From: Thermoanaerobaculia bacterium
GTDB lineage: Bacteria > Acidobacteriota > Thermoanaerobaculia > Gp7-AA8
DNA: 58,330 bases
Direction of reading: 5' to 3'
Assembly: GCA_036003305.1 (NCBI GenBank)
Contig: DASYSN010000021.1
Location: 1 to 58,330, forward strand
A program made the position numbers and the translations under genes. The number at the start of each line of letters is the position of its first letter. The first letter of the stretch is position 1. The notes under the pieces were generated by a model that did no database searches, was not told the origin of the DNA, and saw nothing but the letters and a program-made list of their open reading frames with translations. This document shows positions 1 through 58,330 of the stretch, in pieces.

Positions 1-272
1 TCGATCGCGCGAAGCCTCGCCTCGTCCTGCGACGATTTCTTCGCCGCGTTCCAGTTCTGCTGTGCGAACTGGATGTTGAACATAGCCTCGTCGTAGAGCG
101 ACTTGGCGTACCTGTCTGCTCCCGCCTGTTCCGCTGAATGGAGTGTGGTCTGCGCCTGCGTGAGGTTGTCGAGCTCCTGCTGCGCGATCGCCGTCGCCGG
201 CGTGTTCTGCTGCGCCGCGGCGGGCAATGCGGCGAGAAGAACGAGTGCGATGGCGCACGTGGTTCGGGACAT
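1..272 (-). CDS. Secreted protein, N-terminal part only (gene runs off the left edge)
   Basis: Read by hand on the minus strand. ATG at 270-272 is preceded by GGAGG (277-281). Translation MSRTTCAIALVLLAALPAAAQQNTPATAIAQQELDNLTQAQ... shows a signal peptide followed by an Ala/Gln-rich region. The frame stays open to position 1, so the gene is absent from the ORF track. Confidence 0.5.
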   Translation of the reverse strand, partial: MSRTTCAIALVLLAALPAAAQQNTPATAIAQQELDNLTQAQTTLHSAEQAGADRYAKSLYDEAMFNIQFAQQNWNAAKKSSQDEARLRAI

Positions 273-328
273 ACAGCCTCCTTCCGTGATGACGGACTGA
301 GGTGTGCAAATCGTGAGCCCGGGGTGGA

Positions 329-418
<90 letters not shown>

Positions 419-429
419 GTCTAACTCAG

Positions 430-1965
430 TTAAGACTCGTGCGTCCCCGATACGTACGCCCCGCCGGCGCCGTGCTGGGAGAGCTCCTTCTTGAGCTCCA
501 TCGTCATGACGCTGTGCTTCCGGCCGTAGAAGAAGTAGATGCAGAGGCCGATCGCCATCCAGACGAAGAGACGGAACCAGTTGGCGGCGGGGAGCGAGAA
601 CATCAGCATGAGGCAGCACAGAACGCCCATCACCGGGACGAACGGCACCCACGGGCAGCGGAACGGCCGCTCCGCAGCCGGGTACTTCTTCCGCATGATG
701 AGAACAGCCAGGCAGACGATGACGAACGCGAATAGCGTTCCGATGTTCGTCAGCAGCAGCAGGGCGTCGAGCGGGAGGAAGCCCGCCATCAGGACGACGC
801 CGCAGCCGATGAGGATCGTCGATTTCCACGGCGTGTGGAATTTCGGATGCACCGCGCCGAAGAACTCCTTCGAGACCAGGCCGTCGCGCGCCATCGCGAG
901 GAAGACGCGCGGGCCGGAGAGCATCATGACGAGCATGACCGACGTGATGCCGGCGACGCCCGCGCAGGCGATGATCGCTTCCGCCCATCCGATGCCCTTC
1001 GTCTTGAACGCCAGCGAGACCGGCGCGTTGATGTCGAGTTGGTCGTACTTGACCATGCCCGTGAGGACGGCGACGACGGCGATGTAGAGGACCGTGCAGA
1101 CGATGAGCGAGACCACGATGCCGATCGGCACGTCGCGCTGCGGGTTTCTCGCCTCTTCCGTGTGCGTCGACACGGAGTCGAAGCCGATGTAGGCGAAGAA
1201 GATGATCGCGGCTCCGGCGAGCATGCCGACCGGCTCACCTCCCGCGTTCTTCATGCCGGCGATGTGCTTGCCGAAGAAGTTGAGCCCCGTCCAGCCGTAC
1301 GGCGCGAACGGATGCCAGTTGGCCTTGTCAATGTACATGACGCCAACGATGATCACGAAGATGACCGCGGCGACCTTGATGAAGACCATCGTCGCGTTGA
1401 AGTTCGCGCTCTCCTGGATGCCTTTGACCAGGATCAAGGTGATGACCATGACGATGAGGATGGCCGGCAGGTTCATGTAGCAGCCGGTCGACACGAACTG
1501 GCCGTTGTCGTACCGCCATGGACTCATCTGGAGCGTCTTGGGAAACGCCAGTCCGACTTTCGCCAATACGTTCTGGAAGTAGCCGGACCACCCTGTCGCG
1601 ACGGTTGCCGATCCGACGGCGTACTCGAGCACGAGATCCCAGCCGATGATCCAGGCGAACAGCTCGCCCAGGGTGGCGTACGCATACGTATACGCGGAAC
1701 CGGCGACCGGAACCATCGACGCGAACTCGGCGTAGCAGAGCGCGGCGAAGACGCAGGTGATGCCGGCGACGGTGTACGACAGCATCAGAGCCGGGCCGGC
1801 GACGTTGTGGGCCGCCGCGCCGGTCGCGACGAAGATGCCGGCGCCGATGATCGCGCCGATTCCGAGGCTGGTGAGATGGACCGGACCGAGCACGCGCCGC
1901 AGCCGGTGCTCGCCCTTCATCTCCTCGAGCAATAGCTCGAGCGGTTTTCGCGCAAACAGGGCCAT
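430..1965 (-). CDS. Amino acid permease (APC superfamily, cationic amino acid transporter-like)
   Basis: 511-aa ORF, polytopic and hydrophobic throughout. The N-terminal motif LTSLGIGAIIGAGIFVATG is typical of APC permeases. Confidence 0.9.
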   Translation of the reverse strand: MALFARKPLELLLEEMKGEHRLRRVLGPVHLTSLGIGAIIGAGIFVATGAAAHNVAGPALMLSYTVAGITCVFAALCYAEFASMVPVAGSAYTYAYATLGELFAWIIGWDLVLEYAVGSATVATGWSGYFQNVLAKVGLAFPKTLQMSPWRYDNGQFVSTGCYMNLPAILIVMVITLILVKGIQESANFNATMVFIKVAAVIFVIIVGVMYIDKANWHPFAPYGWTGLNFFGKHIAGMKNAGGEPVGMLAGAAIIFFAYIGFDSVSTHTEEARNPQRDVPIGIVVSLIVCTVLYIAVVAVLTGMVKYDQLDINAPVSLAFKTKGIGWAEAIIACAGVAGITSVMLVMMLSGPRVFLAMARDGLVSKEFFGAVHPKFHTPWKSTILIGCGVVLMAGFLPLDALLLLTNIGTLFAFVIVCLAVLIMRKKYPAAERPFRCPWVPFVPVMGVLCCLMLMFSLPAANWFRLFVWMAIGLCIYFFYGRKHSVMTMELKKELSQHGAGGAYVSGTHES

Positions 1966-2013
1966 CGTTTTCTCCTTGCGGGACTGGAAGTGCCGAGAGG
2001 ATAACCGAGAGGA

Positions 2014-2082
2014 GTGCTTCGTGCGTAGTGCTTAGTGCTTAGGTAACGCTTTCCTAACCACTAAGCCCTAAGCCCTAAGCCC
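2014..2082. repeat. Heptamer-periodic hairpin element (TAGTGCT / CTAAGCC arms)
   Basis: The left arm GTGCTTCGTGCGTAGTGCTTAGTGCTTAGG (2014-2043) faces the right arm CCTAACCACTAAGCCCTAAGCCCTAAGCCC (2053-2082). Both arms are built of 7-nt tandem units. The element lies between the livF stop and the permease start. Confidence 0.6.
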
Positions 2083-2792
2083 TATCCTCCCAGATAGGCC
2101 TTCTTCACCCGGTCGCTCGCGAGGAGCGCCTTCGTGTCGTCGTGCAGCACGATGCGGCCGGTTTCCATGACGTAGCCGCGGTGTGCGGTGACGAGCGCCA
2201 TGTGGGCGTTCTGTTCGACGAGGAGGATGGTCGTTCCTTCGGCGTTGATCTCGCGGATGACGCGGAAGATCGTCTGGACGAGCTGCGGAGCGAGGCCGAG
2301 CGAGGGCTCGTCGAGGAGCAGGACCTGCGGCTTCGACATCAGCGCGCGCGAGATCGCGAGCATCTGCTGCTCGCCGCCGGAGAGCGTTCCGGCGTTCTGC
2401 TTCAGGCGTTCCTTGATGACCGGGAAGAGCGAGAAGATCCGGTCGTACTCCTGCTTCGTGACCTTGTCTTTGCGGAGGTACGCGCCGAGCTCCAGGTTGT
2501 CGGAGACCGTCAGGTTCGCGAAGATCCCGCGGCCCTCGGGCACGTGCGAGATGCCTTTGGCCGTGATGATGTGCGGCTTCACGCCGGTGATGTCGCCGCC
2601 GTGAAAATGGACGCTGCCGTGCTTCGGCTTCAAAAGGCCGGAGATCGTCCGGAGCGTCGTCGTCTTTCCGGCGCCGTTCGCGCCGATGAGTGTGACGATC
2701 TCCCCTTCATTCACTTCGAGATCAATGCCGTGCAGCGCCTCGATCTCGCCGTACGAGACGCGGAGCTGGCTGACGGAGAGCATCGCCGTCAT
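2082..2792 (-). CDS. livF: Branched-chain amino acid ABC transporter ATP-binding protein LivF
   Basis: 236 aa with Walker A GANGAGKTT, signature LSGGEQQ and Walker B LLLDEPS. It overlaps livG by 4 nt. Confidence 0.9.
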   Translation of the reverse strand: MTAMLSVSQLRVSYGEIEALHGIDLEVNEGEIVTLIGANGAGKTTTLRTISGLLKPKHGSVHFHGGDITGVKPHIITAKGISHVPEGRGIFANLTVSDNLELGAYLRKDKVTKQEYDRIFSLFPVIKERLKQNAGTLSGGEQQMLAISRALMSKPQVLLLDEPSLGLAPQLVQTIFRVIREINAEGTTILLVEQNAHMALVTAHRGYVMETGRIVLHDDTKALLASDRVKKAYLGG

Positions 2793-3577
2793 GCGTGAGC
2801 CTCCACCGGCTCGCCGAGATACGCCTCGATGACGATCGGATTCGCCCGCACCTCGGCCGGCGTCCCATGCGCGATGACTTTCCCGAAGCTGAGCACCAGG
2901 ATCCGCTCGCAGATCCCCATCACCAGCTCCATGTTGTGCTCGATGAGGAGGATCGCGATGTCGAACCGGTCGCGGATGCCATGGATCGTCTCCATGAGGT
3001 CGAGCGTCTCGCGGTCGTTGAGCCCCGCGGCCGGCTCGTCGAGGAGCAGCAGGCGCGGACGCGCCGCCAAAGCGCGCGCGATCTCGAGCCGCCGCTGGTC
3101 GCCGTACGGGAGGTTCTTCGCGTACACCTGCGCCCGGTCGCGCAGGCCGAAGATCTCGAGGAGCTTCAGCGCGTCCTCCTCGGCAGCCGCTTCCGCGGCG
3201 GTGAAGCGATTCGTATGCAGGACGGCCGCGGTCGCGGAGTACTTGTAGTGGATATGCCCACCGATCTTGACGTTCTCCAGCACCGTGAGCTCTTTGAAGA
3301 GCCGGATGTTCTGGAACGTACGCGCGATGCCGAGGGCCGTGATCTCATTCGCCTTCAAATCGGCGGTCGGCGTACCGACGATCCGGATCGCTCCCTCGGT
3401 CGGCTTGTACACGCCGGTGAGCAGGTTGAAGATCGTCGTCTTGCCGGCGCCGTTCGGTCCGATCAGCCCGACCAGCTCGTGCTGCCGGATCTGCAGATTG
3501 AAATTGTCGACCGCCGTCAGTCCGCCGAAGCGGATCGTGACGTCGCTCGCGTCGAGCAGCGGCGCGTTGGTGCTCAT
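2789..3577 (-). CDS. livG: Branched-chain amino acid ABC transporter ATP-binding protein LivG
   Basis: Walker A GPNGAGKTT, signature LPYGDQRRLEIARAL and Walker B LLLDEPAAG. I prefer ATG at 3577 (GAGGGGG about 10 nt upstream) over the GTG at 3586 given in the ORF track. Confidence 0.88.
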   Translation of the reverse strand: MSTNAPLLDASDVTIRFGGLTAVDNFNLQIRQHELVGLIGPNGAGKTTIFNLLTGVYKPTEGAIRIVGTPTADLKANEITALGIARTFQNIRLFKELTVLENVKIGGHIHYKYSATAAVLHTNRFTAAEAAAEEDALKLLEIFGLRDRAQVYAKNLPYGDQRRLEIARALAARPRLLLLDEPAAGLNDRETLDLMETIHGIRDRFDIAILLIEHNMELVMGICERILVLSFGKVIAHGTPAEVRANPIVIEAYLGEPVEAHA

Positions 3578-3586
3578 GTGGCGCAC

Positions 3587-3727
3587 GCCCCCTCATCCGC
3601 CTTCGGCACCTTCTCCCCCGCGTCGCGGGGGAGAAGGCCGCTCGATGGGAAGGCATCGCGAGATCTATCAATCGAGAGCCCTTCGCCCCGCGAAGCGGGG
3701 AGAAGGTGCCGAAGGCGGATGAGGGGC
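3587..3727. repeat. MITE/REP-like palindromic element inside the liv operon
   Basis: A 29-nt perfect terminal inverted repeat, CCCCTCATCCGCCTTCGGCACCTTCTCCC (3588-3616), pairs with GGGAGAAGGTGCCGAAGGCGGATGAGGGG (3698-3726). Two internal mini-hairpins are present: CCCCGCGTCGCGGGG and CCCCGCGAAGCGGGG. The element fills the livG-livM spacer. Confidence 0.65.
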
Positions 3728-3743
3728 TCGTGCAATCTGACTC

Positions 3744-4784
3744 TCATTCGACTTCGCTCTGAGGCTCGACGTCTTTGCGGCGCGCGAGGACTTCCCACAG
3801 CTCGCGACGGCCGAAGATGCCTTGCGGGCGCGTGAGCATGAGGGTGATCAGCATCAGGGAGTAGATGACCATCCGGGGGTCTTTGCCGCCCGGGATGTAG
3901 TCCTTCACGGAGCGCAGGCCCTCGGGGAGGAACGTCAGGATGATCGCGGCGACGATCGAGCCGCTGATCGAGCCGAGACCGCCGAGGACCACCATTGCGA
4001 CGACCTCGAACGACTTGATGAACATGAACATCGTCGGGTTCAGGTACATCATGAAATGGGCGAACAGCCCGCCGGCGACTCCCGCGAGGAACGAGCCGAT
4101 GACGAACGCCTTCACCTTGTACTTCGTCGTATCGACGCCCATTGCCTCGGCGGCAATCTCGTCCTCGCGCACCGAAAGGAACGCGCGACCAACCGACGAC
4201 TTCACGAGCCGCCACGAGATCAACACCGTCACGACGACGAAGAAGTAAATCCAGAAGAAGTCCGCCCACTTCGGGATCCCGGACAAGCCACGCGCCCCGC
4301 CGATCTTGTCGATGTTCAGGATCAGCACGCGGATGATCTCGCCGAATCCGAGGGTGACGATCGCGAGGTAGTCACCGCGCAACCGCAGCGACGGCTGCCC
4401 GACGAGAAATCCCGCGACCGCCGCGAGCCCGCCACCGAGGAGCACGGACAGCAGCAGAAAGGCGTTCTGTGCCGCGAACTGCTGCGATCCCTCCGGCATC
4501 TTGTCGACGATCGGCGAGAAGTAGAAGAAGGTGAGAAACGCGGAGAAGTACGCGCCGACCGCCATGAAACCGGCGTGGCCGAGGGAGAACTGACCCGCGT
4601 GTCCGTTGATGATGTTCAGCGAGACCGCGAGGATGATGTTGATCCCCATCAGCACGATGACGCGCTTGTAGTACGCCATCCCGCCGATCGGAATGCGGTC
4701 GAGGCCGTAGCCGACGGCGAGCAGCACCACGATCGCGATCGCGAGACCTGCGATGTCGCGGAGCCACCATGGCAACCGGTTCAT
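3744..4784 (-). CDS. livM: Branched-chain amino acid ABC transporter permease LivM
   Basis: 346-aa polytopic membrane protein. It overlaps livH by 4 nt and occupies the expected position in the operon. Confidence 0.88.
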   Translation of the reverse strand: MNRLPWWLRDIAGLAIAIVVLLAVGYGLDRIPIGGMAYYKRVIVLMGINIILAVSLNIINGHAGQFSLGHAGFMAVGAYFSAFLTFFYFSPIVDKMPEGSQQFAAQNAFLLLSVLLGGGLAAVAGFLVGQPSLRLRGDYLAIVTLGFGEIIRVLILNIDKIGGARGLSGIPKWADFFWIYFFVVVTVLISWRLVKSSVGRAFLSVREDEIAAEAMGVDTTKYKVKAFVIGSFLAGVAGGLFAHFMMYLNPTMFMFIKSFEVVAMVVLGGLGSISGSIVAAIILTFLPEGLRSVKDYIPGGKDPRMVIYSLMLITLMLTRPQGIFGRRELWEVLARRKDVEPQSEVE

Positions 4785-5695
4785 ACTTTCTCCGCTTCGG
4801 ACTTCCCGAACAGGCCGCTGGGACGGAACAACAGGATGGCGATCAGGATCACGAACGCGATCGCGTCACGGTAGTTCGAGAACGAGCTGCCGCCGACGAA
4901 CGCCTCGACGATGCCGATGATCAGGCCGCCGACCACCGCCCCCGGCACGTTCCCGATCCCGCCGAGGACCGCGGCGACGAACGCCTTGAGTCCCGGCATG
5001 ATCCCCATCAGCGGATCGATCTTCGGGTACGAGAGGCCGTAGAGGATGCCGGCCACCGCCGCGAGGACGGAGCCGAGGACAAAGGTGATGGAGATGATGC
5101 GATCGGTCGGGATCCCCATCAACGACGCCGTCTCGAAGTGAAACGAGACGGCGCGCATGGCGCGGCCGAACTTCGTGCCGTAGATGATGTACTGCAGCAG
5201 CGCCATGAACACGAGCGCGACGCCGAGGACGATGAGCTGGTAGTTCGTCGTGACGATGCCGCCGAGGTGGACGATGTGCTTCGGAACGAGCGTCGGGAAG
5301 AACTTCGGATCGGGACCGAAGACGAACTGCCCGCCGTACTCGAGGAAGAACGAGACGCCGATCGCGGTGATCAGCGAGGCGATGCGCGGCGCGTTCCGGA
5401 GCGGCCGGTAGGCGATCCTCTCGTTGAGGTAGCCGAAGAGGCCGCACACGATCATCGCCAGCAGCATGATGCCGCCGGCGACGAACAAGGTCGGGGCGTT
5501 GTCCTCGCCGTGGATGTGCGCGGCAGCCCACCGGCCGGCGTAGTAGCCGGTGAAGCTGCCGAGCATGAAGACGTCGCCGTGCGCGAAGTTGATCAGCTTC
5601 AGGATGCCGTACACCATCGTGTACCCGAGGGCGATCAGCGCATAGATCGACCCGGCGGCAATCCCGTTGAGCAGGTTCTGGAGAAGGATCTGCAC
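4781..5695 (-). CDS. livH: Branched-chain amino acid ABC transporter permease LivH
   Basis: 304 aa. The N-terminus MQILLQNLLNGIAAGSIYALIALGYTMVYG is typical of LivH. Confidence 0.9.
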   Translation of the reverse strand: MQILLQNLLNGIAAGSIYALIALGYTMVYGILKLINFAHGDVFMLGSFTGYYAGRWAAAHIHGEDNAPTLFVAGGIMLLAMIVCGLFGYLNERIAYRPLRNAPRIASLITAIGVSFFLEYGGQFVFGPDPKFFPTLVPKHIVHLGGIVTTNYQLIVLGVALVFMALLQYIIYGTKFGRAMRAVSFHFETASLMGIPTDRIISITFVLGSVLAAVAGILYGLSYPKIDPLMGIMPGLKAFVAAVLGGIGNVPGAVVGGLIIGIVEAFVGGSSFSNYRDAIAFVILIAILLFRPSGLFGKSEAEKV

Positions 5696-6891
5696 TAGTG
5701 AGTTGCTGTTGCCGCTCCCGTAACGTTCTTCTGCGGGTCGACCGTCGCCTTCAGCGTGAGCTGGCCGCCCTTGACTTCTTCGATGACGAGCTTCTTGCCG
5801 ACGGCGTTCCGGTCGGGGCCGATGGTGATAGTGCCGGTGACGCCCTGGAAGTTCTTCGTCGCCGCGATGGCGTCGCGGATGTCGCTTCCCTTGGTCGATT
5901 TCGCGCGCTTGAGCGAGTCGGCGAGCACGCGCGCCGCGTCGTACGCGAGCGCCGCCATGCCGTCAGGCGTCGCGCCGAAACGGTCTTTGTACTTCTGCAC
6001 GAACTCGTGCACCATCGGCGCCGGATCGCCGTAGAAGTAGTGGTTCGAGTAGTACGACCCTTCGAGGGCCTTGCCGCCGATCTCGAGCAGCTTTGGCGAT
6101 TCCCAGCCATCGCCGCCGACGAGCGGCGCGTTGAGGCCAAGGTCGTGCTCCTGCTGCGCGATCTGGCCGATGTCGGTGTAGTAGCCCGGCACGAAGAGGA
6201 TCTGCGGATTCGACGCCTTGACGGTCGTGAGCTGCGCGCGGAAGTCGCTGTCGCCGTTCGCATAGCTGGCCCGCGCCACGATCTTGCCCCCGCCGGCCGT
6301 GAAGCGCTCCTCGAAGAAGTGGCCGAGGCCCTGCGAGTAGTCGCTCTTGACGTCGGTCAGCAGCGCCGCGTTCTTGACGCCCTCGCTGAGAACGTAGTCG
6401 GCGAGCGAGTGGCCCTGGTAGTCGTCCGTGTAGCAAGTGCGGAAGATGTAGTCGCCCTTTTTCGTGATCTCGGGGTTGGTCGACGACGGGGTGATCATCG
6501 GCACCTTGTTCTGCTGGCAGATCGGCGCCGCGGCGAGCGAGCACGACGACGCGACTTCGCCGAGGACCGCGACGACGTTGTTCTCGGAGATCAGCTTCGT
6601 CACGGCCGTGGCCGCCTCTTCCTGCTTCGACTGGTCGTCCTCGGTGATCACCTTGATCTTCTTGCCGTTGACGCCGCCGTTGGCGTTGATCTCGTCGATC
6701 GCCATCATGATGCCGTTGTGCGTCGACGTGCCGAACGTCCCCTGCGGACCGGTGAGCGACCCGTATTCACCGACGAGGATCTCGCCGCCGCCGGCGGTCG
6801 TCGTTCCGGTTCCGGTCTCAGACTTCGGCGCACAGCCGGCGACCGCGACCACGATCGCGCTGAACACCACCACGAATAAGTTTTTCTTCAT
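5695..6891 (-). CDS. livK: Branched-chain amino acid ABC transporter substrate-binding lipoprotein (LivJ/LivK family)
   Basis: The start is trimmed to MKKNLFVVVFSAIVVAVAGC (lipobox, ATG at 6889-6891). The body is type-I periplasmic binding protein-like. The longer ORF-track start reads through the hairpin repeat at 6964-7026. Confidence 0.88.
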   Translation of the reverse strand: MKKNLFVVVFSAIVVAVAGCAPKSETGTGTTTAGGGEILVGEYGSLTGPQGTFGTSTHNGIMMAIDEINANGGVNGKKIKVITEDDQSKQEEAATAVTKLISENNVVAVLGEVASSCSLAAAPICQQNKVPMITPSSTNPEITKKGDYIFRTCYTDDYQGHSLADYVLSEGVKNAALLTDVKSDYSQGLGHFFEERFTAGGGKIVARASYANGDSDFRAQLTTVKASNPQILFVPGYYTDIGQIAQQEHDLGLNAPLVGGDGWESPKLLEIGGKALEGSYYSNHYFYGDPAPMVHEFVQKYKDRFGATPDGMAALAYDAARVLADSLKRAKSTKGSDIRDAIAATKNFQGVTGTITIGPDRNAVGKKLVIEEVKGGQLTLKATVDPQKNVTGAATATH

Positions 6892-6963
6892 TGCGTATCC
6901 CTCTCGCAAAAAACGCGCGAATTCTATAGCACGGGCGTGCACGGCTGTTGCCACAAGCCGTAT

Positions 6964-7026
6964 GAGAGCGGAGAGGGGAGAGCGGAGACGGTGCGTCCTC
7001 TCCGCTCTCCGCTCTCCCATCTCCCC
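6964..7026. repeat. Heptamer-periodic hairpin element (GGAGAGC family, second copy)
   Basis: The arm GAGAGCGGAGAGGGGAGAGCGGAGA (6964-6988) faces TCTCCGCTCTCCGCTCTCCCATCTCCCC (about 6999-7026). The unit is the same as in the element at 329-418. Confidence 0.7.
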
Positions 7027-7027
7027 G

Positions 7028-8467
7028 CTAGAGGTTCACCCACACGCTCTTCGTCTGCGTGTACTTGTCGAGCGCGTCGCGGCCCTGGTCGCGGCCGAAG
7101 CCTGACTCCTTGAAGCCGCCGAACGGGAGCGCGGGGTCGTAGAGGTTGTAGGTGTTGATCCAGACGGTGCCGGCTTTGATGGCCCGCGCGATGCGGTGCG
7201 CTTTCGAGATGTCGCGGGTCCAGACGGCGGCCGCGAGACCGTAGACCGTCGCGTTTCCTTTCGCGACGGCGTCATCGGCATCGCTGAAACGGATGGTCGC
7301 GAGAACCGGGCCGAAGATCTCCTCGCGCGCGATCTTCGCGTCCGGCTGCACGTCGTCGAAGATCGTCGGTTTGACGAAGTAGCCTTTCCCTGTCCCGATG
7401 TCGGTCCGCTCGCCGCCGGCGACGAGCTTCGACTCGCTCTTCCCCGCTTCGATGTAGCGGAGGACGTTCTCCATCTGCTCTTTGGAGACGATCGCGCCGA
7501 GGCGCGTCTTCGGATGGAGCGGATCGCCGGCGACCATCTTGTTCGCGCGGTCGATCACCTTGGCCATCAGCTCGTCGTGCGCCGCGTCCTCGACCAGCAG
7601 CCGCGAACCGGCGGCGCAGACTTCGCCTTTTCCGTAGAAGATCGCGTTCAGGGCGCCGCGGGCGGCCGCATCGAGGTCGGCGTCGGCGAAGACGATGTTC
7701 GGCGACTTCCCTCCCAGCTCGAGCGAGACCTTCTTGAGTGTGTTCGCCGCGCGCGCCATGAGCTGGCGGCCGACTTCGGTCGAGCCGGTGAAGGCGATGG
7801 CGTCGATGCCGGGATGGTCGACCATCGCGTTACCGACGACGCTCCCCTTCCCCGGAATCACGTTCAGGACGCCGGCAGGAAGACCGCACTCTTTCGCGTA
7901 CTCGGCGAATTTGAGGAGCGAGAGCGACGTGTTCGACGCCGGTTTGATGACGACGGTGTTGCCGCACGCCAGCGCCGGGGCGATCTTCCAGACGGCGAGC
8001 ATGAGCGGGAAGTTCCACGGTGTGATCGCCCCGACGACGCCGATCGGCTCGCGCAGGGTGTAGGTGAACGCGTTGTCGGCGACCGGGATCGTCTCGCCGG
8101 TGACTTTGCCGCTCCATCCGGAGAAGTAGTAGAGGCACTCGGCGGCGGCAGGGGTATCGACGTACTGCGACTCGAAGATCGGCTTGCCGTTGTCGATCGT
8201 CTCGATCTTCCCGATCTCCTCGGCGCGCGCACTGAGCATCTCGGCGATGCGGAAGAGGATCTTGCCGCGGTCACGCGGCTTCATCTTCTGCCACTCGCTC
8301 CCCGGCTCCATCTGCGCCCGCGCCGCGCGGACCGCCTTATCGACGTCGTCCGCGCCCGCCGACGCGACGTCGGTGATCTTTTCCTCGGTGGCAGGGTTGG
8401 ACGTGACGAACGTCTCGCCCGAGCCGGCGTCAACGAATTCGCCGTTGATGAAGAGCTGGTTCTGCAT
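7028..8467 (-). CDS. NAD(P)-dependent aldehyde dehydrogenase
   Basis: The start is trimmed to MQNQLFINGEFVDAGSG (ATG at 8465-8467). Motifs ELGGKSP and a catalytic Cys context KGEVCAAGSR are present. Confidence 0.9.
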   Translation of the reverse strand: MQNQLFINGEFVDAGSGETFVTSNPATEEKITDVASAGADDVDKAVRAARAQMEPGSEWQKMKPRDRGKILFRIAEMLSARAEEIGKIETIDNGKPIFESQYVDTPAAAECLYYFSGWSGKVTGETIPVADNAFTYTLREPIGVVGAITPWNFPLMLAVWKIAPALACGNTVVIKPASNTSLSLLKFAEYAKECGLPAGVLNVIPGKGSVVGNAMVDHPGIDAIAFTGSTEVGRQLMARAANTLKKVSLELGGKSPNIVFADADLDAAARGALNAIFYGKGEVCAAGSRLLVEDAAHDELMAKVIDRANKMVAGDPLHPKTRLGAIVSKEQMENVLRYIEAGKSESKLVAGGERTDIGTGKGYFVKPTIFDDVQPDAKIAREEIFGPVLATIRFSDADDAVAKGNATVYGLAAAVWTRDISKAHRIARAIKAGTVWINTYNLYDPALPFGGFKESGFGRDQGRDALDKYTQTKSVWVNL

Positions 8468-8486
8468 GCGGCGCGAATGGTATCGC

Positions 8487-8515
8487 GTCCGAGTCCTCGG
8501 TCCTCGGTCCTCGGG
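8487..8515. repeat. Heptamer tandem repeat GTCCTCG x3-4 (single arm)
   Basis: The sequence is GTCCGAGTCCTCGGTCCTCGGTCCTCGGG. The unit matches both arms of the hairpin at 57059-57126, but no complementary arm lies nearby. Confidence 0.7.
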
Positions 8516-8522
8516 TTTCCTA

Positions 8523-8837
8523 TCAGAAGCGCCGCAAACGCTCCACGAGATACTCGGGCCGCCTTCGCTTGTGAGCGAACGCGGCGATTTCAATGCGATC
8601 ACCGAGGTCGATGAACACGACATGATACGGGAAGTTATGTACCGGCATCCGTCTGACGGCGAGATCGTCGATGCCCGGCACACGGCTTCCGATGTTCGGA
8701 AAGCGGCCGATCAGCTCGAGGATCCGACCGGTCTCGGCGGTGAACCTCGCCGCAACTCTCTCGTCACGATCGCGATACCAGCGGGCGGCGTCGCGGAACT
8801 CCTCGCGCGCCGGATCGGAGATCGTAACCGGCTTCAA
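8523..8837 (-). CDS. Type II toxin, ParE/RelE family
   Basis: 104 aa with ParE-like features (AREEFRDAARWY..., ...HVVFIDLGDRIEIAAFAHKRRRP). It overlaps the upstream small ORF by 4 nt. Confidence 0.8.
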   Translation of the reverse strand: MKPVTISDPAREEFRDAARWYRDRDERVAARFTAETGRILELIGRFPNIGSRVPGIDDLAVRRMPVHNFPYHVVFIDLGDRIEIAAFAHKRRRPEYLVERLRRF

Positions 8838-9067
8838 CGACCGAGGACTTCGCGTTCGACCTCAGCGAGGACGACGCGCCAGTCCGTGCTCCCCACCTCG
8901 CCTGCCCGGATCGCCGCGACACGTTTCTCGATCTCAGCAGCCCACGCCGCCTCCACCGCTTCTTCCGTGTCTTCCAGGCTCTCGAGCAGGTCGGCCGCTA
9001 ACCGGGCGCGCTCTGTTTGCGGCAGACGCAGCGCCTCATCCCGGAGTTTTTCGGCGGTCAGCGGCAT
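8834..9067 (-). CDS. Antitoxin, putative addiction-module component (TIGR02574-like)
   Basis: 77 aa. The pattern LRLPQTERARLAADLLESLEDT...AAWAAEIEKRVAAIRAGEV is typical of this antitoxin family. It is translationally coupled to the ParE-like gene. Confidence 0.75.
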   Translation of the reverse strand: MPLTAEKLRDEALRLPQTERARLAADLLESLEDTEEAVEAAWAAEIEKRVAAIRAGEVGSTDWRVVLAEVEREVLGR

Positions 9068-9126
9068 GAACGCATCGTAGCATGCCGCCCCTTTGGGACG
9101 TTCACCGAGGCGAGGCTCGGTGAGTT

Positions 9127-10629
9127 CTACCGGAGCTTTCGTGCCGCTCGCGCCGTATGGTCGCGAAGAGCACGAGTCATCTCCGTCACGCGATCTTCGA
9201 AGGCCGCATCAAGTCTGAAATCGAGGCAATGAAAGTCGGCGAGCGCATCCGGGAGCTCGCAGTCGCCACAACGGAGAGGAAGAATCTCGATTTCGCCTTG
9301 GTCGCGGACATTCAAAGCTTCGTCGATCTCTCGCCGTACCCAGTCGCTCTTGACAGCGTGTTCGGTCAATACCACCGCGAAGGAGTGACATCCCCCGATT
9401 GCATCTTCGATCGTCTTTCGCACCGGGTTCCCAGCCCTCATCCGATGTTCGTCACGCCATACCTTCACGCTCCTCCTTCGAAGGCCGCGGCTCAATCGAT
9501 CGACGAGTGCACCATCCTGCCGTGAGTAGCTTATGAAAACATCGTACGGTTTCTTGCGAGCAAGCTCGATGAGCTTCCCTTCCGGTTCGAGTAAATCGAG
9601 ATCGCCGTATCGTTGTCCGAGAACTGGCAGTAGACCATCGACAAACTGCTGCGGCGACAAAGGACACATGTACACGCCGCGTCGTGCCCAATAATCTGGC
9701 TGGCGGTCGCCGGGGGCGCAATTAGCGACCTTGACGGCCGCCATCGAGAAGGTCCGTAACCGGAGAACACACTCTGCTTCCCAGGGCGCAAAGTCGAGCA
9801 GCAAGAGGTCTCGCCGCTCCAGCATCTCGGCGATGTTCTCAACCCGGGTCGTGTCAGAGGCGAGCAGCGACTTCAGACCACCCGTGAAGCCGGTTGCAGC
9901 TCGCGCGGTGCCAATTACGTAGAAGACGTGCGGACGGCCTACCTCGGCTACTTCCCACTCCCCAACTCTCATGCTCATCTCATCGTGAACAATTGGGATT
10001 TTTCCCACTTCGAGGAGGGCCTTCGTCAGTGACCGGTCTAGCGTGGCGTCGATGAAATTCGTAATTGGAAGTCGCGCAATCGAACGGTGGGCATCAGTCA
10101 CTTTGACATTTGCAAGGAGAGCAGCGACGGCATCGTGAACTGCCTGTCTTCCTCGCCGCTTTTCGGCCTTCTCGACAAACTCATCCCACTTTTCAAAGTA
10201 GTCGTTCTCGTCACGCGCATGCCAACCGACCTTGAGGCGTTCGTTTATCTGAACGCCGACATTCGGGAGCGACGCTGCGGGTGCCAGCGACGCACCAACA
10301 GCGACTGCGAGGTCATCATTGATCGCGGCTTCCCAGAATCGACCGAGAAAGGCGTCCGTCTCGATTAATTCGACTCGTCGCGAGATCCGGTCTAGGGTCG
10401 TGATTGCAGCCGGGACACCTGCTACCGCTGCCGCACAGGTGCGGTGAAGCTCGTGTGCTTCGGTTCTGTCTCGAACCGAATTGATGTATGCGGAGAACTC
10501 AACCGCATCCGAATATGGAACCGGAATCGAGAACTGTTCGTCGCCGCGCCTGAAAGTCATATGCACGCGGCACCGCGCAACGTCACGATAGCCGTAGTAA
10601 CTGAGTCCGAGTAGTCGATGAAGGACCAC
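9127..10629 (-). CDS. SIR2-like (DHS-like NAD-binding) region fused to a C-terminal TIR domain
   Basis: 500-aa ORF. The TIR domain covers aa 360-475: YDVFISYSRQDG...FAVVLTEHAVKSDWVRREIDEAL, with Glu434 in the catalytic position. SIR2_2-like motifs lie at aa 95-300: DLAVAVGASLAPAASLPN, PITNFIDATLDRSL and RDLLLLDFAPWEAEC. An alternative ATG start lies at 10560. GC is lower than in the flanking genes. Confidence 0.75.
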   Translation of the reverse strand: MVLHRLLGLSYYGYRDVARCRVHMTFRRGDEQFSIPVPYSDAVEFSAYINSVRDRTEAHELHRTCAAAVAGVPAAITTLDRISRRVELIETDAFLGRFWEAAINDDLAVAVGASLAPAASLPNVGVQINERLKVGWHARDENDYFEKWDEFVEKAEKRRGRQAVHDAVAALLANVKVTDAHRSIARLPITNFIDATLDRSLTKALLEVGKIPIVHDEMSMRVGEWEVAEVGRPHVFYVIGTARAATGFTGGLKSLLASDTTRVENIAEMLERRDLLLLDFAPWEAECVLRLRTFSMAAVKVANCAPGDRQPDYWARRGVYMCPLSPQQFVDGLLPVLGQRYGDLDLLEPEGKLIELARKKPYDVFISYSRQDGALVDRLSRGLRRRSVKVWRDEHRMRAGNPVRKTIEDAIGGCHSFAVVLTEHAVKSDWVRREIDEALNVRDQGEIEILPLRCGDCELPDALADFHCLDFRLDAAFEDRVTEMTRALRDHTARAARKLR

Positions 10630-11739
10630 CTACGCCGTGACCGCCTCCTCCACGTAAGGCTTCACGTCGAAGCCACGGACGTACATCTGGTGAATCCGCT
10701 CCATCTCCTCGTCGGTCAGCGGCGCGTGATTCGAGGCGCCGGCGAACTCTTCGAGCTGTTCGTGGTTGTAGATGTTCGGGAGCGCCGAGATGATCGACGG
10801 GTGGGCGTAGAGCCAGAGCAAGGCGAGCTGGCCGATCGTGACTCCGCGCTCCGCGCACAGCGGCTTGAGGCGCTCGATCTTCTGGATCCCTTCCACCAGC
10901 CAGGCGCGCGGACGGTGGGAGCGGTGGTCACTCTCGTCGAACTTCGTGTCGATCGTGTACTGCCCTTCGAGCATGCCGGACGAATGCGTCACGCGGATGA
11001 GGAACTGCGGATCGGGATTCGCCTTCCAGGCGCGGAACGAGTGGTCGAATGACGATGTCGTCGAGCACTCCTTCTTGCTGCTCTTCCCTTCCATCGCTTC
11101 GCCAACAGCCGGATACGACGCGCCGCGGTCGGCCGCGAGGATGAACTCGCGTCCCGGATCCTGCTCCAGGATGTTGTAGATCATCTGGGTCACCGGCGCG
11201 CGGCGGACGGCGTTCGCATAGATCCCCTCGTCGCGCCAGCCGATCGCCGGCCCGAGCGACGGCCCATACGACGAGATCTTCCCCTCGGCTTTGAGCGACT
11301 CGAGCGTGTCCCAGTGCTCGTCGGTCATGAGCGTGGTGACGCGCGGGTTGTGCGGCTGGTAGATCGCGATGTGGTCCGTGCCGAGGCGCTGGAGCGACTG
11401 CTCGCAGGCGAAGCGGATGAACTTCGGCGAGAAGTCCTGCGGCAGCTCGCGCTGGCCGCGCGGGCGTTCGGGATTATTGTAGAAGTCGTAGCCGAACTTC
11501 GTGCCGACGTGGACCTCCGAGTGCTCCTTCAGCAGCGGAGCGAGCGCGGTCTCGCCGCGGCCGTTGCCGTATGCATCAGCAGTGTCGATGTAGTTGATGC
11601 CGCGATCGATCGCGGAGGAGATGATCGCCCTCGCCTCGTCGTCGGTGTAGGTCCCCCACCAGCCGGTCGTGAGCGTCCATGTTCCGAACCCGAGCTCGGA
11701 AACTTTGATGTCGGTACCGTGAATCGTCCTGTAGCGCAT
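10630..11739 (-). CDS. Aldo/keto reductase family oxidoreductase
   Basis: 369 aa. The N-terminus is MRYRTIHGTDIKVSELGFGTWTL..., and IDTADAYGNGRGE is an AKR hallmark. Confidence 0.88.
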   Translation of the reverse strand: MRYRTIHGTDIKVSELGFGTWTLTTGWWGTYTDDEARAIISSAIDRGINYIDTADAYGNGRGETALAPLLKEHSEVHVGTKFGYDFYNNPERPRGQRELPQDFSPKFIRFACEQSLQRLGTDHIAIYQPHNPRVTTLMTDEHWDTLESLKAEGKISSYGPSLGPAIGWRDEGIYANAVRRAPVTQMIYNILEQDPGREFILAADRGASYPAVGEAMEGKSSKKECSTTSSFDHSFRAWKANPDPQFLIRVTHSSGMLEGQYTIDTKFDESDHRSHRPRAWLVEGIQKIERLKPLCAERGVTIGQLALLWLYAHPSIISALPNIYNHEQLEEFAGASNHAPLTDEEMERIHQMYVRGFDVKPYVEEAVTA

Positions 11740-11803
11740 TCAGGAACGATAGCAAATCCGGTGCGCCGACCGCCCCGTACATCGGGGTGGGAGGACGATA
11801 CAG

Positions 11804-12088
11804 ATGGCTACGGTAATGCTGATGCACTGGCCGGACGTGACGAAGGAGCAGTACGAGCAGATCCGGAAGGATGTTCGCTGGGAAACGGACGTCCCTGCCG
11901 GAGCGAAGTTCCACACCGCCTGGTTCGCCGACGACGGCCTGCACGTCTTCGACCTCTGGGACTCGCCGCAGCAGTTCCAGAACTTCGTGAACACGCGCCT
12001 CGGCCCCGCCACGCAGCAGATCGGGATCAAGGGTCAGCCGAAGGTGGAGCTGTCGGACGCCCACGCCGTCTTCGCGCCGAACGTCTAG
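11804..12088 (+). CDS. Small conserved-looking hypothetical protein (94 aa)
   Basis: ATG is preceded by GGGAGGA. The composition is balanced, with no low-complexity sequence. It is convergent with the paralog array. Confidence 0.65.
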   Translation: MATVMLMHWPDVTKEQYEQIRKDVRWETDVPAGAKFHTAWFADDGLHVFDLWDSPQQFQNFVNTRLGPATQQIGIKGQPKVELSDAHAVFAPNV

Positions 12089-12109
12089 TGACGGGCGGCG
12101 CGGCGCATG

Positions 12110-13441
12110 TCAGTGATGGGCGGCGCGTTGGCGCGTTGGTTTGATGACGGTCAAGGGCGTCGTGTAGACCCGTTGCCCGCCGTCGAAGCGCCAGAGGACC
12201 GTGTACTCGCCCGCGGGTAGCGGAGCGACGGTCGTCTTGAACGTTTGGCAGCCAGGGCCATCGATCCCTCCCTCCGGGAACGAGTACATTCCGACGTCCA
12301 CCGTGATGGTGTGTCCGTCGACGTGCGTTGCCAACACGGTCCGCCGTTCGGGGTCGGGGGGAAGGATATTCAGCGTGACGTCGACCGGCGCGCTCTCGAA
12401 CGCCGTTGGGTTCAGCAGCCCGCCCGGATCGGACGTGCATTGCACAGTGCCGTTCTGCCAGGAGAACGAGAATGGCAGCGTGCCCCAATATGAATGGACC
12501 TCGTTGACGTTGACGTCGTACCACCACGCCACTTGGTGGTATCCGTCGGTAATCGGCCCAAGATTGAGCTCCTCCGCGTGACAGATCGCCGACGACGGCG
12601 CCGCACCGGAAGCCATGGCGTTTGCAGTGTCGGCGACAGTCTGGGAGACGGTGATGGACCCCGGCCAATCGTCGTCAATCCCGGTCACCGTCGGAGGGCC
12701 GAACGCGGGCGTATACCCTCGATAGGAATCCTCGATGTGAAGCCGCGCGGTCCCACCGGGCATGGGTGTGATCGTCGACCTGCCGGTACACGTGGATGTC
12801 GGCGCAGGCTGCTGGACCATGAAACGGAACCGGATTTCCGACCAGTTGACGTTGTAAAGTTCCGGGGCCGGCCAGGTGACGTTGTAAGTGCCCTCCGGCA
12901 AAATACCGAGGTCGAGCACGGAGATCTTGCAGTTCGTTCTCGGACCCTGGTACTCCGAGATGTAGATATCGTTGCCGGAGAAGTAAGCGACCGCCGGATT
13001 CTGTGAGCATGAGTCGACCTCCAGCCTGACCGGCCGGTCCGGAAGCGCCGGAAGGACAAGGTTGATGAGCTCTGCCGAGCGAGGCTGACCCGTTGCGAGC
13101 GTACCGACTAAGAACGGGAACGTGGAGCGCTGGGTCGTGAAGTTGACGTTGTCGTTCCACGTGACATTGAAACGGCCGGCGCCGAGGTAGCCGAGATCGA
13201 TTGTGTCGTCGACGCAGCTCACGTCCGTAGCGGAGCCGCCGGAGAGAGTCCGGGTCACCGTGATGTTGGTGCCGGCAATCGACACCACCGGTGTGGATCG
13301 CGTCGCGCCGGCGGCCACTGGCGCGCTGTACTTCACGACGATGTGATCGGCCGTGACGATGCTGAACCCGCCGCAGGTGACGGCAAGGGCGGCGCGGGTG
13401 GCGCCGAGGAGAAAGAGCGAAAGCAGAACGAGGCGTCTCAT
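12110..13441 (-). CDS. Secreted Cys-rich four-module protein, paralog 1
   Basis: 443 aa with signal peptide MRRLVLLSLFLLGATRAALA, then VTCGGFSIV. It carries 8 Cys, four modules each ending in a G-x-Y/F-x-V-x-W motif, and the tail KPTRQRAAHH. Confidence 0.8.
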   Translation of the reverse strand: MRRLVLLSLFLLGATRAALAVTCGGFSIVTADHIVVKYSAPVAAGATRSTPVVSIAGTNITVTRTLSGGSATDVSCVDDTIDLGYLGAGRFNVTWNDNVNFTTQRSTFPFLVGTLATGQPRSAELINLVLPALPDRPVRLEVDSCSQNPAVAYFSGNDIYISEYQGPRTNCKISVLDLGILPEGTYNVTWPAPELYNVNWSEIRFRFMVQQPAPTSTCTGRSTITPMPGGTARLHIEDSYRGYTPAFGPPTVTGIDDDWPGSITVSQTVADTANAMASGAAPSSAICHAEELNLGPITDGYHQVAWWYDVNVNEVHSYWGTLPFSFSWQNGTVQCTSDPGGLLNPTAFESAPVDVTLNILPPDPERRTVLATHVDGHTITVDVGMYSFPEGGIDGPGCQTFKTTVAPLPAGEYTVLWRFDGGQRVYTTPLTVIKPTRQRAAHH

Positions 13442-13442
13442 G

Positions 13443-14734
13443 TCAGTGATGGGCGGCGCGCTGACGCGTCGGTTTGACGATGGTCAAGGGCGTCGTGATG
13501 ATCTGTCGGTCGCGGTCGAAGCGCCAGACGACCGTGTATTCGCCCGCTGGCAGCGGAGCGACGTTCGCTTGATACGTCTGGCAGGAGGGAAGAGAATCGC
13601 TCGGCCCCTCGAAGAACGTTCCGATGTCCACGGTGATGGTGTGTCCCTCGACGTGCACTGCCGTCGTCCACTGCCATCCGAGATATAGGTAGAGGAAATT
13701 CACCGCGAGCTTGACTGGCGCGCCTTCGACCGCTGATGGCGTCAGTAGCACACCGGGATCCGACGAGCATTGCACCGTTCCGTTCTGCGAGAGAAACGAG
13801 AATGGGAACGCGTTCGTGTAGGACTCGGAACCGCCGGCGTTGACGTGGTACCACCACCAGACCTGATGGTAGCCGTCGGAGAGCGGCTCGAGGTTGAGCT
13901 CCTCCGCGTGACAGATCGGCGAAGACGGCGGCGCCCCGGGCACAAAGCTCTTCGCGGTGTCCGCGACAGGTTGAACGACTGTGAACATCGAAGGCCAATC
14001 GTCAATCTGCGTCACCGTCGGGAGCCCGAAGGTGGGCGTATAGCCGGGATAGGGATCCTCGAAGTGAAGCCGCGCTGCCCCACCGGGCATGGGTGTGATC
14101 GTCGATCTGCCGGTACACGGCGACGTGGGCCCCGGCTGCTGCACCATGAACCGGACGCCAACTCCCGGTACCCCCCAGGTGACGTTGTAAGTTCCCGCGG
14201 GCAAGACACCGAGATCGAGCACCGAGAGCCTGCAGCTCGTTTTCGGACCCTGGTACTCCGAAACGTAAATGTCGTTGCCGGAGGCGTACGCAACGGCCGG
14301 ATTCGTAAAGCACGAATCGACCTCCAGCCGGACCGGCCGGTCCGGAAGCGCCGGAGGAACAACGTCGACGAAGTCTCCTGTATAGCCTGTGGCGGGCGCG
14401 CCGACCGAGAATGTGAACGTCGCACGGCGGGTCGTGAGGCCGACGTTGTCGTCCCAAGTGACGTTGAAACGGCCGGCGCCGAGGTAACCGAGATCGATCG
14501 TGTCGTCGACGCAGCTCACGTCCGTCGCCGCGCCGCCGGAGAGAGTCCGCGTGACCGTGATGTTGGTGCCGACCGTCGACACGACCGGTTGGATCGAGTC
14601 GCGCCGGTGGCCACCGGCGCGCTGTACTTCACGACGATGTGATCGGCCGTCACGATGCTGAACCCGCCGCAGGTCACGGCGAATGCGGCGCGGGCGCCGA
14701 CGAGAAGGAACGACAGCAGAAGGAGACGTCTCAT
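13443..14734 (-). pseudogene. Secreted Cys-rich four-module protein, paralog 2, interrupted by a 1-nt frameshift
   Basis: ORF 14516-14734 encodes the signal peptide through ...VKYSAPVATGATRS. ORF 13443-14582 continues with VSTVGTNITVTRTL... in another frame. Comparison with paralog 1 (RSTPVVSIAGTN) places a missing C in AACCGG at about 14585-14588. Confidence 0.7.
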
Positions 14735-14750
14735 CTTGTCTCTATATGCG

Positions 14751-16100
14751 TTAGTGATGTGTTGCGCGTTGGCGCGTTGGTTTGACGACGGTGAGATGCG
14801 CCGTTGTCAGGGGGCGGGCGGGAGTGCCGGCAGGCGTCAGCAAGCGCCAGATCACGGTGTACTCGCCGGCGCTGAGCGTCGTCAGGTTCGTCTCGTATGT
14901 CGAGCACCAGTCGGGCGGGGAAGGCGGGAGCGGGCCCTCCCATGGCACCGGCGTGAGATCCAGAGTGATCGTCTGTCCGCTCACCTTGCTCGTCACCGCA
15001 AACGCGAATCCGCCGATGAACGTCACACCGAGCTTGATCGTCCCCTCGTAGGCGGGCGAGGGCGTGATCGCGCGCGGGAACGTGGAGCACTGCACCGATC
15101 CGTTCACCCACCGGAACGCGATGAAATCGCTATAACGGAAACCCGTATTGAATCCGTAGACGCTGATCTGGTCGTACCAGCGGATCTCGTTGAAACCCTC
15201 ATCCGGAGTGCCGAGATCGAGATCCTCTCCATGGCAGATCGCGGTCGCACCCGTCGCCGCTTTTGAGCTGTCCGCCGTGTCTGCCACCTGCTGGATCACA
15301 GTAATGACCGGCCAGGCGGCGCCAGGATTAATAGGATCGACGTACTTCGAAATATCGGTCACGGTCGGGAAACCGAAGGTGGGCGAGTAGCCCATCGTTG
15401 AATGTTCGTAGTGCAGTCGAGCGGTCCCTTGCGCCGTTCGCGTCACGGAAGACTCGTCGCTGCACGGAGATGTCGCTGCCGGCTGCTGCACGACGAAACG
15501 AAACGAGCTCGACGCCGGCGGGCTGAACATGGCGTCGACACGCGTGGTGGTGACGTTGTATGTGGCCGCCGGCAATGGTCCGAAGTCGAGGACGTACAAC
15601 CTGCACGTGGAACCGGCGCCGAATTGAGAGATGTTGATGTCATTGCCGGACAGGTACGCGACCGCAGGACTCAGCGAACACGCATTCACCTCGAGCCGGA
15701 CGGACTGGCCCGGGAGAGCAGGCGGAAGCACGGAGGTCGTGTCGACCGTGCCGGTTGCGGGAGCGCCGACGAAGAACGTGAAGCTCGAGCGCCGGCTGGT
15801 CAGATCGACATTGTCGTTCCAGGTGAGGTTGAAGCGCCCCGCGCCGAGGGAGCCGAGATCGGCCATGTCATCGACGCAACTCTCGCCGGTCGATGAGCCG
15901 CCGGAAACGTTGCGCGTCACGGTCACCTCCGTACCCATCACGGAAACCGCGGGTACCGAGTGCGTCGCACCTGTCGCCAGCGGCGCGCTGTACTTCACGA
16001 GCACATGATCGGCCGGAACGACGCTGAATCCGCCGCACGTGACGGCGAGCGCGGCGCGGGCGCCGAGGAGGATTACCGAAAGGAGAAGGAGGCGTCTCAT
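14751..16100 (-). CDS. Secreted Cys-rich four-module protein, paralog 3
   Basis: 449 aa with the same signal peptide/VTCGGFSVV head and the same tail KPTRQRATHH. It lies 16 nt from paralog 2. Confidence 0.8.
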   Translation of the reverse strand: MRRLLLLSVILLGARAALAVTCGGFSVVPADHVLVKYSAPLATGATHSVPAVSVMGTEVTVTRNVSGGSSTGESCVDDMADLGSLGAGRFNLTWNDNVDLTSRRSSFTFFVGAPATGTVDTTSVLPPALPGQSVRLEVNACSLSPAVAYLSGNDINISQFGAGSTCRLYVLDFGPLPAATYNVTTTRVDAMFSPPASSSFRFVVQQPAATSPCSDESSVTRTAQGTARLHYEHSTMGYSPTFGFPTVTDISKYVDPINPGAAWPVITVIQQVADTADSSKAATGATAICHGEDLDLGTPDEGFNEIRWYDQISVYGFNTGFRYSDFIAFRWVNGSVQCSTFPRAITPSPAYEGTIKLGVTFIGGFAFAVTSKVSGQTITLDLTPVPWEGPLPPSPPDWCSTYETNLTTLSAGEYTVIWRLLTPAGTPARPLTTAHLTVVKPTRQRATHH

Positions 16101-16116
16101 CTCGTCTCTGTGTACG

Positions 16117-17451
16117 TCAGTGGTGCGTGGATCGTCGGCGGGCCGGCTTGACGACAGTAACGTGCGACGTCATTGCGGTCGGAAGAGAAGCCCAGGGGGT
16201 GTAGCGCCAGGTGAGCGTGTACTCGCCCGCCGGCAAGGCGCTGATGGTCGTCTTGTAGGTCTGACAGTCTGGAAGCTTGTCACCGGGCCCTTCGTAAAAC
16301 GTTGACACATCGACGGTGATGTTCTGACCGGTCACGGCCACTTTCGCTCCCACCTGCCACGGCAGCGCGAGGATATTCATCCCGACATCGAAAGGCTCAC
16401 CTTCGACCGCTGGCGACGGGACCTGCAGCTCAGGAATCGATGTGCACTGCACAGTTCCGTTGCGCCACAGGAATGAGACGAACAGCGAATCCCGAAGCTC
16501 CAGGTCGGAACCGTTGACGCTGAGCTGGTCGTAACCGCCCACCGTGTAATTACCATCGGGAAGCGACCCCAGATCGAGCTCCTCCGCGTGACAGATGGTC
16601 GAAGGCGGCGCAGCGCCTGAAACCGCACTGTCGGCGGAATCAGTGACGGTCTGAACGACCTTGATGAAAGGGGGCCAACTGCGCGGGTAGTCGGCAATTT
16701 CAGTCACAGCCGGCGGCCCGAACGACGGCGTGTACCCTCGGTAAGAATCCTCGAAGTGCAGCCGCGCCATCCCATTCGGGTTTCGGGTGACGCTGAACGT
16801 ACCGTGGCACGCGGACGCCGGCGCCGGTTGTTGCACGATGAAGATGAACGAGGAACTGTAGTAGACGTCTTCGGTGCTGCCGGCTGACAACGCGACGTCA
16901 TAGGTGGCTTCCGGAAGCGCCCCGAGATCGATGACCGACAGCGTGCAAGGCAATCCGGAACCGTATTGCGAGACCCGTATGTCGTTGCCGGAGCGATAGG
17001 CGACCGCGGGACTCGGGGAACAGTCGTTGACCGCCAGCCGAACGGGATGGTCGGGAATCAAGGGCGGCAGAGCGGCCACATCGTCATTCAAGCCGGGCAA
17101 GGCGGGCGCGGGTGCTCCGACGAAAAACGTGAACGCCGAACGCTGGGTCGTGAAGTTGACGATGTCGCTCCAGGTGAGGTCGAAGCGGCCGGCGCCGAGT
17201 CTGCCGAGATCAACCGTCTCATCGACGCAGCTGACATTTGTCGCCGAGCCGCCGGAGAGCGTCCGCGTGACGGTGATGTCGGTGCCGGAGATCGAAACCT
17301 GAGCCGTGGAGCGCGTCGCGTCCGTCGCCACGGGCGCGCCGTACTTCACGAGCACGTGATCGGCTGGAACGATGCTGAACCCGCCGCAGGTGACGGCGAA
17401 TGCGGCGCGGGCACCGAGAAGAAGGAGCGGGAGCAGGAGGAACCGTCTCAT
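16117..17451 (-). CDS. Secreted Cys-rich four-module protein, paralog 4 (first gene of the array)
   Basis: The start is trimmed to MRRFLLLPLLLLGARAAFAVTCGG (ATG at 17449-17451). The 94 upstream codons in the ORF track are a translation of the 21-bp array. The tail is KPARRRSTHH. Confidence 0.8.
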   Translation of the reverse strand: MRRFLLLPLLLLGARAAFAVTCGGFSIVPADHVLVKYGAPVATDATRSTAQVSISGTDITVTRTLSGGSATNVSCVDETVDLGRLGAGRFDLTWSDIVNFTTQRSAFTFFVGAPAPALPGLNDDVAALPPLIPDHPVRLAVNDCSPSPAVAYRSGNDIRVSQYGSGLPCTLSVIDLGALPEATYDVALSAGSTEDVYYSSSFIFIVQQPAPASACHGTFSVTRNPNGMARLHFEDSYRGYTPSFGPPAVTEIADYPRSWPPFIKVVQTVTDSADSAVSGAAPPSTICHAEELDLGSLPDGNYTVGGYDQLSVNGSDLELRDSLFVSFLWRNGTVQCTSIPELQVPSPAVEGEPFDVGMNILALPWQVGAKVAVTGQNITVDVSTFYEGPGDKLPDCQTYKTTISALPAGEYTLTWRYTPWASLPTAMTSHVTVVKPARRRSTHH

Positions 17452-17520
17452 TTCACATGTGCATACGTCGGTGCGGCGCGGAGCGTCGGCGGCGCGAAGG
17501 CGCGCCGGGACTGTACGGCT

Positions 17521-17751
17521 GTACAGCGGCACTGCACGCGTGTACAGCGGCACTGCACGCGTGTACAGCGGCACTGTACACATGTACAGCGGGGCTGTAC
17601 ACGTGTGCAGTCTCGCTGCGCAGCGGTACAGTCTCAGCGCGCAGCCGTACAGTCTCGCTGCGCACGCCGACAGTCTCGCTGCGCACGCCGACAGTCTCGG
17701 GGCGCAGCGTAACAGCCTCGACGCGCAGGCCAACAGCGCCGCTGTACGGCT
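17521..17751. repeat. Tandem array, 11 units of exactly 21 bp, each with a 6-N5-6 palindromic core
   Basis: Units start at 17521, 17542, 17563 and so on to 17731. Early units read GTACAGCGGCACTG(C/T)AC...; later units read (G/C)(T/G)ACAGTCTCGCTGCGCA.... The array lies 70 nt upstream of the paralog-4 start. Confidence 0.85.
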
Positions 17752-17797
17752 GCGGAGAGGGAAAGCGCCGGCAGGATTGCCGGCGCCACACGGGTTT

Positions 17798-18598
17798 CTA
17801 CTTGCCGGCGAAGGCGGGTTTCCGTTTCTGGTTGTACGCGCCGAGGCCTTCCTTGGCGTCTTCGCTCTGGAAGAGCTGCTGCTGCAGCTCGCGCTCGACG
17901 GCGAGGGCGCTCTCGAAGGGGATCTCCCATCCGGTCTGGACGGAACGCTTGATGCGGCCGACCGCCCTGGAGGCCTTGTTCGGCGGGCAGAAGCTCCACG
18001 CGTACTCCATGACGCGGTCCCACCACTTCTTCCCGTTCTCTTCGGCCGGCCAGACGTAGTTGACGACGCCGAGGCGGAGGGCCTCTTCGAAGTCGAACAG
18101 GCCGCCCTCGATCATCAGCTCGATCGCCTTGGTCTTGCCGACGAGGCGCGACAGCCGCTGCGTGCCGCCCGTTCCGGGGAGCACGCCGAGGGTCACCTCG
18201 GGGAGGCCGACCTTGCCGGCGCCCTGGAGCGCGATGCGCATGTCGGCCGCCATCGCGATCTCGAGACCGCCGCCGACCGTGTGGCCGTTGAGCGCGGCGA
18301 TCACGAGCTTGGGCGTCTGCTCGAGGCGGTTCAGCGTCTCGTTCGCATGGAGGCAGAAGTAGTACTTGAACTGCGGCGTGACCTCCGACAGCATCTTGAT
18401 GTTGGCGCCGGCGGAGAAGAACTTGTCGCCCGCGCCGCGCAGCACGATCACGTGGACGTCGTCGTCCATGCGAGCGCGGAGGATGCACTCATCCAGCTCG
18501 CGGTTCATTTCGTAGGTATAAGTATTCGCGGGGGGATCGTTCAGCTCGAAGATCGCGACCCCTTTTTCGACTCGATAGTCGATCAGATTTCCGGACAT
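17798..18598 (-). CDS. Enoyl-CoA hydratase/isomerase (crotonase) family protein
   Basis: The start is trimmed to MSGNLIDYRVEKGVAIFELN (ATG at 18596-18598). The crotonase motifs FSAGANIK and GHTVGGGLEIAMAAD are present. Confidence 0.9.
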   Translation of the reverse strand: MSGNLIDYRVEKGVAIFELNDPPANTYTYEMNRELDECILRARMDDDVHVIVLRGAGDKFFSAGANIKMLSEVTPQFKYYFCLHANETLNRLEQTPKLVIAALNGHTVGGGLEIAMAADMRIALQGAGKVGLPEVTLGVLPGTGGTQRLSRLVGKTKAIELMIEGGLFDFEEALRLGVVNYVWPAEENGKKWWDRVMEYAWSFCPPNKASRAVGRIKRSVQTGWEIPFESALAVERELQQQLFQSEDAKEGLGAYNQKRKPAFAGK

Positions 18599-18645
18599 CT
18601 TGGCTCCTTCGTCAGAATGAGGCGTGCATTCTATGAGAATTCTGC

Positions 18646-19722
18646 TCACCGGCCGTCGCCGAACGAGATGCCGACGTCGCGGGCGCTCTCGACGATGGGG
18701 CTGTCGGGATCGACGTACTTCATGTTCGAGACGGCGTCGCGAATCGAGACGGGGATGATCTGGTCGCCGCGGAGCGCCACCATCTTGCCGAAGTCGCCGT
18801 GGAGGACGAGGCGCGCGGCGGCGGCGCCGAAGCGGGTGGCGAGGATGCGGTCGAACGCGATCGGCGAGCCGCCGCGCTGGATGTGCCCGAGGACCGTCAC
18901 GCGAATCTCGAGGTCGATGTGCTGCGAAATGTCGGCCGCGACCTGGTACGCGATCCCGCCGAGGCGTCGCGAGGTCTTGTCGAGGTAGCTCTCCTCCCCG
19001 CCCTCGCGTTTCGCCCCCTCGGCGACGACGATGATGTCGAACTTCGACCCTTCCTTCTGGCGCGAGCGGATCGAGCGGACGATCTCCTCGACGCGGTACG
19101 GGATCTCGGGAATCAGGATGATGTCGGCGCCGCCGGCGATTCCGGAGTAGAGCGCGATCCAGCCGGCGTTGCGGCCCATGACCTCGAGCAGCATCACGCG
19201 GTCGTGGCTCTCGGCGGTCGTGTGGAGGCGGTCGACGGCGTCGGTCGCGACGGAAATCGCGGTCATGAAGCCGAAGGTGTAGTCGGTCGCGGCCAGGTCG
19301 TTGTCGATCGTCTTCGGGACGGCGACCATCGGGATGCCCATCTCGCAAAGCCGCTGCGCGATCCGCAACGTTCCGTCGCCGCCGATCGCCACGATCCCGT
19401 CGATCCCCTCGGCGCGGATGTTCTCGATGACCTCGGCTGAGCGGTCGATGCAGCGGATGCGTCCGTCGTCGATGATCGGGTATTCGAACGGGTTTCCGCG
19501 ATTGGTCGTGCGGAGGAGCGTGCCTCCTTTCGGGAGGATGCCGCGGATCGTTTCGGGCGTCAGCGGGACGATGTTGTTGGTCAGCAATCCCTCGAAGCCG
19601 AACTGGATGCCGACCACTTCCGTATCATCGCGTTGCAGCGTGCGGACAGCGGCCCGGATGACTGCGTTGAGACCGGGACAATCGCCGCCTCCGGTCAGAA
19701 TTCCGATCTTTTTACGGCTCAT
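18646..19722 (-). CDS. pfkA: 6-phosphofructokinase (PfkA family; ATP versus PPi specificity not resolved)
   Basis: 358 aa with the motifs IGILTGGGDCPGLNAVIR, IGGDGTL, TIDNDL and GHIQRGG. Confidence 0.9.
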   Translation of the reverse strand: MSRKKIGILTGGGDCPGLNAVIRAAVRTLQRDDTEVVGIQFGFEGLLTNNIVPLTPETIRGILPKGGTLLRTTNRGNPFEYPIIDDGRIRCIDRSAEVIENIRAEGIDGIVAIGGDGTLRIAQRLCEMGIPMVAVPKTIDNDLAATDYTFGFMTAISVATDAVDRLHTTAESHDRVMLLEVMGRNAGWIALYSGIAGGADIILIPEIPYRVEEIVRSIRSRQKEGSKFDIIVVAEGAKREGGEESYLDKTSRRLGGIAYQVAADISQHIDLEIRVTVLGHIQRGGSPIAFDRILATRFGAAAARLVLHGDFGKMVALRGDQIIPVSIRDAVSNMKYVDPDSPIVESARDVGISFGDGR

Positions 19723-19832
19723 CTCGCTCCCACTTCGTGCAAAACATTATCCGGGCTCCTCTGGCACTTTCTGTGCTCAACAGTAGGTTGCCGGCGCGGT
19801 CAGCGCAGGTGCTAACTGGAGGAAGAAACACA

Positions 19833-20087
19833 ATGAATATCATCGGATGGCTGTTGTTCGGCTTGGTCGTAGGCGCCATCGCCAAGTTCCTCATGCCCGG
19901 ACGCGATCCCGGTGGCTGGATCGTGACGATCCTGTTGGGTGTCGCCGGCTCGTTCGTCGGCGGGTTCCTCGCCTCGACACTGATCGGGAAGCAGGAGCAG
20001 ACAGCGGGCTGGATCGGGTCGATCATCGGCGCGATCGTGCTGCTGTTCATCTACCGGCTGATCGTCGGCCGGCGAACCGTCGTCTGA
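19833..20087 (+). CDS. GlsB/YeaQ/YmgE family small membrane protein
   Basis: The protein begins MNIIGWLLFGLVVGAIAKFLMPGRDPGGWIVTILLGVAGSFVGG.... ATG at 19833 is preceded by GGAGGAAG. Confidence 0.85.
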   Translation: MNIIGWLLFGLVVGAIAKFLMPGRDPGGWIVTILLGVAGSFVGGFLASTLIGKQEQTAGWIGSIIGAIVLLFIYRLIVGRRTVV

Positions 20088-20114
20088 CCCTCACTTTTCC
20101 TGGTGATTCTCGAA

Positions 20115-20145
20115 GGCCCCGCAATGTCCCGCGGGGCTTTTTTGT
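20115..20145 (+). terminator. Rho-independent terminator
   Basis: The stem GGCCCCGC / GCGGGGC is followed by TTTTTTG. Confidence 0.7.
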
Positions 20146-20193
20146 TTGGTACATCAACAAACTGTGACAGTCTGTCGTAGGTTCCTCAGAAGC

Positions 20194-20218
20194 GAAACGA
20201 AGACTTTCCGAATTCGTC
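20194..20218 (+). promoter_or_regulatory. Candidate ECF-sigma promoter upstream of htrA
   Basis: GAAAC (20194-20198), a 16-nt spacer, then CGTC (20215-20218), 112 nt upstream of the htrA ATG. This resembles the GAAC-N16/17-CGT(C/A) pattern of envelope-stress ECF sigma factors. Confidence 0.3.
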
Positions 20219-20329
20219 TCACGATATACCAGGGCCGCGCGCGACCCCTGGCACCTCAGGTGCACTCGCCCGCGCCGGCTCCCCCAACGACAGCTTCCAG
20301 CGATCACCAGGAGGAGTTAAATACACACC

Positions 20330-21904
20330 ATGAATCAGTCCAGTAAACGCATTCTTTCGACCATCGCGATCATCATCGCTTCGGTCGCTTTCGGCGTGCT
20401 GATCAGCGCGGACCTCGGGATGATGCAGAAGTCGCACGCCCAGACGTCCACCGCCGTCCAGACGCCAGCCGGCCCCGTGACGTCGGTGACGATTCCGTCA
20501 TTCGCCGATGTCGCGTCCCGCGTGATGCCCGCCGTCGTGTCGATCACGACGACCGAGATCGTTCATCAGAGCTCGCTGCGCCAGCACGGGATGACGATCG
20601 ATCCGTTCGACTTCTTCTTCCCGAATCCGAACGGACAGCGCAACCCGAACAACAACCGCCGCCAGACGCCGGACAACAACGGCAATGACGACGACGCGCG
20701 GCGCCAGCTCAGCGGCGGCTCCGGCTTCATCATCTCGCCCGACGGTTACATCCTGACCAACAACCACGTCGTCGAAGACGCGGCGAAGGTCGAGGTGCAC
20801 TACGGCGCCGATGAGAACGGCAACGGCGGACACACTGTGACCGCCAAGATCATCGGCCGCGACCCCGCCACGGACATCGCTCTCCTCAAGATCGATGCGC
20901 CGACGTCGCTGCCGACCATCGCGCTCGGCGACTCGGATCGCATCCGCAAGGGCGACTGGGCCATCGCCGTCGGCAATCCGTTCCAGTTCGAGAACACGCT
21001 CACGGTCGGGGTCATCTCGGCGAAGGGCCGCTCGCTCAATCTGTCCGAGCAGACCCGCTCGTTCGAGAACTTCATCCAGACCGACGCCGCCATCAACTTC
21101 GGCAACTCCGGCGGCCCGCTCCTGAACATCAACGGCGAAGTGGTCGGTATCAACACCGCCATCCGTGCCGGCGGCGCAGTGGGTCTCGGGTTCGCGACGC
21201 CCATCAACACCGCCAAGCGCCTCCTCCCTCAGCTCAAGCAAGGCAAGGTCGTTCGCGGATGGCTCGGTATGTCGATCACCGACGTGACCGAGAACACGGC
21301 GAAGGCGCTGAATCTCCCCGAGGCGCGTGGTGCTGAAGTCGAGAGTCTCGAGGCGGGTGCGCCCGCGGAAAAGGCCGGGATTCAGCACGGCGACATCGTC
21401 GTCGACGTCGACGGCAAGCCGATTCGGAATAACCGCGAGCTGATCGACTACGTCTCGTACCTGCCGGTCGGGTCGAACGTCAAAATCGGCCTGATCCGTA
21501 ACGGCCAGCATGTCGTCGTGACCGCGAAGACCGCCGAGCGTCCGCCCGACGGCACCGAAGAGACGGAGACCACACCGAGCGCGAACGAGCCGTCGCGCAA
21601 CCGCCTCGGCATGTCCGTCAGCGACATCACCTCGGAGATGCGCTCGCAGTACAACCTCCCCGACAACGTCACCGGCGTCATCGTGACGAGCGTCAAGGAC
21701 GTCTCGGCAGCCGGAGAAGTCGGCATCAGCGAGGGCGACGTCATCAGCGAAGTGCAGGGGACGAAGATCACCAGCGCCGCGCAGTTCCGCAACGTGATCG
21801 ACGCACTGAAGCCGGGCGAATGGATCCGCGTGTACGTCAGCACCCCGACGGGCAAGGGCCGTCCGGTGGCCGGCTACCGCACGATGCAGGTGCCCGCGAA
21901 GTAA
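20330..21904 (+). CDS. htrA: Periplasmic serine endoprotease HtrA/DegP family with two PDZ domains
   Basis: 524 aa with an N-terminal membrane anchor and the trypsin-like triad contexts TNNHVV, DIALLK and GNSGGPL. Confidence 0.9.
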   Translation: MNQSSKRILSTIAIIIASVAFGVLISADLGMMQKSHAQTSTAVQTPAGPVTSVTIPSFADVASRVMPAVVSITTTEIVHQSSLRQHGMTIDPFDFFFPNPNGQRNPNNNRRQTPDNNGNDDDARRQLSGGSGFIISPDGYILTNNHVVEDAAKVEVHYGADENGNGGHTVTAKIIGRDPATDIALLKIDAPTSLPTIALGDSDRIRKGDWAIAVGNPFQFENTLTVGVISAKGRSLNLSEQTRSFENFIQTDAAINFGNSGGPLLNINGEVVGINTAIRAGGAVGLGFATPINTAKRLLPQLKQGKVVRGWLGMSITDVTENTAKALNLPEARGAEVESLEAGAPAEKAGIQHGDIVVDVDGKPIRNNRELIDYVSYLPVGSNVKIGLIRNGQHVVVTAKTAERPPDGTEETETTPSANEPSRNRLGMSVSDITSEMRSQYNLPDNVTGVIVTSVKDVSAAGEVGISEGDVISEVQGTKITSAAQFRNVIDALKPGEWIRVYVSTPTGKGRPVAGYRTMQVPAK

Positions 21905-21925
21905 GCCAATTCACGACGCAATCTG

Positions 21926-21956
21926 AAAAGGGCCGGCTCTCAGCCGGCCCTTTTTG
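21926..21956. terminator. Bidirectional rho-independent terminator
   Basis: The sequence AAAAGGGCCGGCTCTCAGCCGGCCCTTTTT lies between convergent genes. Confidence 0.7.
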
Positions 21957-21961
21957 TTCGA

Positions 21962-22609
21962 TCACTTCAAGTCAAGGCACGTCCGGCAGGCCGCCTCGGG
22001 CATCGCCCGCCTGCACGCGTCCATGATGTCGGCGTCGGTCGCCTTGCCCTTCGCGCCGCGCAACTCCTCGCAGATCGAAGTCTTCTCCGGCGCGGAGATC
22101 GGCGGCTCCTGATACGTCACGCGTCCCTGCTCGACCGCGGTGATCCTCGGCCCGTCTTCGTCGGCGCGCAGCGTCACCTCATCCTTGCCGCGCCACAGCC
22201 GCAAAGCGCTTCCACCCTCCGGCGGAGCGACGAACAGCGCCGACTGGCCATCCGTATTGTCGAGCGTCAACGCGATCTGGTTGCCGCGCTCGAACGTGAT
22301 GTAGCCTCCCCGCTCCTGCCCTGTCTTGTCGTACAACATCACGCCCGTCGCCGGATCGCCGCGCGAAACGCGCTTCCCGCGAATGACCGGATCCGGGAGA
22401 TTCGCGGCGATGCGGACCCGCACTGTGCCGTGGTCGTCGACGACGGTCAGCTCCCGGACGCGCAGCGACTGCGTCGACGGCGGTGCGGTGGTGTGCGACG
22501 CCGTGACGCAACCGGCGACGCCGAGGATGACGAGTTGGAGAACGGAAAGCGTTGCGAGCCAACGATTCCGCCGCTCGCATCGAACGAGACGCTCTTGTAG
22601 GTGGTCCAT
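21962..22609 (-). CDS. Membrane-anchored hypothetical protein
   Basis: 215 aa. ATG is preceded by GGAGGA. It has one N-terminal hydrophobic helix and a Cys-rich C-terminus. Confidence 0.65.
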   Translation of the reverse strand: MDHLQERLVRCERRNRWLATLSVLQLVILGVAGCVTASHTTAPPSTQSLRVRELTVVDDHGTVRVRIAANLPDPVIRGKRVSRGDPATGVMLYDKTGQERGGYITFERGNQIALTLDNTDGQSALFVAPPEGGSALRLWRGKDEVTLRADEDGPRITAVEQGRVTYQEPPISAPEKTSICEELRGAKGKATDADIMDACRRAMPEAACRTCLDLK

Positions 22610-22686
22610 AGCTCCTCCAATGCTTTGGCTTACGCGACGTCAACCGCCGGGGTTTCTTCTGTAACGACGGGTACAATCGCGCCGCC

Positions 22687-23688
22687 GTGAACGACGACCT
22701 TTTCATGCGGCGCGCGCTGGAGCTGGCGGCGCAGGGGCGGTACTCGACGAGTCCGAACCCGATGGTCGGGTGCGTGATCGTCCGCGACGACCAGATCATC
22801 GCGGAGGGTTTTCACCGCCGCGCCGGCGAAGCGCACGCCGAGGTCGAGGCGCTCCGGAACTGCCGCGACCCGCATGGTGCGACGCTCTACGTGACGCTCG
22901 AACCGTGCTCCCATCATGGACGTACGCCGCCATGCGCCGACGCTGTGATCGCGTCGCGCGTCGCGCGCGTGGTCGTCGCCATGCGCGATCCGCACGACGT
23001 CGTCGACGGCCGCGGGATCGAGCGGATCGAAGCGGGGGGCATCCCGGTCACCACCGGCGTCTGCGAAGCGGAAGCGCGGAAGCTCAACGAGCGATTCGTC
23101 TGGTCGGTGACGAAGAAACGGCCGTTCGTCCTGCTCAAAGCGGCGATGACGCTCGACGGCAAGCTGGCGACCATCACGCGCGACAGCCGCTGGATCACCG
23201 GCGACGCCGCGCGGAATCGCAGCCTGGAGCTGCGCGAGGAGTATGACGCGATCCTCGTCGGCGGCGGCACGGTCGCCGCGGACAACCCGCACCTCACCCG
23301 CCGCCTCGGCTGGTCGCCTACGCCGTGGACGCGCGTGATCCTCGATCGCGATCGCACGGTGCCGTCCGACGCGCATGTGCTCACCGACGGCGGCGCGACG
23401 CTGCACGTCACCGATGACCTGGATCTCGACCCGCTGCTCGAGAGCCTCTACACGCGCGGCATTCAGTCGCTCATCGTCGAAGGCGGATCCGTCGTCCACT
23501 CCGACTTCATCCGCCGCAAGCTGTGGCAGAAGATGCTCGTCTTCGTCGCACCGGCAATCGTCGGCGGCGCCGCGGCGCCCTCGATCTTCAGCGGCGAGCC
23601 GGTGAGCCGGTTGACAGATGCTTACCGCTTTCGTTTTGATCGATCGGAAATGATTGGCGACGATCTGATGATCGTCGCGTACCCCTGA
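22687..23688 (+). CDS. ribD: Bifunctional riboflavin biosynthesis deaminase/reductase RibD
   Basis: GTG start. The deaminase zinc motifs HAEVEAL and PCSHHGRTPPC are present, followed by a C-terminal reductase domain. Confidence 0.9.
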   Translation: MNDDLFMRRALELAAQGRYSTSPNPMVGCVIVRDDQIIAEGFHRRAGEAHAEVEALRNCRDPHGATLYVTLEPCSHHGRTPPCADAVIASRVARVVVAMRDPHDVVDGRGIERIEAGGIPVTTGVCEAEARKLNERFVWSVTKKRPFVLLKAAMTLDGKLATITRDSRWITGDAARNRSLELREEYDAILVGGGTVAADNPHLTRRLGWSPTPWTRVILDRDRTVPSDAHVLTDGGATLHVTDDLDLDPLLESLYTRGIQSLIVEGGSVVHSDFIRRKLWQKMLVFVAPAIVGGAAAPSIFSGEPVSRLTDAYRFRFDRSEMIGDDLMIVAYP

Positions 23689-23689
23689 A

Positions 23690-24289
23690 ATGTTCACCGG
23701 CATCATCCACCACACGGGCGTCATCGAGGCGCTCGATCGGCTGCCGAACGGCGCGCGGCTCCGGCTGCGGACGACGGATCCGGAGCCGTTCGTGCGCGGC
23801 GAGAGCCTCGCCGTGAACGGCGTCTGCCTGACGATGCTGCCGGAAGACGGCTTCCTCGTCGCTGATGTCTCGGATGAGACGCTCTCGTTGACGACGCTCG
23901 GCTCGCTCGCCGCCGGAAGCCGCGTCAACGTCGAGCGCGCCCTCGCCCTCGGCGATCGGCTCGGCGGTCATCTCGTGCAGGGACACGTCGACGGCACCGG
24001 CTCGCTGCTCTCGATCGAGACGGAAGGCGAGTTCGCGGTCTACCGCTGGAGCTATCCGGGAACGTTCGCCGATCTCGTCGTCAGCAAAGGCTCGATCGCG
24101 GTCGATGGCGTATCGCTCACGGTCGTCGAGCCCGACGCCGAAAGCTTCGGCGCCGCGCTCATTCCGGAGACGCTGCGCCGCACGAATCTCGGCGACGCGA
24201 AGCCTGGCGAAGCGGTGAACCTCGAGTTCGACATGGTCGCGAAGCACATCCGCAACCTCGTCGCGCCGTACATCCGGACCGGCACTTGA
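23690..24289 (+). CDS. ribE: Riboflavin synthase alpha chain
   Basis: The N-terminus is MFTGIIHHTGVI.... Duplicated lumazine-binding repeats are present (GESLAVNGVCLT and GSIAVDGVSLT). Confidence 0.9.
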   Translation: MFTGIIHHTGVIEALDRLPNGARLRLRTTDPEPFVRGESLAVNGVCLTMLPEDGFLVADVSDETLSLTTLGSLAAGSRVNVERALALGDRLGGHLVQGHVDGTGSLLSIETEGEFAVYRWSYPGTFADLVVSKGSIAVDGVSLTVVEPDAESFGAALIPETLRRTNLGDAKPGEAVNLEFDMVAKHIRNLVAPYIRTGT

Positions 24290-25311
24290 TCCTCTACCGC
24301 AAGGCGCAGGCGCTTCGGGTCAAACGCGTCGCCGCGCCGGAGCCTCCGTTCTGGTACGCGACGGCGGTCGCGCCTTATTCGCCGCGCCGCGCGCAGCCGA
24401 TTGCGATCGACTACGTCGACCTGCTCGCAACGGCGGCCGAGCGCATGGAGGTGACGGTGTGCGATCGCGTCCGCGACGAGCTGTCGCGCGCGACGCGTCT
24501 CCGCGAGCCGCTGCTGATCGAGGCGGCGGAGATCGCCGAGGAGATCTTCGCGCGCGGTGCGGAAGCGTGCGAGTTCTGCATCGATTTCGACATCCCGGCG
24601 CTGTTGCTCACGTCGACGCGCGGCGCGCTGCCGCGGTTCGTCTGCGATCTCGTCATCGTGGCGTGGCCCGCGGACGTCGCGCGGCTCGATGGCATGTTCG
24701 CCGAGGCGAGCGAACGGCGGACGCGGTGGGGAGCCGCGGTGCCGCTCGTCTTTCCGGCGACGACCGACCTCGTCGTGCTCGAAGCGGTCGCCGATCTCGC
24801 GAAGAAGCACGGGGCGGCATTCTTCGCGCCGATCCCGGTCGAGCTCGACCCGGCGGCGAAGCAGTCGATCGCGGCCCACTTCGCGCTCGACGAGGAGACG
24901 TACGAGCTCCTCTTCCACGCCGATCTCGAGCCGATGCGGACCGCGACCGAGCGGCACGTCGCGGCGCTCGCGCACGAACGCGGAATGGGCGACTTCATCC
25001 CGCCGCCGCGCTGGAACGACCGGACGAACTGGAACGGCGCGGTGCTCCTGACGCTCACGTCCGCCCGGATGATGGCGATGGATCACGAGCCGGAGATCGC
25101 CGGGATGCTGGCGCGCTCCGCGCGCGCGGTCGCGGAGCTCGACAAACCGATCGCGCGGATCGCGGAGGCGGCGAGCCTGTCGATCGTCGAAACGCTCGAC
25201 GAGATCAGCGTCGACCTGCTGATGGAGTGGCTGTCGGGAGCGACGCCGGCGTTCGTCGAGCGGATCAACCGCGCGTGGCGGCTGCGGCGGGACGCGGGAG
25301 TGAGTGACTAG
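24286..25311 (+). CDS. Hypothetical protein (341 aa), translationally coupled to ribE
   Basis: The TTG start overlaps the ribE stop codon. I recognise no motif, and coding-like codon bias is the main support. Confidence 0.6.
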   Translation: MILYRKAQALRVKRVAAPEPPFWYATAVAPYSPRRAQPIAIDYVDLLATAAERMEVTVCDRVRDELSRATRLREPLLIEAAEIAEEIFARGAEACEFCIDFDIPALLLTSTRGALPRFVCDLVIVAWPADVARLDGMFAEASERRTRWGAAVPLVFPATTDLVVLEAVADLAKKHGAAFFAPIPVELDPAAKQSIAAHFALDEETYELLFHADLEPMRTATERHVAALAHERGMGDFIPPPRWNDRTNWNGAVLLTLTSARMMAMDHEPEIAGMLARSARAVAELDKPIARIAEAASLSIVETLDEISVDLLMEWLSGATPAFVERINRAWRLRRDAGVSD

Positions 25312-25665
25312 TCACTTCTTGTGCGTCACTTTGACCTTCGTCGAGATCCCGCCGCGAACGTAGAAGTCGCCTTCGACCTCGATGTACCGCGGATCGATGG
25401 CTGCGATCAGATCGTTCGCGATCCGGTTCGTGACCGCCTCGTGGAACGCTCCCTCGTCGCGGTACGACCAGAGGTAGAGCTTGAGCGACTTCAGCTCGAC
25501 GCACTTCTCATCCGGAGTGTAGCGGATGCGGATCGTGGCGAAATCGGGCTGCCCCGTCATCGGGCAGAGGCAGGTGAACTCCGGCGCCTCGAACGCGATC
25601 TCGTAATCCCGCTCCGGATTCGGATTCGCGAACGTCTCCAGCTCTTTGCTCGGCTTCGTGGGCAT
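25312..25665 (-). CDS. queF: NADPH-dependent 7-cyano-7-deazaguanine reductase QueF
   Basis: 117 aa with the motifs [14 protein letters not shown] and [17 protein letters not shown]. Confidence 0.9.
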
Positions 25666-25666
25666 C

Positions 25667-27133
25667 CTATTTCTTCGGCGCGCCGCCGGCCATCAGCTTC
25701 TGGTTCAGCTCCTTGATGCGCTCCTGGAGCTGGCCGATCTTGGCCTGGGCGTCGGCGCGGAGGCGCTCGTTCTCGGCGCGCATGCGCGCGACCTCTTCTT
25801 CGCGCTGGCGGTCGCCGCCCTGGTTCTGCGCCATCTGGGAGCGGAGGAAGTCGACGTCGTGGCGGAGGGATTCGAGCTCCTCGTCCTTGTCGGCGAGCCG
25901 CTGGCGCCACTGGACTTCCTGTTCTTCGTAGAGCCGCTTGATGTCCATCAGCTCCGTGATCTGCGAGAAATCGGAATAGCTGGGGGCCATGTCTCCTCCG
26001 GCGCGCACGCGCTCCTCGATCTGCGGGAAGAGCTTGCGGAGCTTCAGCGAGAGATCGTCGGGATCGCTCGCCAGCGCCATCGCGTCTTCGTAGTTGATCT
26101 TCTGATGCACCAGCAGCGCGACGAGCGACTGATTCATCGACTGCATGCGGAGCACTCCGACCGACGACTCGATCGCCTCGAGGATCTCTTTGGTGTTCCC
26201 CTCTTCGATGAGCTTCGCGATCTGCGGCGAGTTCTTCAGCACCTCGACCGCCGCCGTCAGCCGCCCGTCCTTCGTCTTGACCAGCTTGAGCGAGATGATC
26301 CCGCGCAGGACGAGCGCGAGCTGAGCGCGGATCTGTTTGTGTTGCTCCGGCGGGAACGAGTCGATGATGCGGTCGATCGTCTGGGCCGCGTTGTTCGTGT
26401 GCAGCGTCGAGAAGACGAGGTGGCCGGTCTCGGCCGCCGTGAGCACCGTCTGCATCGTCTCGACGTCGCGCATCTCACCGACCATCACGACGTCGGGGTC
26501 CTGGCGCATGGCGTTCCGCAGCGCTTCCTTGAAGCTCGGCGTGTCGGTGCCGACCTCGCGCTGCGAGATCGCCGCGATCTTGTCGATGAAGAGGAACTCG
26601 ATCGGGTCCTCGATCGTGACGATGTGCAGCGGCTCGGTGTCCGAGATGTGGCTGATCATCGCCGCGAGGGTGGTCGACTTTCCGGATCCGGTCGGGCCGG
26701 TCACGAGCACCAGGCCGTCGGGAATCTGCGTCAGCTCGCGGACCGCTTCCGGCAGCTCGAGCTGATCGACCGTCTGCACCTGGATCGGAATGCGGCGGAA
26801 GACGGCGCCGACCGTCCCGCGCTGCATGTAGACGTTCGCGCGGAAACGCGCCACGCCCGGCACGCCGTACCCGAAGTCGACCGCCTGCGTGGCGTCGAAC
26901 TTCTCCCGCTGCTGTTTCGAGAGCAGTGGCAGCAGCAGCCGCTCCAGGTCGGGCGGCTTGAGAGGATCGGTCTTGACGGGAATCAGTTTCCCGCGCACGC
27001 GCACGAGCGGCGGCCGCATGGGCTTGAGATGGAGGTCCGACGCCTCCTGTTTCGCCATGTAGACGAGGAGGTCGTTCAGCGTGAACGCGTGCTGCTGCTC
27101 CGCTGGAGCCGGAGGTGCGACTGGGACCGTCAC
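25667..27133 (-). CDS. pilT: PilT-family type IV pilus retraction ATPase with a C-terminal coiled-coil extension
   Basis: Walker [11 protein letters not shown], the Asp box, the His box [12 protein letters not shown] and AIRNLIRE-like [11 protein letters not shown] are present. About 130 extra Glu/Arg/Gln-rich residues follow the ATPase core. Confidence 0.85.
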
Positions 27134-27155
27134 GGGCGCGATTATAGCGGTCGAG

Positions 27156-29312
27156 TTATTTCATGTGCGCGTCGAGAAACGCGAGCATCCTCTCGGTCGC
27201 GTCGATCGAGTTCGCGAGCGCCCACAGGCCGGGCACGTGACCCTCGCCCGCGTAGATCGCCAGCTCGGCGTCGCGGCCGAGGCGCTTGAGGGCGTTGAAC
27301 ATCTTCTTCGACTCGAGAACGGGACAGGCGCTGTCCTTCTCGCCGTGAATCAGGAACAGCGGCGTATGGATCTTGTCGGCCTGGTAGTACGGCGAGTTGG
27401 CGATGTAACGATCGAGCGCGGCCCAGGGATGAGTGCCCATGCGCCCCTGGCCCCCCTCCGCCCATGCCGCGCCGCTGGTGTCGGCGCCGTAGTTGCCGGG
27501 AAGGTCGTAAACGCCGTCGAGCGCGATCGCCGCACGGAAGGCGTTCGAGCGCGTGATGATCGCCGCGGTGCTGTACGCGCCGTAGGACTGCCCCATGATC
27601 GCCACGCGATGAGAGTCGATGTACTCGAGCGCCGCGGCGTGCTCGACCTGCGCGACGACTTCGTCGGTCATCTCCTGCACCGGATTCCCTTTGCCGGGCG
27701 GCGAGAGCGGCACGTCGCAGAAGAGCACCGCGTAGCCGCGCGAGGTGAAGACCTGCACGGGAATCGTGTTCGGCGCGCCACCGCCGAAATCGTCGGAATG
27801 CGTCGACAACTGCGCGCCGGAGTAGAAGTAGACGATGCCCGGCAGCTTGTCGCCGCGCTTCGTGCCGGGCGGCAGGAACACGTGAGACGCGACGTGCCGT
27901 TCGCCGACCGTCGTCTCGAACGCCTCCATCGGCCCGACGCCGACCGCGTCGAGGCGCGGCTCGACGTGCGAGAGGCGGCGGACGATTTTCATCCCTCGGT
28001 CGAACAGGTAGTAGTCGCCGGGCGTGGTGAGGCTCTCGAACCGCGCCACGAGCATGTTGTTCGCGATACCGGCCGGCGTGACGCGGCTGCCGTTCGAAAG
28101 CGATTGGACCTTGCCGGTTTTCAGGTCGACGTCGACGACTTCGTGCCCGCTCATGGCGACGAGCGAGCCCGGCGACGGCTGCCAAATCGTCGGCACGGCA
28201 CGCACGTCGAACCGGCGCGGCGCGCTGCCGTCGAGCGGCACCACGGCGATGGCCGCGGGCGCGGAGTAGTCGTATATCTTCTCGTCCGACTCGATGTTCA
28301 CGATCGCGGCGCTGCCGTCGCGGGTCAGGTAAAGCGGCGAGCCGGCGATCGGTCCCAGCGATTCGCCGAGCCGGCGCGCATGCGAAGGATCGTCGAACGG
28401 CGCGATCCAGAGATCGGCCGCTTTCGAGTAGACGAGGCGCTTCGAGTCAGGCGTCCACTGATACGTCCAGTCGAGGCTTCCGTCGTCGGGAACGCGGATG
28501 TCGCGGAACACCGCGACCGGCTTCCCGCCGCCCGCCGGAACGATCACCAGAGATTCATAGAAGTCATCGCTCGATGCGTCTTTCGAGTGGACGACCGAGA
28601 GGTACGAGATCCACTTGCCATCGGGCGAAAGCCGCATCGCGTTCGGCCGAACCTCGGCGTCGTGCGCGACGACGACGCGCGATGCGCCGCTCGCAACGTC
28701 AATGGCAATGATCGGCGACGCTTCCCGGTCGATCAGGTATGCGTTGAGGTCTTCCTGCGGTGCCGTGTCGTGCGTCCGGAAGACGGCGACCCGCGGCCGG
28801 ACGTCACGCGCGGGCGCGGCAGGCGTCGCGGCGCCCGGGCGACGACCCTTCACATAGAGCGTCTTTCCATCCGCGCTCCACAAAGCGCGATCCGACGTCA
28901 GCATGGGGCGGATGTCCGCCAGCCGGCGCTTCGCGCCGGACGCGATGTCGTAGACCCAGACGGACGGCGTGCCGTCCTCGTTCGAGTAGTACGCAAGCTG
29001 GCGGCTGTCGGGCGAGAACGAACCGCGCCAGCACGGGCCCTTCGCACAAATCGCTCGCGGCTCGCCGCCGTCGATGTTGCCGAGCGAGAGATTCAGTCCG
29101 AAGTACACCGGCGGAAATCCGTTCGGCAACGCGTTCACCTCGGCGTCGCCGCTGATCTCCGTCTTCTCCGGAGGCGTGCGGACCTCGTAAGCGAGCCAGC
29201 GGCCGTCGGGACTGACCGTCCCGATGATCATGCGATGGACCTCACGGCGGGAGTAGGCGACGTCGAGCGGAAGAGGGACTGCGAGCGCGGCAGCGAGGAG
29301 GAACGGGATCAC
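27156..29312 (-). CDS. S9 family serine peptidase (beta-propeller plus alpha/beta-hydrolase)
   Basis: 718 aa with a signal peptide and TolB-like propeller repeats. The C-terminus carries GQSYGAYS (nucleophile elbow) and GEKDSACP...EGH. Confidence 0.85.
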   Translation of the reverse strand: MIPFLLAAALAVPLPLDVAYSRREVHRMIIGTVSPDGRWLAYEVRTPPEKTEISGDAEVNALPNGFPPVYFGLNLSLGNIDGGEPRAICAKGPCWRGSFSPDSRQLAYYSNEDGTPSVWVYDIASGAKRRLADIRPMLTSDRALWSADGKTLYVKGRRPGAATPAAPARDVRPRVAVFRTHDTAPQEDLNAYLIDREASPIIAIDVASGASRVVVAHDAEVRPNAMRLSPDGKWISYLSVVHSKDASSDDFYESLVIVPAGGGKPVAVFRDIRVPDDGSLDWTYQWTPDSKRLVYSKAADLWIAPFDDPSHARRLGESLGPIAGSPLYLTRDGSAAIVNIESDEKIYDYSAPAAIAVVPLDGSAPRRFDVRAVPTIWQPSPGSLVAMSGHEVVDVDLKTGKVQSLSNGSRVTPAGIANNMLVARFESLTTPGDYYLFDRGMKIVRRLSHVEPRLDAVGVGPMEAFETTVGERHVASHVFLPPGTKRGDKLPGIVYFYSGAQLSTHSDDFGGGAPNTIPVQVFTSRGYAVLFCDVPLSPPGKGNPVQEMTDEVVAQVEHAAALEYIDSHRVAIMGQSYGAYSTAAIITRSNAFRAAIALDGVYDLPGNYGADTSGAAWAEGGQGRMGTHPWAALDRYIANSPYYQADKIHTPLFLIHGEKDSACPVLESKKMFNALKRLGRDAELAIYAGEGHVPGLWALANSIDATERMLAFLDAHMK

Positions 29313-29317
29313 CGGCG

Positions 29318-29692
29318 CTATCGTCGCATAACCGAGTCGAGAATCATCAGGAACGCTTCCTGCTGCTTCGGATCGGTCTTGTTGATCACGGCGATCGTCT
29401 CGCCGATGCGGAAGCGCTGGTGGAGCTCATCCGCGGAGTGCGAGGAGGTCACGACGATGCGGCGAGGCGGTACGCCTTTCTGCCGCGCGTAGTCGACGAA
29501 CTTCTTCCCGTCCATCCCCGGCATTTCCAGGTCGACGATCAGGAGGTCGATCTCACCGTCGATCTTCGGGAGCGCGTCGTACGGATGCGTGTAGCTCTCG
29601 ACCTTCACCGAGTCGGGGTAGCGCTCCAGAATGAAATTCGACCAGAGATCTCCGTACGCGACGGAGTCGTCGACGATCACGACGCGCTTCAT
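29318..29692 (-). CDS. Stand-alone response-regulator receiver protein
   Basis: The protein is [10 protein letters not shown]...DLLIVDLEMPGMDG..., 124 aa. ATG at 29690-29692 overlaps the pyrC stop codon (ATGA). Confidence 0.8.
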   Translation of the reverse strand: MKRVVIVDDSVAYGDLWSNFILERYPDSVKVESYTHPYDALPKIDGEIDLLIVDLEMPGMDGKKFVDYARQKGVPPRRIVVTSSHSADELHQRFRIGETIAVINKTDPKQQEAFLMILDSVMRR

Positions 29693-30996
29693 CGCTTCGT
29701 TTTCTTCTTTGCGACCGGCGCCGCGAGTCTGGCGTCGTGCTTCACGACGCCGCCGACGACCGTCGCGATCACCCGGCCGTGCAGCGTCTGTCCGATAAAG
29801 GGCGAGTTCTGCGCCATCGAGAGGAACGGCGTCGCAACGGTGCTCTTCGCCGCCGGATCGACGATCGTGATGTCTCCGAGCGCGCCACTCCTCAGCGTAC
29901 CGCCGGCGAGGTTGAAGATCCGGGCCGGACCGCACGACAGCAGATCGACGAGGCGATCGAGACCGATGGCCTTCCTGGCGACGAGCTGCGAATAGCAGAC
30001 GGCGAACGCCGTCTCGAGTCCGATGACGCCGAACGGCGCGAGATCGAACTCGACGTTCTTCTCGTCGACGTGATGCGGCGCGTGATCCGTTGCGATCGCG
30101 TCGACCGTCCCGTCGGCGATCCCGGCGACGATCGCGTCGCGGTGTTCCTTCGAGCGCAGCGGCGGATTCATCTTGAGGTTCGTCGAGAACGACTGCACCG
30201 TTTCGTCGGTGAGCGCGATGTGGTGCGGTGTCACCTCGCACGTCACGTGCACGCCGGACTTCCGGGCGCTCCGTACCACCTCGATCGCGCCCGCGGTCGA
30301 CAGGTGTGCGATGTGAAGGTGCGCGTTGGTCAGCCGCGCCAGGATCACGTCGCGTGCGACGAGTGTTTCCTCCGAAGCAGCCGGGATGCCGCCCATGCCG
30401 AGGAGCGTCGAGTAGTAGCCCTCGTGCATGACGCCGCCTTCGTTGAGCTGCGCGTCCTCCTCGTGCGCGATCACAGGAATGCCGAGCATCGAGCAGTACT
30501 CGAGCGCCCGGCGCATGAGCTGCGCGTTGTAGACCGGCTTTCCGTCGTCGCTGACGCCGACGCAACCCGCCGTCCGAAGGTCCGCGAGCTCCGCCAGCTC
30601 CTCGCCGCGCAGTCCCTTGCTGACCGCACCGATCGGATAGACGCGGCACGCGCCGTTTCTCCGCGCCTCGGCGACGACCATCTCCGTCACCGCGCGCTCG
30701 TCGTTCGGCGGCAGCGTGTTCGCCATCGCGCAGACGGCCGTGTAGCCACCCGCGACGGCGGCGCGCGTGCCGGTGGCGATCGTCTCCTTGTGCTCCTGCC
30801 CCGGCTCGCGAAGATGCGTGTGCAGGTCGATGAAGCCGGGCGTCACGACGAGTCCATCGGCATCGAGGACGTCGACGTTCGCCCTAACCTTCTTGTCGAC
30901 GCGCGCAATGCGGCCGTCTTCGATGAGCACGTCGAGCTTCGCGTCGAGCTCCTGCGACGGATCCAAGACGCGGCCGTTGGTGATGAGCAGGTTCAT
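29689..30996 (-). CDS. pyrC: Dihydroorotase
   Basis: 435 aa with the motifs [14 protein letters not shown] and DHAPH. It overlaps pyrB by 4 nt. Confidence 0.9.
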
Positions 30997-31934
30997 TCGC
31001 TGAGGTGCGCTCCTCCGAGGAGATAGAGAACGGCCATCCGCACCGCGACGCCGTTCGTCACCTGTTCGAGAATGACCGAGCGCTCCGGGTTGTCCGCGAC
31101 GTCGCTGGCGATCTCGACGCCTCGATTCATCGGGCCGGGATGCATGACGATGACGCTTTTCTTCGCCCGTTTCAGCCGCGCCTCGGTCAGGCCGAAGGTG
31201 TTGTAGTACTCACGCAGAGACGGGAAGCTGAGCTTTCCCTGCCGCTCGAGCTGGATGCGCAGCATCATGATCACGTCGGCGCCGTCGATCGCCTTGTCGA
31301 GCGAGTGCGCCACGCGGACGCCCATCCTCTCGACCGCGGCCGGGATCAGCGACGGCGGGCCGGCGACCGTGACGTTCGCCTCCATCTTCGTCAGGAGGTG
31401 AATGTTCGAGCGGACCACGCGCGAGTGCGCGATGTCGCCGATGATCGAAACGTTGACGCCTTTGAGCCGCCCAAGGCGCTCGCGAATCGTGAACGCGTCG
31501 AGCAGCGCCTGCGTCGGATGCTCGTGCGCGCCGTCGCCCGCGTTGATGATCGACGCCGGAAGCCGCTCCGCGAGCATCTTCGGGGCGCCGGGATACTTGT
31601 GGCGGATGACGATCATGTCCGGCCGCATCGCCATCAGGTTCTCGGCCGTGTCGATCAGCGTCTCGCCCTTCTCGACGCTCGAGCCGGATGCCGCGAAGTT
31701 GAGCGTGTCGGCCGAGAGACGCTTCTCCGCGATCTCGAACGAGACGCGGGTGCGCGTCGACGCCTCCATGAACAGGTTGATGACGAGCTGCCCGCGGAGC
31801 GCAGGCACCTTTTTCACCGGCCGTTCGCTGACTTCCTTGAAGCCTTCGGCGGTGTCAAGAATGAGATTGATCTCGTCGGGAGAGAGCGGCTCGATGCCGA
31901 GTAGGTCTTTGGAGCGGAGTCCGGAAGCGCGCAA
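30993..31934 (-). CDS. pyrB: Aspartate carbamoyltransferase catalytic subunit
   Basis: 313 aa with the motifs STRTR, HPTQ and HPGP. Confidence 0.9.
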
Positions 31935-31935
31935 C

Positions 31936-32472
31936 CTACTTTTCCATGATCAAGACTTCATCCTCGTCGTCCGTCTCGGCCAGCTTCACCTTGATCACTT
32001 CGTTCGCGTCGGTCGGGACGGTTTTGCCGATCACGTCGGCGTGGATCGGAAGCTCGCGATGGCCGCGGTCGATCAGGACGGCGAGCATCACCTTTCGCGG
32101 GCGGCCGAAGTCGATGAGCGCGTCGAGGGCGGCGCGGACCGTGCGGCCGGTGTAGAGAACGTCGTCGACGAGCACCACGACCTTGTCGTCGATCGGCTCC
32201 GGCAGCTTCGTCGGCTTCACGACCGGCTGCGGCGCGATGGTGGTGAGGTCGTCGCGATAGAGGGTGATGTCGAGGATGCCGAACGGCACCTGCGTCCCCT
32301 CCATCTCGGTGATCTCTTTCGCCATCCGCTCGCCGATCGGAACGCCGCGGCTGCGGATGCCGACGATGATGAGATCGTCGATTCCGCGGTTCTTTTCGAC
32401 GACTTCGATGGCCATGCGCCGGATCGCGCGGTCCATGCGCGTGGCGTCGAGGAGTTTTTTCTTGACGTTCAT
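31936..32472 (-). CDS. pyrR: Bifunctional pyrimidine operon regulator / uracil phosphoribosyltransferase PyrR
   Basis: The start is trimmed to [21 protein letters not shown] (ATG at 32470-32472). The PRPP-binding motif [13 protein letters not shown] is present. Confidence 0.9.
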
Positions 32473-32546
32473 GCTGCGAAGGCGGCGCGGAGGATAGCAT
32501 GGCGGCGCTCGGCTGAGCACGAATTTCGCACTGCCGAGGCATACGA

Positions 32547-32921
32547 ATGGGTCGAGCGAGAATCCTGATCGTCGAAGACGATTCCGACGTGCGACGTTTG
32601 TTCGCTATCGGGCTGAATCAGCGCGGCTTCGAGGTCAAGCTGGCGTCCAACGGAGCCGACGCCGTCGAGCGGATCCGGACCGAGAAACCGGACGTCATCC
32701 TCCTCGACTGGCTCATGCCACTCATGGACGGCGGCCAGATGCTCGACCACCTCGGCGCCGGCGCCGGGAAGATCCCGATCATCGTCATCAGCGGGGAGCC
32801 CGCGCCGGCGGCGCTCGACCCGCGCGTACAGTCGTGGCTCACGAAGCCGGTGACGATCGACGAGCTGGTGACGGAGATCGAGCGGCGCACGCCGGCCTCG
32901 TCCGGCCGGCAAGTACGCTAG
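32547..32921 (+). CDS. Stand-alone response-regulator receiver protein
   Basis: The protein contains RILIVEDDSDV...DVILLDWLMPLMDG...KP and is 124 aa long. Confidence 0.85.
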   Translation: MGRARILIVEDDSDVRRLFAIGLNQRGFEVKLASNGADAVERIRTEKPDVILLDWLMPLMDGGQMLDHLGAGAGKIPIIVISGEPAPAALDPRVQSWLTKPVTIDELVTEIERRTPASSGRQVR

Positions 32922-32935
32922 AATCAGCCGTTCTC

Positions 32936-33421
32936 ATGGCGAAACTCTTCTTCGTCGGCTTGGACGGCGCAGAGAAAAGCTATCGATTGCAGACGCACCG
33001 TCCGTTCACGGTCGGCCGCGATCCTGGCAACGACATCATCCTGCGCGACCCGAAGGTGTCGCGGCATCACGCCGAGATTGTCTTCGAGCGAGGCTTCTTC
33101 GTCCTGCACGACCTGGCGAGCGCGAACGGCACGTTCGTGAACGGCAAGCGCATCCGTGTGGCGCCGCTCACGCACGGAGCGAAACTGCGTCTCGGCAACA
33201 GTTACGGGCGCTTCTCCGAGGAGCTGCCGACGGAAGAGGGCGCGGAGCCGCTCAAAGCCGTCGAGCCGTTTGAGCAGCCGATGCCGTCGCCGCCGACCGA
33301 GGATCTGAGCGACTTCGTTCCGACCACGACGCATGAGCGGATGAGCGGCTTGAACAACGGTTTGAACATGGACACGCTGCCGCACGAGCAGCTCAGCGTC
33401 GACGACCTAAAAAAAAACTAG
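32936..33421 (+). CDS. FHA domain protein
   Basis: The start is trimmed to MAKLFFVGLDG (ATG at 32936). The FHA core is FTVGRDPGNDIILRDPKVSRHHAEI...DLASANGTFVNG. The gene ends ...DDLKKN-stop inside an A9 tract. Confidence 0.85.
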   Translation: MAKLFFVGLDGAEKSYRLQTHRPFTVGRDPGNDIILRDPKVSRHHAEIVFERGFFVLHDLASANGTFVNGKRIRVAPLTHGAKLRLGNSYGRFSEELPTEEGAEPLKAVEPFEQPMPSPPTEDLSDFVPTTTHERMSGLNNGLNMDTLPHEQLSVDDLKKN

Positions 33422-33549
33422 TTGAAGAGGACGAAGGGCCGACGGAGCCTTTCGAGGCGCCCGAGCCGAGCGGCCCACCGCTCCCGCCATCGCCGCCGCA
33501 ACCTGAAAAAACTGGCTTCTTCAAGTCGCGCTTTCGATTCAGCACCGGC

Positions 33550-34203
33550 ATGCCGGCCGGTGAGACGGTGCGAATCCGCGATGACGAAGGGAACGTCCTC
33601 TTCACCTACCGGAGCTTTGCCTCGGTGATCGGAATCATCGCAGCGCTGGTCGCCTCGATCGTGATCGTGGCGGGTGTCGCGGCAACGCTCTTTCTGCTGG
33701 CGGAGCACAACACCGTGACGGCGTTCGCTGCGCTGGTGCTCAGCGCCTTTTTCGCTCTCGTGATCGTTGCGCTGGTGCCGCCGATCAACGTCACGCTGTT
33801 CAATAACTCCTGCAGGGATTCCTCCCCTGCTCTCACGATCGCGCAGAAGTCGCGCAGCAGTTTTCCGACCGTGACGTTCGCGGTCGTGACTCCCGAGGGA
33901 ACTCCGGTCTGCGTCCTGCGCAAGTCGATCTTCTCGCGGCTGGGGCGCAATCGCTGGAGCATCGACGATGGCGGCTTCGCGATCGAGGAGTCGCTCTCGC
34001 GCGCGCTCCTGCGGAAAATGTTCGGGAAGTTCAGCCGCCGGTATGAGGCGAATGTGGTGGTTTACACGCCGTACGAAGTCGCGCGGATCATCCGGCGCCC
34101 CGACGCTCACGGCGACGTCAACGTCCTCGAGGTCACCAGCGACGCCGCCGACCGGCGGATGCTCGTCGCGCTCGCGACGCTGGTCTTTGGATCCGAGCCA
34201 TAG
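33550..34203 (+). CDS. Membrane protein with a possible LOR/scramblase-like (tubby-fold) C-terminal region
   Basis: 217 aa with two hydrophobic helices. The C-terminal pattern resembles the LURP-one/scramblase family, but weakly. The same frame is open with no stop for 43 codons upstream, back to the FHA stop. Confidence 0.6.
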   Translation: MPAGETVRIRDDEGNVLFTYRSFASVIGIIAALVASIVIVAGVAATLFLLAEHNTVTAFAALVLSAFFALVIVALVPPINVTLFNNSCRDSSPALTIAQKSRSSFPTVTFAVVTPEGTPVCVLRKSIFSRLGRNRWSIDDGGFAIEESLSRALLRKMFGKFSRRYEANVVVYTPYEVARIIRRPDAHGDVNVLEVTSDAADRRMLVALATLVFGSEP

Positions 34204-34204
34204 G

Positions 34205-34280
34205 CCTCGTGTGGCGCAGGCTTTCTAGCCTGCGTCCCCGTGCACCGGAGCGCGGGCTAGAAAGCCCGCGCCACACGAGG
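34205..34280. terminator. Twin-hairpin palindrome between convergent genes
   Basis: The 26-nt arm CCTCGTGTGGCGCAGGCTTTCTAGCC faces GGCTAGAAAGCCCGCGCCACACGAGG (25/26 complementary). Each arm can also fold on itself (GCAGGCT-TTCT-AGCCTGC and GCGGGCT-AGAA-AGCCCGC). Confidence 0.6.
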
Positions 34281-34287
34281 GGACACG

Positions 34288-36540
34288 CTACGGCTGCGGC
34301 GGAGGTGGCGTCGACGCCGGCGGTGTCGGCGGCGCGGGTGTCGGCGGGACGCTGGACATCGGAACGATGTCGATCCCGGTGTAGTAGTGCTTCAGGATCT
34401 GGTCGTACTTCCAGCCGCGGAACGCCATCCCGTACGCGCCGACCTGGCACATGCCGACGCCGTGGCCCCACCCTTTGCCGTAGAACGTGTAGCGATCCAT
34501 GCCGTCGGGGTCCTTCGTCTTCTCGATGACGAAAAGGTTGTCCGGCACGTTGAGCGACCAGCGGATCGGCAGTCCTTTCGCGGTGAACTTCCGGCCGCCT
34601 TCCGCCGTGTACTCCAGCTCGGCGATGCGTTGAGAGGCGTCGATCGTGAGCGGCCGGAGGTCGACGAGCTGCTGGATCGGAAAGCGCTTGTTGATCGACG
34701 CCGCCAGCTCGTCGGCGCGGTAGCTCCGCGTCCAGTCCGCAAAGCTGGAAGTCCGATCGAACGAAGCGCCGTCGTAATTCGCGACGACGATCGCGGCCAC
34801 CGGAACGCGCTTCGCGTTCATCTGGATCACGGCGCGGTCGCCGATCATCACCGGGACGTTCGCGTACTCCTCGTAACGATCGCCAAGGCGCCGGAAAATC
34901 GGAATGCTCGGCGGGAGCGTGTACGCGGTGAGCTTCCCTTCGGCCTTGAGCGTGAGCCGCCGTCCGTCGAGTGCGGCGATCTTCCCGGTGACGTCGCTGA
35001 GCTGATCGTGCTTGCGCAACCAGGCGTTCAGGACCGCGAACAGCTCGTCGCGCGGCATCGCGGCATTGAGGTCGATCTTGTCGATCTCCTGCGCCGGCCA
35101 GAAGCCGTACTTCACGAGGAAAGCCGCGGCGAGGTGCGCCGGATCATCGCTCGCGCCGCTCTGCGGGAAGAAGTATTTGCGGTCCTCGGGGAGCGTCAGC
35201 GTGCTCGCATACGGCGCCGCATTCATCGCATTCGCGAGGTAACGAAGAACATCGCCGCGCCGCGATGACGCGGGCGGCGCGACGTTGACCGGCAACACGG
35301 CCGAGACGGCGCCCGCGACGTCCCGCGCGCTCCACGACCCGCTCTCCGACACGCCCGCGAGCGCCGCGAACACGCGCGCGTTCACCTGCATCTCGGTCAG
35401 GATCGAGCTGTCGGCGCGGCCGGCGAGCGAGAGCATGTCGAGCTCCACGCAGCGCACGCGCTTCAGATACGGCTCGTTCCGATTCGGAAACATCGTCTGC
35501 ACGTCGCTCGTCTCGCCGCCGCAGGTGGCGGTGTAGAGCGCGTCGACCGGTCGTCCTCCGTACGTCATCACGAGGCCCGACGTCTGCTCCACCGCCTGCG
35601 TCGAAAGCGCGTCCTCGCCCGAGTAGCCGAGGTACGCCTGACACGCGGGACCGGGACAGATGTCGAAGCCTTCGGCACGGAACTGGCCGAGGTTGCGGAA
35701 AGCGTACGTGCGCGCAGCGACCGCCTGCGCCTTCAGCGCCTCCACCTCGTCGTAAACCTTCGGTCCCATCTCCGCGGGAACGACGCCGCGCAGGTAGTCC
35801 TCCATGCTCAGCTCATTGATGACGTTGAACTGCCCGCGCAGATTGATGAAGAGTCGTGCGGCGGTGCGGTACTGCTTCTCGCCGATGGCGACCGTGTTCG
35901 CCGTCTGCGGCATGACGAGGAGCGACGCCGTCGTGAGCGTGTAGTGATCGCCTTCGTCGTCCGTGATCTCGATCTTCTTCTCGAACTGCTGATCCGACGG
36001 CCGATGGACGATGAGCATGTCCTTCGGGTAACCGCGCTGCACGAGTTGATCGCGCAGTGCGATGGCCCCCGCTTCTTCCGGAAACTCGCCGGCGAAGATA
36101 CGGTACACCCCGCCGTTCGCGGCGGAAGGGTCGAAGATCTCGTCGACGCGCTGGCCGGTGTCGGTCCGGAGCTTTGCCGCGAAGGCATCCGCGGTCGGCT
36201 TGTCGGAGTACGCGATCACCTGCACCGCGTAATGCATCGCGAGCGGCGTCCGCATCGGCGCGTCGGCCGTGAAGCCGCGCCGAAGCGTCGATGCTCCTTC
36301 ATCGGCAACGAGGAAATAGCCGCCATCGATCCGAGGAAACTTCACGCTCGCCTGGTCGGTCAGCATCCCGACACGAATCCGCGGCTCCGCGATCGTTTTC
36401 GCGTTGCTCACCGGCGTCAGCGCGTTCGGCGAGTGCGCCACGCTCTGTGGCTGCGGTTGCGGCTGCGGCGTTTGCCGCGGCGCGGGCGGCGCCGAGGCGC
36501 ATGCCGCGAGCAATACGACTGCGATGACGGGAAACTTCAT
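34288..36540 (-). CDS. SpoIID/LytB domain protein (lipoprotein, with a possible SPOR-like region)
   Basis: The start is trimmed to MKFPVIAVVLLAACAS (ATG at 36538-36540). The SpoIID signature YGKGWGHGVGMCQVGAYGMA is present. The C-terminus is Pro/Thr-rich. Confidence 0.85.
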   Translation of the reverse strand: MKFPVIAVVLLAACASAPPAPRQTPQPQPQPQSVAHSPNALTPVSNAKTIAEPRIRVGMLTDQASVKFPRIDGGYFLVADEGASTLRRGFTADAPMRTPLAMHYAVQVIAYSDKPTADAFAAKLRTDTGQRVDEIFDPSAANGGVYRIFAGEFPEEAGAIALRDQLVQRGYPKDMLIVHRPSDQQFEKKIEITDDEGDHYTLTTASLLVMPQTANTVAIGEKQYRTAARLFINLRGQFNVINELSMEDYLRGVVPAEMGPKVYDEVEALKAQAVAARTYAFRNLGQFRAEGFDICPGPACQAYLGYSGEDALSTQAVEQTSGLVMTYGGRPVDALYTATCGGETSDVQTMFPNRNEPYLKRVRCVELDMLSLAGRADSSILTEMQVNARVFAALAGVSESGSWSARDVAGAVSAVLPVNVAPPASSRRGDVLRYLANAMNAAPYASTLTLPEDRKYFFPQSGASDDPAHLAAAFLVKYGFWPAQEIDKIDLNAAMPRDELFAVLNAWLRKHDQLSDVTGKIAALDGRRLTLKAEGKLTAYTLPPSIPIFRRLGDRYEEYANVPVMIGDRAVIQMNAKRVPVAAIVVANYDGASFDRTSSFADWTRSYRADELAASINKRFPIQQLVDLRPLTIDASQRIAELEYTAEGGRKFTAKGLPIRWSLNVPDNLFVIEKTKDPDGMDRYTFYGKGWGHGVGMCQVGAYGMAFRGWKYDQILKHYYTGIDIVPMSSVPPTPAPPTPPASTPPPPQP

Positions 36541-36614
36541 ATGGATGAGGCCTCGGTGCAAAAGAAAAGCCCCGCAAACTGCGCGGGGCTTTCCCACATC
36601 GACTCGAATGAAGA

Positions 36615-38114
36615 CTACGGAATGATCAGGCGGATCACGACGCGGCGATTCCGCAGACGTCCTTCCGCAGTGTTGTTGTCGCCGACCGGTTCACGAGCGT
36701 CGCGGCCTTCGACGGTGATGCGCGACGGATCGATGCCGTGGCGGCTGACGAGGTAGTCGCGGACCGCTTCAGCGCGGCGGCGATCGAGATCCTGGTTCGG
36801 ACCGGTGTTCTCCTTGTCGTCGGTGTACCCGATGACGATCGCGGTCGACGTCGGCTCGTTCTTCATACGGAGCGCCACGTCGTCGAGGATCGCCTTCGCG
36901 ATGTTCGTCAGACGCGCGGAGCCGGACTCGAAGTGAATCTCATCGGTACGCAGCTCGGTCGGCTGGTGCGGCGGAGCAACCGGCGGCGGCTCAGGCGGCG
37001 GCACAGGAGCCGCGACCGGAGGAGGAGGCGGAGGCGGAGGAACGACGACAGGAGGAGGAGGCGGAGGCGGAGGCGCCGCGATGTGCATCGGCGCGAACGT
37101 GAGGCCGGCGAGACCGGCGAGACCGCAGTCGGAAAGCTCGGTGACCTTGCACTCGCTGCTGTCGTGGCTGAACTTCGCCGCGTTCCAGCGGGCGCCGAGG
37201 TTGATGGCCCAGCCGCTGCTTCCGAACCAGTGACGAATACCGGTCACGAGGAAAACAGGCGACTTCGGCGTGAAATCGCCGCCGTTATAGAAGCGGCCAT
37301 TCGCCTCGGTGATCCAGTTGGTGGTGCGCCACCAGCCGAGCGGATGGTTCCAACCGACGTCGATGCCGGCGACGTTCGAATTCGAGATCTTCGCGCCGTT
37401 GAAGTTGCTGTTGCTGGCGCTGCGGTCGCCGACGATCGTGTACGTCCCGGCCAAGGTGAACTGGCCGGAGGTCCAATGGAGACCGCCGCCGAAATTCGCG
37501 CTGCCGGTGGTGATGCCGCTGTTCTTGTCGCCGGTCGGGAGATCGGCGAACAGCGAGAGCGCGAAGCGGGACGACGCCATCGGGTCGGTCAGACCGAACT
37601 TCGTGGCGAGGCGGACATCGCCCATGCCGCTGTCGCTGAACCGGCCGCGATAGAGATAGCCGTTCACGAAGCCGACGCGGTCGCCGCCGTTGTTCTTGAT
37701 GCGGTCCCACGGCGCCATCACCGACACTTCCCAGCGGTCGGTCACGCCGTAGCCGAGCGACGCGGAGAGCCGCGTGAGGCTGTAGCTCATGACGTCGCGC
37801 GAGCGGGCGCCGATGATCTGCAGCGAATCGGGAGCTTCTGCCGCTTCGAGGCGGTAACCCTGGTAATAAATGCCGAACGACATGTCGCCGCGGTGCAGCG
37901 TGTCGGCGGTGACCGTCTCAAACAGGCCCGTTTGACCGCTGCTCGACGGCGCGACCAGATGCAACTGGTCATCGTGAGAGATGTCCATCGTCGTCGACGT
38001 GGTCATCGTCGTTCCGGTCTGCGCGAACGCCACCGGTACTGCAAAGCACAACAAGAGAATGGGGAATAAGAGTCGATGCCTGAGACGCAACAAATCACAC
38101 CTCCTGAAAATCAC
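36615..38114 (-). CDS. OmpA-family outer membrane protein (barrel, poly-Pro linker, OmpA_C domain)
   Basis: 499 aa with a signal peptide ending AFAQ. A poly-Pro linker APPPPPPPPVVVPPPPPPPP precedes the OmpA_C motifs GYTDDKENTGPNQDLDRRRAEAV and NRRVVI. Confidence 0.85.
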   Translation of the reverse strand: MIFRRCDLLRLRHRLLFPILLLCFAVPVAFAQTGTTMTTSTTMDISHDDQLHLVAPSSSGQTGLFETVTADTLHRGDMSFGIYYQGYRLEAAEAPDSLQIIGARSRDVMSYSLTRLSASLGYGVTDRWEVSVMAPWDRIKNNGGDRVGFVNGYLYRGRFSDSGMGDVRLATKFGLTDPMASSRFALSLFADLPTGDKNSGITTGSANFGGGLHWTSGQFTLAGTYTIVGDRSASNSNFNGAKISNSNVAGIDVGWNHPLGWWRTTNWITEANGRFYNGGDFTPKSPVFLVTGIRHWFGSSGWAINLGARWNAAKFSHDSSECKVTELSDCGLAGLAGLTFAPMHIAAPPPPPPPPVVVPPPPPPPPVAAPVPPPEPPPVAPPHQPTELRTDEIHFESGSARLTNIAKAILDDVALRMKNEPTSTAIVIGYTDDKENTGPNQDLDRRRAEAVRDYLVSRHGIDPSRITVEGRDAREPVGDNNTAEGRLRNRRVVIRLIIP

Positions 38115-38272
38115 ACGGTCATCATCCGCAAAACTATAATGGCCGCGCGTTACAAATCATGTGCCAGAACAGGTCGACAAACGTTTCCCTAAACACTTCA
38201 GGGCCAAAAGCTTACCATAGCTGAGCAGGCCATCTGCGGTAAGCATCACACACGACAGGACGGACCAACCGC

Positions 38273-39655
38273 ATGCGATTTCGTCTCGCTCTCGCTCTCT
38301 CCGCCGCTGTAATCGTGTCTGCTCAGGCGTTTCCGCAGACGCAAACACAACCCGTACCACAGCCACAAGTCGTCCCGGCCCCGCAACCGGAGCCGGTGCC
38401 GCCACCGGCACCTCCGCCTCCCGAGCAAACGCCGGTTCCGGCGCCGCAGCCGGTGGTCGAACCGCCGCCGCCCGCACCCGCACCGGTGCCTGCGCCTCCG
38501 CCAACGACCGAGCCGGCGACGCTGTCGCGCGCGGCGAGCGGCGCCTACGATCGGCGCGACTCTCTGCCTGCGGTCAACGTCTACCTTCCCGAAGGACAGG
38601 CGAGCATCCGGCTCCGCAAGTTGATCAAGAACGTCCTGTTCGAATCGCAGATCGACTACCGGTTCGTGAACGGCGCGATCTCGACGTTCCTTCGTTACAA
38701 GTACTACGCGACGAATTTCACCTACCGTCTCGGCATCTTCGACCAGATCGATTTCCGCCGCACCTCGGGCGACTTCGAGCGCGTCCGCGGCGGCTTGCTG
38801 CTCTTCGAGCTCCCGCGCGACTACGACAACCGCTACTACTGGCTCGTCCAGGACGACCGGCTCACGTTCGGCAACGTCGAGAATCCCGACAACCGGAAGA
38901 ACAACATTTACACGAAGGTCGGCTATCAGTTCGGCACGCAGTTCGACGAGCGGATGAACTCGATCGTCGGCGAATCGCGCGGCCGCATCGTCCCGGTCCT
39001 CACCGCCTTCCGCGACCTCGGACCGCAGAAGTTCAGCTTCGCCGCCGCGGTCACGGAGTCCGCGCGCGTCGGCACCGGCGACTATCGCTACACGAAGGTC
39101 GAAGCGGAAGCGCTGAAGCGCTTCGATCCCACCGCCACGACGTTCTTCGTTTCACGCCTGCACCTTGGCTTCTTCCCGACGAAAGGCCGCGTGAGTCCGC
39201 CGCCCGTCCCGACCGATCTGGACGGCGACGGCGTCATCGATCCCGTTCCGGCCTACGCTTTCTTCACCGTGCCGCAATATGAGCTGTTCGGGCTGGGAGG
39301 ACGAGAAGCGCTCCAATCGATCAAGGACGACGTCAATACCGAGGGGACCCACGAGGTCCACGAAACGAACGAGTACTTCGTCCCGATCTTCCGGAACCGC
39401 GACTTCAACACTTTTGGCGCGCACTGGAACACCGTGTACGGGGTCGCGTACGCCGGTGCCGGCAGCGTCGGCTTCGACTATCGCTCGGTCGGCAAGGCGA
39501 ACAACACCGTCGTCGACGCCGGCCTCGGCTTCGAGTCAGCCGTCACCGTCCGCGAGTACGACGTCATCCTGAACGTTCTCTACGCGCACACGGTGCACGC
39601 GCCGGACGGACTGAAAGGCGGGACGTTCCGGTTCTACATCCGTACGAGCCGGTAG
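38273..39655 (+). CDS. Outer-membrane beta-barrel protein (Omp85/surface-antigen-like C-terminus) with a Pro-rich N-terminal region
   Basis: 460 aa with a signal peptide and a roughly 70-aa Pro/Gln/Val-rich stretch. An alternating beta-strand pattern ends in ...GGTFRFYIRTSR. Confidence 0.7.
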   Translation: MRFRLALALSAAVIVSAQAFPQTQTQPVPQPQVVPAPQPEPVPPPAPPPPEQTPVPAPQPVVEPPPPAPAPVPAPPPTTEPATLSRAASGAYDRRDSLPAVNVYLPEGQASIRLRKLIKNVLFESQIDYRFVNGAISTFLRYKYYATNFTYRLGIFDQIDFRRTSGDFERVRGGLLLFELPRDYDNRYYWLVQDDRLTFGNVENPDNRKNNIYTKVGYQFGTQFDERMNSIVGESRGRIVPVLTAFRDLGPQKFSFAAAVTESARVGTGDYRYTKVEAEALKRFDPTATTFFVSRLHLGFFPTKGRVSPPPVPTDLDGDGVIDPVPAYAFFTVPQYELFGLGGREALQSIKDDVNTEGTHEVHETNEYFVPIFRNRDFNTFGAHWNTVYGVAYAGAGSVGFDYRSVGKANNTVVDAGLGFESAVTVREYDVILNVLYAHTVHAPDGLKGGTFRFYIRTSR

Positions 39656-39658
39656 TCC

Positions 39659-39694
39659 AAAAAAATGGAGCGCAGACATTGCTGTCTGCGCTCC
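39659..39694 (-). terminator. Rho-independent terminator of the BON-domain gene
   Basis: A 12-bp stem GGAGCGCAGACA / TGTCTGCGCTCC with loop TTGC is followed on the minus strand by a U7 tract (A7 at 39659-39665). Confidence 0.65.
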
Positions 39695-39728
39695 GTGCCC
39701 CGATGAATGTGTGTAGGAGAGTGACGAC

Positions 39729-40217
39729 TCAGAAACGCTGCAGGTCCGACTGGACCGACCTCACGCCGTCGACATTCCGGACTACTTCCAGCGCGAAGTC
39801 CTTTTGCAGTTCGTGCTGCACCGTCCCGGTCATGTGGACGGCGCCATCCTGTGAATTGATTTTGATGTTGCAGCCGTCGAGTCCGCGCGAGAACGCGAGC
39901 TGACGTTCGATGTTCCGTTCGATCGCCGCGTCATCGACGGCCTTGTCGATGCGAACGAGGTTCGCGACGCGGGCATAGCCGAGCGTCTTTGCATAGGCGG
40001 CGACTGCCTGGGCCTGCGCCGGATCGATCGTGTTGCCGCGGAGAACCAGGATTCCGCCGACGTCGATCGCCCGAAGACCCGCGACCACGACGCCGCTGTT
40101 AGCGAATAGCGAGGTGACGTCTTTCGTGTCCGGCTGAACAGCCCAGGCCGCCGGAGCGATTAGGACCGCCGCGAAGATTGCGGCGATCAGTTGAGTTCGG
40201 ATCTTCTCGTGTCTCAT
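39729..40217 (-). CDS. BON domain-containing periplasmic protein
   Basis: The protein begins MRHEKIRTQLIAAIFAAVLIAPAAWA (signal peptide). The C-terminal BON pattern is INSQDGAVHMTGTVQHELQKDFALEVVRNVDGVRSV. A GTG at 40232 is an alternative start. Confidence 0.8.
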   Translation of the reverse strand: MRHEKIRTQLIAAIFAAVLIAPAAWAVQPDTKDVTSLFANSGVVVAGLRAIDVGGILVLRGNTIDPAQAQAVAAYAKTLGYARVANLVRIDKAVDDAAIERNIERQLAFSRGLDGCNIKINSQDGAVHMTGTVQHELQKDFALEVVRNVDGVRSVQSDLQRF

Positions 40218-40288
40218 TTTATTTGCACCCACGTACTTGTATAGAGCATCGCGCGTGCCAGCACTTGGAATATCCGAAACTCAATGAT

Positions 40289-40540
40289 TTAGCCCAGTCC
40301 CGGCGTAATTTTTTCGCCTGCGGTCAGTGATACGGTGGTTAGATCGCGGGCGTTGGGGCTCTCCGCGTGGTGGAGATGCACCTGCCACACGAGCAGGAGG
40401 GCGAGCGCGACCACGAGGGCCATTCCGAAGATCGCTCCGACACGTCGCGCCACGCCAGGCGAACGCAGCAAAGAGCCGGCCAGCAGCCGGTAAAATGGGT
40501 TGATGCCCGCCGTCCGTGTCCTCGCCTCCGAGCTGATCAA
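40289..40540 (-). CDS. Possible small membrane protein
   Basis: 83-aa ORF with one hydrophobic helix (AIFGMALVVALALLLVW) and high third-position GC. Its 5' end overlaps the divergent mutL start, so the real start, if any, may be internal. Confidence 0.3.
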   Translation of the reverse strand: MISSEARTRTAGINPFYRLLAGSLLRSPGVARRVGAIFGMALVVALALLLVWQVHLHHAESPNARDLTTVSLTAGEKITPGLG

Positions 40541-42269
40541 TCAGATTGCGGCGGGCGAGGTCGTCGAACGTCCCGCGTCCGTCGTGAAGGAGCTGGTCGA
40601 GAACGCGATCGACGCCGGCGCCCGAACGATCGACGTCATCCTCGAAGCCGGCGGCAAGAAATTGATTGAAGTCCGCGACGACGGCAGCGGCATGTCCGCC
40701 GAGGATGCCGGCCTCGCCATCGAGCGCCACGCAACGTCGAAAATCCGCGACTTCGACGACCTGACGCGCGTCCGCACCCTCGGATTCCGCGGCGAGGCGC
40801 TCCCCTCGATCGCGAGCGTCTCCCGCTTCACGCTGACGACCTTCGACGGCGCGAGCGAGCACGCGATCGAGCTCACGATCGACCCGATGACCGGCGAGCG
40901 GACCACCCGCCCCGCCGCGCGCGACCGCGGGACGACGATCAGCGTTCGCGAGCTGTTCGAGAACGTTCCCGCCCGGCGAAAGTTCCTCCGCAGCGCCGAC
41001 GCGGAGTTCCGTGCCATCGTGACGGTCGTCTCGTCGTACGCTCTCTCGCTTCCGTCGCACGCTTTCCGGCTGGAGCACAACGGCCGCGTCGTCCTCGACC
41101 TCGCGGCGGCGCGCTCCACGCGCGAGCGCGTCGTGCAGGTCCTCGGCGCCGCGGCGGAGGAGCATCTCGAGGAATTCGGCAAGGAGATCGGCTCGGCGCG
41201 GGCGGGCGGTTTCGTGACGCGCGGGCTGCGGTTCGGCTCGCGCCGGAATCAGTTCTTCTTCGTCAACGGACGCCTCGTGAAGGATCGCGTCCTGACGCAT
41301 GCCGTCTCGCGCGCCACCGACGCGTTCGACTTCGAGGGCCATCCGGCGGTCGTCCTCTTCGTCGAGATCGAGCCCGAGATGGTCGACGTGAACGTGCATC
41401 CCGCGAAGACGGAAGTGCGCTTCCGCGAGTCGTCGCAGGTGCACGTCGCCGTCGAGCACGGGATCCGAGAAGCTCTCGGCGGCGCGGAAGAAGGCGGCGG
41501 CCTGCTGCAGCCACAAAGCGTGGCGCCGGAAATCCTGCCGGCACTCTCCTATCAGGAACCCTTCGCCGGCAGAATTGCCGGCGCCACACAAGAACCGCGT
41601 GTCGACTTCACGCCCCTCTTCCAACAACGTCCCGTCGTGCAGCCGCCGGTGCAGCAGACCGCGACCATCGTCGAGGCCGAGCCGCAGCTCGGCGACCTGC
41701 AGGGCCGCATCATCGGCCAGTACCGCCTCAGCTACATCCTGCTCGACACTCCTGGAGGATTGCGGCTCGTCGACCAGCACGTCGCGCACGAGCGCGTACT
41801 CTACGACCGCTATCTGTCGCGGATCGAAGCGCACGCGCCAGCGACGCAGCATCTCCTCGCGCCGATCCTGTACGAGCGCGGCGCCGCAGAGAGCGCGGTC
41901 CTCGAATCGCACCTCGACGAGTTGCGCGGCGTCGGCTTCGAGATCGAGCGCTTCTCCGGAAACGCGTTCGCCATCTCCGCGGTGCCGCCGGAACTGGTGC
42001 AGAAGGACGTCGACGGCTTTCTGCAGAAGCTGATCGACGCCTCGCTCGAGGAGAAATCGTCGCACGTCACCCGCGTTCGCGAGAAAGTCTGCGCCTCGCT
42101 CGCCTGTCAGGCCGCCATCAAAGTGCACCGGCCGCTCTCGGGCGAAGAGATGGCGCGCGTCGTCACGGAGCTCCTCGGATCGTCGAATCCGTTCGCCTGC
42201 CCGCACGGACGGCCGATCGTCGTCGACATCAAGCACATCGACATCGAAAGGCACTTCCATCGTCGATAA
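40500..42269 (+). CDS. mutL: DNA mismatch repair protein MutL
   Basis: The N-terminal GHKL ATPase motifs LINQIAAGEVVERPASVVKELVENAIDAGA and DDGSGM are present. The C-terminus carries ACPHGRP. Confidence 0.9.
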   Translation: MMPAVRVLASELINQIAAGEVVERPASVVKELVENAIDAGARTIDVILEAGGKKLIEVRDDGSGMSAEDAGLAIERHATSKIRDFDDLTRVRTLGFRGEALPSIASVSRFTLTTFDGASEHAIELTIDPMTGERTTRPAARDRGTTISVRELFENVPARRKFLRSADAEFRAIVTVVSSYALSLPSHAFRLEHNGRVVLDLAAARSTRERVVQVLGAAAEEHLEEFGKEIGSARAGGFVTRGLRFGSRRNQFFFVNGRLVKDRVLTHAVSRATDAFDFEGHPAVVLFVEIEPEMVDVNVHPAKTEVRFRESSQVHVAVEHGIREALGGAEEGGGLLQPQSVAPEILPALSYQEPFAGRIAGATQEPRVDFTPLFQQRPVVQPPVQQTATIVEAEPQLGDLQGRIIGQYRLSYILLDTPGGLRLVDQHVAHERVLYDRYLSRIEAHAPATQHLLAPILYERGAAESAVLESHLDELRGVGFEIERFSGNAFAISAVPPELVQKDVDGFLQKLIDASLEEKSSHVTRVREKVCASLACQAAIKVHRPLSGEEMARVVTELLGSSNPFACPHGRPIVVDIKHIDIERHFHRR

Positions 42270-42366
42270 GACGAAGCGCGTCGACCCGCGCGAGCTTGGC
42301 CGGCGCGGCGAGGAACGCGCCGCCTGGTTTTACCGCCTTCGCGGCTATCGCATCGTCGACCGCAAC

Positions 42367-42666
42367 GTGCGCTCGCGAACCGGCGAGATCGACCTGGTCG
42401 CGCGGCGCGGAAAAACGCTCGTGATCTGTGAAGTGAAAGCGCGTCAGAGCCTCGCGGGCGGGGCAGGCCACGAGTCGGTCGACCGCTCCAAACGCGAGCA
42501 GCTCATCCGCCTCGCCGACCGCTATCTGGTGCAGTTCCCGGACTTTCAGATCCGCTACGACATCCTCTCCCTCTTCTGGACCGGCCGCCGGTTCGTCGTC
42601 GAGCACTTCCCGAACGCCTTCCAGCCGGTCGCCGACCGCTCTCAGCCGTGGAAGTGGCGAGGGTAG
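42367..42666 (+). CDS. yraN: YraN family (UPF0102) endonuclease-like protein, with uncertain 5' end
   Basis: The ORF contains TGEIDLVARRGKTLVICEVKAR. YraN-like sequence LGRRGEERAAWFYRLRGYRIVDRN continues in frame upstream (from about 42290) without any ATG, GTG or TTG. Confidence 0.7.
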   Translation: MRSRTGEIDLVARRGKTLVICEVKARQSLAGGAGHESVDRSKREQLIRLADRYLVQFPDFQIRYDILSLFWTGRRFVVEHFPNAFQPVADRSQPWKWRG

Positions 42667-42729
42667 GAACTTTCCGGCGTCAGTCACTCCTACAATAGAC
42701 GACATAAAGAATTCTCCGAGGAGATCCCC

Positions 42730-45700
42730 ATGGAACGTCCGCTCGAGCTGTGTGAAGTTCTCGAAGAAGAACATCTGTCGCTGTACGGACGGAACTGGCT
42801 CGTCACCGCGGCCGACATCATCGACCCGGTCCACATCGCGGAGATCTGCAGGAAGGCGTTTCCGGCGATCGCGTGGGAACGGCTCGCCACTACGGACGAA
42901 AAGCTGCTCCGCTCCGATCGCGCTGGTGTCGCAAAGGATCTGAGCAAGGTCGTCGACGGCGACGAGAGGCTCGACCCCGACAAGCACGCCGTCGGCGACG
43001 AGACGGCGGAAGCGGCGAAACGCGCCGCCACCAGTGCGGAAGCGAATCGGCGAATCCTCGACTGCATCCTGAAGGGGTGGCTGCGAAGAGCGCAGAACTT
43101 CGGCTGGCGCTACGACCGCGACCAGATTCGCGACGCGCGCGGACTCGCCGTCGCCTTCGCCGAGGCGATGGAGTATCCCACCGCGCTCGAAACGCTGAAG
43201 CTCGAGCCCGACGATGTGCGCGAGACGTTCGCGAACGCGCTCAACGAACGTCTCGTGACCGACATCCAGGACTGGAAGAGATTCGACGGCAGAATCTCGG
43301 CGACCACCCGGCGGCTCCTCGACAACGCCCGCGGTCAGAGCCTCATGCCGTCGGACATCGAATACCTCAATCGGAAAGCGCTCGATGACCTGTTCGGCGA
43401 CTACGTCGTGAGCGGGAGTGAGGCGCGCCTCAGCAAGTACTACGAGGTCGTCCATCTCGAGGCGCAAACCAGCGCGTTGTGCTTCTCGGGCGGCGGGATT
43501 CGGAGCGCCACGTTCGGACTCGGCCTCCTCCAAGGACTCTCGCGCCGCAACGTCCTCGGAAAGGTCGACTTCGTTTCGACCGTGTCCGGCGGCGGGTACA
43601 TCGGAAGCTGGCTCTCGTCGTGGATCCGGCGCCATCCGGAGAGCGTCCGAGGAGTATCGGACGAGATGGCGAGTATTCCGGATCATCCACTCCAGCCCGA
43701 TCCGGCGCCGGTGCGCCATCTCCGCGAGTACAGCAACTACCTCACGCCGCGTCTCGGCCTGATGTCGGGCGACACGTGGACGCTCATCGCGACCTACGTC
43801 CGAAATCTCCTCCTCAACTGGACGATCCTTCTGCCGCTGCTCGTCGCGGCGCTGGCATTGCCGCGCGTCGTCGCGGCCATCTACTTCCAGCCGACGACGT
43901 CGCGCGAGGACGCCATCATCCTATGGGGTGGTCTTGCGTTCCTGGCGTACGGTCTCCTGTACCTCGGCTGGATGCGGCCAACCGACAACCGCTATCGCGA
44001 GCGCGGGCGCGGAGGCTCCGACGCGAGTTTCCGGACTCGATTCGTCCTGCCCGTCACGTTCGGCGCGGTGCTTCTGACGGCCGCGTGGGTCACCTGGGCG
44101 TCGGGACAACCGGAAGCAACCTGGAAAACGCTCCCGAAGCAATTCGTCTGGGTCATGCTCGGCGGACCACTCGTCGTCTGGGCGATTCATTCGATCAAGT
44201 ACGTCCGGGCCGATGCCGCGGAGCGCCGCGAGAGCGTGGTGCAGAAGATCCGCAGCTCGCATCCGACGCTCCGAAAGATCGTGGGAGAGCTCGTCGCCTC
44301 ATTGGTTGCCGGCAGCTTATCCCTGGCGCTCACCGAAGCGCTGGCTCTCGGAGTGTTCGCCGCGCCGAACGCGACGTCCATCGTCTCCGCCGCCGGCGGC
44401 AACGACGCCGGCTTCGTGAAAGCGGCGCTCTATCTCTGCCTCGCCGTGCCGATGTTCATGGCGAGCTTCTACGTCTCGGCGGCCGTTTTCGTCGGCGTTT
44501 CGAGCCTCGTCAACGAAGACTACGACCGCGAGTGGTGGGCGCGCAGCAGCGGGTGGGTCCTCTTCATGATCTGCGCGTGGACGGTGGTCTTCGGGATCGT
44601 CGTCTTCGGACCGATGCTGATCCTTGCCGCGCCGAAGATCGTCGCCGCGGTCGGCGGAGTTTCGGGAATCGCGGCGGTCGCACTCGGCCGCAGCAGCAAG
44701 ACGTCGGCGAAACACGAAAAGACCACCGGGACCGACTACGTGGCGCGCCTGATCGCGCCCTGCGTCATCGTCCTGATCTGCGCGGGCGTGTCGCTCCTCA
44801 CGGACTGGATCATCGCAAGCTGCCAATCCGGCTACGCCTCGTTCGTTCCGTTGACCAACGAATGGACCAAAACCACGATCCTGTTCTTCAATCACCTCAA
44901 CGTCATCTACTCGACGAACGTGCTGTGGGCGTACGCGCTCCTCGTCATCCCGGTGCTGATCGCGAGCGCCGCTTCCTACGTCATCAACGTCAACAAATTC
45001 TCGATGCACGCGATGTATCGCAACCGGTTGATCCGCGCATACCTCGGCGCTTCCCGAACCACGCGCGATCCCAACCCGTTCACCGGCTTCGATCCGAACG
45101 ACAACCTCTCGTGCGACAGCCTTCGCCCCGAGCTGCTCTGGGCGTCCAGCTTCAAGGATTTCGATTCGTTCGTGGAAGCCCTCCGCAATCCACGCGAGAA
45201 GAAGGCCGACGGCACGCCTGCGATGGACCGCGCACTGGCGCGCGCGATGGAACGAACGCTTGGCTACGACGTGCTGAGCAAGGACCTGAGTCGCGAGGCC
45301 CTCGTCGCGGCGGTCTTCCAGGTGCTCAACTGCATCCTCAAGGATGAGGACCTCACGCGACTGACCGTCCCGCAACAGCTCGCGTCGCGCCCGCGCAAGA
45401 GTGCGTGGCGGATCTTTGCCGACGCGCTGGCAGGCCACGAGCTCGACGCCGACAGGCTGCGCCGCAATCGCCGCATTCTCGAGGCGGAGTATCCGGCGCA
45501 GATCTATCCATTCGACGCTCCGCTCCTCTCCGCCGCCGACATCGTGAGCGCCGAGGCGTTGCGCGAGGCGCTCGGTACCGAGCACGGCAAACTGCTCGTG
45601 GCGAAGTTTCATGATCCCACTCTGCCTGACAGACTGCACATCACCGACTCGCTGGTACGAAGCGCGGTCGAGGCGACGGTCAGCGAATTGAACTACCTGA

Positions 45701-46917
45701 TGACGACGATCTCGCTGATCGACATGAAGCCGCTCGACCAGCCGCCGAGCTATGCGCAAGTCGGCGCGAATCGAACGTTCCTCCGACACGCGTTGGCTTC
45801 GCGAGCCGTCGGACCGCAGGACGGATCGCGTCCGCTGCAGGTCGTCAACGCCGCCCTCAACCTCGTCGCCGCAACGAATCTGGCGTGGCAGGAGCGGAAA
45901 GCGGAGTCATTCACGTTCTCGCCGCTGCACGCCGGAAGCGCTGCGCTGGGATACCGCCCGGTCGGCGACTACGGCGGAACGGCCGGCATTTCGCTCGGGA
46001 CCGCGATGACGATCTCCGGTGCCGCCGCGAGTCCCAACATGGGCTACAACTCCTCGGCTCCGCTCGCGTTCCTTCTCACGTTGTTCAACGTCCGGCTCGG
46101 CTGGTGGCTCGGCAATCCCGGACCGCACGGCGGCGGCGTCCTCGCCACTTACACCCAGGACAGTCCACGCATCGCGCTGCGGCCGCTCATCGCGGAGATG
46201 ACCGGCAACACCAACGACACGTTCCCGTATGTCTACCTCTCGGACGGGGGCCATTTCGAAAACCTCGGCCTATACGAGATGGTCATGCGCCGCCGCCGCT
46301 TCATCATCGTCAGCGATGCAGGCTGCGATCCGGACTTCAAGTTCGATGATCTCGGCAACGCCATCCGCAAGATTCGCATCGACCTCGGCATCCCGATCGA
46401 CATGGGTCCGGTGATGAAGCTTTATCCGCGCAGTTCGCAGGAGAAAGGCGGAAAGTACTGCGCCATCGGCCGCATCCGTTACACCTGCGTCGATCGCGGC
46501 GAAGCCGTGCAGGACGGCCACCTCCTCTACATCAAGCCGACCTTCTACAAGAGCGAACCGCGCGACATCTACAACTACGGGACGGCGAACGGTGAATTTC
46601 CGCACGAATCGACGGCGGACCAGTGGTTCAGCGAGTCGCAGTTCGAGAGCTATCGGATGCTCGGCAGCCACGTCATCGACGAGATCTGCGCCGGCGCCCC
46701 GATCCCCGCCACGATCGAGGACTCAAAAGCACGGCAGCGCGCGGCCGCGAACTGGAGCGCGCCAGACATCGAGACGTTCTTCCAAACCGCCGAGCGCTAC
46801 CTCGACGACGAAGTCGTCCGCGAAACGCGCCCCATCCGCAGCCGCGTTTTCTACGACGCCACCAAAGTGCAGCTCCACATCGACCACGACGAGGTGCTCA
46901 GCGCCAGATTCCTGTGA
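42730..46917 (+). CDS. Giant membrane-embedded patatin/cPLA2-like phospholipase (1395 aa)
   Basis: The oxyanion motif FSGGGIRS covers aa 252-259. The nucleophile Ser286 sits in TVSGGG (codon 43585-43587). The catalytic Asp1172 sits in LSDGGHFENLG (codon 46243-46245). About ten hydrophobic helices (aa ~350-755) and a roughly 400-aa soluble insert lie between Ser and Asp. Confidence 0.85.
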   Translation: MERPLELCEVLEEEHLSLYGRNWLVTAADIIDPVHIAEICRKAFPAIAWERLATTDEKLLRSDRAGVAKDLSKVVDGDERLDPDKHAVGDETAEAAKRAATSAEANRRILDCILKGWLRRAQNFGWRYDRDQIRDARGLAVAFAEAMEYPTALETLKLEPDDVRETFANALNERLVTDIQDWKRFDGRISATTRRLLDNARGQSLMPSDIEYLNRKALDDLFGDYVVSGSEARLSKYYEVVHLEAQTSALCFSGGGIRSATFGLGLLQGLSRRNVLGKVDFVSTVSGGGYIGSWLSSWIRRHPESVRGVSDEMASIPDHPLQPDPAPVRHLREYSNYLTPRLGLMSGDTWTLIATYVRNLLLNWTILLPLLVAALALPRVVAAIYFQPTTSREDAIILWGGLAFLAYGLLYLGWMRPTDNRYRERGRGGSDASFRTRFVLPVTFGAVLLTAAWVTWASGQPEATWKTLPKQFVWVMLGGPLVVWAIHSIKYVRADAAERRESVVQKIRSSHPTLRKIVGELVASLVAGSLSLALTEALALGVFAAPNATSIVSAAGGNDAGFVKAALYLCLAVPMFMASFYVSAAVFVGVSSLVNEDYDREWWARSSGWVLFMICAWTVVFGIVVFGPMLILAAPKIVAAVGGVSGIAAVALGRSSKTSAKHEKTTGTDYVARLIAPCVIVLICAGVSLLTDWIIASCQSGYASFVPLTNEWTKTTILFFNHLNVIYSTNVLWAYALLVIPVLIASAASYVINVNKFSMHAMYRNRLIRAYLGASRTTRDPNPFTGFDPNDNLSCDSLRPELLWASSFKDFDSFVEALRNPREKKADGTPAMDRALARAMERTLGYDVLSKDLSREALVAAVFQVLNCILKDEDLTRLTVPQQLASRPRKSAWRIFADALAGHELDADRLRRNRRILEAEYPAQIYPFDAPLLSAADIVSAEALREALGTEHGKLLVAKFHDPTLPDRLHITDSLVRSAVEATVSELNYLMTTISLIDMKPLDQPPSYAQVGANRTFLRHALASRAVGPQDGSRPLQVVNAALNLVAATNLAWQERKAESFTFSPLHAGSAALGYRPVGDYGGTAGISLGTAMTISGAAASPNMGYNSSAPLAFLLTLFNVRLGWWLGNPGPHGGGVLATYTQDSPRIALRPLIAEMTGNTNDTFPYVYLSDGGHFENLGLYEMVMRRRRFIIVSDAGCDPDFKFDDLGNAIRKIRIDLGIPIDMGPVMKLYPRSSQEKGGKYCAIGRIRYTCVDRGEAVQDGHLLYIKPTFYKSEPRDIYNYGTANGEFPHESTADQWFSESQFESYRMLGSHVIDEICAGAPIPATIEDSKARQRAAANWSAPDIETFFQTAERYLDDEVVRETRPIRSRVFYDATKVQLHIDHDEVLSARFL

Positions 46918-47767
46918 TGTCGGTCGCGTCCGCCGCCCCCGAGAACGGCGTGATGCCGTACATGTCGAGGATCGTCCGCAGCAGGTCGTGATGTGAGTAC
47001 GCGGTCGCCGACCGGCTGCCGCGTTGCACGTGATCGCCGGCGATGATCGTCGGAATGTGATTCGCCGGAGGGGTCGTCAGGATGGTGATCGGACACTGGA
47101 TCTTGTAGTTTTCGTTGCTGTCTTCATCCCACGTGATGATCAGCAGGCTGTTGTGCGACTGCGCCCACCTCGCGTACGCGCCGAGTTTTCTCTCCAGCCA
47201 ACGGTCGCCCGTCCTCACCTCGGTCGCGATCGACTTGCCGTCGTGCATGTCGTGCGTGACGTTCGGGATGACGAAGCTGACCGTCGGCAGCTTGCGAAAG
47301 TCTTTCGGGAACTTCGAGAGGTTGTGCGTCGCCGACGGCGGAACATTCGAGAAGTCCATCCACGGGCAGTGGCGCTTCGCGAATCCGTTCAGGTCGCACA
47401 GCGGTTTCGACGGGAGGTCCTCGGCGAACCCGGCAAACGAACGGCCGGGCGTCGCGAGCAGCGCCGCGCCGAGGTTCGGCGCGGTGAACGGCGTCTGGAC
47501 GCAACTGTCGTCGCAGACGCCGAGGGGCGATCCCGCAAACAGCGCGACGTAGTTCGGCTGACTGGGGTGGTGCGCCGCCGTGAAGTTCGTCAGCACGGCG
47601 CCGCGGCGCGCGAGCGCGTTCAAATACGGCGCGTGCTTCGAGCCGATCACATCCGAGAAGCTCTTGTTCTCCTCGATGACGATCACGATGTGGTCCGGCC
47701 GCGGCAGGACTCCCTGCGCGTGCACGGCTGAAGCGATGAGCGAGAGGGCAAGGACGAGCGACTTCAT
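46898..47767 (-). CDS. Secreted phosphoesterase family protein (acid phosphatase / phospholipase C-like)
   Basis: The start is trimmed to MKSLVLALSLIASAVHAQG (ATG at 47765-47767). The motifs IVIVIEENKSF and HPSQPNY are present. Its 3' end overlaps the patatin-like gene by 20 nt, tail to tail. Confidence 0.75.
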   Translation of the reverse strand: MKSLVLALSLIASAVHAQGVLPRPDHIVIVIEENKSFSDVIGSKHAPYLNALARRGAVLTNFTAAHHPSQPNYVALFAGSPLGVCDDSCVQTPFTAPNLGAALLATPGRSFAGFAEDLPSKPLCDLNGFAKRHCPWMDFSNVPPSATHNLSKFPKDFRKLPTVSFVIPNVTHDMHDGKSIATEVRTGDRWLERKLGAYARWAQSHNSLLIITWDEDSNENYKIQCPITILTTPPANHIPTIIAGDHVQRGSRSATAYSHHDLLRTILDMYGITPFSGAADATDITGIWR

Positions 47768-47863
47768 CTGCACGCGCGGCATCGAGCACATTTCGCGCCG
47801 CCTCATGCGATCCGTCATAGGCGGTCGAGCAACCTCTTTTTACCATTTCCAACGGAGGAACTG

Positions 47864-49153
47864 ATGCCGCGCTGCCACCGTTCGCTGAGTCAACCGCATG
47901 ATCCCGACCTCTCCCGGATGCTGAAGGTCTACATCGTCACGGGGATCGCATTCATGCTTCTGCCGGGTACCTTCGTCGGCGTCCTGAACCTGCTGAAGAT
48001 CTCCAGCGCGCATACCTCCGGGGCCGCCGACGCCGGATGGATCCAGGCGCACGGCCACGCGCAGATCTTCGGTTGGCTCGGCACGTTCATCCTCGGCATC
48101 GGCTACTACGCAATCCCGCGCCTCCGCCTCACCCGCTTCTCGTTCACCGCCGCCTGGACGACGTACTTTCTCTGGATTGCGGGCGTGCTCCTGCGATGGG
48201 CCGTCGGCACCTGGCCATTTCGCTGGCAGATCCTCTTCCCGCTCGCCGGCGTTCTCGAGCTGGCCGCCGCAGCCATCTTCGCGGGCTCGGTATTCCTGTC
48301 ACGCCCGCGCAAGCAGGACGGCGCGTGGCGCGAGTCGGTCGTCCTGATCACCGCCGCCGGCTGGATGATGGTCGCCGCCGTGGCGGTGAACGCGATCGAG
48401 TCCTTCCGGGTGAAAACGTCCGTCTTTCCGCTCGCGTTCAATCAAAGCTATCTCGCTCTGATCACGTGGGGCTTCGTCGTCCCGTTCATCTGGGGCTTCC
48501 TCTCCCGCTGGACGCCTCCACTCCTCGGCCTTCGCAAAACGCACAAACCGCTCGTCCGCCCCGCGCTGACGCTCCTCCTGATCGGTGTAGTGCTGTCGTT
48601 CGTCTGGCCGCTCGCGAGCGCCCTCGTACTTCTCATCGCGTCGATCGTCTTCGGCGTCGCGATCCGCTACTTCGAGCCGTCCGAGAAAGAACCGAAGCTC
48701 CGCGGCGTCCATCCGCTGACACCATCGCTCATCCGGATCGCCTACGTCTGGTCGATCGTCGCCGCCGCCATCGCAATCGTCGCCGCGCTCCATCCGATCC
48801 CGAACGGCTACGCGGGCGCCTCCCGCCATGCCCTCACCGTCGGCTTCTTCGCCGCGACCGTCTTCACCATCGGCCCGCGCGTCCTCCCGGCGTTCTTCAA
48901 CGTCCGCCACCTCTGGAGCACCCGCCTCATGGCCGTCTCGATCATCCTGCTCAACATCGGCTGCGTCATCCGCGTCGCCTCGCAGATCCTCGCCTACGAA
49001 AACATCGCGCCGATCGCCTGGCGCGCCCTGCCGCTGTCCGCAGGTTTCGAGATGGCGGCTGTGACGATGTTCGCGGTCAATCTCCTAATGACGCTGACGA
49101 CCGGGTCGCCGTTGGAGGCAGTGATCGCATCGGCACGCGCGAACGAAGCGTAG
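47864..49153 (+). CDS. Polytopic membrane protein, NnrS-like
   Basis: 429 aa with about 12 hydrophobic helices. The motif AHGHAQIFGWLGTFILGIGYYAIPR resembles the NnrS His-rich helix. ATG is preceded by GGAGGA. Confidence 0.65.
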   Translation: MPRCHRSLSQPHDPDLSRMLKVYIVTGIAFMLLPGTFVGVLNLLKISSAHTSGAADAGWIQAHGHAQIFGWLGTFILGIGYYAIPRLRLTRFSFTAAWTTYFLWIAGVLLRWAVGTWPFRWQILFPLAGVLELAAAAIFAGSVFLSRPRKQDGAWRESVVLITAAGWMMVAAVAVNAIESFRVKTSVFPLAFNQSYLALITWGFVVPFIWGFLSRWTPPLLGLRKTHKPLVRPALTLLLIGVVLSFVWPLASALVLLIASIVFGVAIRYFEPSEKEPKLRGVHPLTPSLIRIAYVWSIVAAAIAIVAALHPIPNGYAGASRHALTVGFFAATVFTIGPRVLPAFFNVRHLWSTRLMAVSIILLNIGCVIRVASQILAYENIAPIAWRALPLSAGFEMAAVTMFAVNLLMTLTTGSPLEAVIASARANEA

Positions 49154-49207
49154 GCGTCTCATGTCAATATCGTCGAGTATCAGCACGGATGCCCGTATCG
49201 TTACCTG

Positions 49208-49413
49208 CATGGGCCAAGCTCGAAAGATCACCGTCGAAGTCGACGAAACCTGTTGAGGCGCGCGCAGAAGCAGGCTCGCGAAGGTGTGACAGGAACGGTT
49301 CGGCGTGGTCTCGAGATTCTCGCGGCCGCCGGTACCTACGAGAAACTTGCTCGCCTGCGCGGGAACGTTAAGTTCTCCACGACCCTCGCCACAATGCGGA
49401 ATGATCGTCGGTG
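49208..49413 (+). pseudogene. VapB-type antitoxin remnant with a frameshift
   Basis: MGQARKITVEVDET runs into a stop at 49253. The sequence continues in the -1 frame from 49249 as LLRRAQKQAREGVTGTVRRGLEILAAAGTYEKLARLRGNVKFSTTLATMRNDRR-stop. This matches the VapB (DUF2191-like) pattern ...LRGK..W.GDL..MR..R. Confidence 0.5.
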
Positions 49414-49538
49414 ATCGACGCCGACACGAGCTCTCCGGCCGATTCCTTTCCAGGAGCAACGGGCGCCGACGTTACCTCTGTCATGGAGGCGATCGACCAT
49501 CGGAGCGTGGTTCGTTGCTTGGCGCTCTACGCCGAGTA
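49410..49538 (+). pseudogene. Truncated PIN (VapC-like) toxin remnant
   Basis: GTG overlaps the vapB-remnant stop codon (GTGA). The peptide VIDADTSSPADSF... resembles a PIN N-terminus (hhDTSh) but stops after 42 codons. Confidence 0.3.
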
Positions 49539-49589
49539 GAAGGTTTGCCCTCTCGCCGATTCCGAGGGATCCTCGGGCCCGAGGTGAAC

Positions 49590-50153
49590 ATGAGCAGAAG
49601 GCAACGAATCGAAGAGCTCGAAGCAGTCCTGCGATCCCGCGGCGCGGAATTCATGAACGATGACGGATGCGATGAGCAGCTGACCGAGTCATTTCTCGAA
49701 CACGTTCTGCGCTTCGAAACGGCAGACTACAAGACCGTGCGAGAGTGGCTCGCCGAAAGCGGATACGTTCCCCCGCCGGACGTTCCCGACGACCGGATCT
49801 CCTCCGAGGTCTGTACGCTTCTCGACCGGCTCGCCTTCCTCGGCATCGTCGTGGAGTCCGGCGATCACCTGAGCGATCGTGAGCTATACGACTGGATCAC
49901 GCGCGAAAACCTCGACGCACACCTGGCTCTGCTCGATGAAACGATCATCCACTTTGATGTGATCGGCAGCGGTAGCGATGAGGACAACCGTACCTATCTG
50001 ACGTACTACGCTTCGGAAGAGGAACGCGCGCGCTGGAAAGCCGACTTTCCGGACGAGGAGCTGCCTGCTCGAAAAGCGCCCCCGCACACGCGGCCCGGCC
50101 CGGACGCCGTTCGCCGGATGGAATTTGCACGCGACTCGGTAAGAACTTTCTGA
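49590..50153 (+). CDS. Hypothetical protein (187 aa)
   Basis: ATG is preceded by GAGGTG. The protein is acidic with no recognisable motif and lies in the low-GC islet. Confidence 0.55.
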   Translation: MSRRQRIEELEAVLRSRGAEFMNDDGCDEQLTESFLEHVLRFETADYKTVREWLAESGYVPPPDVPDDRISSEVCTLLDRLAFLGIVVESGDHLSDRELYDWITRENLDAHLALLDETIIHFDVIGSGSDEDNRTYLTYYASEEERARWKADFPDEELPARKAPPHTRPGPDAVRRMEFARDSVRTF

Positions 50154-50390
50154 GAGGCCGATAGGAGGAGAGGTTGGAGCGGGCAAACGGACTCGAATGA
50201 TTCGTGGGGTCGTCCCTTTGTAAGTTACAGAAACACTAGACCATCAACCGTCAGAAAATCCGTCGAAACGCCTGGGAGGCACACGTATTAAACAGCGGCA
50301 GTTCGCCACGGGGCGGGGCTATCAGTGGCGCATCGGCGGCGAAGCTGGAAAGCAACGCTTGAGCGTAAGATGGACTTTGAGGCAAATGCG

Positions 50391-50636
50391 ATGACGATCG
50401 ATGTGGAAGCGATCTACGAGAACGGCGTCCTCAAGCTGAAAGAGCCGGTGGATCTACCGGAAAATGCCGAGGTACACGTGACGATTCAAGCGGCTGTCGA
50501 TGCGAGGACTCCGCTCGGACGCCGTTTGCGCGAGCTTCGGGCGGAGATCGACAAATCCGGCATGGCTACTCTGAGTTGGGACCAGATCGAGAGCGAAGTG
50601 GCCCTTCGGCGGGGCGGGTGGCGGGAAGGATCGTGA
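50391..50636 (+). CDS. Antitoxin, DUF104 (AF2212-like) family
   Basis: The N-terminus MTIDVEAIYENGVLKLKEPVDLPENAEVHVTI is a classic DUF104 sequence. The stop codon overlaps the PIN gene start. An alternative ATG lies at 50370. Confidence 0.7.
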   Translation: MTIDVEAIYENGVLKLKEPVDLPENAEVHVTIQAAVDARTPLGRRLRELRAEIDKSGMATLSWDQIESEVALRRGGWREGS

Positions 50637-51049
50637 AGCTGACGTTTGTGGATGCTGGAGTTCTGATTGCCGCGGCGCGCGGCGGAACCAAACAAGCTGC
50701 GCGTGCCATGGAAATTCTCGATGATCCCGACAGGGAGTTTGCCTCGAGCTTGTTTTTGCGACTCGAGGTCTTGCCGCAAGCTACTTTCAACAAGCGAGTC
50801 GCTGAGGCGGCGTTTTACGAGGCGTTCTTCTCCACGGTGACCCATTGGGCGACAGACCTCGATGACGTGACGGAGATCGCACTTCGCGAAGCATCCACAA
50901 ACGGCATCGAAGCGATGGACGCGCTTCACGTAGCGGCCGCGGCCTCCGTAGGCGCGTACGAATTGATTACAACCGAGAAACCGTCCCGTTCGATTCATCG
51001 CGCACGTGTCATCAAAGTGCTTACGCTTCACCCAGACACTCAGAAGTGA
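50633..51049 (+). CDS. PIN domain toxin (VapC-like)
   Basis: GTG at 50633 overlaps the antitoxin stop codon (GTGA). The acidic PIN residues lie in VKLTFVDAGVLI, LRLEVL and AMDALHVAAA. Confidence 0.75.
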   Translation: MKLTFVDAGVLIAAARGGTKQAARAMEILDDPDREFASSLFLRLEVLPQATFNKRVAEAAFYEAFFSTVTHWATDLDDVTEIALREASTNGIEAMDALHVAAAASVGAYELITTEKPSRSIHRARVIKVLTLHPDTQK

Positions 51050-51322
51050 GTCATCGCGCGCCAAGCCAACATCGTCGTTTTTCAACCGTCATCGGCCCTG
51101 TCGACAAGCGAGAGGAAAACTGGAGACACCTTGACTAAGCCGCAGGCCGGGCGAAGCTCCGAAGCTGTCAGGAGCGCCGGGGCTGGTAGTCGACTCTCGC
51201 GAAGGTAGTCGACCCCGCGTTCGCGTCGACCGCCGAGAGAATTCCCCGCATCGCCGCCTCGAAGTGTGATGCGCAAATGCGCGCGATCACAGTTCTAAAC
51301 TACTGCAGGAATCGGAGATAGG

Positions 51323-51398
<76 letters not shown>

Positions 51399-51513
51399 CT
51401 TGATCGAAGCTCGCGAAGGGTAGTGAAACCCACCCGTGCAGTCAATAGTCAAGGCGGTTAACGGGGGGTTGGGCACTCTAATTCCGAGGCTCGCGCCGCG
51501 TGTCCGAGAGCGC

Positions 51514-51870
51514 GGACACGAGGTCAGACGCGCGGACATGATGTCCGACGCGCGGACATGATGTCCGAGGTGCGGACACGATGTCCGAGGCTCCGGACAC
51601 GATGTCCGAGGCTCCGGACACGACGTCCGACACTCCGGACATGCGGTCCGACGTTCCGGACACGAGGTCCGAGGCTCCGGACACGCGGTCCGACGTTCCG
51701 GACACGAGGTCCGACGTTCCGGACACGAGGGTCTGAGGCTCCGGACACGAGGTCCGACGCTCCGGACACGAGGTCGGACGCTTCGGACACGAGGTCCGAC
51801 GTTCCGGACACGAGGTCCGGGACTCCGGACACGAGGGCCGGCGTTCCGGGACACGGCGACCGAGGTGCCC
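51514..51870. repeat. Tandem array of about 17 units, period 20-22 bp (mostly 21), core GGACAYGAKGTCC
   Basis: Unit starts traced by hand are 51514, 51534, 51554, 51574, 51595, 51616, 51637, 51658, 51679, 51700, 51721, 51743, 51764, 51785, 51806, 51827 and 51848. Each unit holds the imperfect palindrome CGGAC-N5-GTCCG. The array degenerates towards 51900. Confidence 0.85.
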
Positions 51871-51953
51871 GACGTGGGGTACGAGGCTTGGGACGTGACG
51901 TCCGCGCCTCCGACACGACTGCCAAATCCGTGATCGAGCGGCTTCGCGTCGCG

Positions 51954-53303
51954 CTATGGCCGTTCGACGCGAATTCCGTACGCGTGCAACTTGCGATGGA
52001 GATTCGAGCGCTCCATGCCGAGGGCGTCGGCGGTGCGGCTGATGTTGCCGGCAAAGTCGCGGAGGCGGGTCAGGATGTACTGCTTCTCGAACTCGGCGCG
52101 CGCTTCCTTCAGCGTCAGGTGCGGACCGATCGCGGTGGTGGTCACGTCGGTTCTCGCGCCGAGGTGAAAGTCCTCCGCTTCGATCGTTTCGGCGGGGAGG
52201 AGGATCGCGAGGCGTTCGATGACGTTGCGCAACTCGCGGACGTTTCCGGGCCAGGAGTAGCCGCGCAGTTTTGACGCGGCGCCGCTGGAGAGCTTCTTCC
52301 GTGGGGCGCCGGTCTCGGCGGCGAAGCGGCGGAGGAAGTGCTCGGCGAGGAGGACGATGTCGTCGCCGCGCACGCGGAGCGGCGGCACCTCGATCGGGAT
52401 GACGTTGAGGCGGTAAAAGAGATCGCTGCGGAACGAGCCGCTACCGATCTCCAGCTCGAGATCCTTGTTCGTCGCCGCGATCACGCGGACGTCCACCTTG
52501 ATCGTCTGCTGGCCGCCGACGCGCTGGAACGTCTGCTCCTGCAGCACGCGCAGCACCTTCGCCTGCGTCTTGAGGCTCATGTCACCGATTTCATCAAGGA
52601 ACAACGTGCCGCCGTCGGCGAGCTCGAACTTCCCTTTACGGTCGTCGATGGCGCCGGTGAACGCGCCCTTCCGATGCCCGAAAAGCTCCGACTCGATCAG
52701 CTCCTCCGGGATCGCGGCGCAGTTGACGTCGACGAACTGTTGGTCGGCGCGCGGCGAGAGGCGGTGCAGCGTCCGCGCGACGATCTCTTTTCCGCTCCCG
52801 TTCTCGCCGGTGATCATGACGCGCGACGCGGCGGCCGCGGCGCTGCGAATCTGCTGGTCGAGCTTCTTCATCGGATCGCTTTCGCCGATGAGGAGCTCTT
52901 CGAGGGTGAACTGCTGCCGCAGGTCGCGGACCTGCTCGCGCAGCTTGCTGTCGTTGAGCGCGTGATTGACCGTCAGCAGCACGCGCTCGAGCGAGAGCGG
53001 CTTCTCGAGGAAGTCATACGCGCCGAGGCGCGTGGCGCGGACGGCGGTGTCGACGTTGCCGTGGCCGGAGATGACGATCACCGGCGGCGCGGCATTGCTG
53101 CGCATCCGTTCCAGCACGCTCATCCCGTCGATGCCGGGGAGCCAGAGGTCGAGGATCGCGAGGTCGTACTCCTCGCGTGCGAACTGCGCGATCGCCTCCT
53201 CCCCCGACTCGCAGAGAACGGTGCGATGCCCTTCGTCCTCGAGGATGTGCGCGAGGGTGGTGCGGATGGACTGTTCGTCGTCGACGATGAGGATCTTGGC
53301 CAT
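51954..53303 (-). CDS. ntrX: Sigma-54-dependent response regulator (NtrC/NtrX family)
   Basis: The receiver domain is MAKILIVDDE...DLWLPGIDG. The AAA+ domain carries GENGSGKE and GAFTGA. A C-terminal HTH domain follows. Confidence 0.9.
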   Translation of the reverse strand: MAKILIVDDEQSIRTTLAHILEDEGHRTVLCESGEEAIAQFAREEYDLAILDLWLPGIDGMSVLERMRSNAAPPVIVISGHGNVDTAVRATRLGAYDFLEKPLSLERVLLTVNHALNDSKLREQVRDLRQQFTLEELLIGESDPMKKLDQQIRSAAAAASRVMITGENGSGKEIVARTLHRLSPRADQQFVDVNCAAIPEELIESELFGHRKGAFTGAIDDRKGKFELADGGTLFLDEIGDMSLKTQAKVLRVLQEQTFQRVGGQQTIKVDVRVIAATNKDLELEIGSGSFRSDLFYRLNVIPIEVPPLRVRGDDIVLLAEHFLRRFAAETGAPRKKLSSGAASKLRGYSWPGNVRELRNVIERLAILLPAETIEAEDFHLGARTDVTTTAIGPHLTLKEARAEFEKQYILTRLRDFAGNISRTADALGMERSNLHRKLHAYGIRVERP

Positions 53304-55424
53304 TTACGCGGGCAACTCGATGTGGAACCGAGTCCCTTTCGGTTGATTGTCGTGAACGGTGATGTGGCCGTCGTGATCGCGGACGATGCGGTGCACGATG
53401 GCGAGGCCGAGGCCCGTACCGCGGCCTTTGGTGGAAAAGTACGGGAGGAAGAGCTTCTCCTTGTCGCGGTCGGGGACGCCGCGGCCGGGATCGGCGACTT
53501 CGATGACGACGCGCTGCGCGTTGCGGCGGGCGGAGACGCGGATCTCGCCGCTGTCGGTCGCCTCGACCGCGTTCTTCAGCAGATTGCCGACCGCGCGGCG
53601 GATCTGCTCCGGATCCATCAGCAGCGATATCTCCGGATCGGCGTCGACCGCGACGCTCACCCCCGCCTTCACGCCGCTGTAGAGGCTCGCCGCCTGCTGC
53701 AGGTTCGTGGCGAGCGGCGCATGCTCGAGATGAACGGCAGGCATGCGGGCGAAGCGGGCGAACTCGTCGACCATCCGCTTGAGCTGCCCGACCTCGTTCA
53801 CGATCGTGCGGCAGCCGTCTTCAATCGCCGGCTCGCTGGGGTACTTCTTCGCGATCCGCTCGGCGGAGAGCTGGATCGGCGTCAGCGGATTCTTGATCTC
53901 GTGGGCGATGCGGCGGGCGGCCTCGTTCCAGGCCGCGAGCTTCTGCGCCTGCATGAGCTGCGTCGAGTCTTCGATGGCCAGGACCCAGCCGAGCGTGCCG
54001 AGGCGCGCGATGGAGAGCTCGAGATAGCGAAGCTCGCCGCCGCGGATGAGCGTCACCTCGCGCGGGCGCGAAGTACGCGACGTCGTACGTGACGTGGAGG
54101 TCATCTCGCCGATCGCGCTCGCCAGCGGCGCGAGATCGCCGGAGAGCAGCTCGCGGAGATCGGAGCGCGACGCCGGCGTGTTGTCGAGGTCGAGCATCGC
54201 CACAGCCGCGCGGTTGATGCTGAGGAGCGTCAGCTCGTCGGTGAACGCGAGGATGCCGGTGGCGACGCTGTCGAGCACCGTCAGCATGAACGCGCGCTCG
54301 CTGTCGAGCCGCTGGTTCGTCTTCGTCAACGCCGTCCGCTGGTCCGCGAGCTGCGCCGACATGTCATTGAACGAGTCGATGAGCCGCCCCACCTCGTCCG
54401 TCGCGACCACTTCCACCTGATGCCCATAGCCGCCTTCCGCGAGCCGATCCGTCGCCTCGGCGAGCGCCTTGATCGGCACCGTGATCCGCCGCGATGCGTA
54501 TATCGACGTCCAAAGCGTGCCGAAAAGAATGGCGAGCGTGACGGCCAGAAAGAGCGACGTTTGCGAGGCCTTCAGCGTCTGCCGCTGCGAGTCGAGCTGC
54601 TGAAAGTCCTGGTTCGCCACGATCGACTCGTCGATCAGGCGGCTCATCGTGTTCGGCACGAACACCGCGGCCACCGCGACCACCGCACTGTTGCCGACGC
54701 GCACGGCGGAGCGGATCCACTTCCCGCTCGGTGCGAGATCGATTTTCATCGCCGTCCCCTTCTCCGCCACCTCGTCGAAGAAGCGCTGGGGCGGTTCGGC
54801 GAGCTCCTGGATCGGCGCGCGCGGATCGGCGAACGACTTCACGAGTACGCCGCTGCGATAGAGGCCGACGACGTCGACGTTGTGGAACTCGCGGACGTGC
54901 AGCATCACCGCGTCCATCCGGTTCGCGTCGGCGATGGCCGGCGTCGACGCGATCTCGCGCGCGGCGCCGGCGGCGATCGCGCCCGTCTGGTCCTGCGCCA
55001 TCTGCGCGATCGCATCGCCGTTCTGCAGGATCTTGCGCACCGGCGTGTTGAACCAGCGGTCGATCGAGATATTCAGAAGATCGGTCGCGACGACGAAGAG
55101 AATGATGATCGGCAGCAGCGACGTGGCGATGTACGTCACGACCAGCTTCGTCCGGAACCGCGAGCCGATCAGGCCGCGCCGCTGGTCGAGCACCAGCTTC
55201 ACGATGCCGCGCAGCAGCACAAAGAGAATGCCGACGATCAGGAGGACGTTGATGTTCCAGAGAACGAAGAGCAGCAGCCGGTTGCTCAGCGCCTCCGGCG
55301 AGAGCTCCTTCGCGCGCTGGACGACGTAGTAGACGAGCGACGTCGCCGCCAGCACCAGCAGCGGCACCGTCACGATGAACCGCGGGTCCTTCCGGTAGCG
55401 GTAGACGAGCTCGCGCGCTTTCAC
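53304..55424 (-). CDS. ntrY: Sensor histidine kinase, NtrY-like
   Basis: 706 aa with N-terminal transmembrane helices, a HAMP-like region, the H-box AHEIKNPLTPIQL and a HATPase_c domain (DPGRGV, GTGLGLAIV). Confidence 0.85.
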   Translation of the reverse strand: MKARELVYRYRKDPRFIVTVPLLVLAATSLVYYVVQRAKELSPEALSNRLLLFVLWNINVLLIVGILFVLLRGIVKLVLDQRRGLIGSRFRTKLVVTYIATSLLPIIILFVVATDLLNISIDRWFNTPVRKILQNGDAIAQMAQDQTGAIAAGAAREIASTPAIADANRMDAVMLHVREFHNVDVVGLYRSGVLVKSFADPRAPIQELAEPPQRFFDEVAEKGTAMKIDLAPSGKWIRSAVRVGNSAVVAVAAVFVPNTMSRLIDESIVANQDFQQLDSQRQTLKASQTSLFLAVTLAILFGTLWTSIYASRRITVPIKALAEATDRLAEGGYGHQVEVVATDEVGRLIDSFNDMSAQLADQRTALTKTNQRLDSERAFMLTVLDSVATGILAFTDELTLLSINRAAVAMLDLDNTPASRSDLRELLSGDLAPLASAIGEMTSTSRTTSRTSRPREVTLIRGGELRYLELSIARLGTLGWVLAIEDSTQLMQAQKLAAWNEAARRIAHEIKNPLTPIQLSAERIAKKYPSEPAIEDGCRTIVNEVGQLKRMVDEFARFARMPAVHLEHAPLATNLQQAASLYSGVKAGVSVAVDADPEISLLMDPEQIRRAVGNLLKNAVEATDSGEIRVSARRNAQRVVIEVADPGRGVPDRDKEKLFLPYFSTKGRGTGLGLAIVHRIVRDHDGHITVHDNQPKGTRFHIELPA

Positions 55425-55969
55425 GGCTTGCTTTCGGAGGCGACGCGCACTTCACGCCAGCGCGTCGAGTTGGACGACGGGAAGATGTAGAAGAGAAAGA
55501 CGCGGCCGAAGTCGGCCTTCACGCGTACTTTCAGCTTGTAGGGGCGGCGGCCACCAATCGGGAAGAGGTTCGGCTCCTCGATCGCGGTCATTCGGCGCTC
55601 CAGCGACTCGAGGTCGCTGAACGTTTCCGACTTGACCAGCTTTCGGTCGCGGCGATAGTTCAGGAGGTACTCGCGGGTGACCGAGTTGAACGTCGCCACC
55701 ACCTCGATGCGCGTCCGGGAGATCCCCTCGTCCCACCACCGCGGCCGGTCGTGGAAGATCTCAACGATGTAGCTGAAGCTCGTCGGCAGGCCGCTCTGCA
55801 AGGCCGAGAGGAGGTCGTGATCCGCGAACGCGTTGATCAGGTTGAACCGGACGGACACCTTCCCGCCGTTCGCGATCGCGGAGAGATTGCGGATGTCGGG
55901 GTCCGGTTCCTGAGCCGCGACAGCGCTCGCGAAGAGCGCGAAAGTCAATGTGAGGACAAGAGTTCGCAC
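55421..55969 (-). CDS. DUF4390-like periplasmic protein
   Basis: 182 aa with a signal peptide. It overlaps ntrY by 4 nt. A gene upstream of ntrY is typical of DUF4390. Confidence 0.65.
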   Translation of the reverse strand: MRTLVLTLTFALFASAVAAQEPDPDIRNLSAIANGGKVSVRFNLINAFADHDLLSALQSGLPTSFSYIVEIFHDRPRWWDEGISRTRIEVVATFNSVTREYLLNYRRDRKLVKSETFSDLESLERRMTAIEEPNLFPIGGRRPYKLKVRVKADFGRVFLFYIFPSSNSTRWREVRVASESKP

Positions 55970-56009
55970 GTGTGTGTGGCTTTTTTACCACACCCGCGAA
56001 CGCAAGTGC

Positions 56010-56897
56010 TTACGCGAAGCTTCCCGCCGGCTCCGACGTCGTCGCGCCGTCGTACGACTCTTCCATCTCTTCGGCGACCTCGAGAATCCTCTCGACGAAG
56101 CGGGAGTGGAGGGCGTGTCCTCCGCGGCTGGCGACGATCTCGCCGACGATCGGACGGCCGATCAGGGCGAGGTCGCCGATGAGATCGAGCACCTTGTGGC
56201 GCACGAACTCATCGCGGAAACGGAGCGGGCCGTTCATGACGCCGTGGTCGTCGAGCACGATCGCGTTCTCGACCGAACCGCCGCGCGCCAGGCCGGCGGC
56301 GCGCAGGCTCTCGACGTCCTTCATGAAGCCGAACGTGCGCGCCGGCGCGATCTTCTTCAGGAAGCTGTCATGGTGGAAGTCGAAGTGAACGGACTGCCGT
56401 CCGATCACCGGATGGTCGAAGTCGATTTTGTACTTGATGGTGAGGCGATTGGCGGGATTGATGCGGATGCTCTTGGGGCCGTCGACGATCTCGATCGGCT
56501 CGCGGAGGCGCAGGACGCGGACGTCCGACCCGAGGGGGCGGATGCCGGCGGCATCGATGAGGTGGACGAATGGGAGCGCGCTGCCGTCGATGATGGGAAC
56601 TTCGACGCCGTCGATCAGGATGTCGACGTCGGTGACTCCGCAGGCGACCATCGCCGCGAGGAGGTGTTCGACCGTTCCGACCGAGACGTCGTCCTTGCCG
56701 ACCGTCGTCGCGTAGTCGAGGGCGGTCGTCGACGCCTGCAGCGCCGGGATGCGGAGGCCGTCGAGATCGGTGCGGACGAATGTGATGCCGCTCCCGGCGG
56801 GCGCCGGCTGGAGCTCGACGGTCGTGTAGATGCCGGAGTGCAGCCCGATCCCGGCAATGCTGACGTTTGATTTGACTGTGGCGCGCTGTACGTACAT
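56010..56897 (-). CDS. lpxC: UDP-3-O-acyl-N-acetylglucosamine deacetylase
   Basis: 295 aa with the motifs GIGLHSG, TVEHLLAA and PIIDGSA. Confidence 0.9.
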   Translation of the reverse strand: MYVQRATVKSNVSIAGIGLHSGIYTTVELQPAPAGSGITFVRTDLDGLRIPALQASTTALDYATTVGKDDVSVGTVEHLLAAMVACGVTDVDILIDGVEVPIIDGSALPFVHLIDAAGIRPLGSDVRVLRLREPIEIVDGPKSIRINPANRLTIKYKIDFDHPVIGRQSVHFDFHHDSFLKKIAPARTFGFMKDVESLRAAGLARGGSVENAIVLDDHGVMNGPLRFRDEFVRHKVLDLIGDLALIGRPIVGEIVASRGGHALHSRFVERILEVAEEMEESYDGATTSEPAGSFA

Positions 56898-57058
56898 GTT
56901 TCCGCCGCCAGCTTGAGCAGGGTAAGTGCCACGAACGGCAGAGACCGTCGAATCAGACGTAACATCCGCTCGCTGAGCAGGTTACGTGTTTCAGGCAAGT
57001 TACCGCTTTTGTAGGATTGTGTGGTGCGTGAGCGTCAGGAGTGTGGCGTTAACGACAC

Positions 57059-57126
57059 AGTCCTCGGTCCTCAGTCCTCGGTCCTCGGATGCCGGTCTGA
57101 GGACCGAGGACTGAGGACCGAGGACT
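57059..57126 (-). terminator. 28-bp perfect-stem hairpin built from GTCCTC(G/A) heptamers, downstream of smpB
   Basis: AGTCCTCGGTCCTCAGTCCTCGGTCCTC (57059-57086) is the exact reverse complement of GAGGACCGAGGACTGAGGACCGAGGACT (57099-57126). The right arm abuts the smpB stop codon. The heptamer is the same as at 8487-8515. Confidence 0.75.
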
Positions 57127-57598
57127 ATCCCCTCGCCCTCTTGATCGCCATCGCCGTCTCCCGATCGGCTTCGCGCTTCTTCTCGGTCTCGCGCTTGTCG
57201 TACAGCTTCTTGCCGCGGACGACCGCGATCTCGGCTTTCACGCGGCCGCCTTTGAAGTAGAGCCGGAGCGGGACGATCGTGAGCCCTTTTTCGACCACCT
57301 GCGATTCGAGCTTCTCGATCTCGCGGCGGTGCAGGAGCAGGCGGCGGGTGCGCTCGGGATCGTGGTTCTCGCGGTTTCCGTGGGTGTACGGCGAGATGTG
57401 GGCGCCGAAGAGGAACGCCTCGCCGGCCTTGAAGATGACGTAGCTGTCCTTGAGCGTCGCCCCACGGTCGCGCAGCGACTTGACCTCGGTACCCGTCAGC
57501 TCCATCCCCGCCTCGAACTTGTCGAGGACGTGGTAGTCGTGGAACGCCTTCTTGTTCGAGGCGATCAGCTTCTCGCCGGAGTCACTCTTTCCCGCCAT
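57125..57598 (-). CDS. smpB: SsrA-binding protein SmpB
   Basis: 157 aa with the motifs IASNKKAFHDYHV, GTEVKSLR and LLLHRREI. Confidence 0.92.
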   Translation of the reverse strand: MAGKSDSGEKLIASNKKAFHDYHVLDKFEAGMELTGTEVKSLRDRGATLKDSYVIFKAGEAFLFGAHISPYTHGNRENHDPERTRRLLLHRREIEKLESQVVEKGLTIVPLRLYFKGGRVKAEIAVVRGKKLYDKRETEKKREADRETAMAIKRARG

Positions 57599-58211
57599 TC
57601 GCGGCGGAGTCTAGACGAAAGTTCACGGTCAGGTTGTAGAAGACGGGGATCGCCCGGCCGTGCCGCATCGCCGGGGTGAAGCGCCACTGCTTCACACAAT
57701 CGATCGCGGCTTGCGACAAACCGAACGGCAACGCCTTCAGAATCCGCGCGGCGACGACGCGTCCGGTCGTATCGATGATCACTTCGACGATGACGATGCC
57801 GAAGACGCGCGCCTTCCGCGCCTCAGGCGTGTACTTCGGCTCGACACCGCGGGTGCGGCGAGGCGGAACGATGTCGGTCCCCTGATGGATCGCGTTCAGC
57901 GTCCGCGCCTGAGGGAGCCACCAGCGGGCGCCGACGGGTGCGCCCTCGACGCCGTTCAGTTGCGGCAGAAACTCCTGGCTCGTCCACTCCCCGTTCGCGC
58001 CGACCTCCACGCTGCATGCGAGCTGTCCGAAGAGGGTGTCGCACCAGACGATGGTCTCGTTGAGCGGCTTCGCGGTGAGCTTCAGTTCCTGCTGCAGCGT
58101 CACGACGCGCGCCTCGGGGTGCCCGGCGCGAGCTGCGACACGGTGCGCGAGCGTGTCGTCCGCCGAGGCGGTCAGGGCGACCAAGAGCGAGAGAAAAGCG
58201 ACCGTTCGCAT
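57582..58211 (-). CDS. Secreted TonB C-terminal domain protein
   Basis: 209 aa with a signal peptide. The C-terminus PKYTPEARKARVFGIVIVEVIIDTTGRV...WRFTPAMRHGRAIP follows the TonB_C pattern. Confidence 0.7.
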   Translation of the reverse strand: MRTVAFLSLLVALTASADDTLAHRVAARAGHPEARVVTLQQELKLTAKPLNETIVWCDTLFGQLACSVEVGANGEWTSQEFLPQLNGVEGAPVGARWWLPQARTLNAIHQGTDIVPPRRTRGVEPKYTPEARKARVFGIVIVEVIIDTTGRVVAARILKALPFGLSQAAIDCVKQWRFTPAMRHGRAIPVFYNLTVNFRLDSAANGGKE

Positions 58212-58238
58212 GGCGCGATTCTACGTCCCGACTGATCC

Positions 58239-58322
58239 GAAGGTGGATTTCACGAGGAGGAACGTGAATTTCACGTTGTTCCTCGTGAATTTCACGTTGT
58301 TCCTCGTGAATTTCACGTTCCT
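58239..58322. repeat. Tandem 21-bp units each carrying the 15-nt palindrome ACGTGAA-T-TTCACGT, truncated by the window edge
   Basis: Units occur at 58260-58280, 58281-58301 and 58302-58322, with a degenerate copy (GGATTTCACGAGGAGG) before them. The array starts about 30 nt upstream of the TonB-like gene start. Confidence 0.7.
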
Positions 58323-58330
58323 GCTCGCGT

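Follow-up and report, generated by a model that had tools for sequence, protein, structure and literature searches.

A rare fusion of a catalytically degenerate SIR2-like domain with a TIR domain: a candidate single-gene immune effector from Acidobacteriota

The main result of this analysis is the identification, in a 58,330-nt stretch of Thermoanaerobaculia DNA (the window), of a single polypeptide that joins a degenerate SIR2-like domain to a TIR domain. With a probability of roughly 55%, we interpret this protein as a horizontally acquired, stand-alone immune or abortive-infection effector in which a SIR2-like pseudo-enzyme gates a TIR NADase. The rare combination of a dead sirtuin and an intact TIR, together with its status as foreign cargo in a variable hotspot, makes an anti-phage suicide switch, encoded by one gene and novel in its design, the most likely interpretation. 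What we infer is that the protein acts as an NADase, that its SIR2-like domain regulates the TIR and that it serves against phages.

Domain architecture of the fusion protein

The fusion gene occupies positions 9127..10629 on the minus strand, as a complete open reading frame of 500 aa with its stop codon at 9127-9129 and a GTG start that follows directly upon the stop codon of the upstream gene, an aldo/keto reductase (AKR). The ATG annotated in databases corresponds to residue 24 of this frame, and the 23 residues preceding it are conserved in frame in two homologues (L003 and L028), the start codons of which also abut or overlap the AKR stop. A scan for promoters and terminators around the gene returned no promoter-like sites, and about as many terminator-like sites as chance would produce.

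The C-terminal TIR domain (aa 364-479; 9193..9540, minus strand) matches Pfam TIR_2 (PF13676) with E=7.3e-25 and 88.3 bits, against a cut-off of 28. A sequence search of the PDB assigns it to the type of PdTIR (3h16, E=7.5e-14), TcpB and AbTir, its nearest solved structures, with the TIR domains of Cat1 and SARM1 also among the matches. The segment DWVRREIDEA aligns with the W..(Y/K/R)E(L)D motif of PdTIR, TcpB and AbTir, and Glu434 (codon at 9328..9330, minus strand) is hence the equivalent of the TIR catalytic glutamate. A preliminary description of this DNA had placed a TIR domain at aa ~360-475, with Glu434 at its catalytic site, and both the TIR_2 match and the alignment bear this out. 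Of 32 family sequences, 31 retain the glutamate; the remaining one, P0010, departs from the alignment of the family over its TIR region.

PdTIR, TcpB and AbTir are producers of cADPR isomers, and the proximity of the TIR domain to makers of this AbTir type renders a signalling, instead of a depleting, role possible. The TIR would then synthesize a messenger of the cADPR type that acts, as with ThsB, on a separate effector encoded at another locus, and the dead SIR2 would be the sensor of infection; a weak match of the TIR part to the Pfam ThsB_TIR model points in the same direction. PADLOC, on the other hand, favors an effector-type TIR: no model matches the whole protein, and the TIR part alone is matched best by the TIR-SAVED effector model (E=1.9e-17), the E values of ThsB-type models being at least 9e-7. 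Furthermore, no partner gene is conserved: the neighbours differ in every context examined, and the fusion gene may even be the only cargo of its site, as in L054. We therefore regard the generation of a signal for a separate effector as unlikely.

Detection of the central SIR2-like domain (aa 91-335; 9625..10359, minus strand) required a family profile, given that searches with the single protein against Pfam, NCBIfam and PADLOC found only the TIR. In the Pfam and NCBIfam searches SIR2 went undetected even at E<=1, and the lack of a match to the Pfam SIR2_2 (PF13289) HMM at this threshold sets the protein outside the curated boundary of that family. When the family profile is compared to the PDB, ThsA is the top sequence match (7uxt, SeThsA, E=8.3e-6; 8bto and 6lhx, ~0.003), and hhalign aligns the family with P0039, a canonical SIR2_2 protein by its own match (E=7e-26), over 237 columns that span the whole SIR2_2 domain (93% probability, E=3e-7). 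An AlphaFold model of aa 24-361 (pLDDT 83.7, pTM 0.80) was used to search the PDB with Foldseek, and the top 50 matches are all defence-type SIR2 structures (ThsA, KomC, DSR2, SPARSA), with probability 1.00, TM up to 0.66 on the target and E=3.6e-7 for ThsA. The full-length model, built on five sequences, reached a pLDDT of 58, and its N-terminal two thirds were unusable. The preliminary description had staked its case on a Rossmann fold in aa 95-300, and both hhalign and Foldseek recover there a SIR2 fold of the defence type, similar to ThsA and DSR2. Its broader proposal of one polypeptide combining a SIR2-like region with a TIR domain is likewise confirmed by Pfam, profile and fold searches, and each of the computational checks that it suggested spoke for it.

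The remaining module, an N-terminal extension (aa 1-90; 10360..10629, minus strand), is confined to a long-form clade and is missing from the short forms of 410-430 aa in the family alignment. It matches no known family: neither a Pfam match for the N-terminal ~90 residues nor a match of the first 103 residues among PDB sequences was obtained, in agreement with the earlier observation that some 95 N-terminal residues carry no recognized motif. Modeling predicts a beta-hairpin and four helices for this extension (pLDDT 62-88).

Replacement of the SIR2 catalytic residues

Both catalytic positions of the SIR2 domain are replaced throughout the family. The position of the catalytic Asn (N112 in ThsA) is held by T196 (codon at 10042..10044, minus strand), and among the ~40 family sequences covering the site it is Thr in 32, Ser in 8 and Asn in none. 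The position of the catalytic His (H152 in ThsA) is held by I239 (codon at 9913..9915, minus strand) and is Ile, Leu, Met or Phe, never His, in the same tabulation. Mutation of either N112 or H152 abolishes the NADase activity of ThsA (bioRxiv 10.1101/2024.09.18.613514). With both SIR2 catalytic positions replaced and the TIR glutamate kept, the pattern of residues indicates that the sirtuin half most probably acts as a pseudo-enzyme in the regulation of a TIR NADase, and it agrees with the earlier suggestion that this half may be non-catalytic.

Most of the motifs first proposed for the SIR2-like half stand as well. AVAVGAS is indeed the G-loop, RDLLLLDF....EAE matches the strand of lFIGYSlsD type, and the His of the K-x-H-G motif is absent as reported (FYVIGT), hhalign setting VF-Y-V-I-G against vf-k-i-H-g with I239 aligned to the His of K-I-H-G. 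The assignment that fails is that of the Asn of TTNYD, which had been equated with N191: three independent profile alignments put T196 (DATLDR) at this position instead.

N191 belongs to a family signature, SNFID (codons N191-F-I-D194 at 10048..10059, minus strand), located on the strand that precedes the former catalytic loop and near-invariant in the family (N191 in 39/41 and D194 in 38/40 sequences); two further listings of conserved positions score D194 as invariant and N191 as nearly so. More generally, the most conserved motifs (G-loop, SNFID..DR, P.VF, DLLL....EAE and YW.RGV) coincide with the NAD-pocket motifs of SIR2 and, to judge from this conservation, selection still acts on the pocket of the SIR2-like domain. 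The G-loop glycine, for its part, is not invariant, with VSS, IST or ISS in some members, so that nucleotide binding may be lost in some of them.

The persistence of these pocket motifs could be taken to mean that the SIR2-like domain is still enzymatic by way of relocated residues, such as N191 and D194 of SNFID, and that the protein has two NAD-consuming sites. The two residues are almost invariant and precede the canonical Asn position by five and two residues, respectively, and the original alignment of TNFID with TTNYD would also fit this possibility. We nonetheless deem it improbable. The three profile alignments that set the canonical Asn at T/S196 are anchored by the next helix (YDRLIEKAL against LDRSLTKAL), and N191 would fall mid-strand, outside the catalytic loop, in a predicted strand that contains NFID. 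Neither a His nor any other general base is conserved at the His position or in its vicinity. In ThsA and in FAM118B, Asn and His are both essential (bioRxiv 10.1101/2024.09.18.613514).

Insertion of the fusion gene into a variable hotspot

That the fusion gene is foreign cargo is strongly supported by its composition and by an exact empty site. Its GC3 (0.61) contrasts with that of the flanking genes (0.89 and 0.90), and its overall GC of 0.576, against 0.645 +/- 0.020, makes it the lowest-GC 1.5-kb stretch of the window. The hand counts of GC that accompanied the earlier proposal of a foreign origin (30/60, 33/60 and 42/60) proved exact, and the proposal itself is upheld by the closest relative (L012), in which the AKR and aldehyde dehydrogenase (ALDH) genes, 95% and 97% identical to those of the window, lie 12 nt apart. 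With respect to this empty site, the insert comprises 2.15 kb (8479..10629) and extends from the AKR stop codon to the 11-nt leader ATTCGCGCCGC of the ALDH gene. Between the window and L001, the fusion protein is 51% identical and the flanking genes 80-89%.

The presence of AKR and ALDH on both sides of the fusion gene in three contigs at first seemed to point to a conserved housekeeping context, which the preliminary description had listed as an argument against its own proposal. An empty-site analysis of 80 loci leads us to reject such a context. AKR belongs to the conserved core, with 77-95% identity across these loci. Among the 59 orthologous loci with both flanks, 29 are empty, with AKR and then ALDH directly, and the occupied ones carry PIN, Fic, ParE and other cargo. 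Since about half of these loci are empty and the rest hold varied cargo, the AKR-ALDH site is a variable hotspot. The cargo is not purely defensive, as it extends to proteases, membrane proteins, an ABC transporter and a sulfate-activation enzyme, and residence in the hotspot alone is thus no proof of defence. In L054, nothing but the fusion gene is inserted between AKR and ALDH, and in L050 it lies 4 kb from AKR, behind other cargo.

These loci bear directly on the idea that the fusion gene and AKR form, through translational coupling, a metabolic two-gene unit. AKR enzymes use NAD(P)H, an AKR gene lies upstream of the fusion gene in the window, in L001/L002, in L003 and in L054, and in three cases (the window, L003 and L028) the start of the fusion gene is contiguous with the AKR stop or overlaps it. 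The idea is, however, largely refuted by the empty sites, the closest relative among them. The two genes are 4 kb apart in L050. The member designated P0005 and all short-form members have unrelated neighbours, and the GC3 of the two genes is discordant (0.61 vs 0.89). A metabolic partnership with AKR thus appears highly improbable.

The same insert carries, as further cargo, a ParE-family toxin (8523..8837, minus strand; Pfam ParE_toxin, E=4.4e-8) and an antitoxin (8834..9067, minus strand; Unstab_antitox / TIGR02574, Pfam E=5e-14). The two genes (8523-9067) overlap by 4 nt and have the features of a type II ParE module. The preliminary description had attached weight to the location of the fusion next to this toxin-antitoxin pair. 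The pair is indeed a neighbour within the same insert, but the association is not conserved: L050 and L054 lack the pair, L001 has it in inverted orientation, and the toxin of the window is only 46% identical to the L001 copy, as against 80-89% for the flanking genes. In view of these absences, the inversion and the independent divergence, we reject the ParE pair as a part of the fusion system.

Distribution and genomic neighbourhoods of the family

The family is very rare. An exhaustive search of 1.84 billion (1.84e9) representatives yielded ~35 clusters, and the sole match outside the family was a canonical SIR2_2 protein. The N-domain and the TIR are both present in the 17 intact full-length members checked (17/17), and the spread of the family is patchy, encompassing Acidobacteriota, Syntrophobacteraceae and Verrucomicrobiota. 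The contigs of relatives were found with an alignment of six short-form sequences; an alignment of five long-form sequences gave no match among genome contigs. A search with aa 1-355 gave no match in the phage and plasmid collections INPHARED and PLSDB, and IMG/VR yielded a single contig with a family member (L092). The fusion architecture had seemed uncharacterized from the outset, and our literature searches on SIR2-TIR and TIR-SIR2 fusions, on inactive or degenerate SIR2 and on SIR2_2 combined with TIR_2 turned up no account of it.

The preliminary description had proposed the neighbourhoods of homologues as a check on its defence hypothesis. Over the ~12 genomic contexts on which this evidence is based, too small a sample for a statistical claim of defence-island enrichment, the distant relatives sit in defence or conflict neighbourhoods. 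A complete QatABCD system adjoins one member (L006), and other TIR proteins are found near three more, accompanied by a Mu-type transposase (L007), by an RHS-AHH toxin (L008, where the TIR protein is ThsB-like) or by an integrase fragment (L004). A PIN toxin lies near the L009 member, and a caspase-like protein near the member on the IMG/VR contig.

Company of this kind also lends itself to an explanation other than immunity, according to which the protein would be a selfish or competitive toxin (an addiction module or an inter-bacterial effector) or a regulator of NAD homeostasis that travels with mobile cargo. The ParE pair co-resident in the window and in L001, the RHS-AHH polymorphic toxin near the L008 member and the mixed cargo of the hotspot could all be accommodated in this manner. 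Against it, searches of the fusion protein with Pfam, PADLOC and NCBIfam revealed neither a secretion signal nor a domain for toxin delivery, no cognate immunity or antitoxin gene is conserved alongside it, as L054 illustrates, and several relatives lie beside bona fide anti-phage systems, such as QatABCD. A role outside immunity seems, on balance, quite unlikely.

Proposed mechanism

In our preferred interpretation, that of an immune effector gated by a pseudo-enzyme, the fusion gene would have arrived by horizontal transfer, carried in a small insert that also brought a ParE toxin-antitoxin pair unrelated to it. This insert would have landed in a recombination hotspot between two housekeeping genes, where translational coupling to the upstream reductase would ensure read-through into the fusion gene. 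The central domain would descend from defence-type SIR2 NADases, similar to ThsA and DSR2, with the loss of both catalytic residues, and the ensuing pseudo-enzyme would hold the TIR off at rest. The trigger might be a nucleotide-like ligand occupying the former NAD pocket, or else a phage protein, and the triggered SIR2-like domain would drive the assembly of the oligomer or filament required for TIR activity. The C-terminal TIR, with Glu434, would act as the executioner, cleaving NAD+ once oligomerised and halting the growth of the infected cell. In the long-form clade, the extra N-terminal module of ~90 residues may add or tune trigger specificity.

A more elaborate version, which we put forward tentatively and consider possible, though not probable, has the dead SIR2 as a small-molecule receptor evolved from the NAD pocket that senses NAD+-derived metabolites, in what would amount to a self-amplifying 'one-chain Thoeris'. 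The ligand could be a phage-caused imbalance of NAD+, ADPR or NMN, as for the ARM domain of SARM1, or a cADPR-type product of the protein's own TIR. Sensor, signal receptor and executioner would then reside on one chain, and an ancestral effector domain would have been recycled as a receptor. The binding of a ligand by the SIR2-like domain is, at this point, a conjecture.

Relationship to known systems

ThsA, the SIR2-SLOG effector of type I Thoeris (6lhx, 8bto, 7uxt), is the closest protein to the central domain by both profile and fold, and it resembles the fusion protein in being a two-domain protein with a SIR2-type fold and a second, nucleotide-related module. In ThsA, nevertheless, SIR2 is the NADase (N112/H152) and SLOG the sensor, whereas in the fusion protein SIR2 lacks both residues and the TIR would be the enzyme. 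Activation of ThsA via filament formation is described in a preprint. The fusion protein has no SLOG, given that its PADLOC matches to ThsA (E ~0.0035) span only profile positions 5-130, within the SIR2 part. Thoeris proper consists of two adjacent genes, for the TIR sensor ThsB and for a separate SLOG or Macro effector that binds the signal. Here there is a single gene, with no SLOG or Macro domain in Pfam, PADLOC or NCBIfam, and the genes around it (AKR, the ParE pair and ALDH) include no adjacent ThsB. Assignment to DSR1/DSR2, SIR2-HerA, SPARSA or Kongming is similarly disfavored, as these systems pair an active SIR2 with a long C-terminal sensor, HerA, pAgo/APAZ or KomA/B, and the insert holds no such partner gene, PADLOC returns no match to their models and the catalytic dyad is absent.

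The logic that we propose is the same as in TIR-SAVED (CBASS), TIR-STING, Cat1 (CARF-TIR) and SPARTA TIR-APAZ. These systems combine a TIR NADase with a non-catalytic sensor, either fused or partnered, and the binding of a trigger to the sensor leads to oligomers and NAD+ depletion. The difference is that a degenerate SIR2 fold would here take the place of SAVED, STING, CARF or APAZ as the sensor, and that the genes near the fusion include no cyclase, CRISPR or Argonaute partner. The best analogy for a former NAD-binding domain in control of a TIR is SARM1 (ARM-SAM-TIR), in which a non-catalytic NAD+/NMN-binding domain allosterically gates the TIR NADase within one polypeptide. SARM1 differs in its regulatory part, made of ARM repeats that are unrelated to a Rossmann/SIR2 fold, and its SAM oligomerisation domain has no counterpart in the fusion protein.

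SpbK, described as an abortive-infection NADase encoded by a single gene and set off by a phage protein (PMC12847820), and AbTir, TcpB and PdTIR are, like the fusion protein, stand-alone TIR proteins with an N-terminal non-TIR part, but this part is a coiled coil or otherwise unrelated, and not a SIR2 fold. Precedent for SIR2-type folds in immune proteins comes from SAMD9/SAMD9L and FAM118B (SIRim). SAMD9 is described as carrying a 'variant Sir2' domain (PMC5445408), in this case within a multi-domain STAND architecture. FAM118B keeps N163/H206 and is an active NADase; in 73% of metazoans its gene is linked in the genome to that of the TIR adaptor TIRAP, an unfused association of SIR2 and TIR (bioRxiv 10.1101/2024.09.18.613514). 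Neither SAMD9/SAMD9L nor FAM118B is fused to a TIR.

Conclusions

Bacterial immunity has two main domains for the destruction of NAD, SIR2 and TIR. The literature that we searched describes systems in which the two are located on separate proteins or are fused to other sensors; the family analyzed here fuses both, with one of them apparently switched off. It would thus exemplify the conversion of one immune effector domain into a pseudo-enzyme that regulates another, in a manner that recalls SARM1 and the pairing of FAM118B with TIRAP. More generally, the AKR-ALDH site of soil Acidobacteriota, a well-defined hotspot of integration, offers a handy natural catalogue for more accessory and defence genes of this uncultured lineage. 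Should nucleotide binding persist in the dead pocket, the family would provide a compact system for the gating of TIR NADases and, possibly, a new ligand-receptor pair.

Reading frame and TIR domain of the fusion gene

The open reading frame reported in the preliminary description at window positions 9127-10629 is present on the minus strand, where it runs from a GTG start at 10629 to 9127 and encodes 500 aa. In minus-strand order, an aldo/keto reductase gene (AKR, 10630-11739) comes first and the fusion gene second, followed by an Unstab_antitox antitoxin (8834-9067), a ParE toxin (8523-8837) and an aldehyde dehydrogenase gene (ALDH) with its start at 8467, all on the same strand. A public record of the same protein (P0001, 'MAG TPA: toll/interleukin-1 receptor domain-containing protein [Thermoanaerobaculia bacterium]') has 477 aa and begins at Met24. 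The 23 residues ahead of Met24 (window 10558-10629) are conserved in frame in the homologues at loci L003 and L028, with a conserved peptide ..RLLGLSYYGYRDVARCRVH.. in the window and both loci, and the start of the gene abuts or overlaps the AKR stop (TAG-GTG in the window, GTGTGA in L028, TGATG in L003). Hence, the public annotation is probably 23 codons too short and the 500-aa reading preferable, which would imply that the fusion gene is translationally coupled to the upstream AKR.

The C-terminal region is matched by Pfam TIR_2 at aa 364-479 (E=7.3e-25, 88 bits against a cut-off of 28), and its closest solved structures are PdTIR (3h16, E=7.5e-14), TcpB/BtpA, AbTir and Cat1. Since DWVRREIDEA in the fusion protein aligns with the ..W...E(L)D motif of these structures, Glu434, put forward earlier as the catalytic residue, is indeed the predicted equivalent of the catalytic glutamate. 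This residue is retained in 31 of 32 family sequences, the sole exception being a database protein (P0010) that departs from the family alignment throughout the TIR region. Among PADLOC models, the best match is the TIR domain of TIR-SAVED CBASS effectors (E=1.9e-17), and ThsB-type models are far weaker (E of at least 9e-7). The possibility that the TIR domain generates a signal for an unlinked effector appears unlikely.

A SIR2 fold without the catalytic dyad

The SIR2-like domain goes undetected by the curated libraries Pfam, NCBIfam and PADLOC. Family profiles searched against the PDB nonetheless match ThsA (SeThsA 7uxt, E=8.3e-6; BcThsA 8bto/6lhx, ~0.003), and hhalign aligns a 19-sequence N-domain alignment over 237 columns, the entire SIR2_2 domain, with P0039 (93% probability, E=3.3e-7), a canonical member of Pfam SIR2_2 (E=7e-26) and the single match from outside the family in the exhaustive profile search described below. 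An AlphaFold2 model built from the 19-sequence alignment is confident (pLDDT 83.7, pTM 0.80), and all of its top 50 Foldseek matches in the PDB are defence-type SIR2 domains, comprising ThsA from three species, KomC, DSR2 and SPARSA SIR2-APAZ (probability 1.00, E to 3.6e-7). On the strength of these four results, the predicted SIR2 fold at aa ~91-335, somewhat longer than the stretch (~95-300) singled out in the preliminary description, may be taken as established as firmly as computation allows.

The catalytic residues of active SIR2 domains are missing from this fold. In three of three profile alignments, the asparagine of the TTNYD motif (N112 in ThsA) falls opposite T196 in DATLDR, an alignment anchored by the next helix (YDRLIEKAL in ThsA, LDRSLTKAL in the fusion protein), and hhalign places the histidine of the K-I-H-G motif (H152 in ThsA) opposite I239 in VFYVIGT. 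Across 49 family sequences, comprising database proteins and translations of genomic loci, the asparagine position holds T in 32, S in 8 and N in none, and the histidine position holds L, F, I or M and never H. The earlier guess that this half of the protein is non-enzymatic is therefore well supported. Mutation of N112 or H152 abolishes NADase activity in ThsA, as do the equivalent mutations in its human homologue FAM118B (bioRxiv 10.1101/2024.09.18.613514). The choice of Asn191 as the catalytic asparagine, and thus of an N191A mutant, was mistaken, given that the true equivalent T196 lies five positions downstream. Asn191 and Asp194, which belong to the SNFID signature, are almost invariant across the family. 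The most strongly conserved motifs of the domain (the G-loop, SNFID..DR, P.VF, DLLL....EAE and YW.RGV) match in position those of the NAD pocket in active SIR2s, which suggests that the pocket is still under selection, presumably for ligand binding. A pocket this well conserved might also be read as holding a second, relocated active site; we deem this improbable.

A rare family with defence-type neighbourhoods

A word-indexed search of a 5.8-billion-cluster database returned five homologues of the fusion protein, and an exhaustive search of 1.84 billion representatives with a profile of the N-terminal region returned 35 proteins. The N-domain precedes the TIR domain in all 17 intact full-length members of the family alignment, and computation thus shows the fusion to be obligate across the family. 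Most of these members are short forms (408-433 aa), missing ~70-90 residues at the N-terminus. Among GTDB species representatives, a scan recovered seven short-form members with a patchy distribution: Acidobacteriota accounts for four, Verrucomicrobiota for two and Syntrophobacteraceae for one. The phage and plasmid collections searched yielded no member, and IMG/VR a single one, on contig L092. This is a very rare family, known so far almost wholly from metagenomic sequence, its named members all being MAGs apart from that one contig.

The neighbourhoods of these distant relatives, in a small sample, are consistently of defence or conflict type. In a Syntrophobacteraceae MAG (L006, 2154-6952), an ankyrin-repeat protein lies upstream of the short-form member and a complete QatABCD system immediately downstream (PADLOC: QatA 2e-104, QatB 2.5e-8, QatC 6e-101, QatD 1e-60). 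Other members neighbour a second TIR_2 protein and a Mu-type transposase (L007), an RHS-AHH toxin of 1154 aa and a ThsB-like TIR protein (L008), a PIN toxin (L009), an integrase fragment and a second TIR protein (L004), and a caspase-like protein (L092). Against this background, the proposal that the fusion protein is a non-immune toxin or regulator seems rather doubtful.

Two of these loci hold further genes of interest. At L008 (11283-12529), the gene for the ThsB-like TIR protein (204 aa) precedes one for a protein of 210 aa whose N-terminus is predicted to hold a membrane segment, and the RHS-AHH toxin lies on the opposite side of the family member; the TIR gene and the one after it may be an uncharacterised Thoeris-like pair. 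L092 (IMGVR_UViG_2917587430_000001, 2713-9248) is a predicted (pro)viral contig with a GC content of 0.43, the only such contig found to carry a family member, and encodes a Peptidase_C14 caspase-like protein (634 aa) and an alpha/beta-hydrolase ~3-5 kb upstream of it. TIR and caspase are the pairing of type IV Thoeris, but at L092 the two genes are not adjacent.

The AKR/ALDH junction as a hotspot of gene turnover

The nearest homologues of the fusion protein (47-51% identical) share its position downstream of this AKR, which at first suggested a conserved housekeeping context, an outcome that the preliminary description had named as refuting. We surveyed 80 metagenomic loci with AKR orthologues 77-95% identical, 59 of which hold both AKR and ALDH. 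The two genes are directly adjacent in 29 of the 59, with gaps of 6-273 bp, and are separated by 0.65-1.2 kb in 10, 1.2-3.2 kb in 17 and more than 3.2 kb in three; the cargo of occupied sites spans 0.65-6 kb. The empty loci and the varied cargo rule out a housekeeping context, and the junction is variable, as the preliminary description had required of a defence gene. The notion that the fusion gene and AKR form a functional unit, to which their shared order lends some appeal, is hardly tenable, and AKR was rejected as a partner on account of the 29 empty junctions.

The closest relative (L012; AKR 95% and ALDH 97% identical) has an empty site, reading ...GTCACGGCGTAA-G-ATTCGCGCCGC-ATG, where the window reads ...GTCACGGCGTAG-[2.15 kb]-ATTCGCGCCGC-ATG, and this comparison delimits the insert to ~8479-10629. 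Cargo at other occupied sites includes Pfam-confirmed PIN toxins, a Fic/DOC protein and ParE modules, together with, as judged from their sequences, proteases (among them a secreted metalloprotease beside a predicted rhodanese-like protein), membrane proteins (one predicted, of 750 aa), a putative ABC transporter, a sulfate-activation enzyme and others. Three further fusion genes occur at L028 (51% identical), at L054 (40% identical), where the gene is the only cargo, and at L050 (37% identical), 4 kb from AKR behind other cargo. The two flanks in L001 are 80.5% (AKR) and 89% (ALDH) identical to those in the window, against 51% for the fusion protein, 46% for the ParE toxin and 43% for the antitoxin. 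In the window, the toxin-antitoxin pair (8523-9067) and the fusion gene share a strand, whereas in L001 (11508-12037) the pair is inverted; this inversion, and the absence of the pair from L054, led us to reject it as a partner. The AKR/ALDH junction (window 8467-10630; loci L012-L091) is thus an integration hotspot of accessory-gene turnover in this lineage, and the fusion gene is a cargo that is fast-evolving or repeatedly exchanged. The same hotspot in L064 (9035-11179, minus strand) carries two adjoining genes (363 and 344 aa) without a Pfam match beside a PIN toxin gene, which could be another accessory or defence module.

Base composition likewise marks the fusion gene as accessory and foreign. 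The GC counts given earlier by hand (30/60, 33/60 and 42/60) were exact on recount. No other 1.5-kb stretch of the 58-kb window has a GC content as low as that of the gene (0.576; window mean 0.645, SD 0.020). GC3 stands at 0.61 in the fusion gene, compared with 0.89 and 0.90 in its two flanks, and takes intermediate values (0.73-0.75) in the toxin-antitoxin genes. Elsewhere in the window, three tandem paralogous genes (12110-16100, minus strand; 443, 379 and 449 aa) without a meaningful Pfam match, two of them with signal-peptide-like N-termini, look like a locally duplicated uncharacterised family. A 1395-aa reading frame (42730-46917, plus strand), possibly another effector-type gene, encodes a large uncharacterised protein in which Pfam recognises only a short segment of patatin-like phospholipase (aa 250-303, E=2.7e-7). 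A tandem array at 51513-51919 (21-bp unit CGGACACGAGGTCCGACGCTC, 16.4 copies, 85% matches) has a higher-order period of 148 bp and yields a spurious 'GPRVRS' repeat reading frame.

A proposed pseudo-sirtuin regulator for a putative TIR effector

Computation shows the fusion protein to combine an intact TIR active-site residue with a SIR2 fold devoid of its catalytic dyad, in a family with defence-type neighbourhoods. Bacterial TIR effectors (TIR-SAVED, TIR-STING, Cat1, SPARTA), like SARM1, become active only once a sensor domain makes them assemble. Defence SIR2 domains often form filaments or oligomers, as described for ThsA, KomC and FAM118B. We favour, at a probability of roughly 55%, a single-gene abortive-infection system in which the dead SIR2 domain would act as a regulatory and assembly module and the TIR domain as the NAD+-destroying executioner; the N-terminal extension of the long forms would probably tune trigger recognition.

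ThsA is the closest match to the central domain, but the fusion protein differs from Thoeris in that it lacks a SLOG or Macro domain and a separate ThsB and has, as predicted from its residues, an inactive SIR2 domain; nor does it qualify as DSR, SIR2-HerA, SPARSA or Kongming. Its operation would most resemble that of sensor-TIR effectors and, by analogy, that of SARM1. A review of defence domains describes SIR2 and TIR either on different proteins or joined to other modules, and our literature search found no SIR2-TIR fusion or pseudo-SIR2 regulator. We classify the fusion protein as a putative TIR-effector defence protein whose proposed regulatory domain is a pseudo-sirtuin of a kind not described before. 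Its architecture is unusual and mechanistically suggestive, and the function we infer for it would follow the familiar logic of a sensor joined to a TIR NADase.
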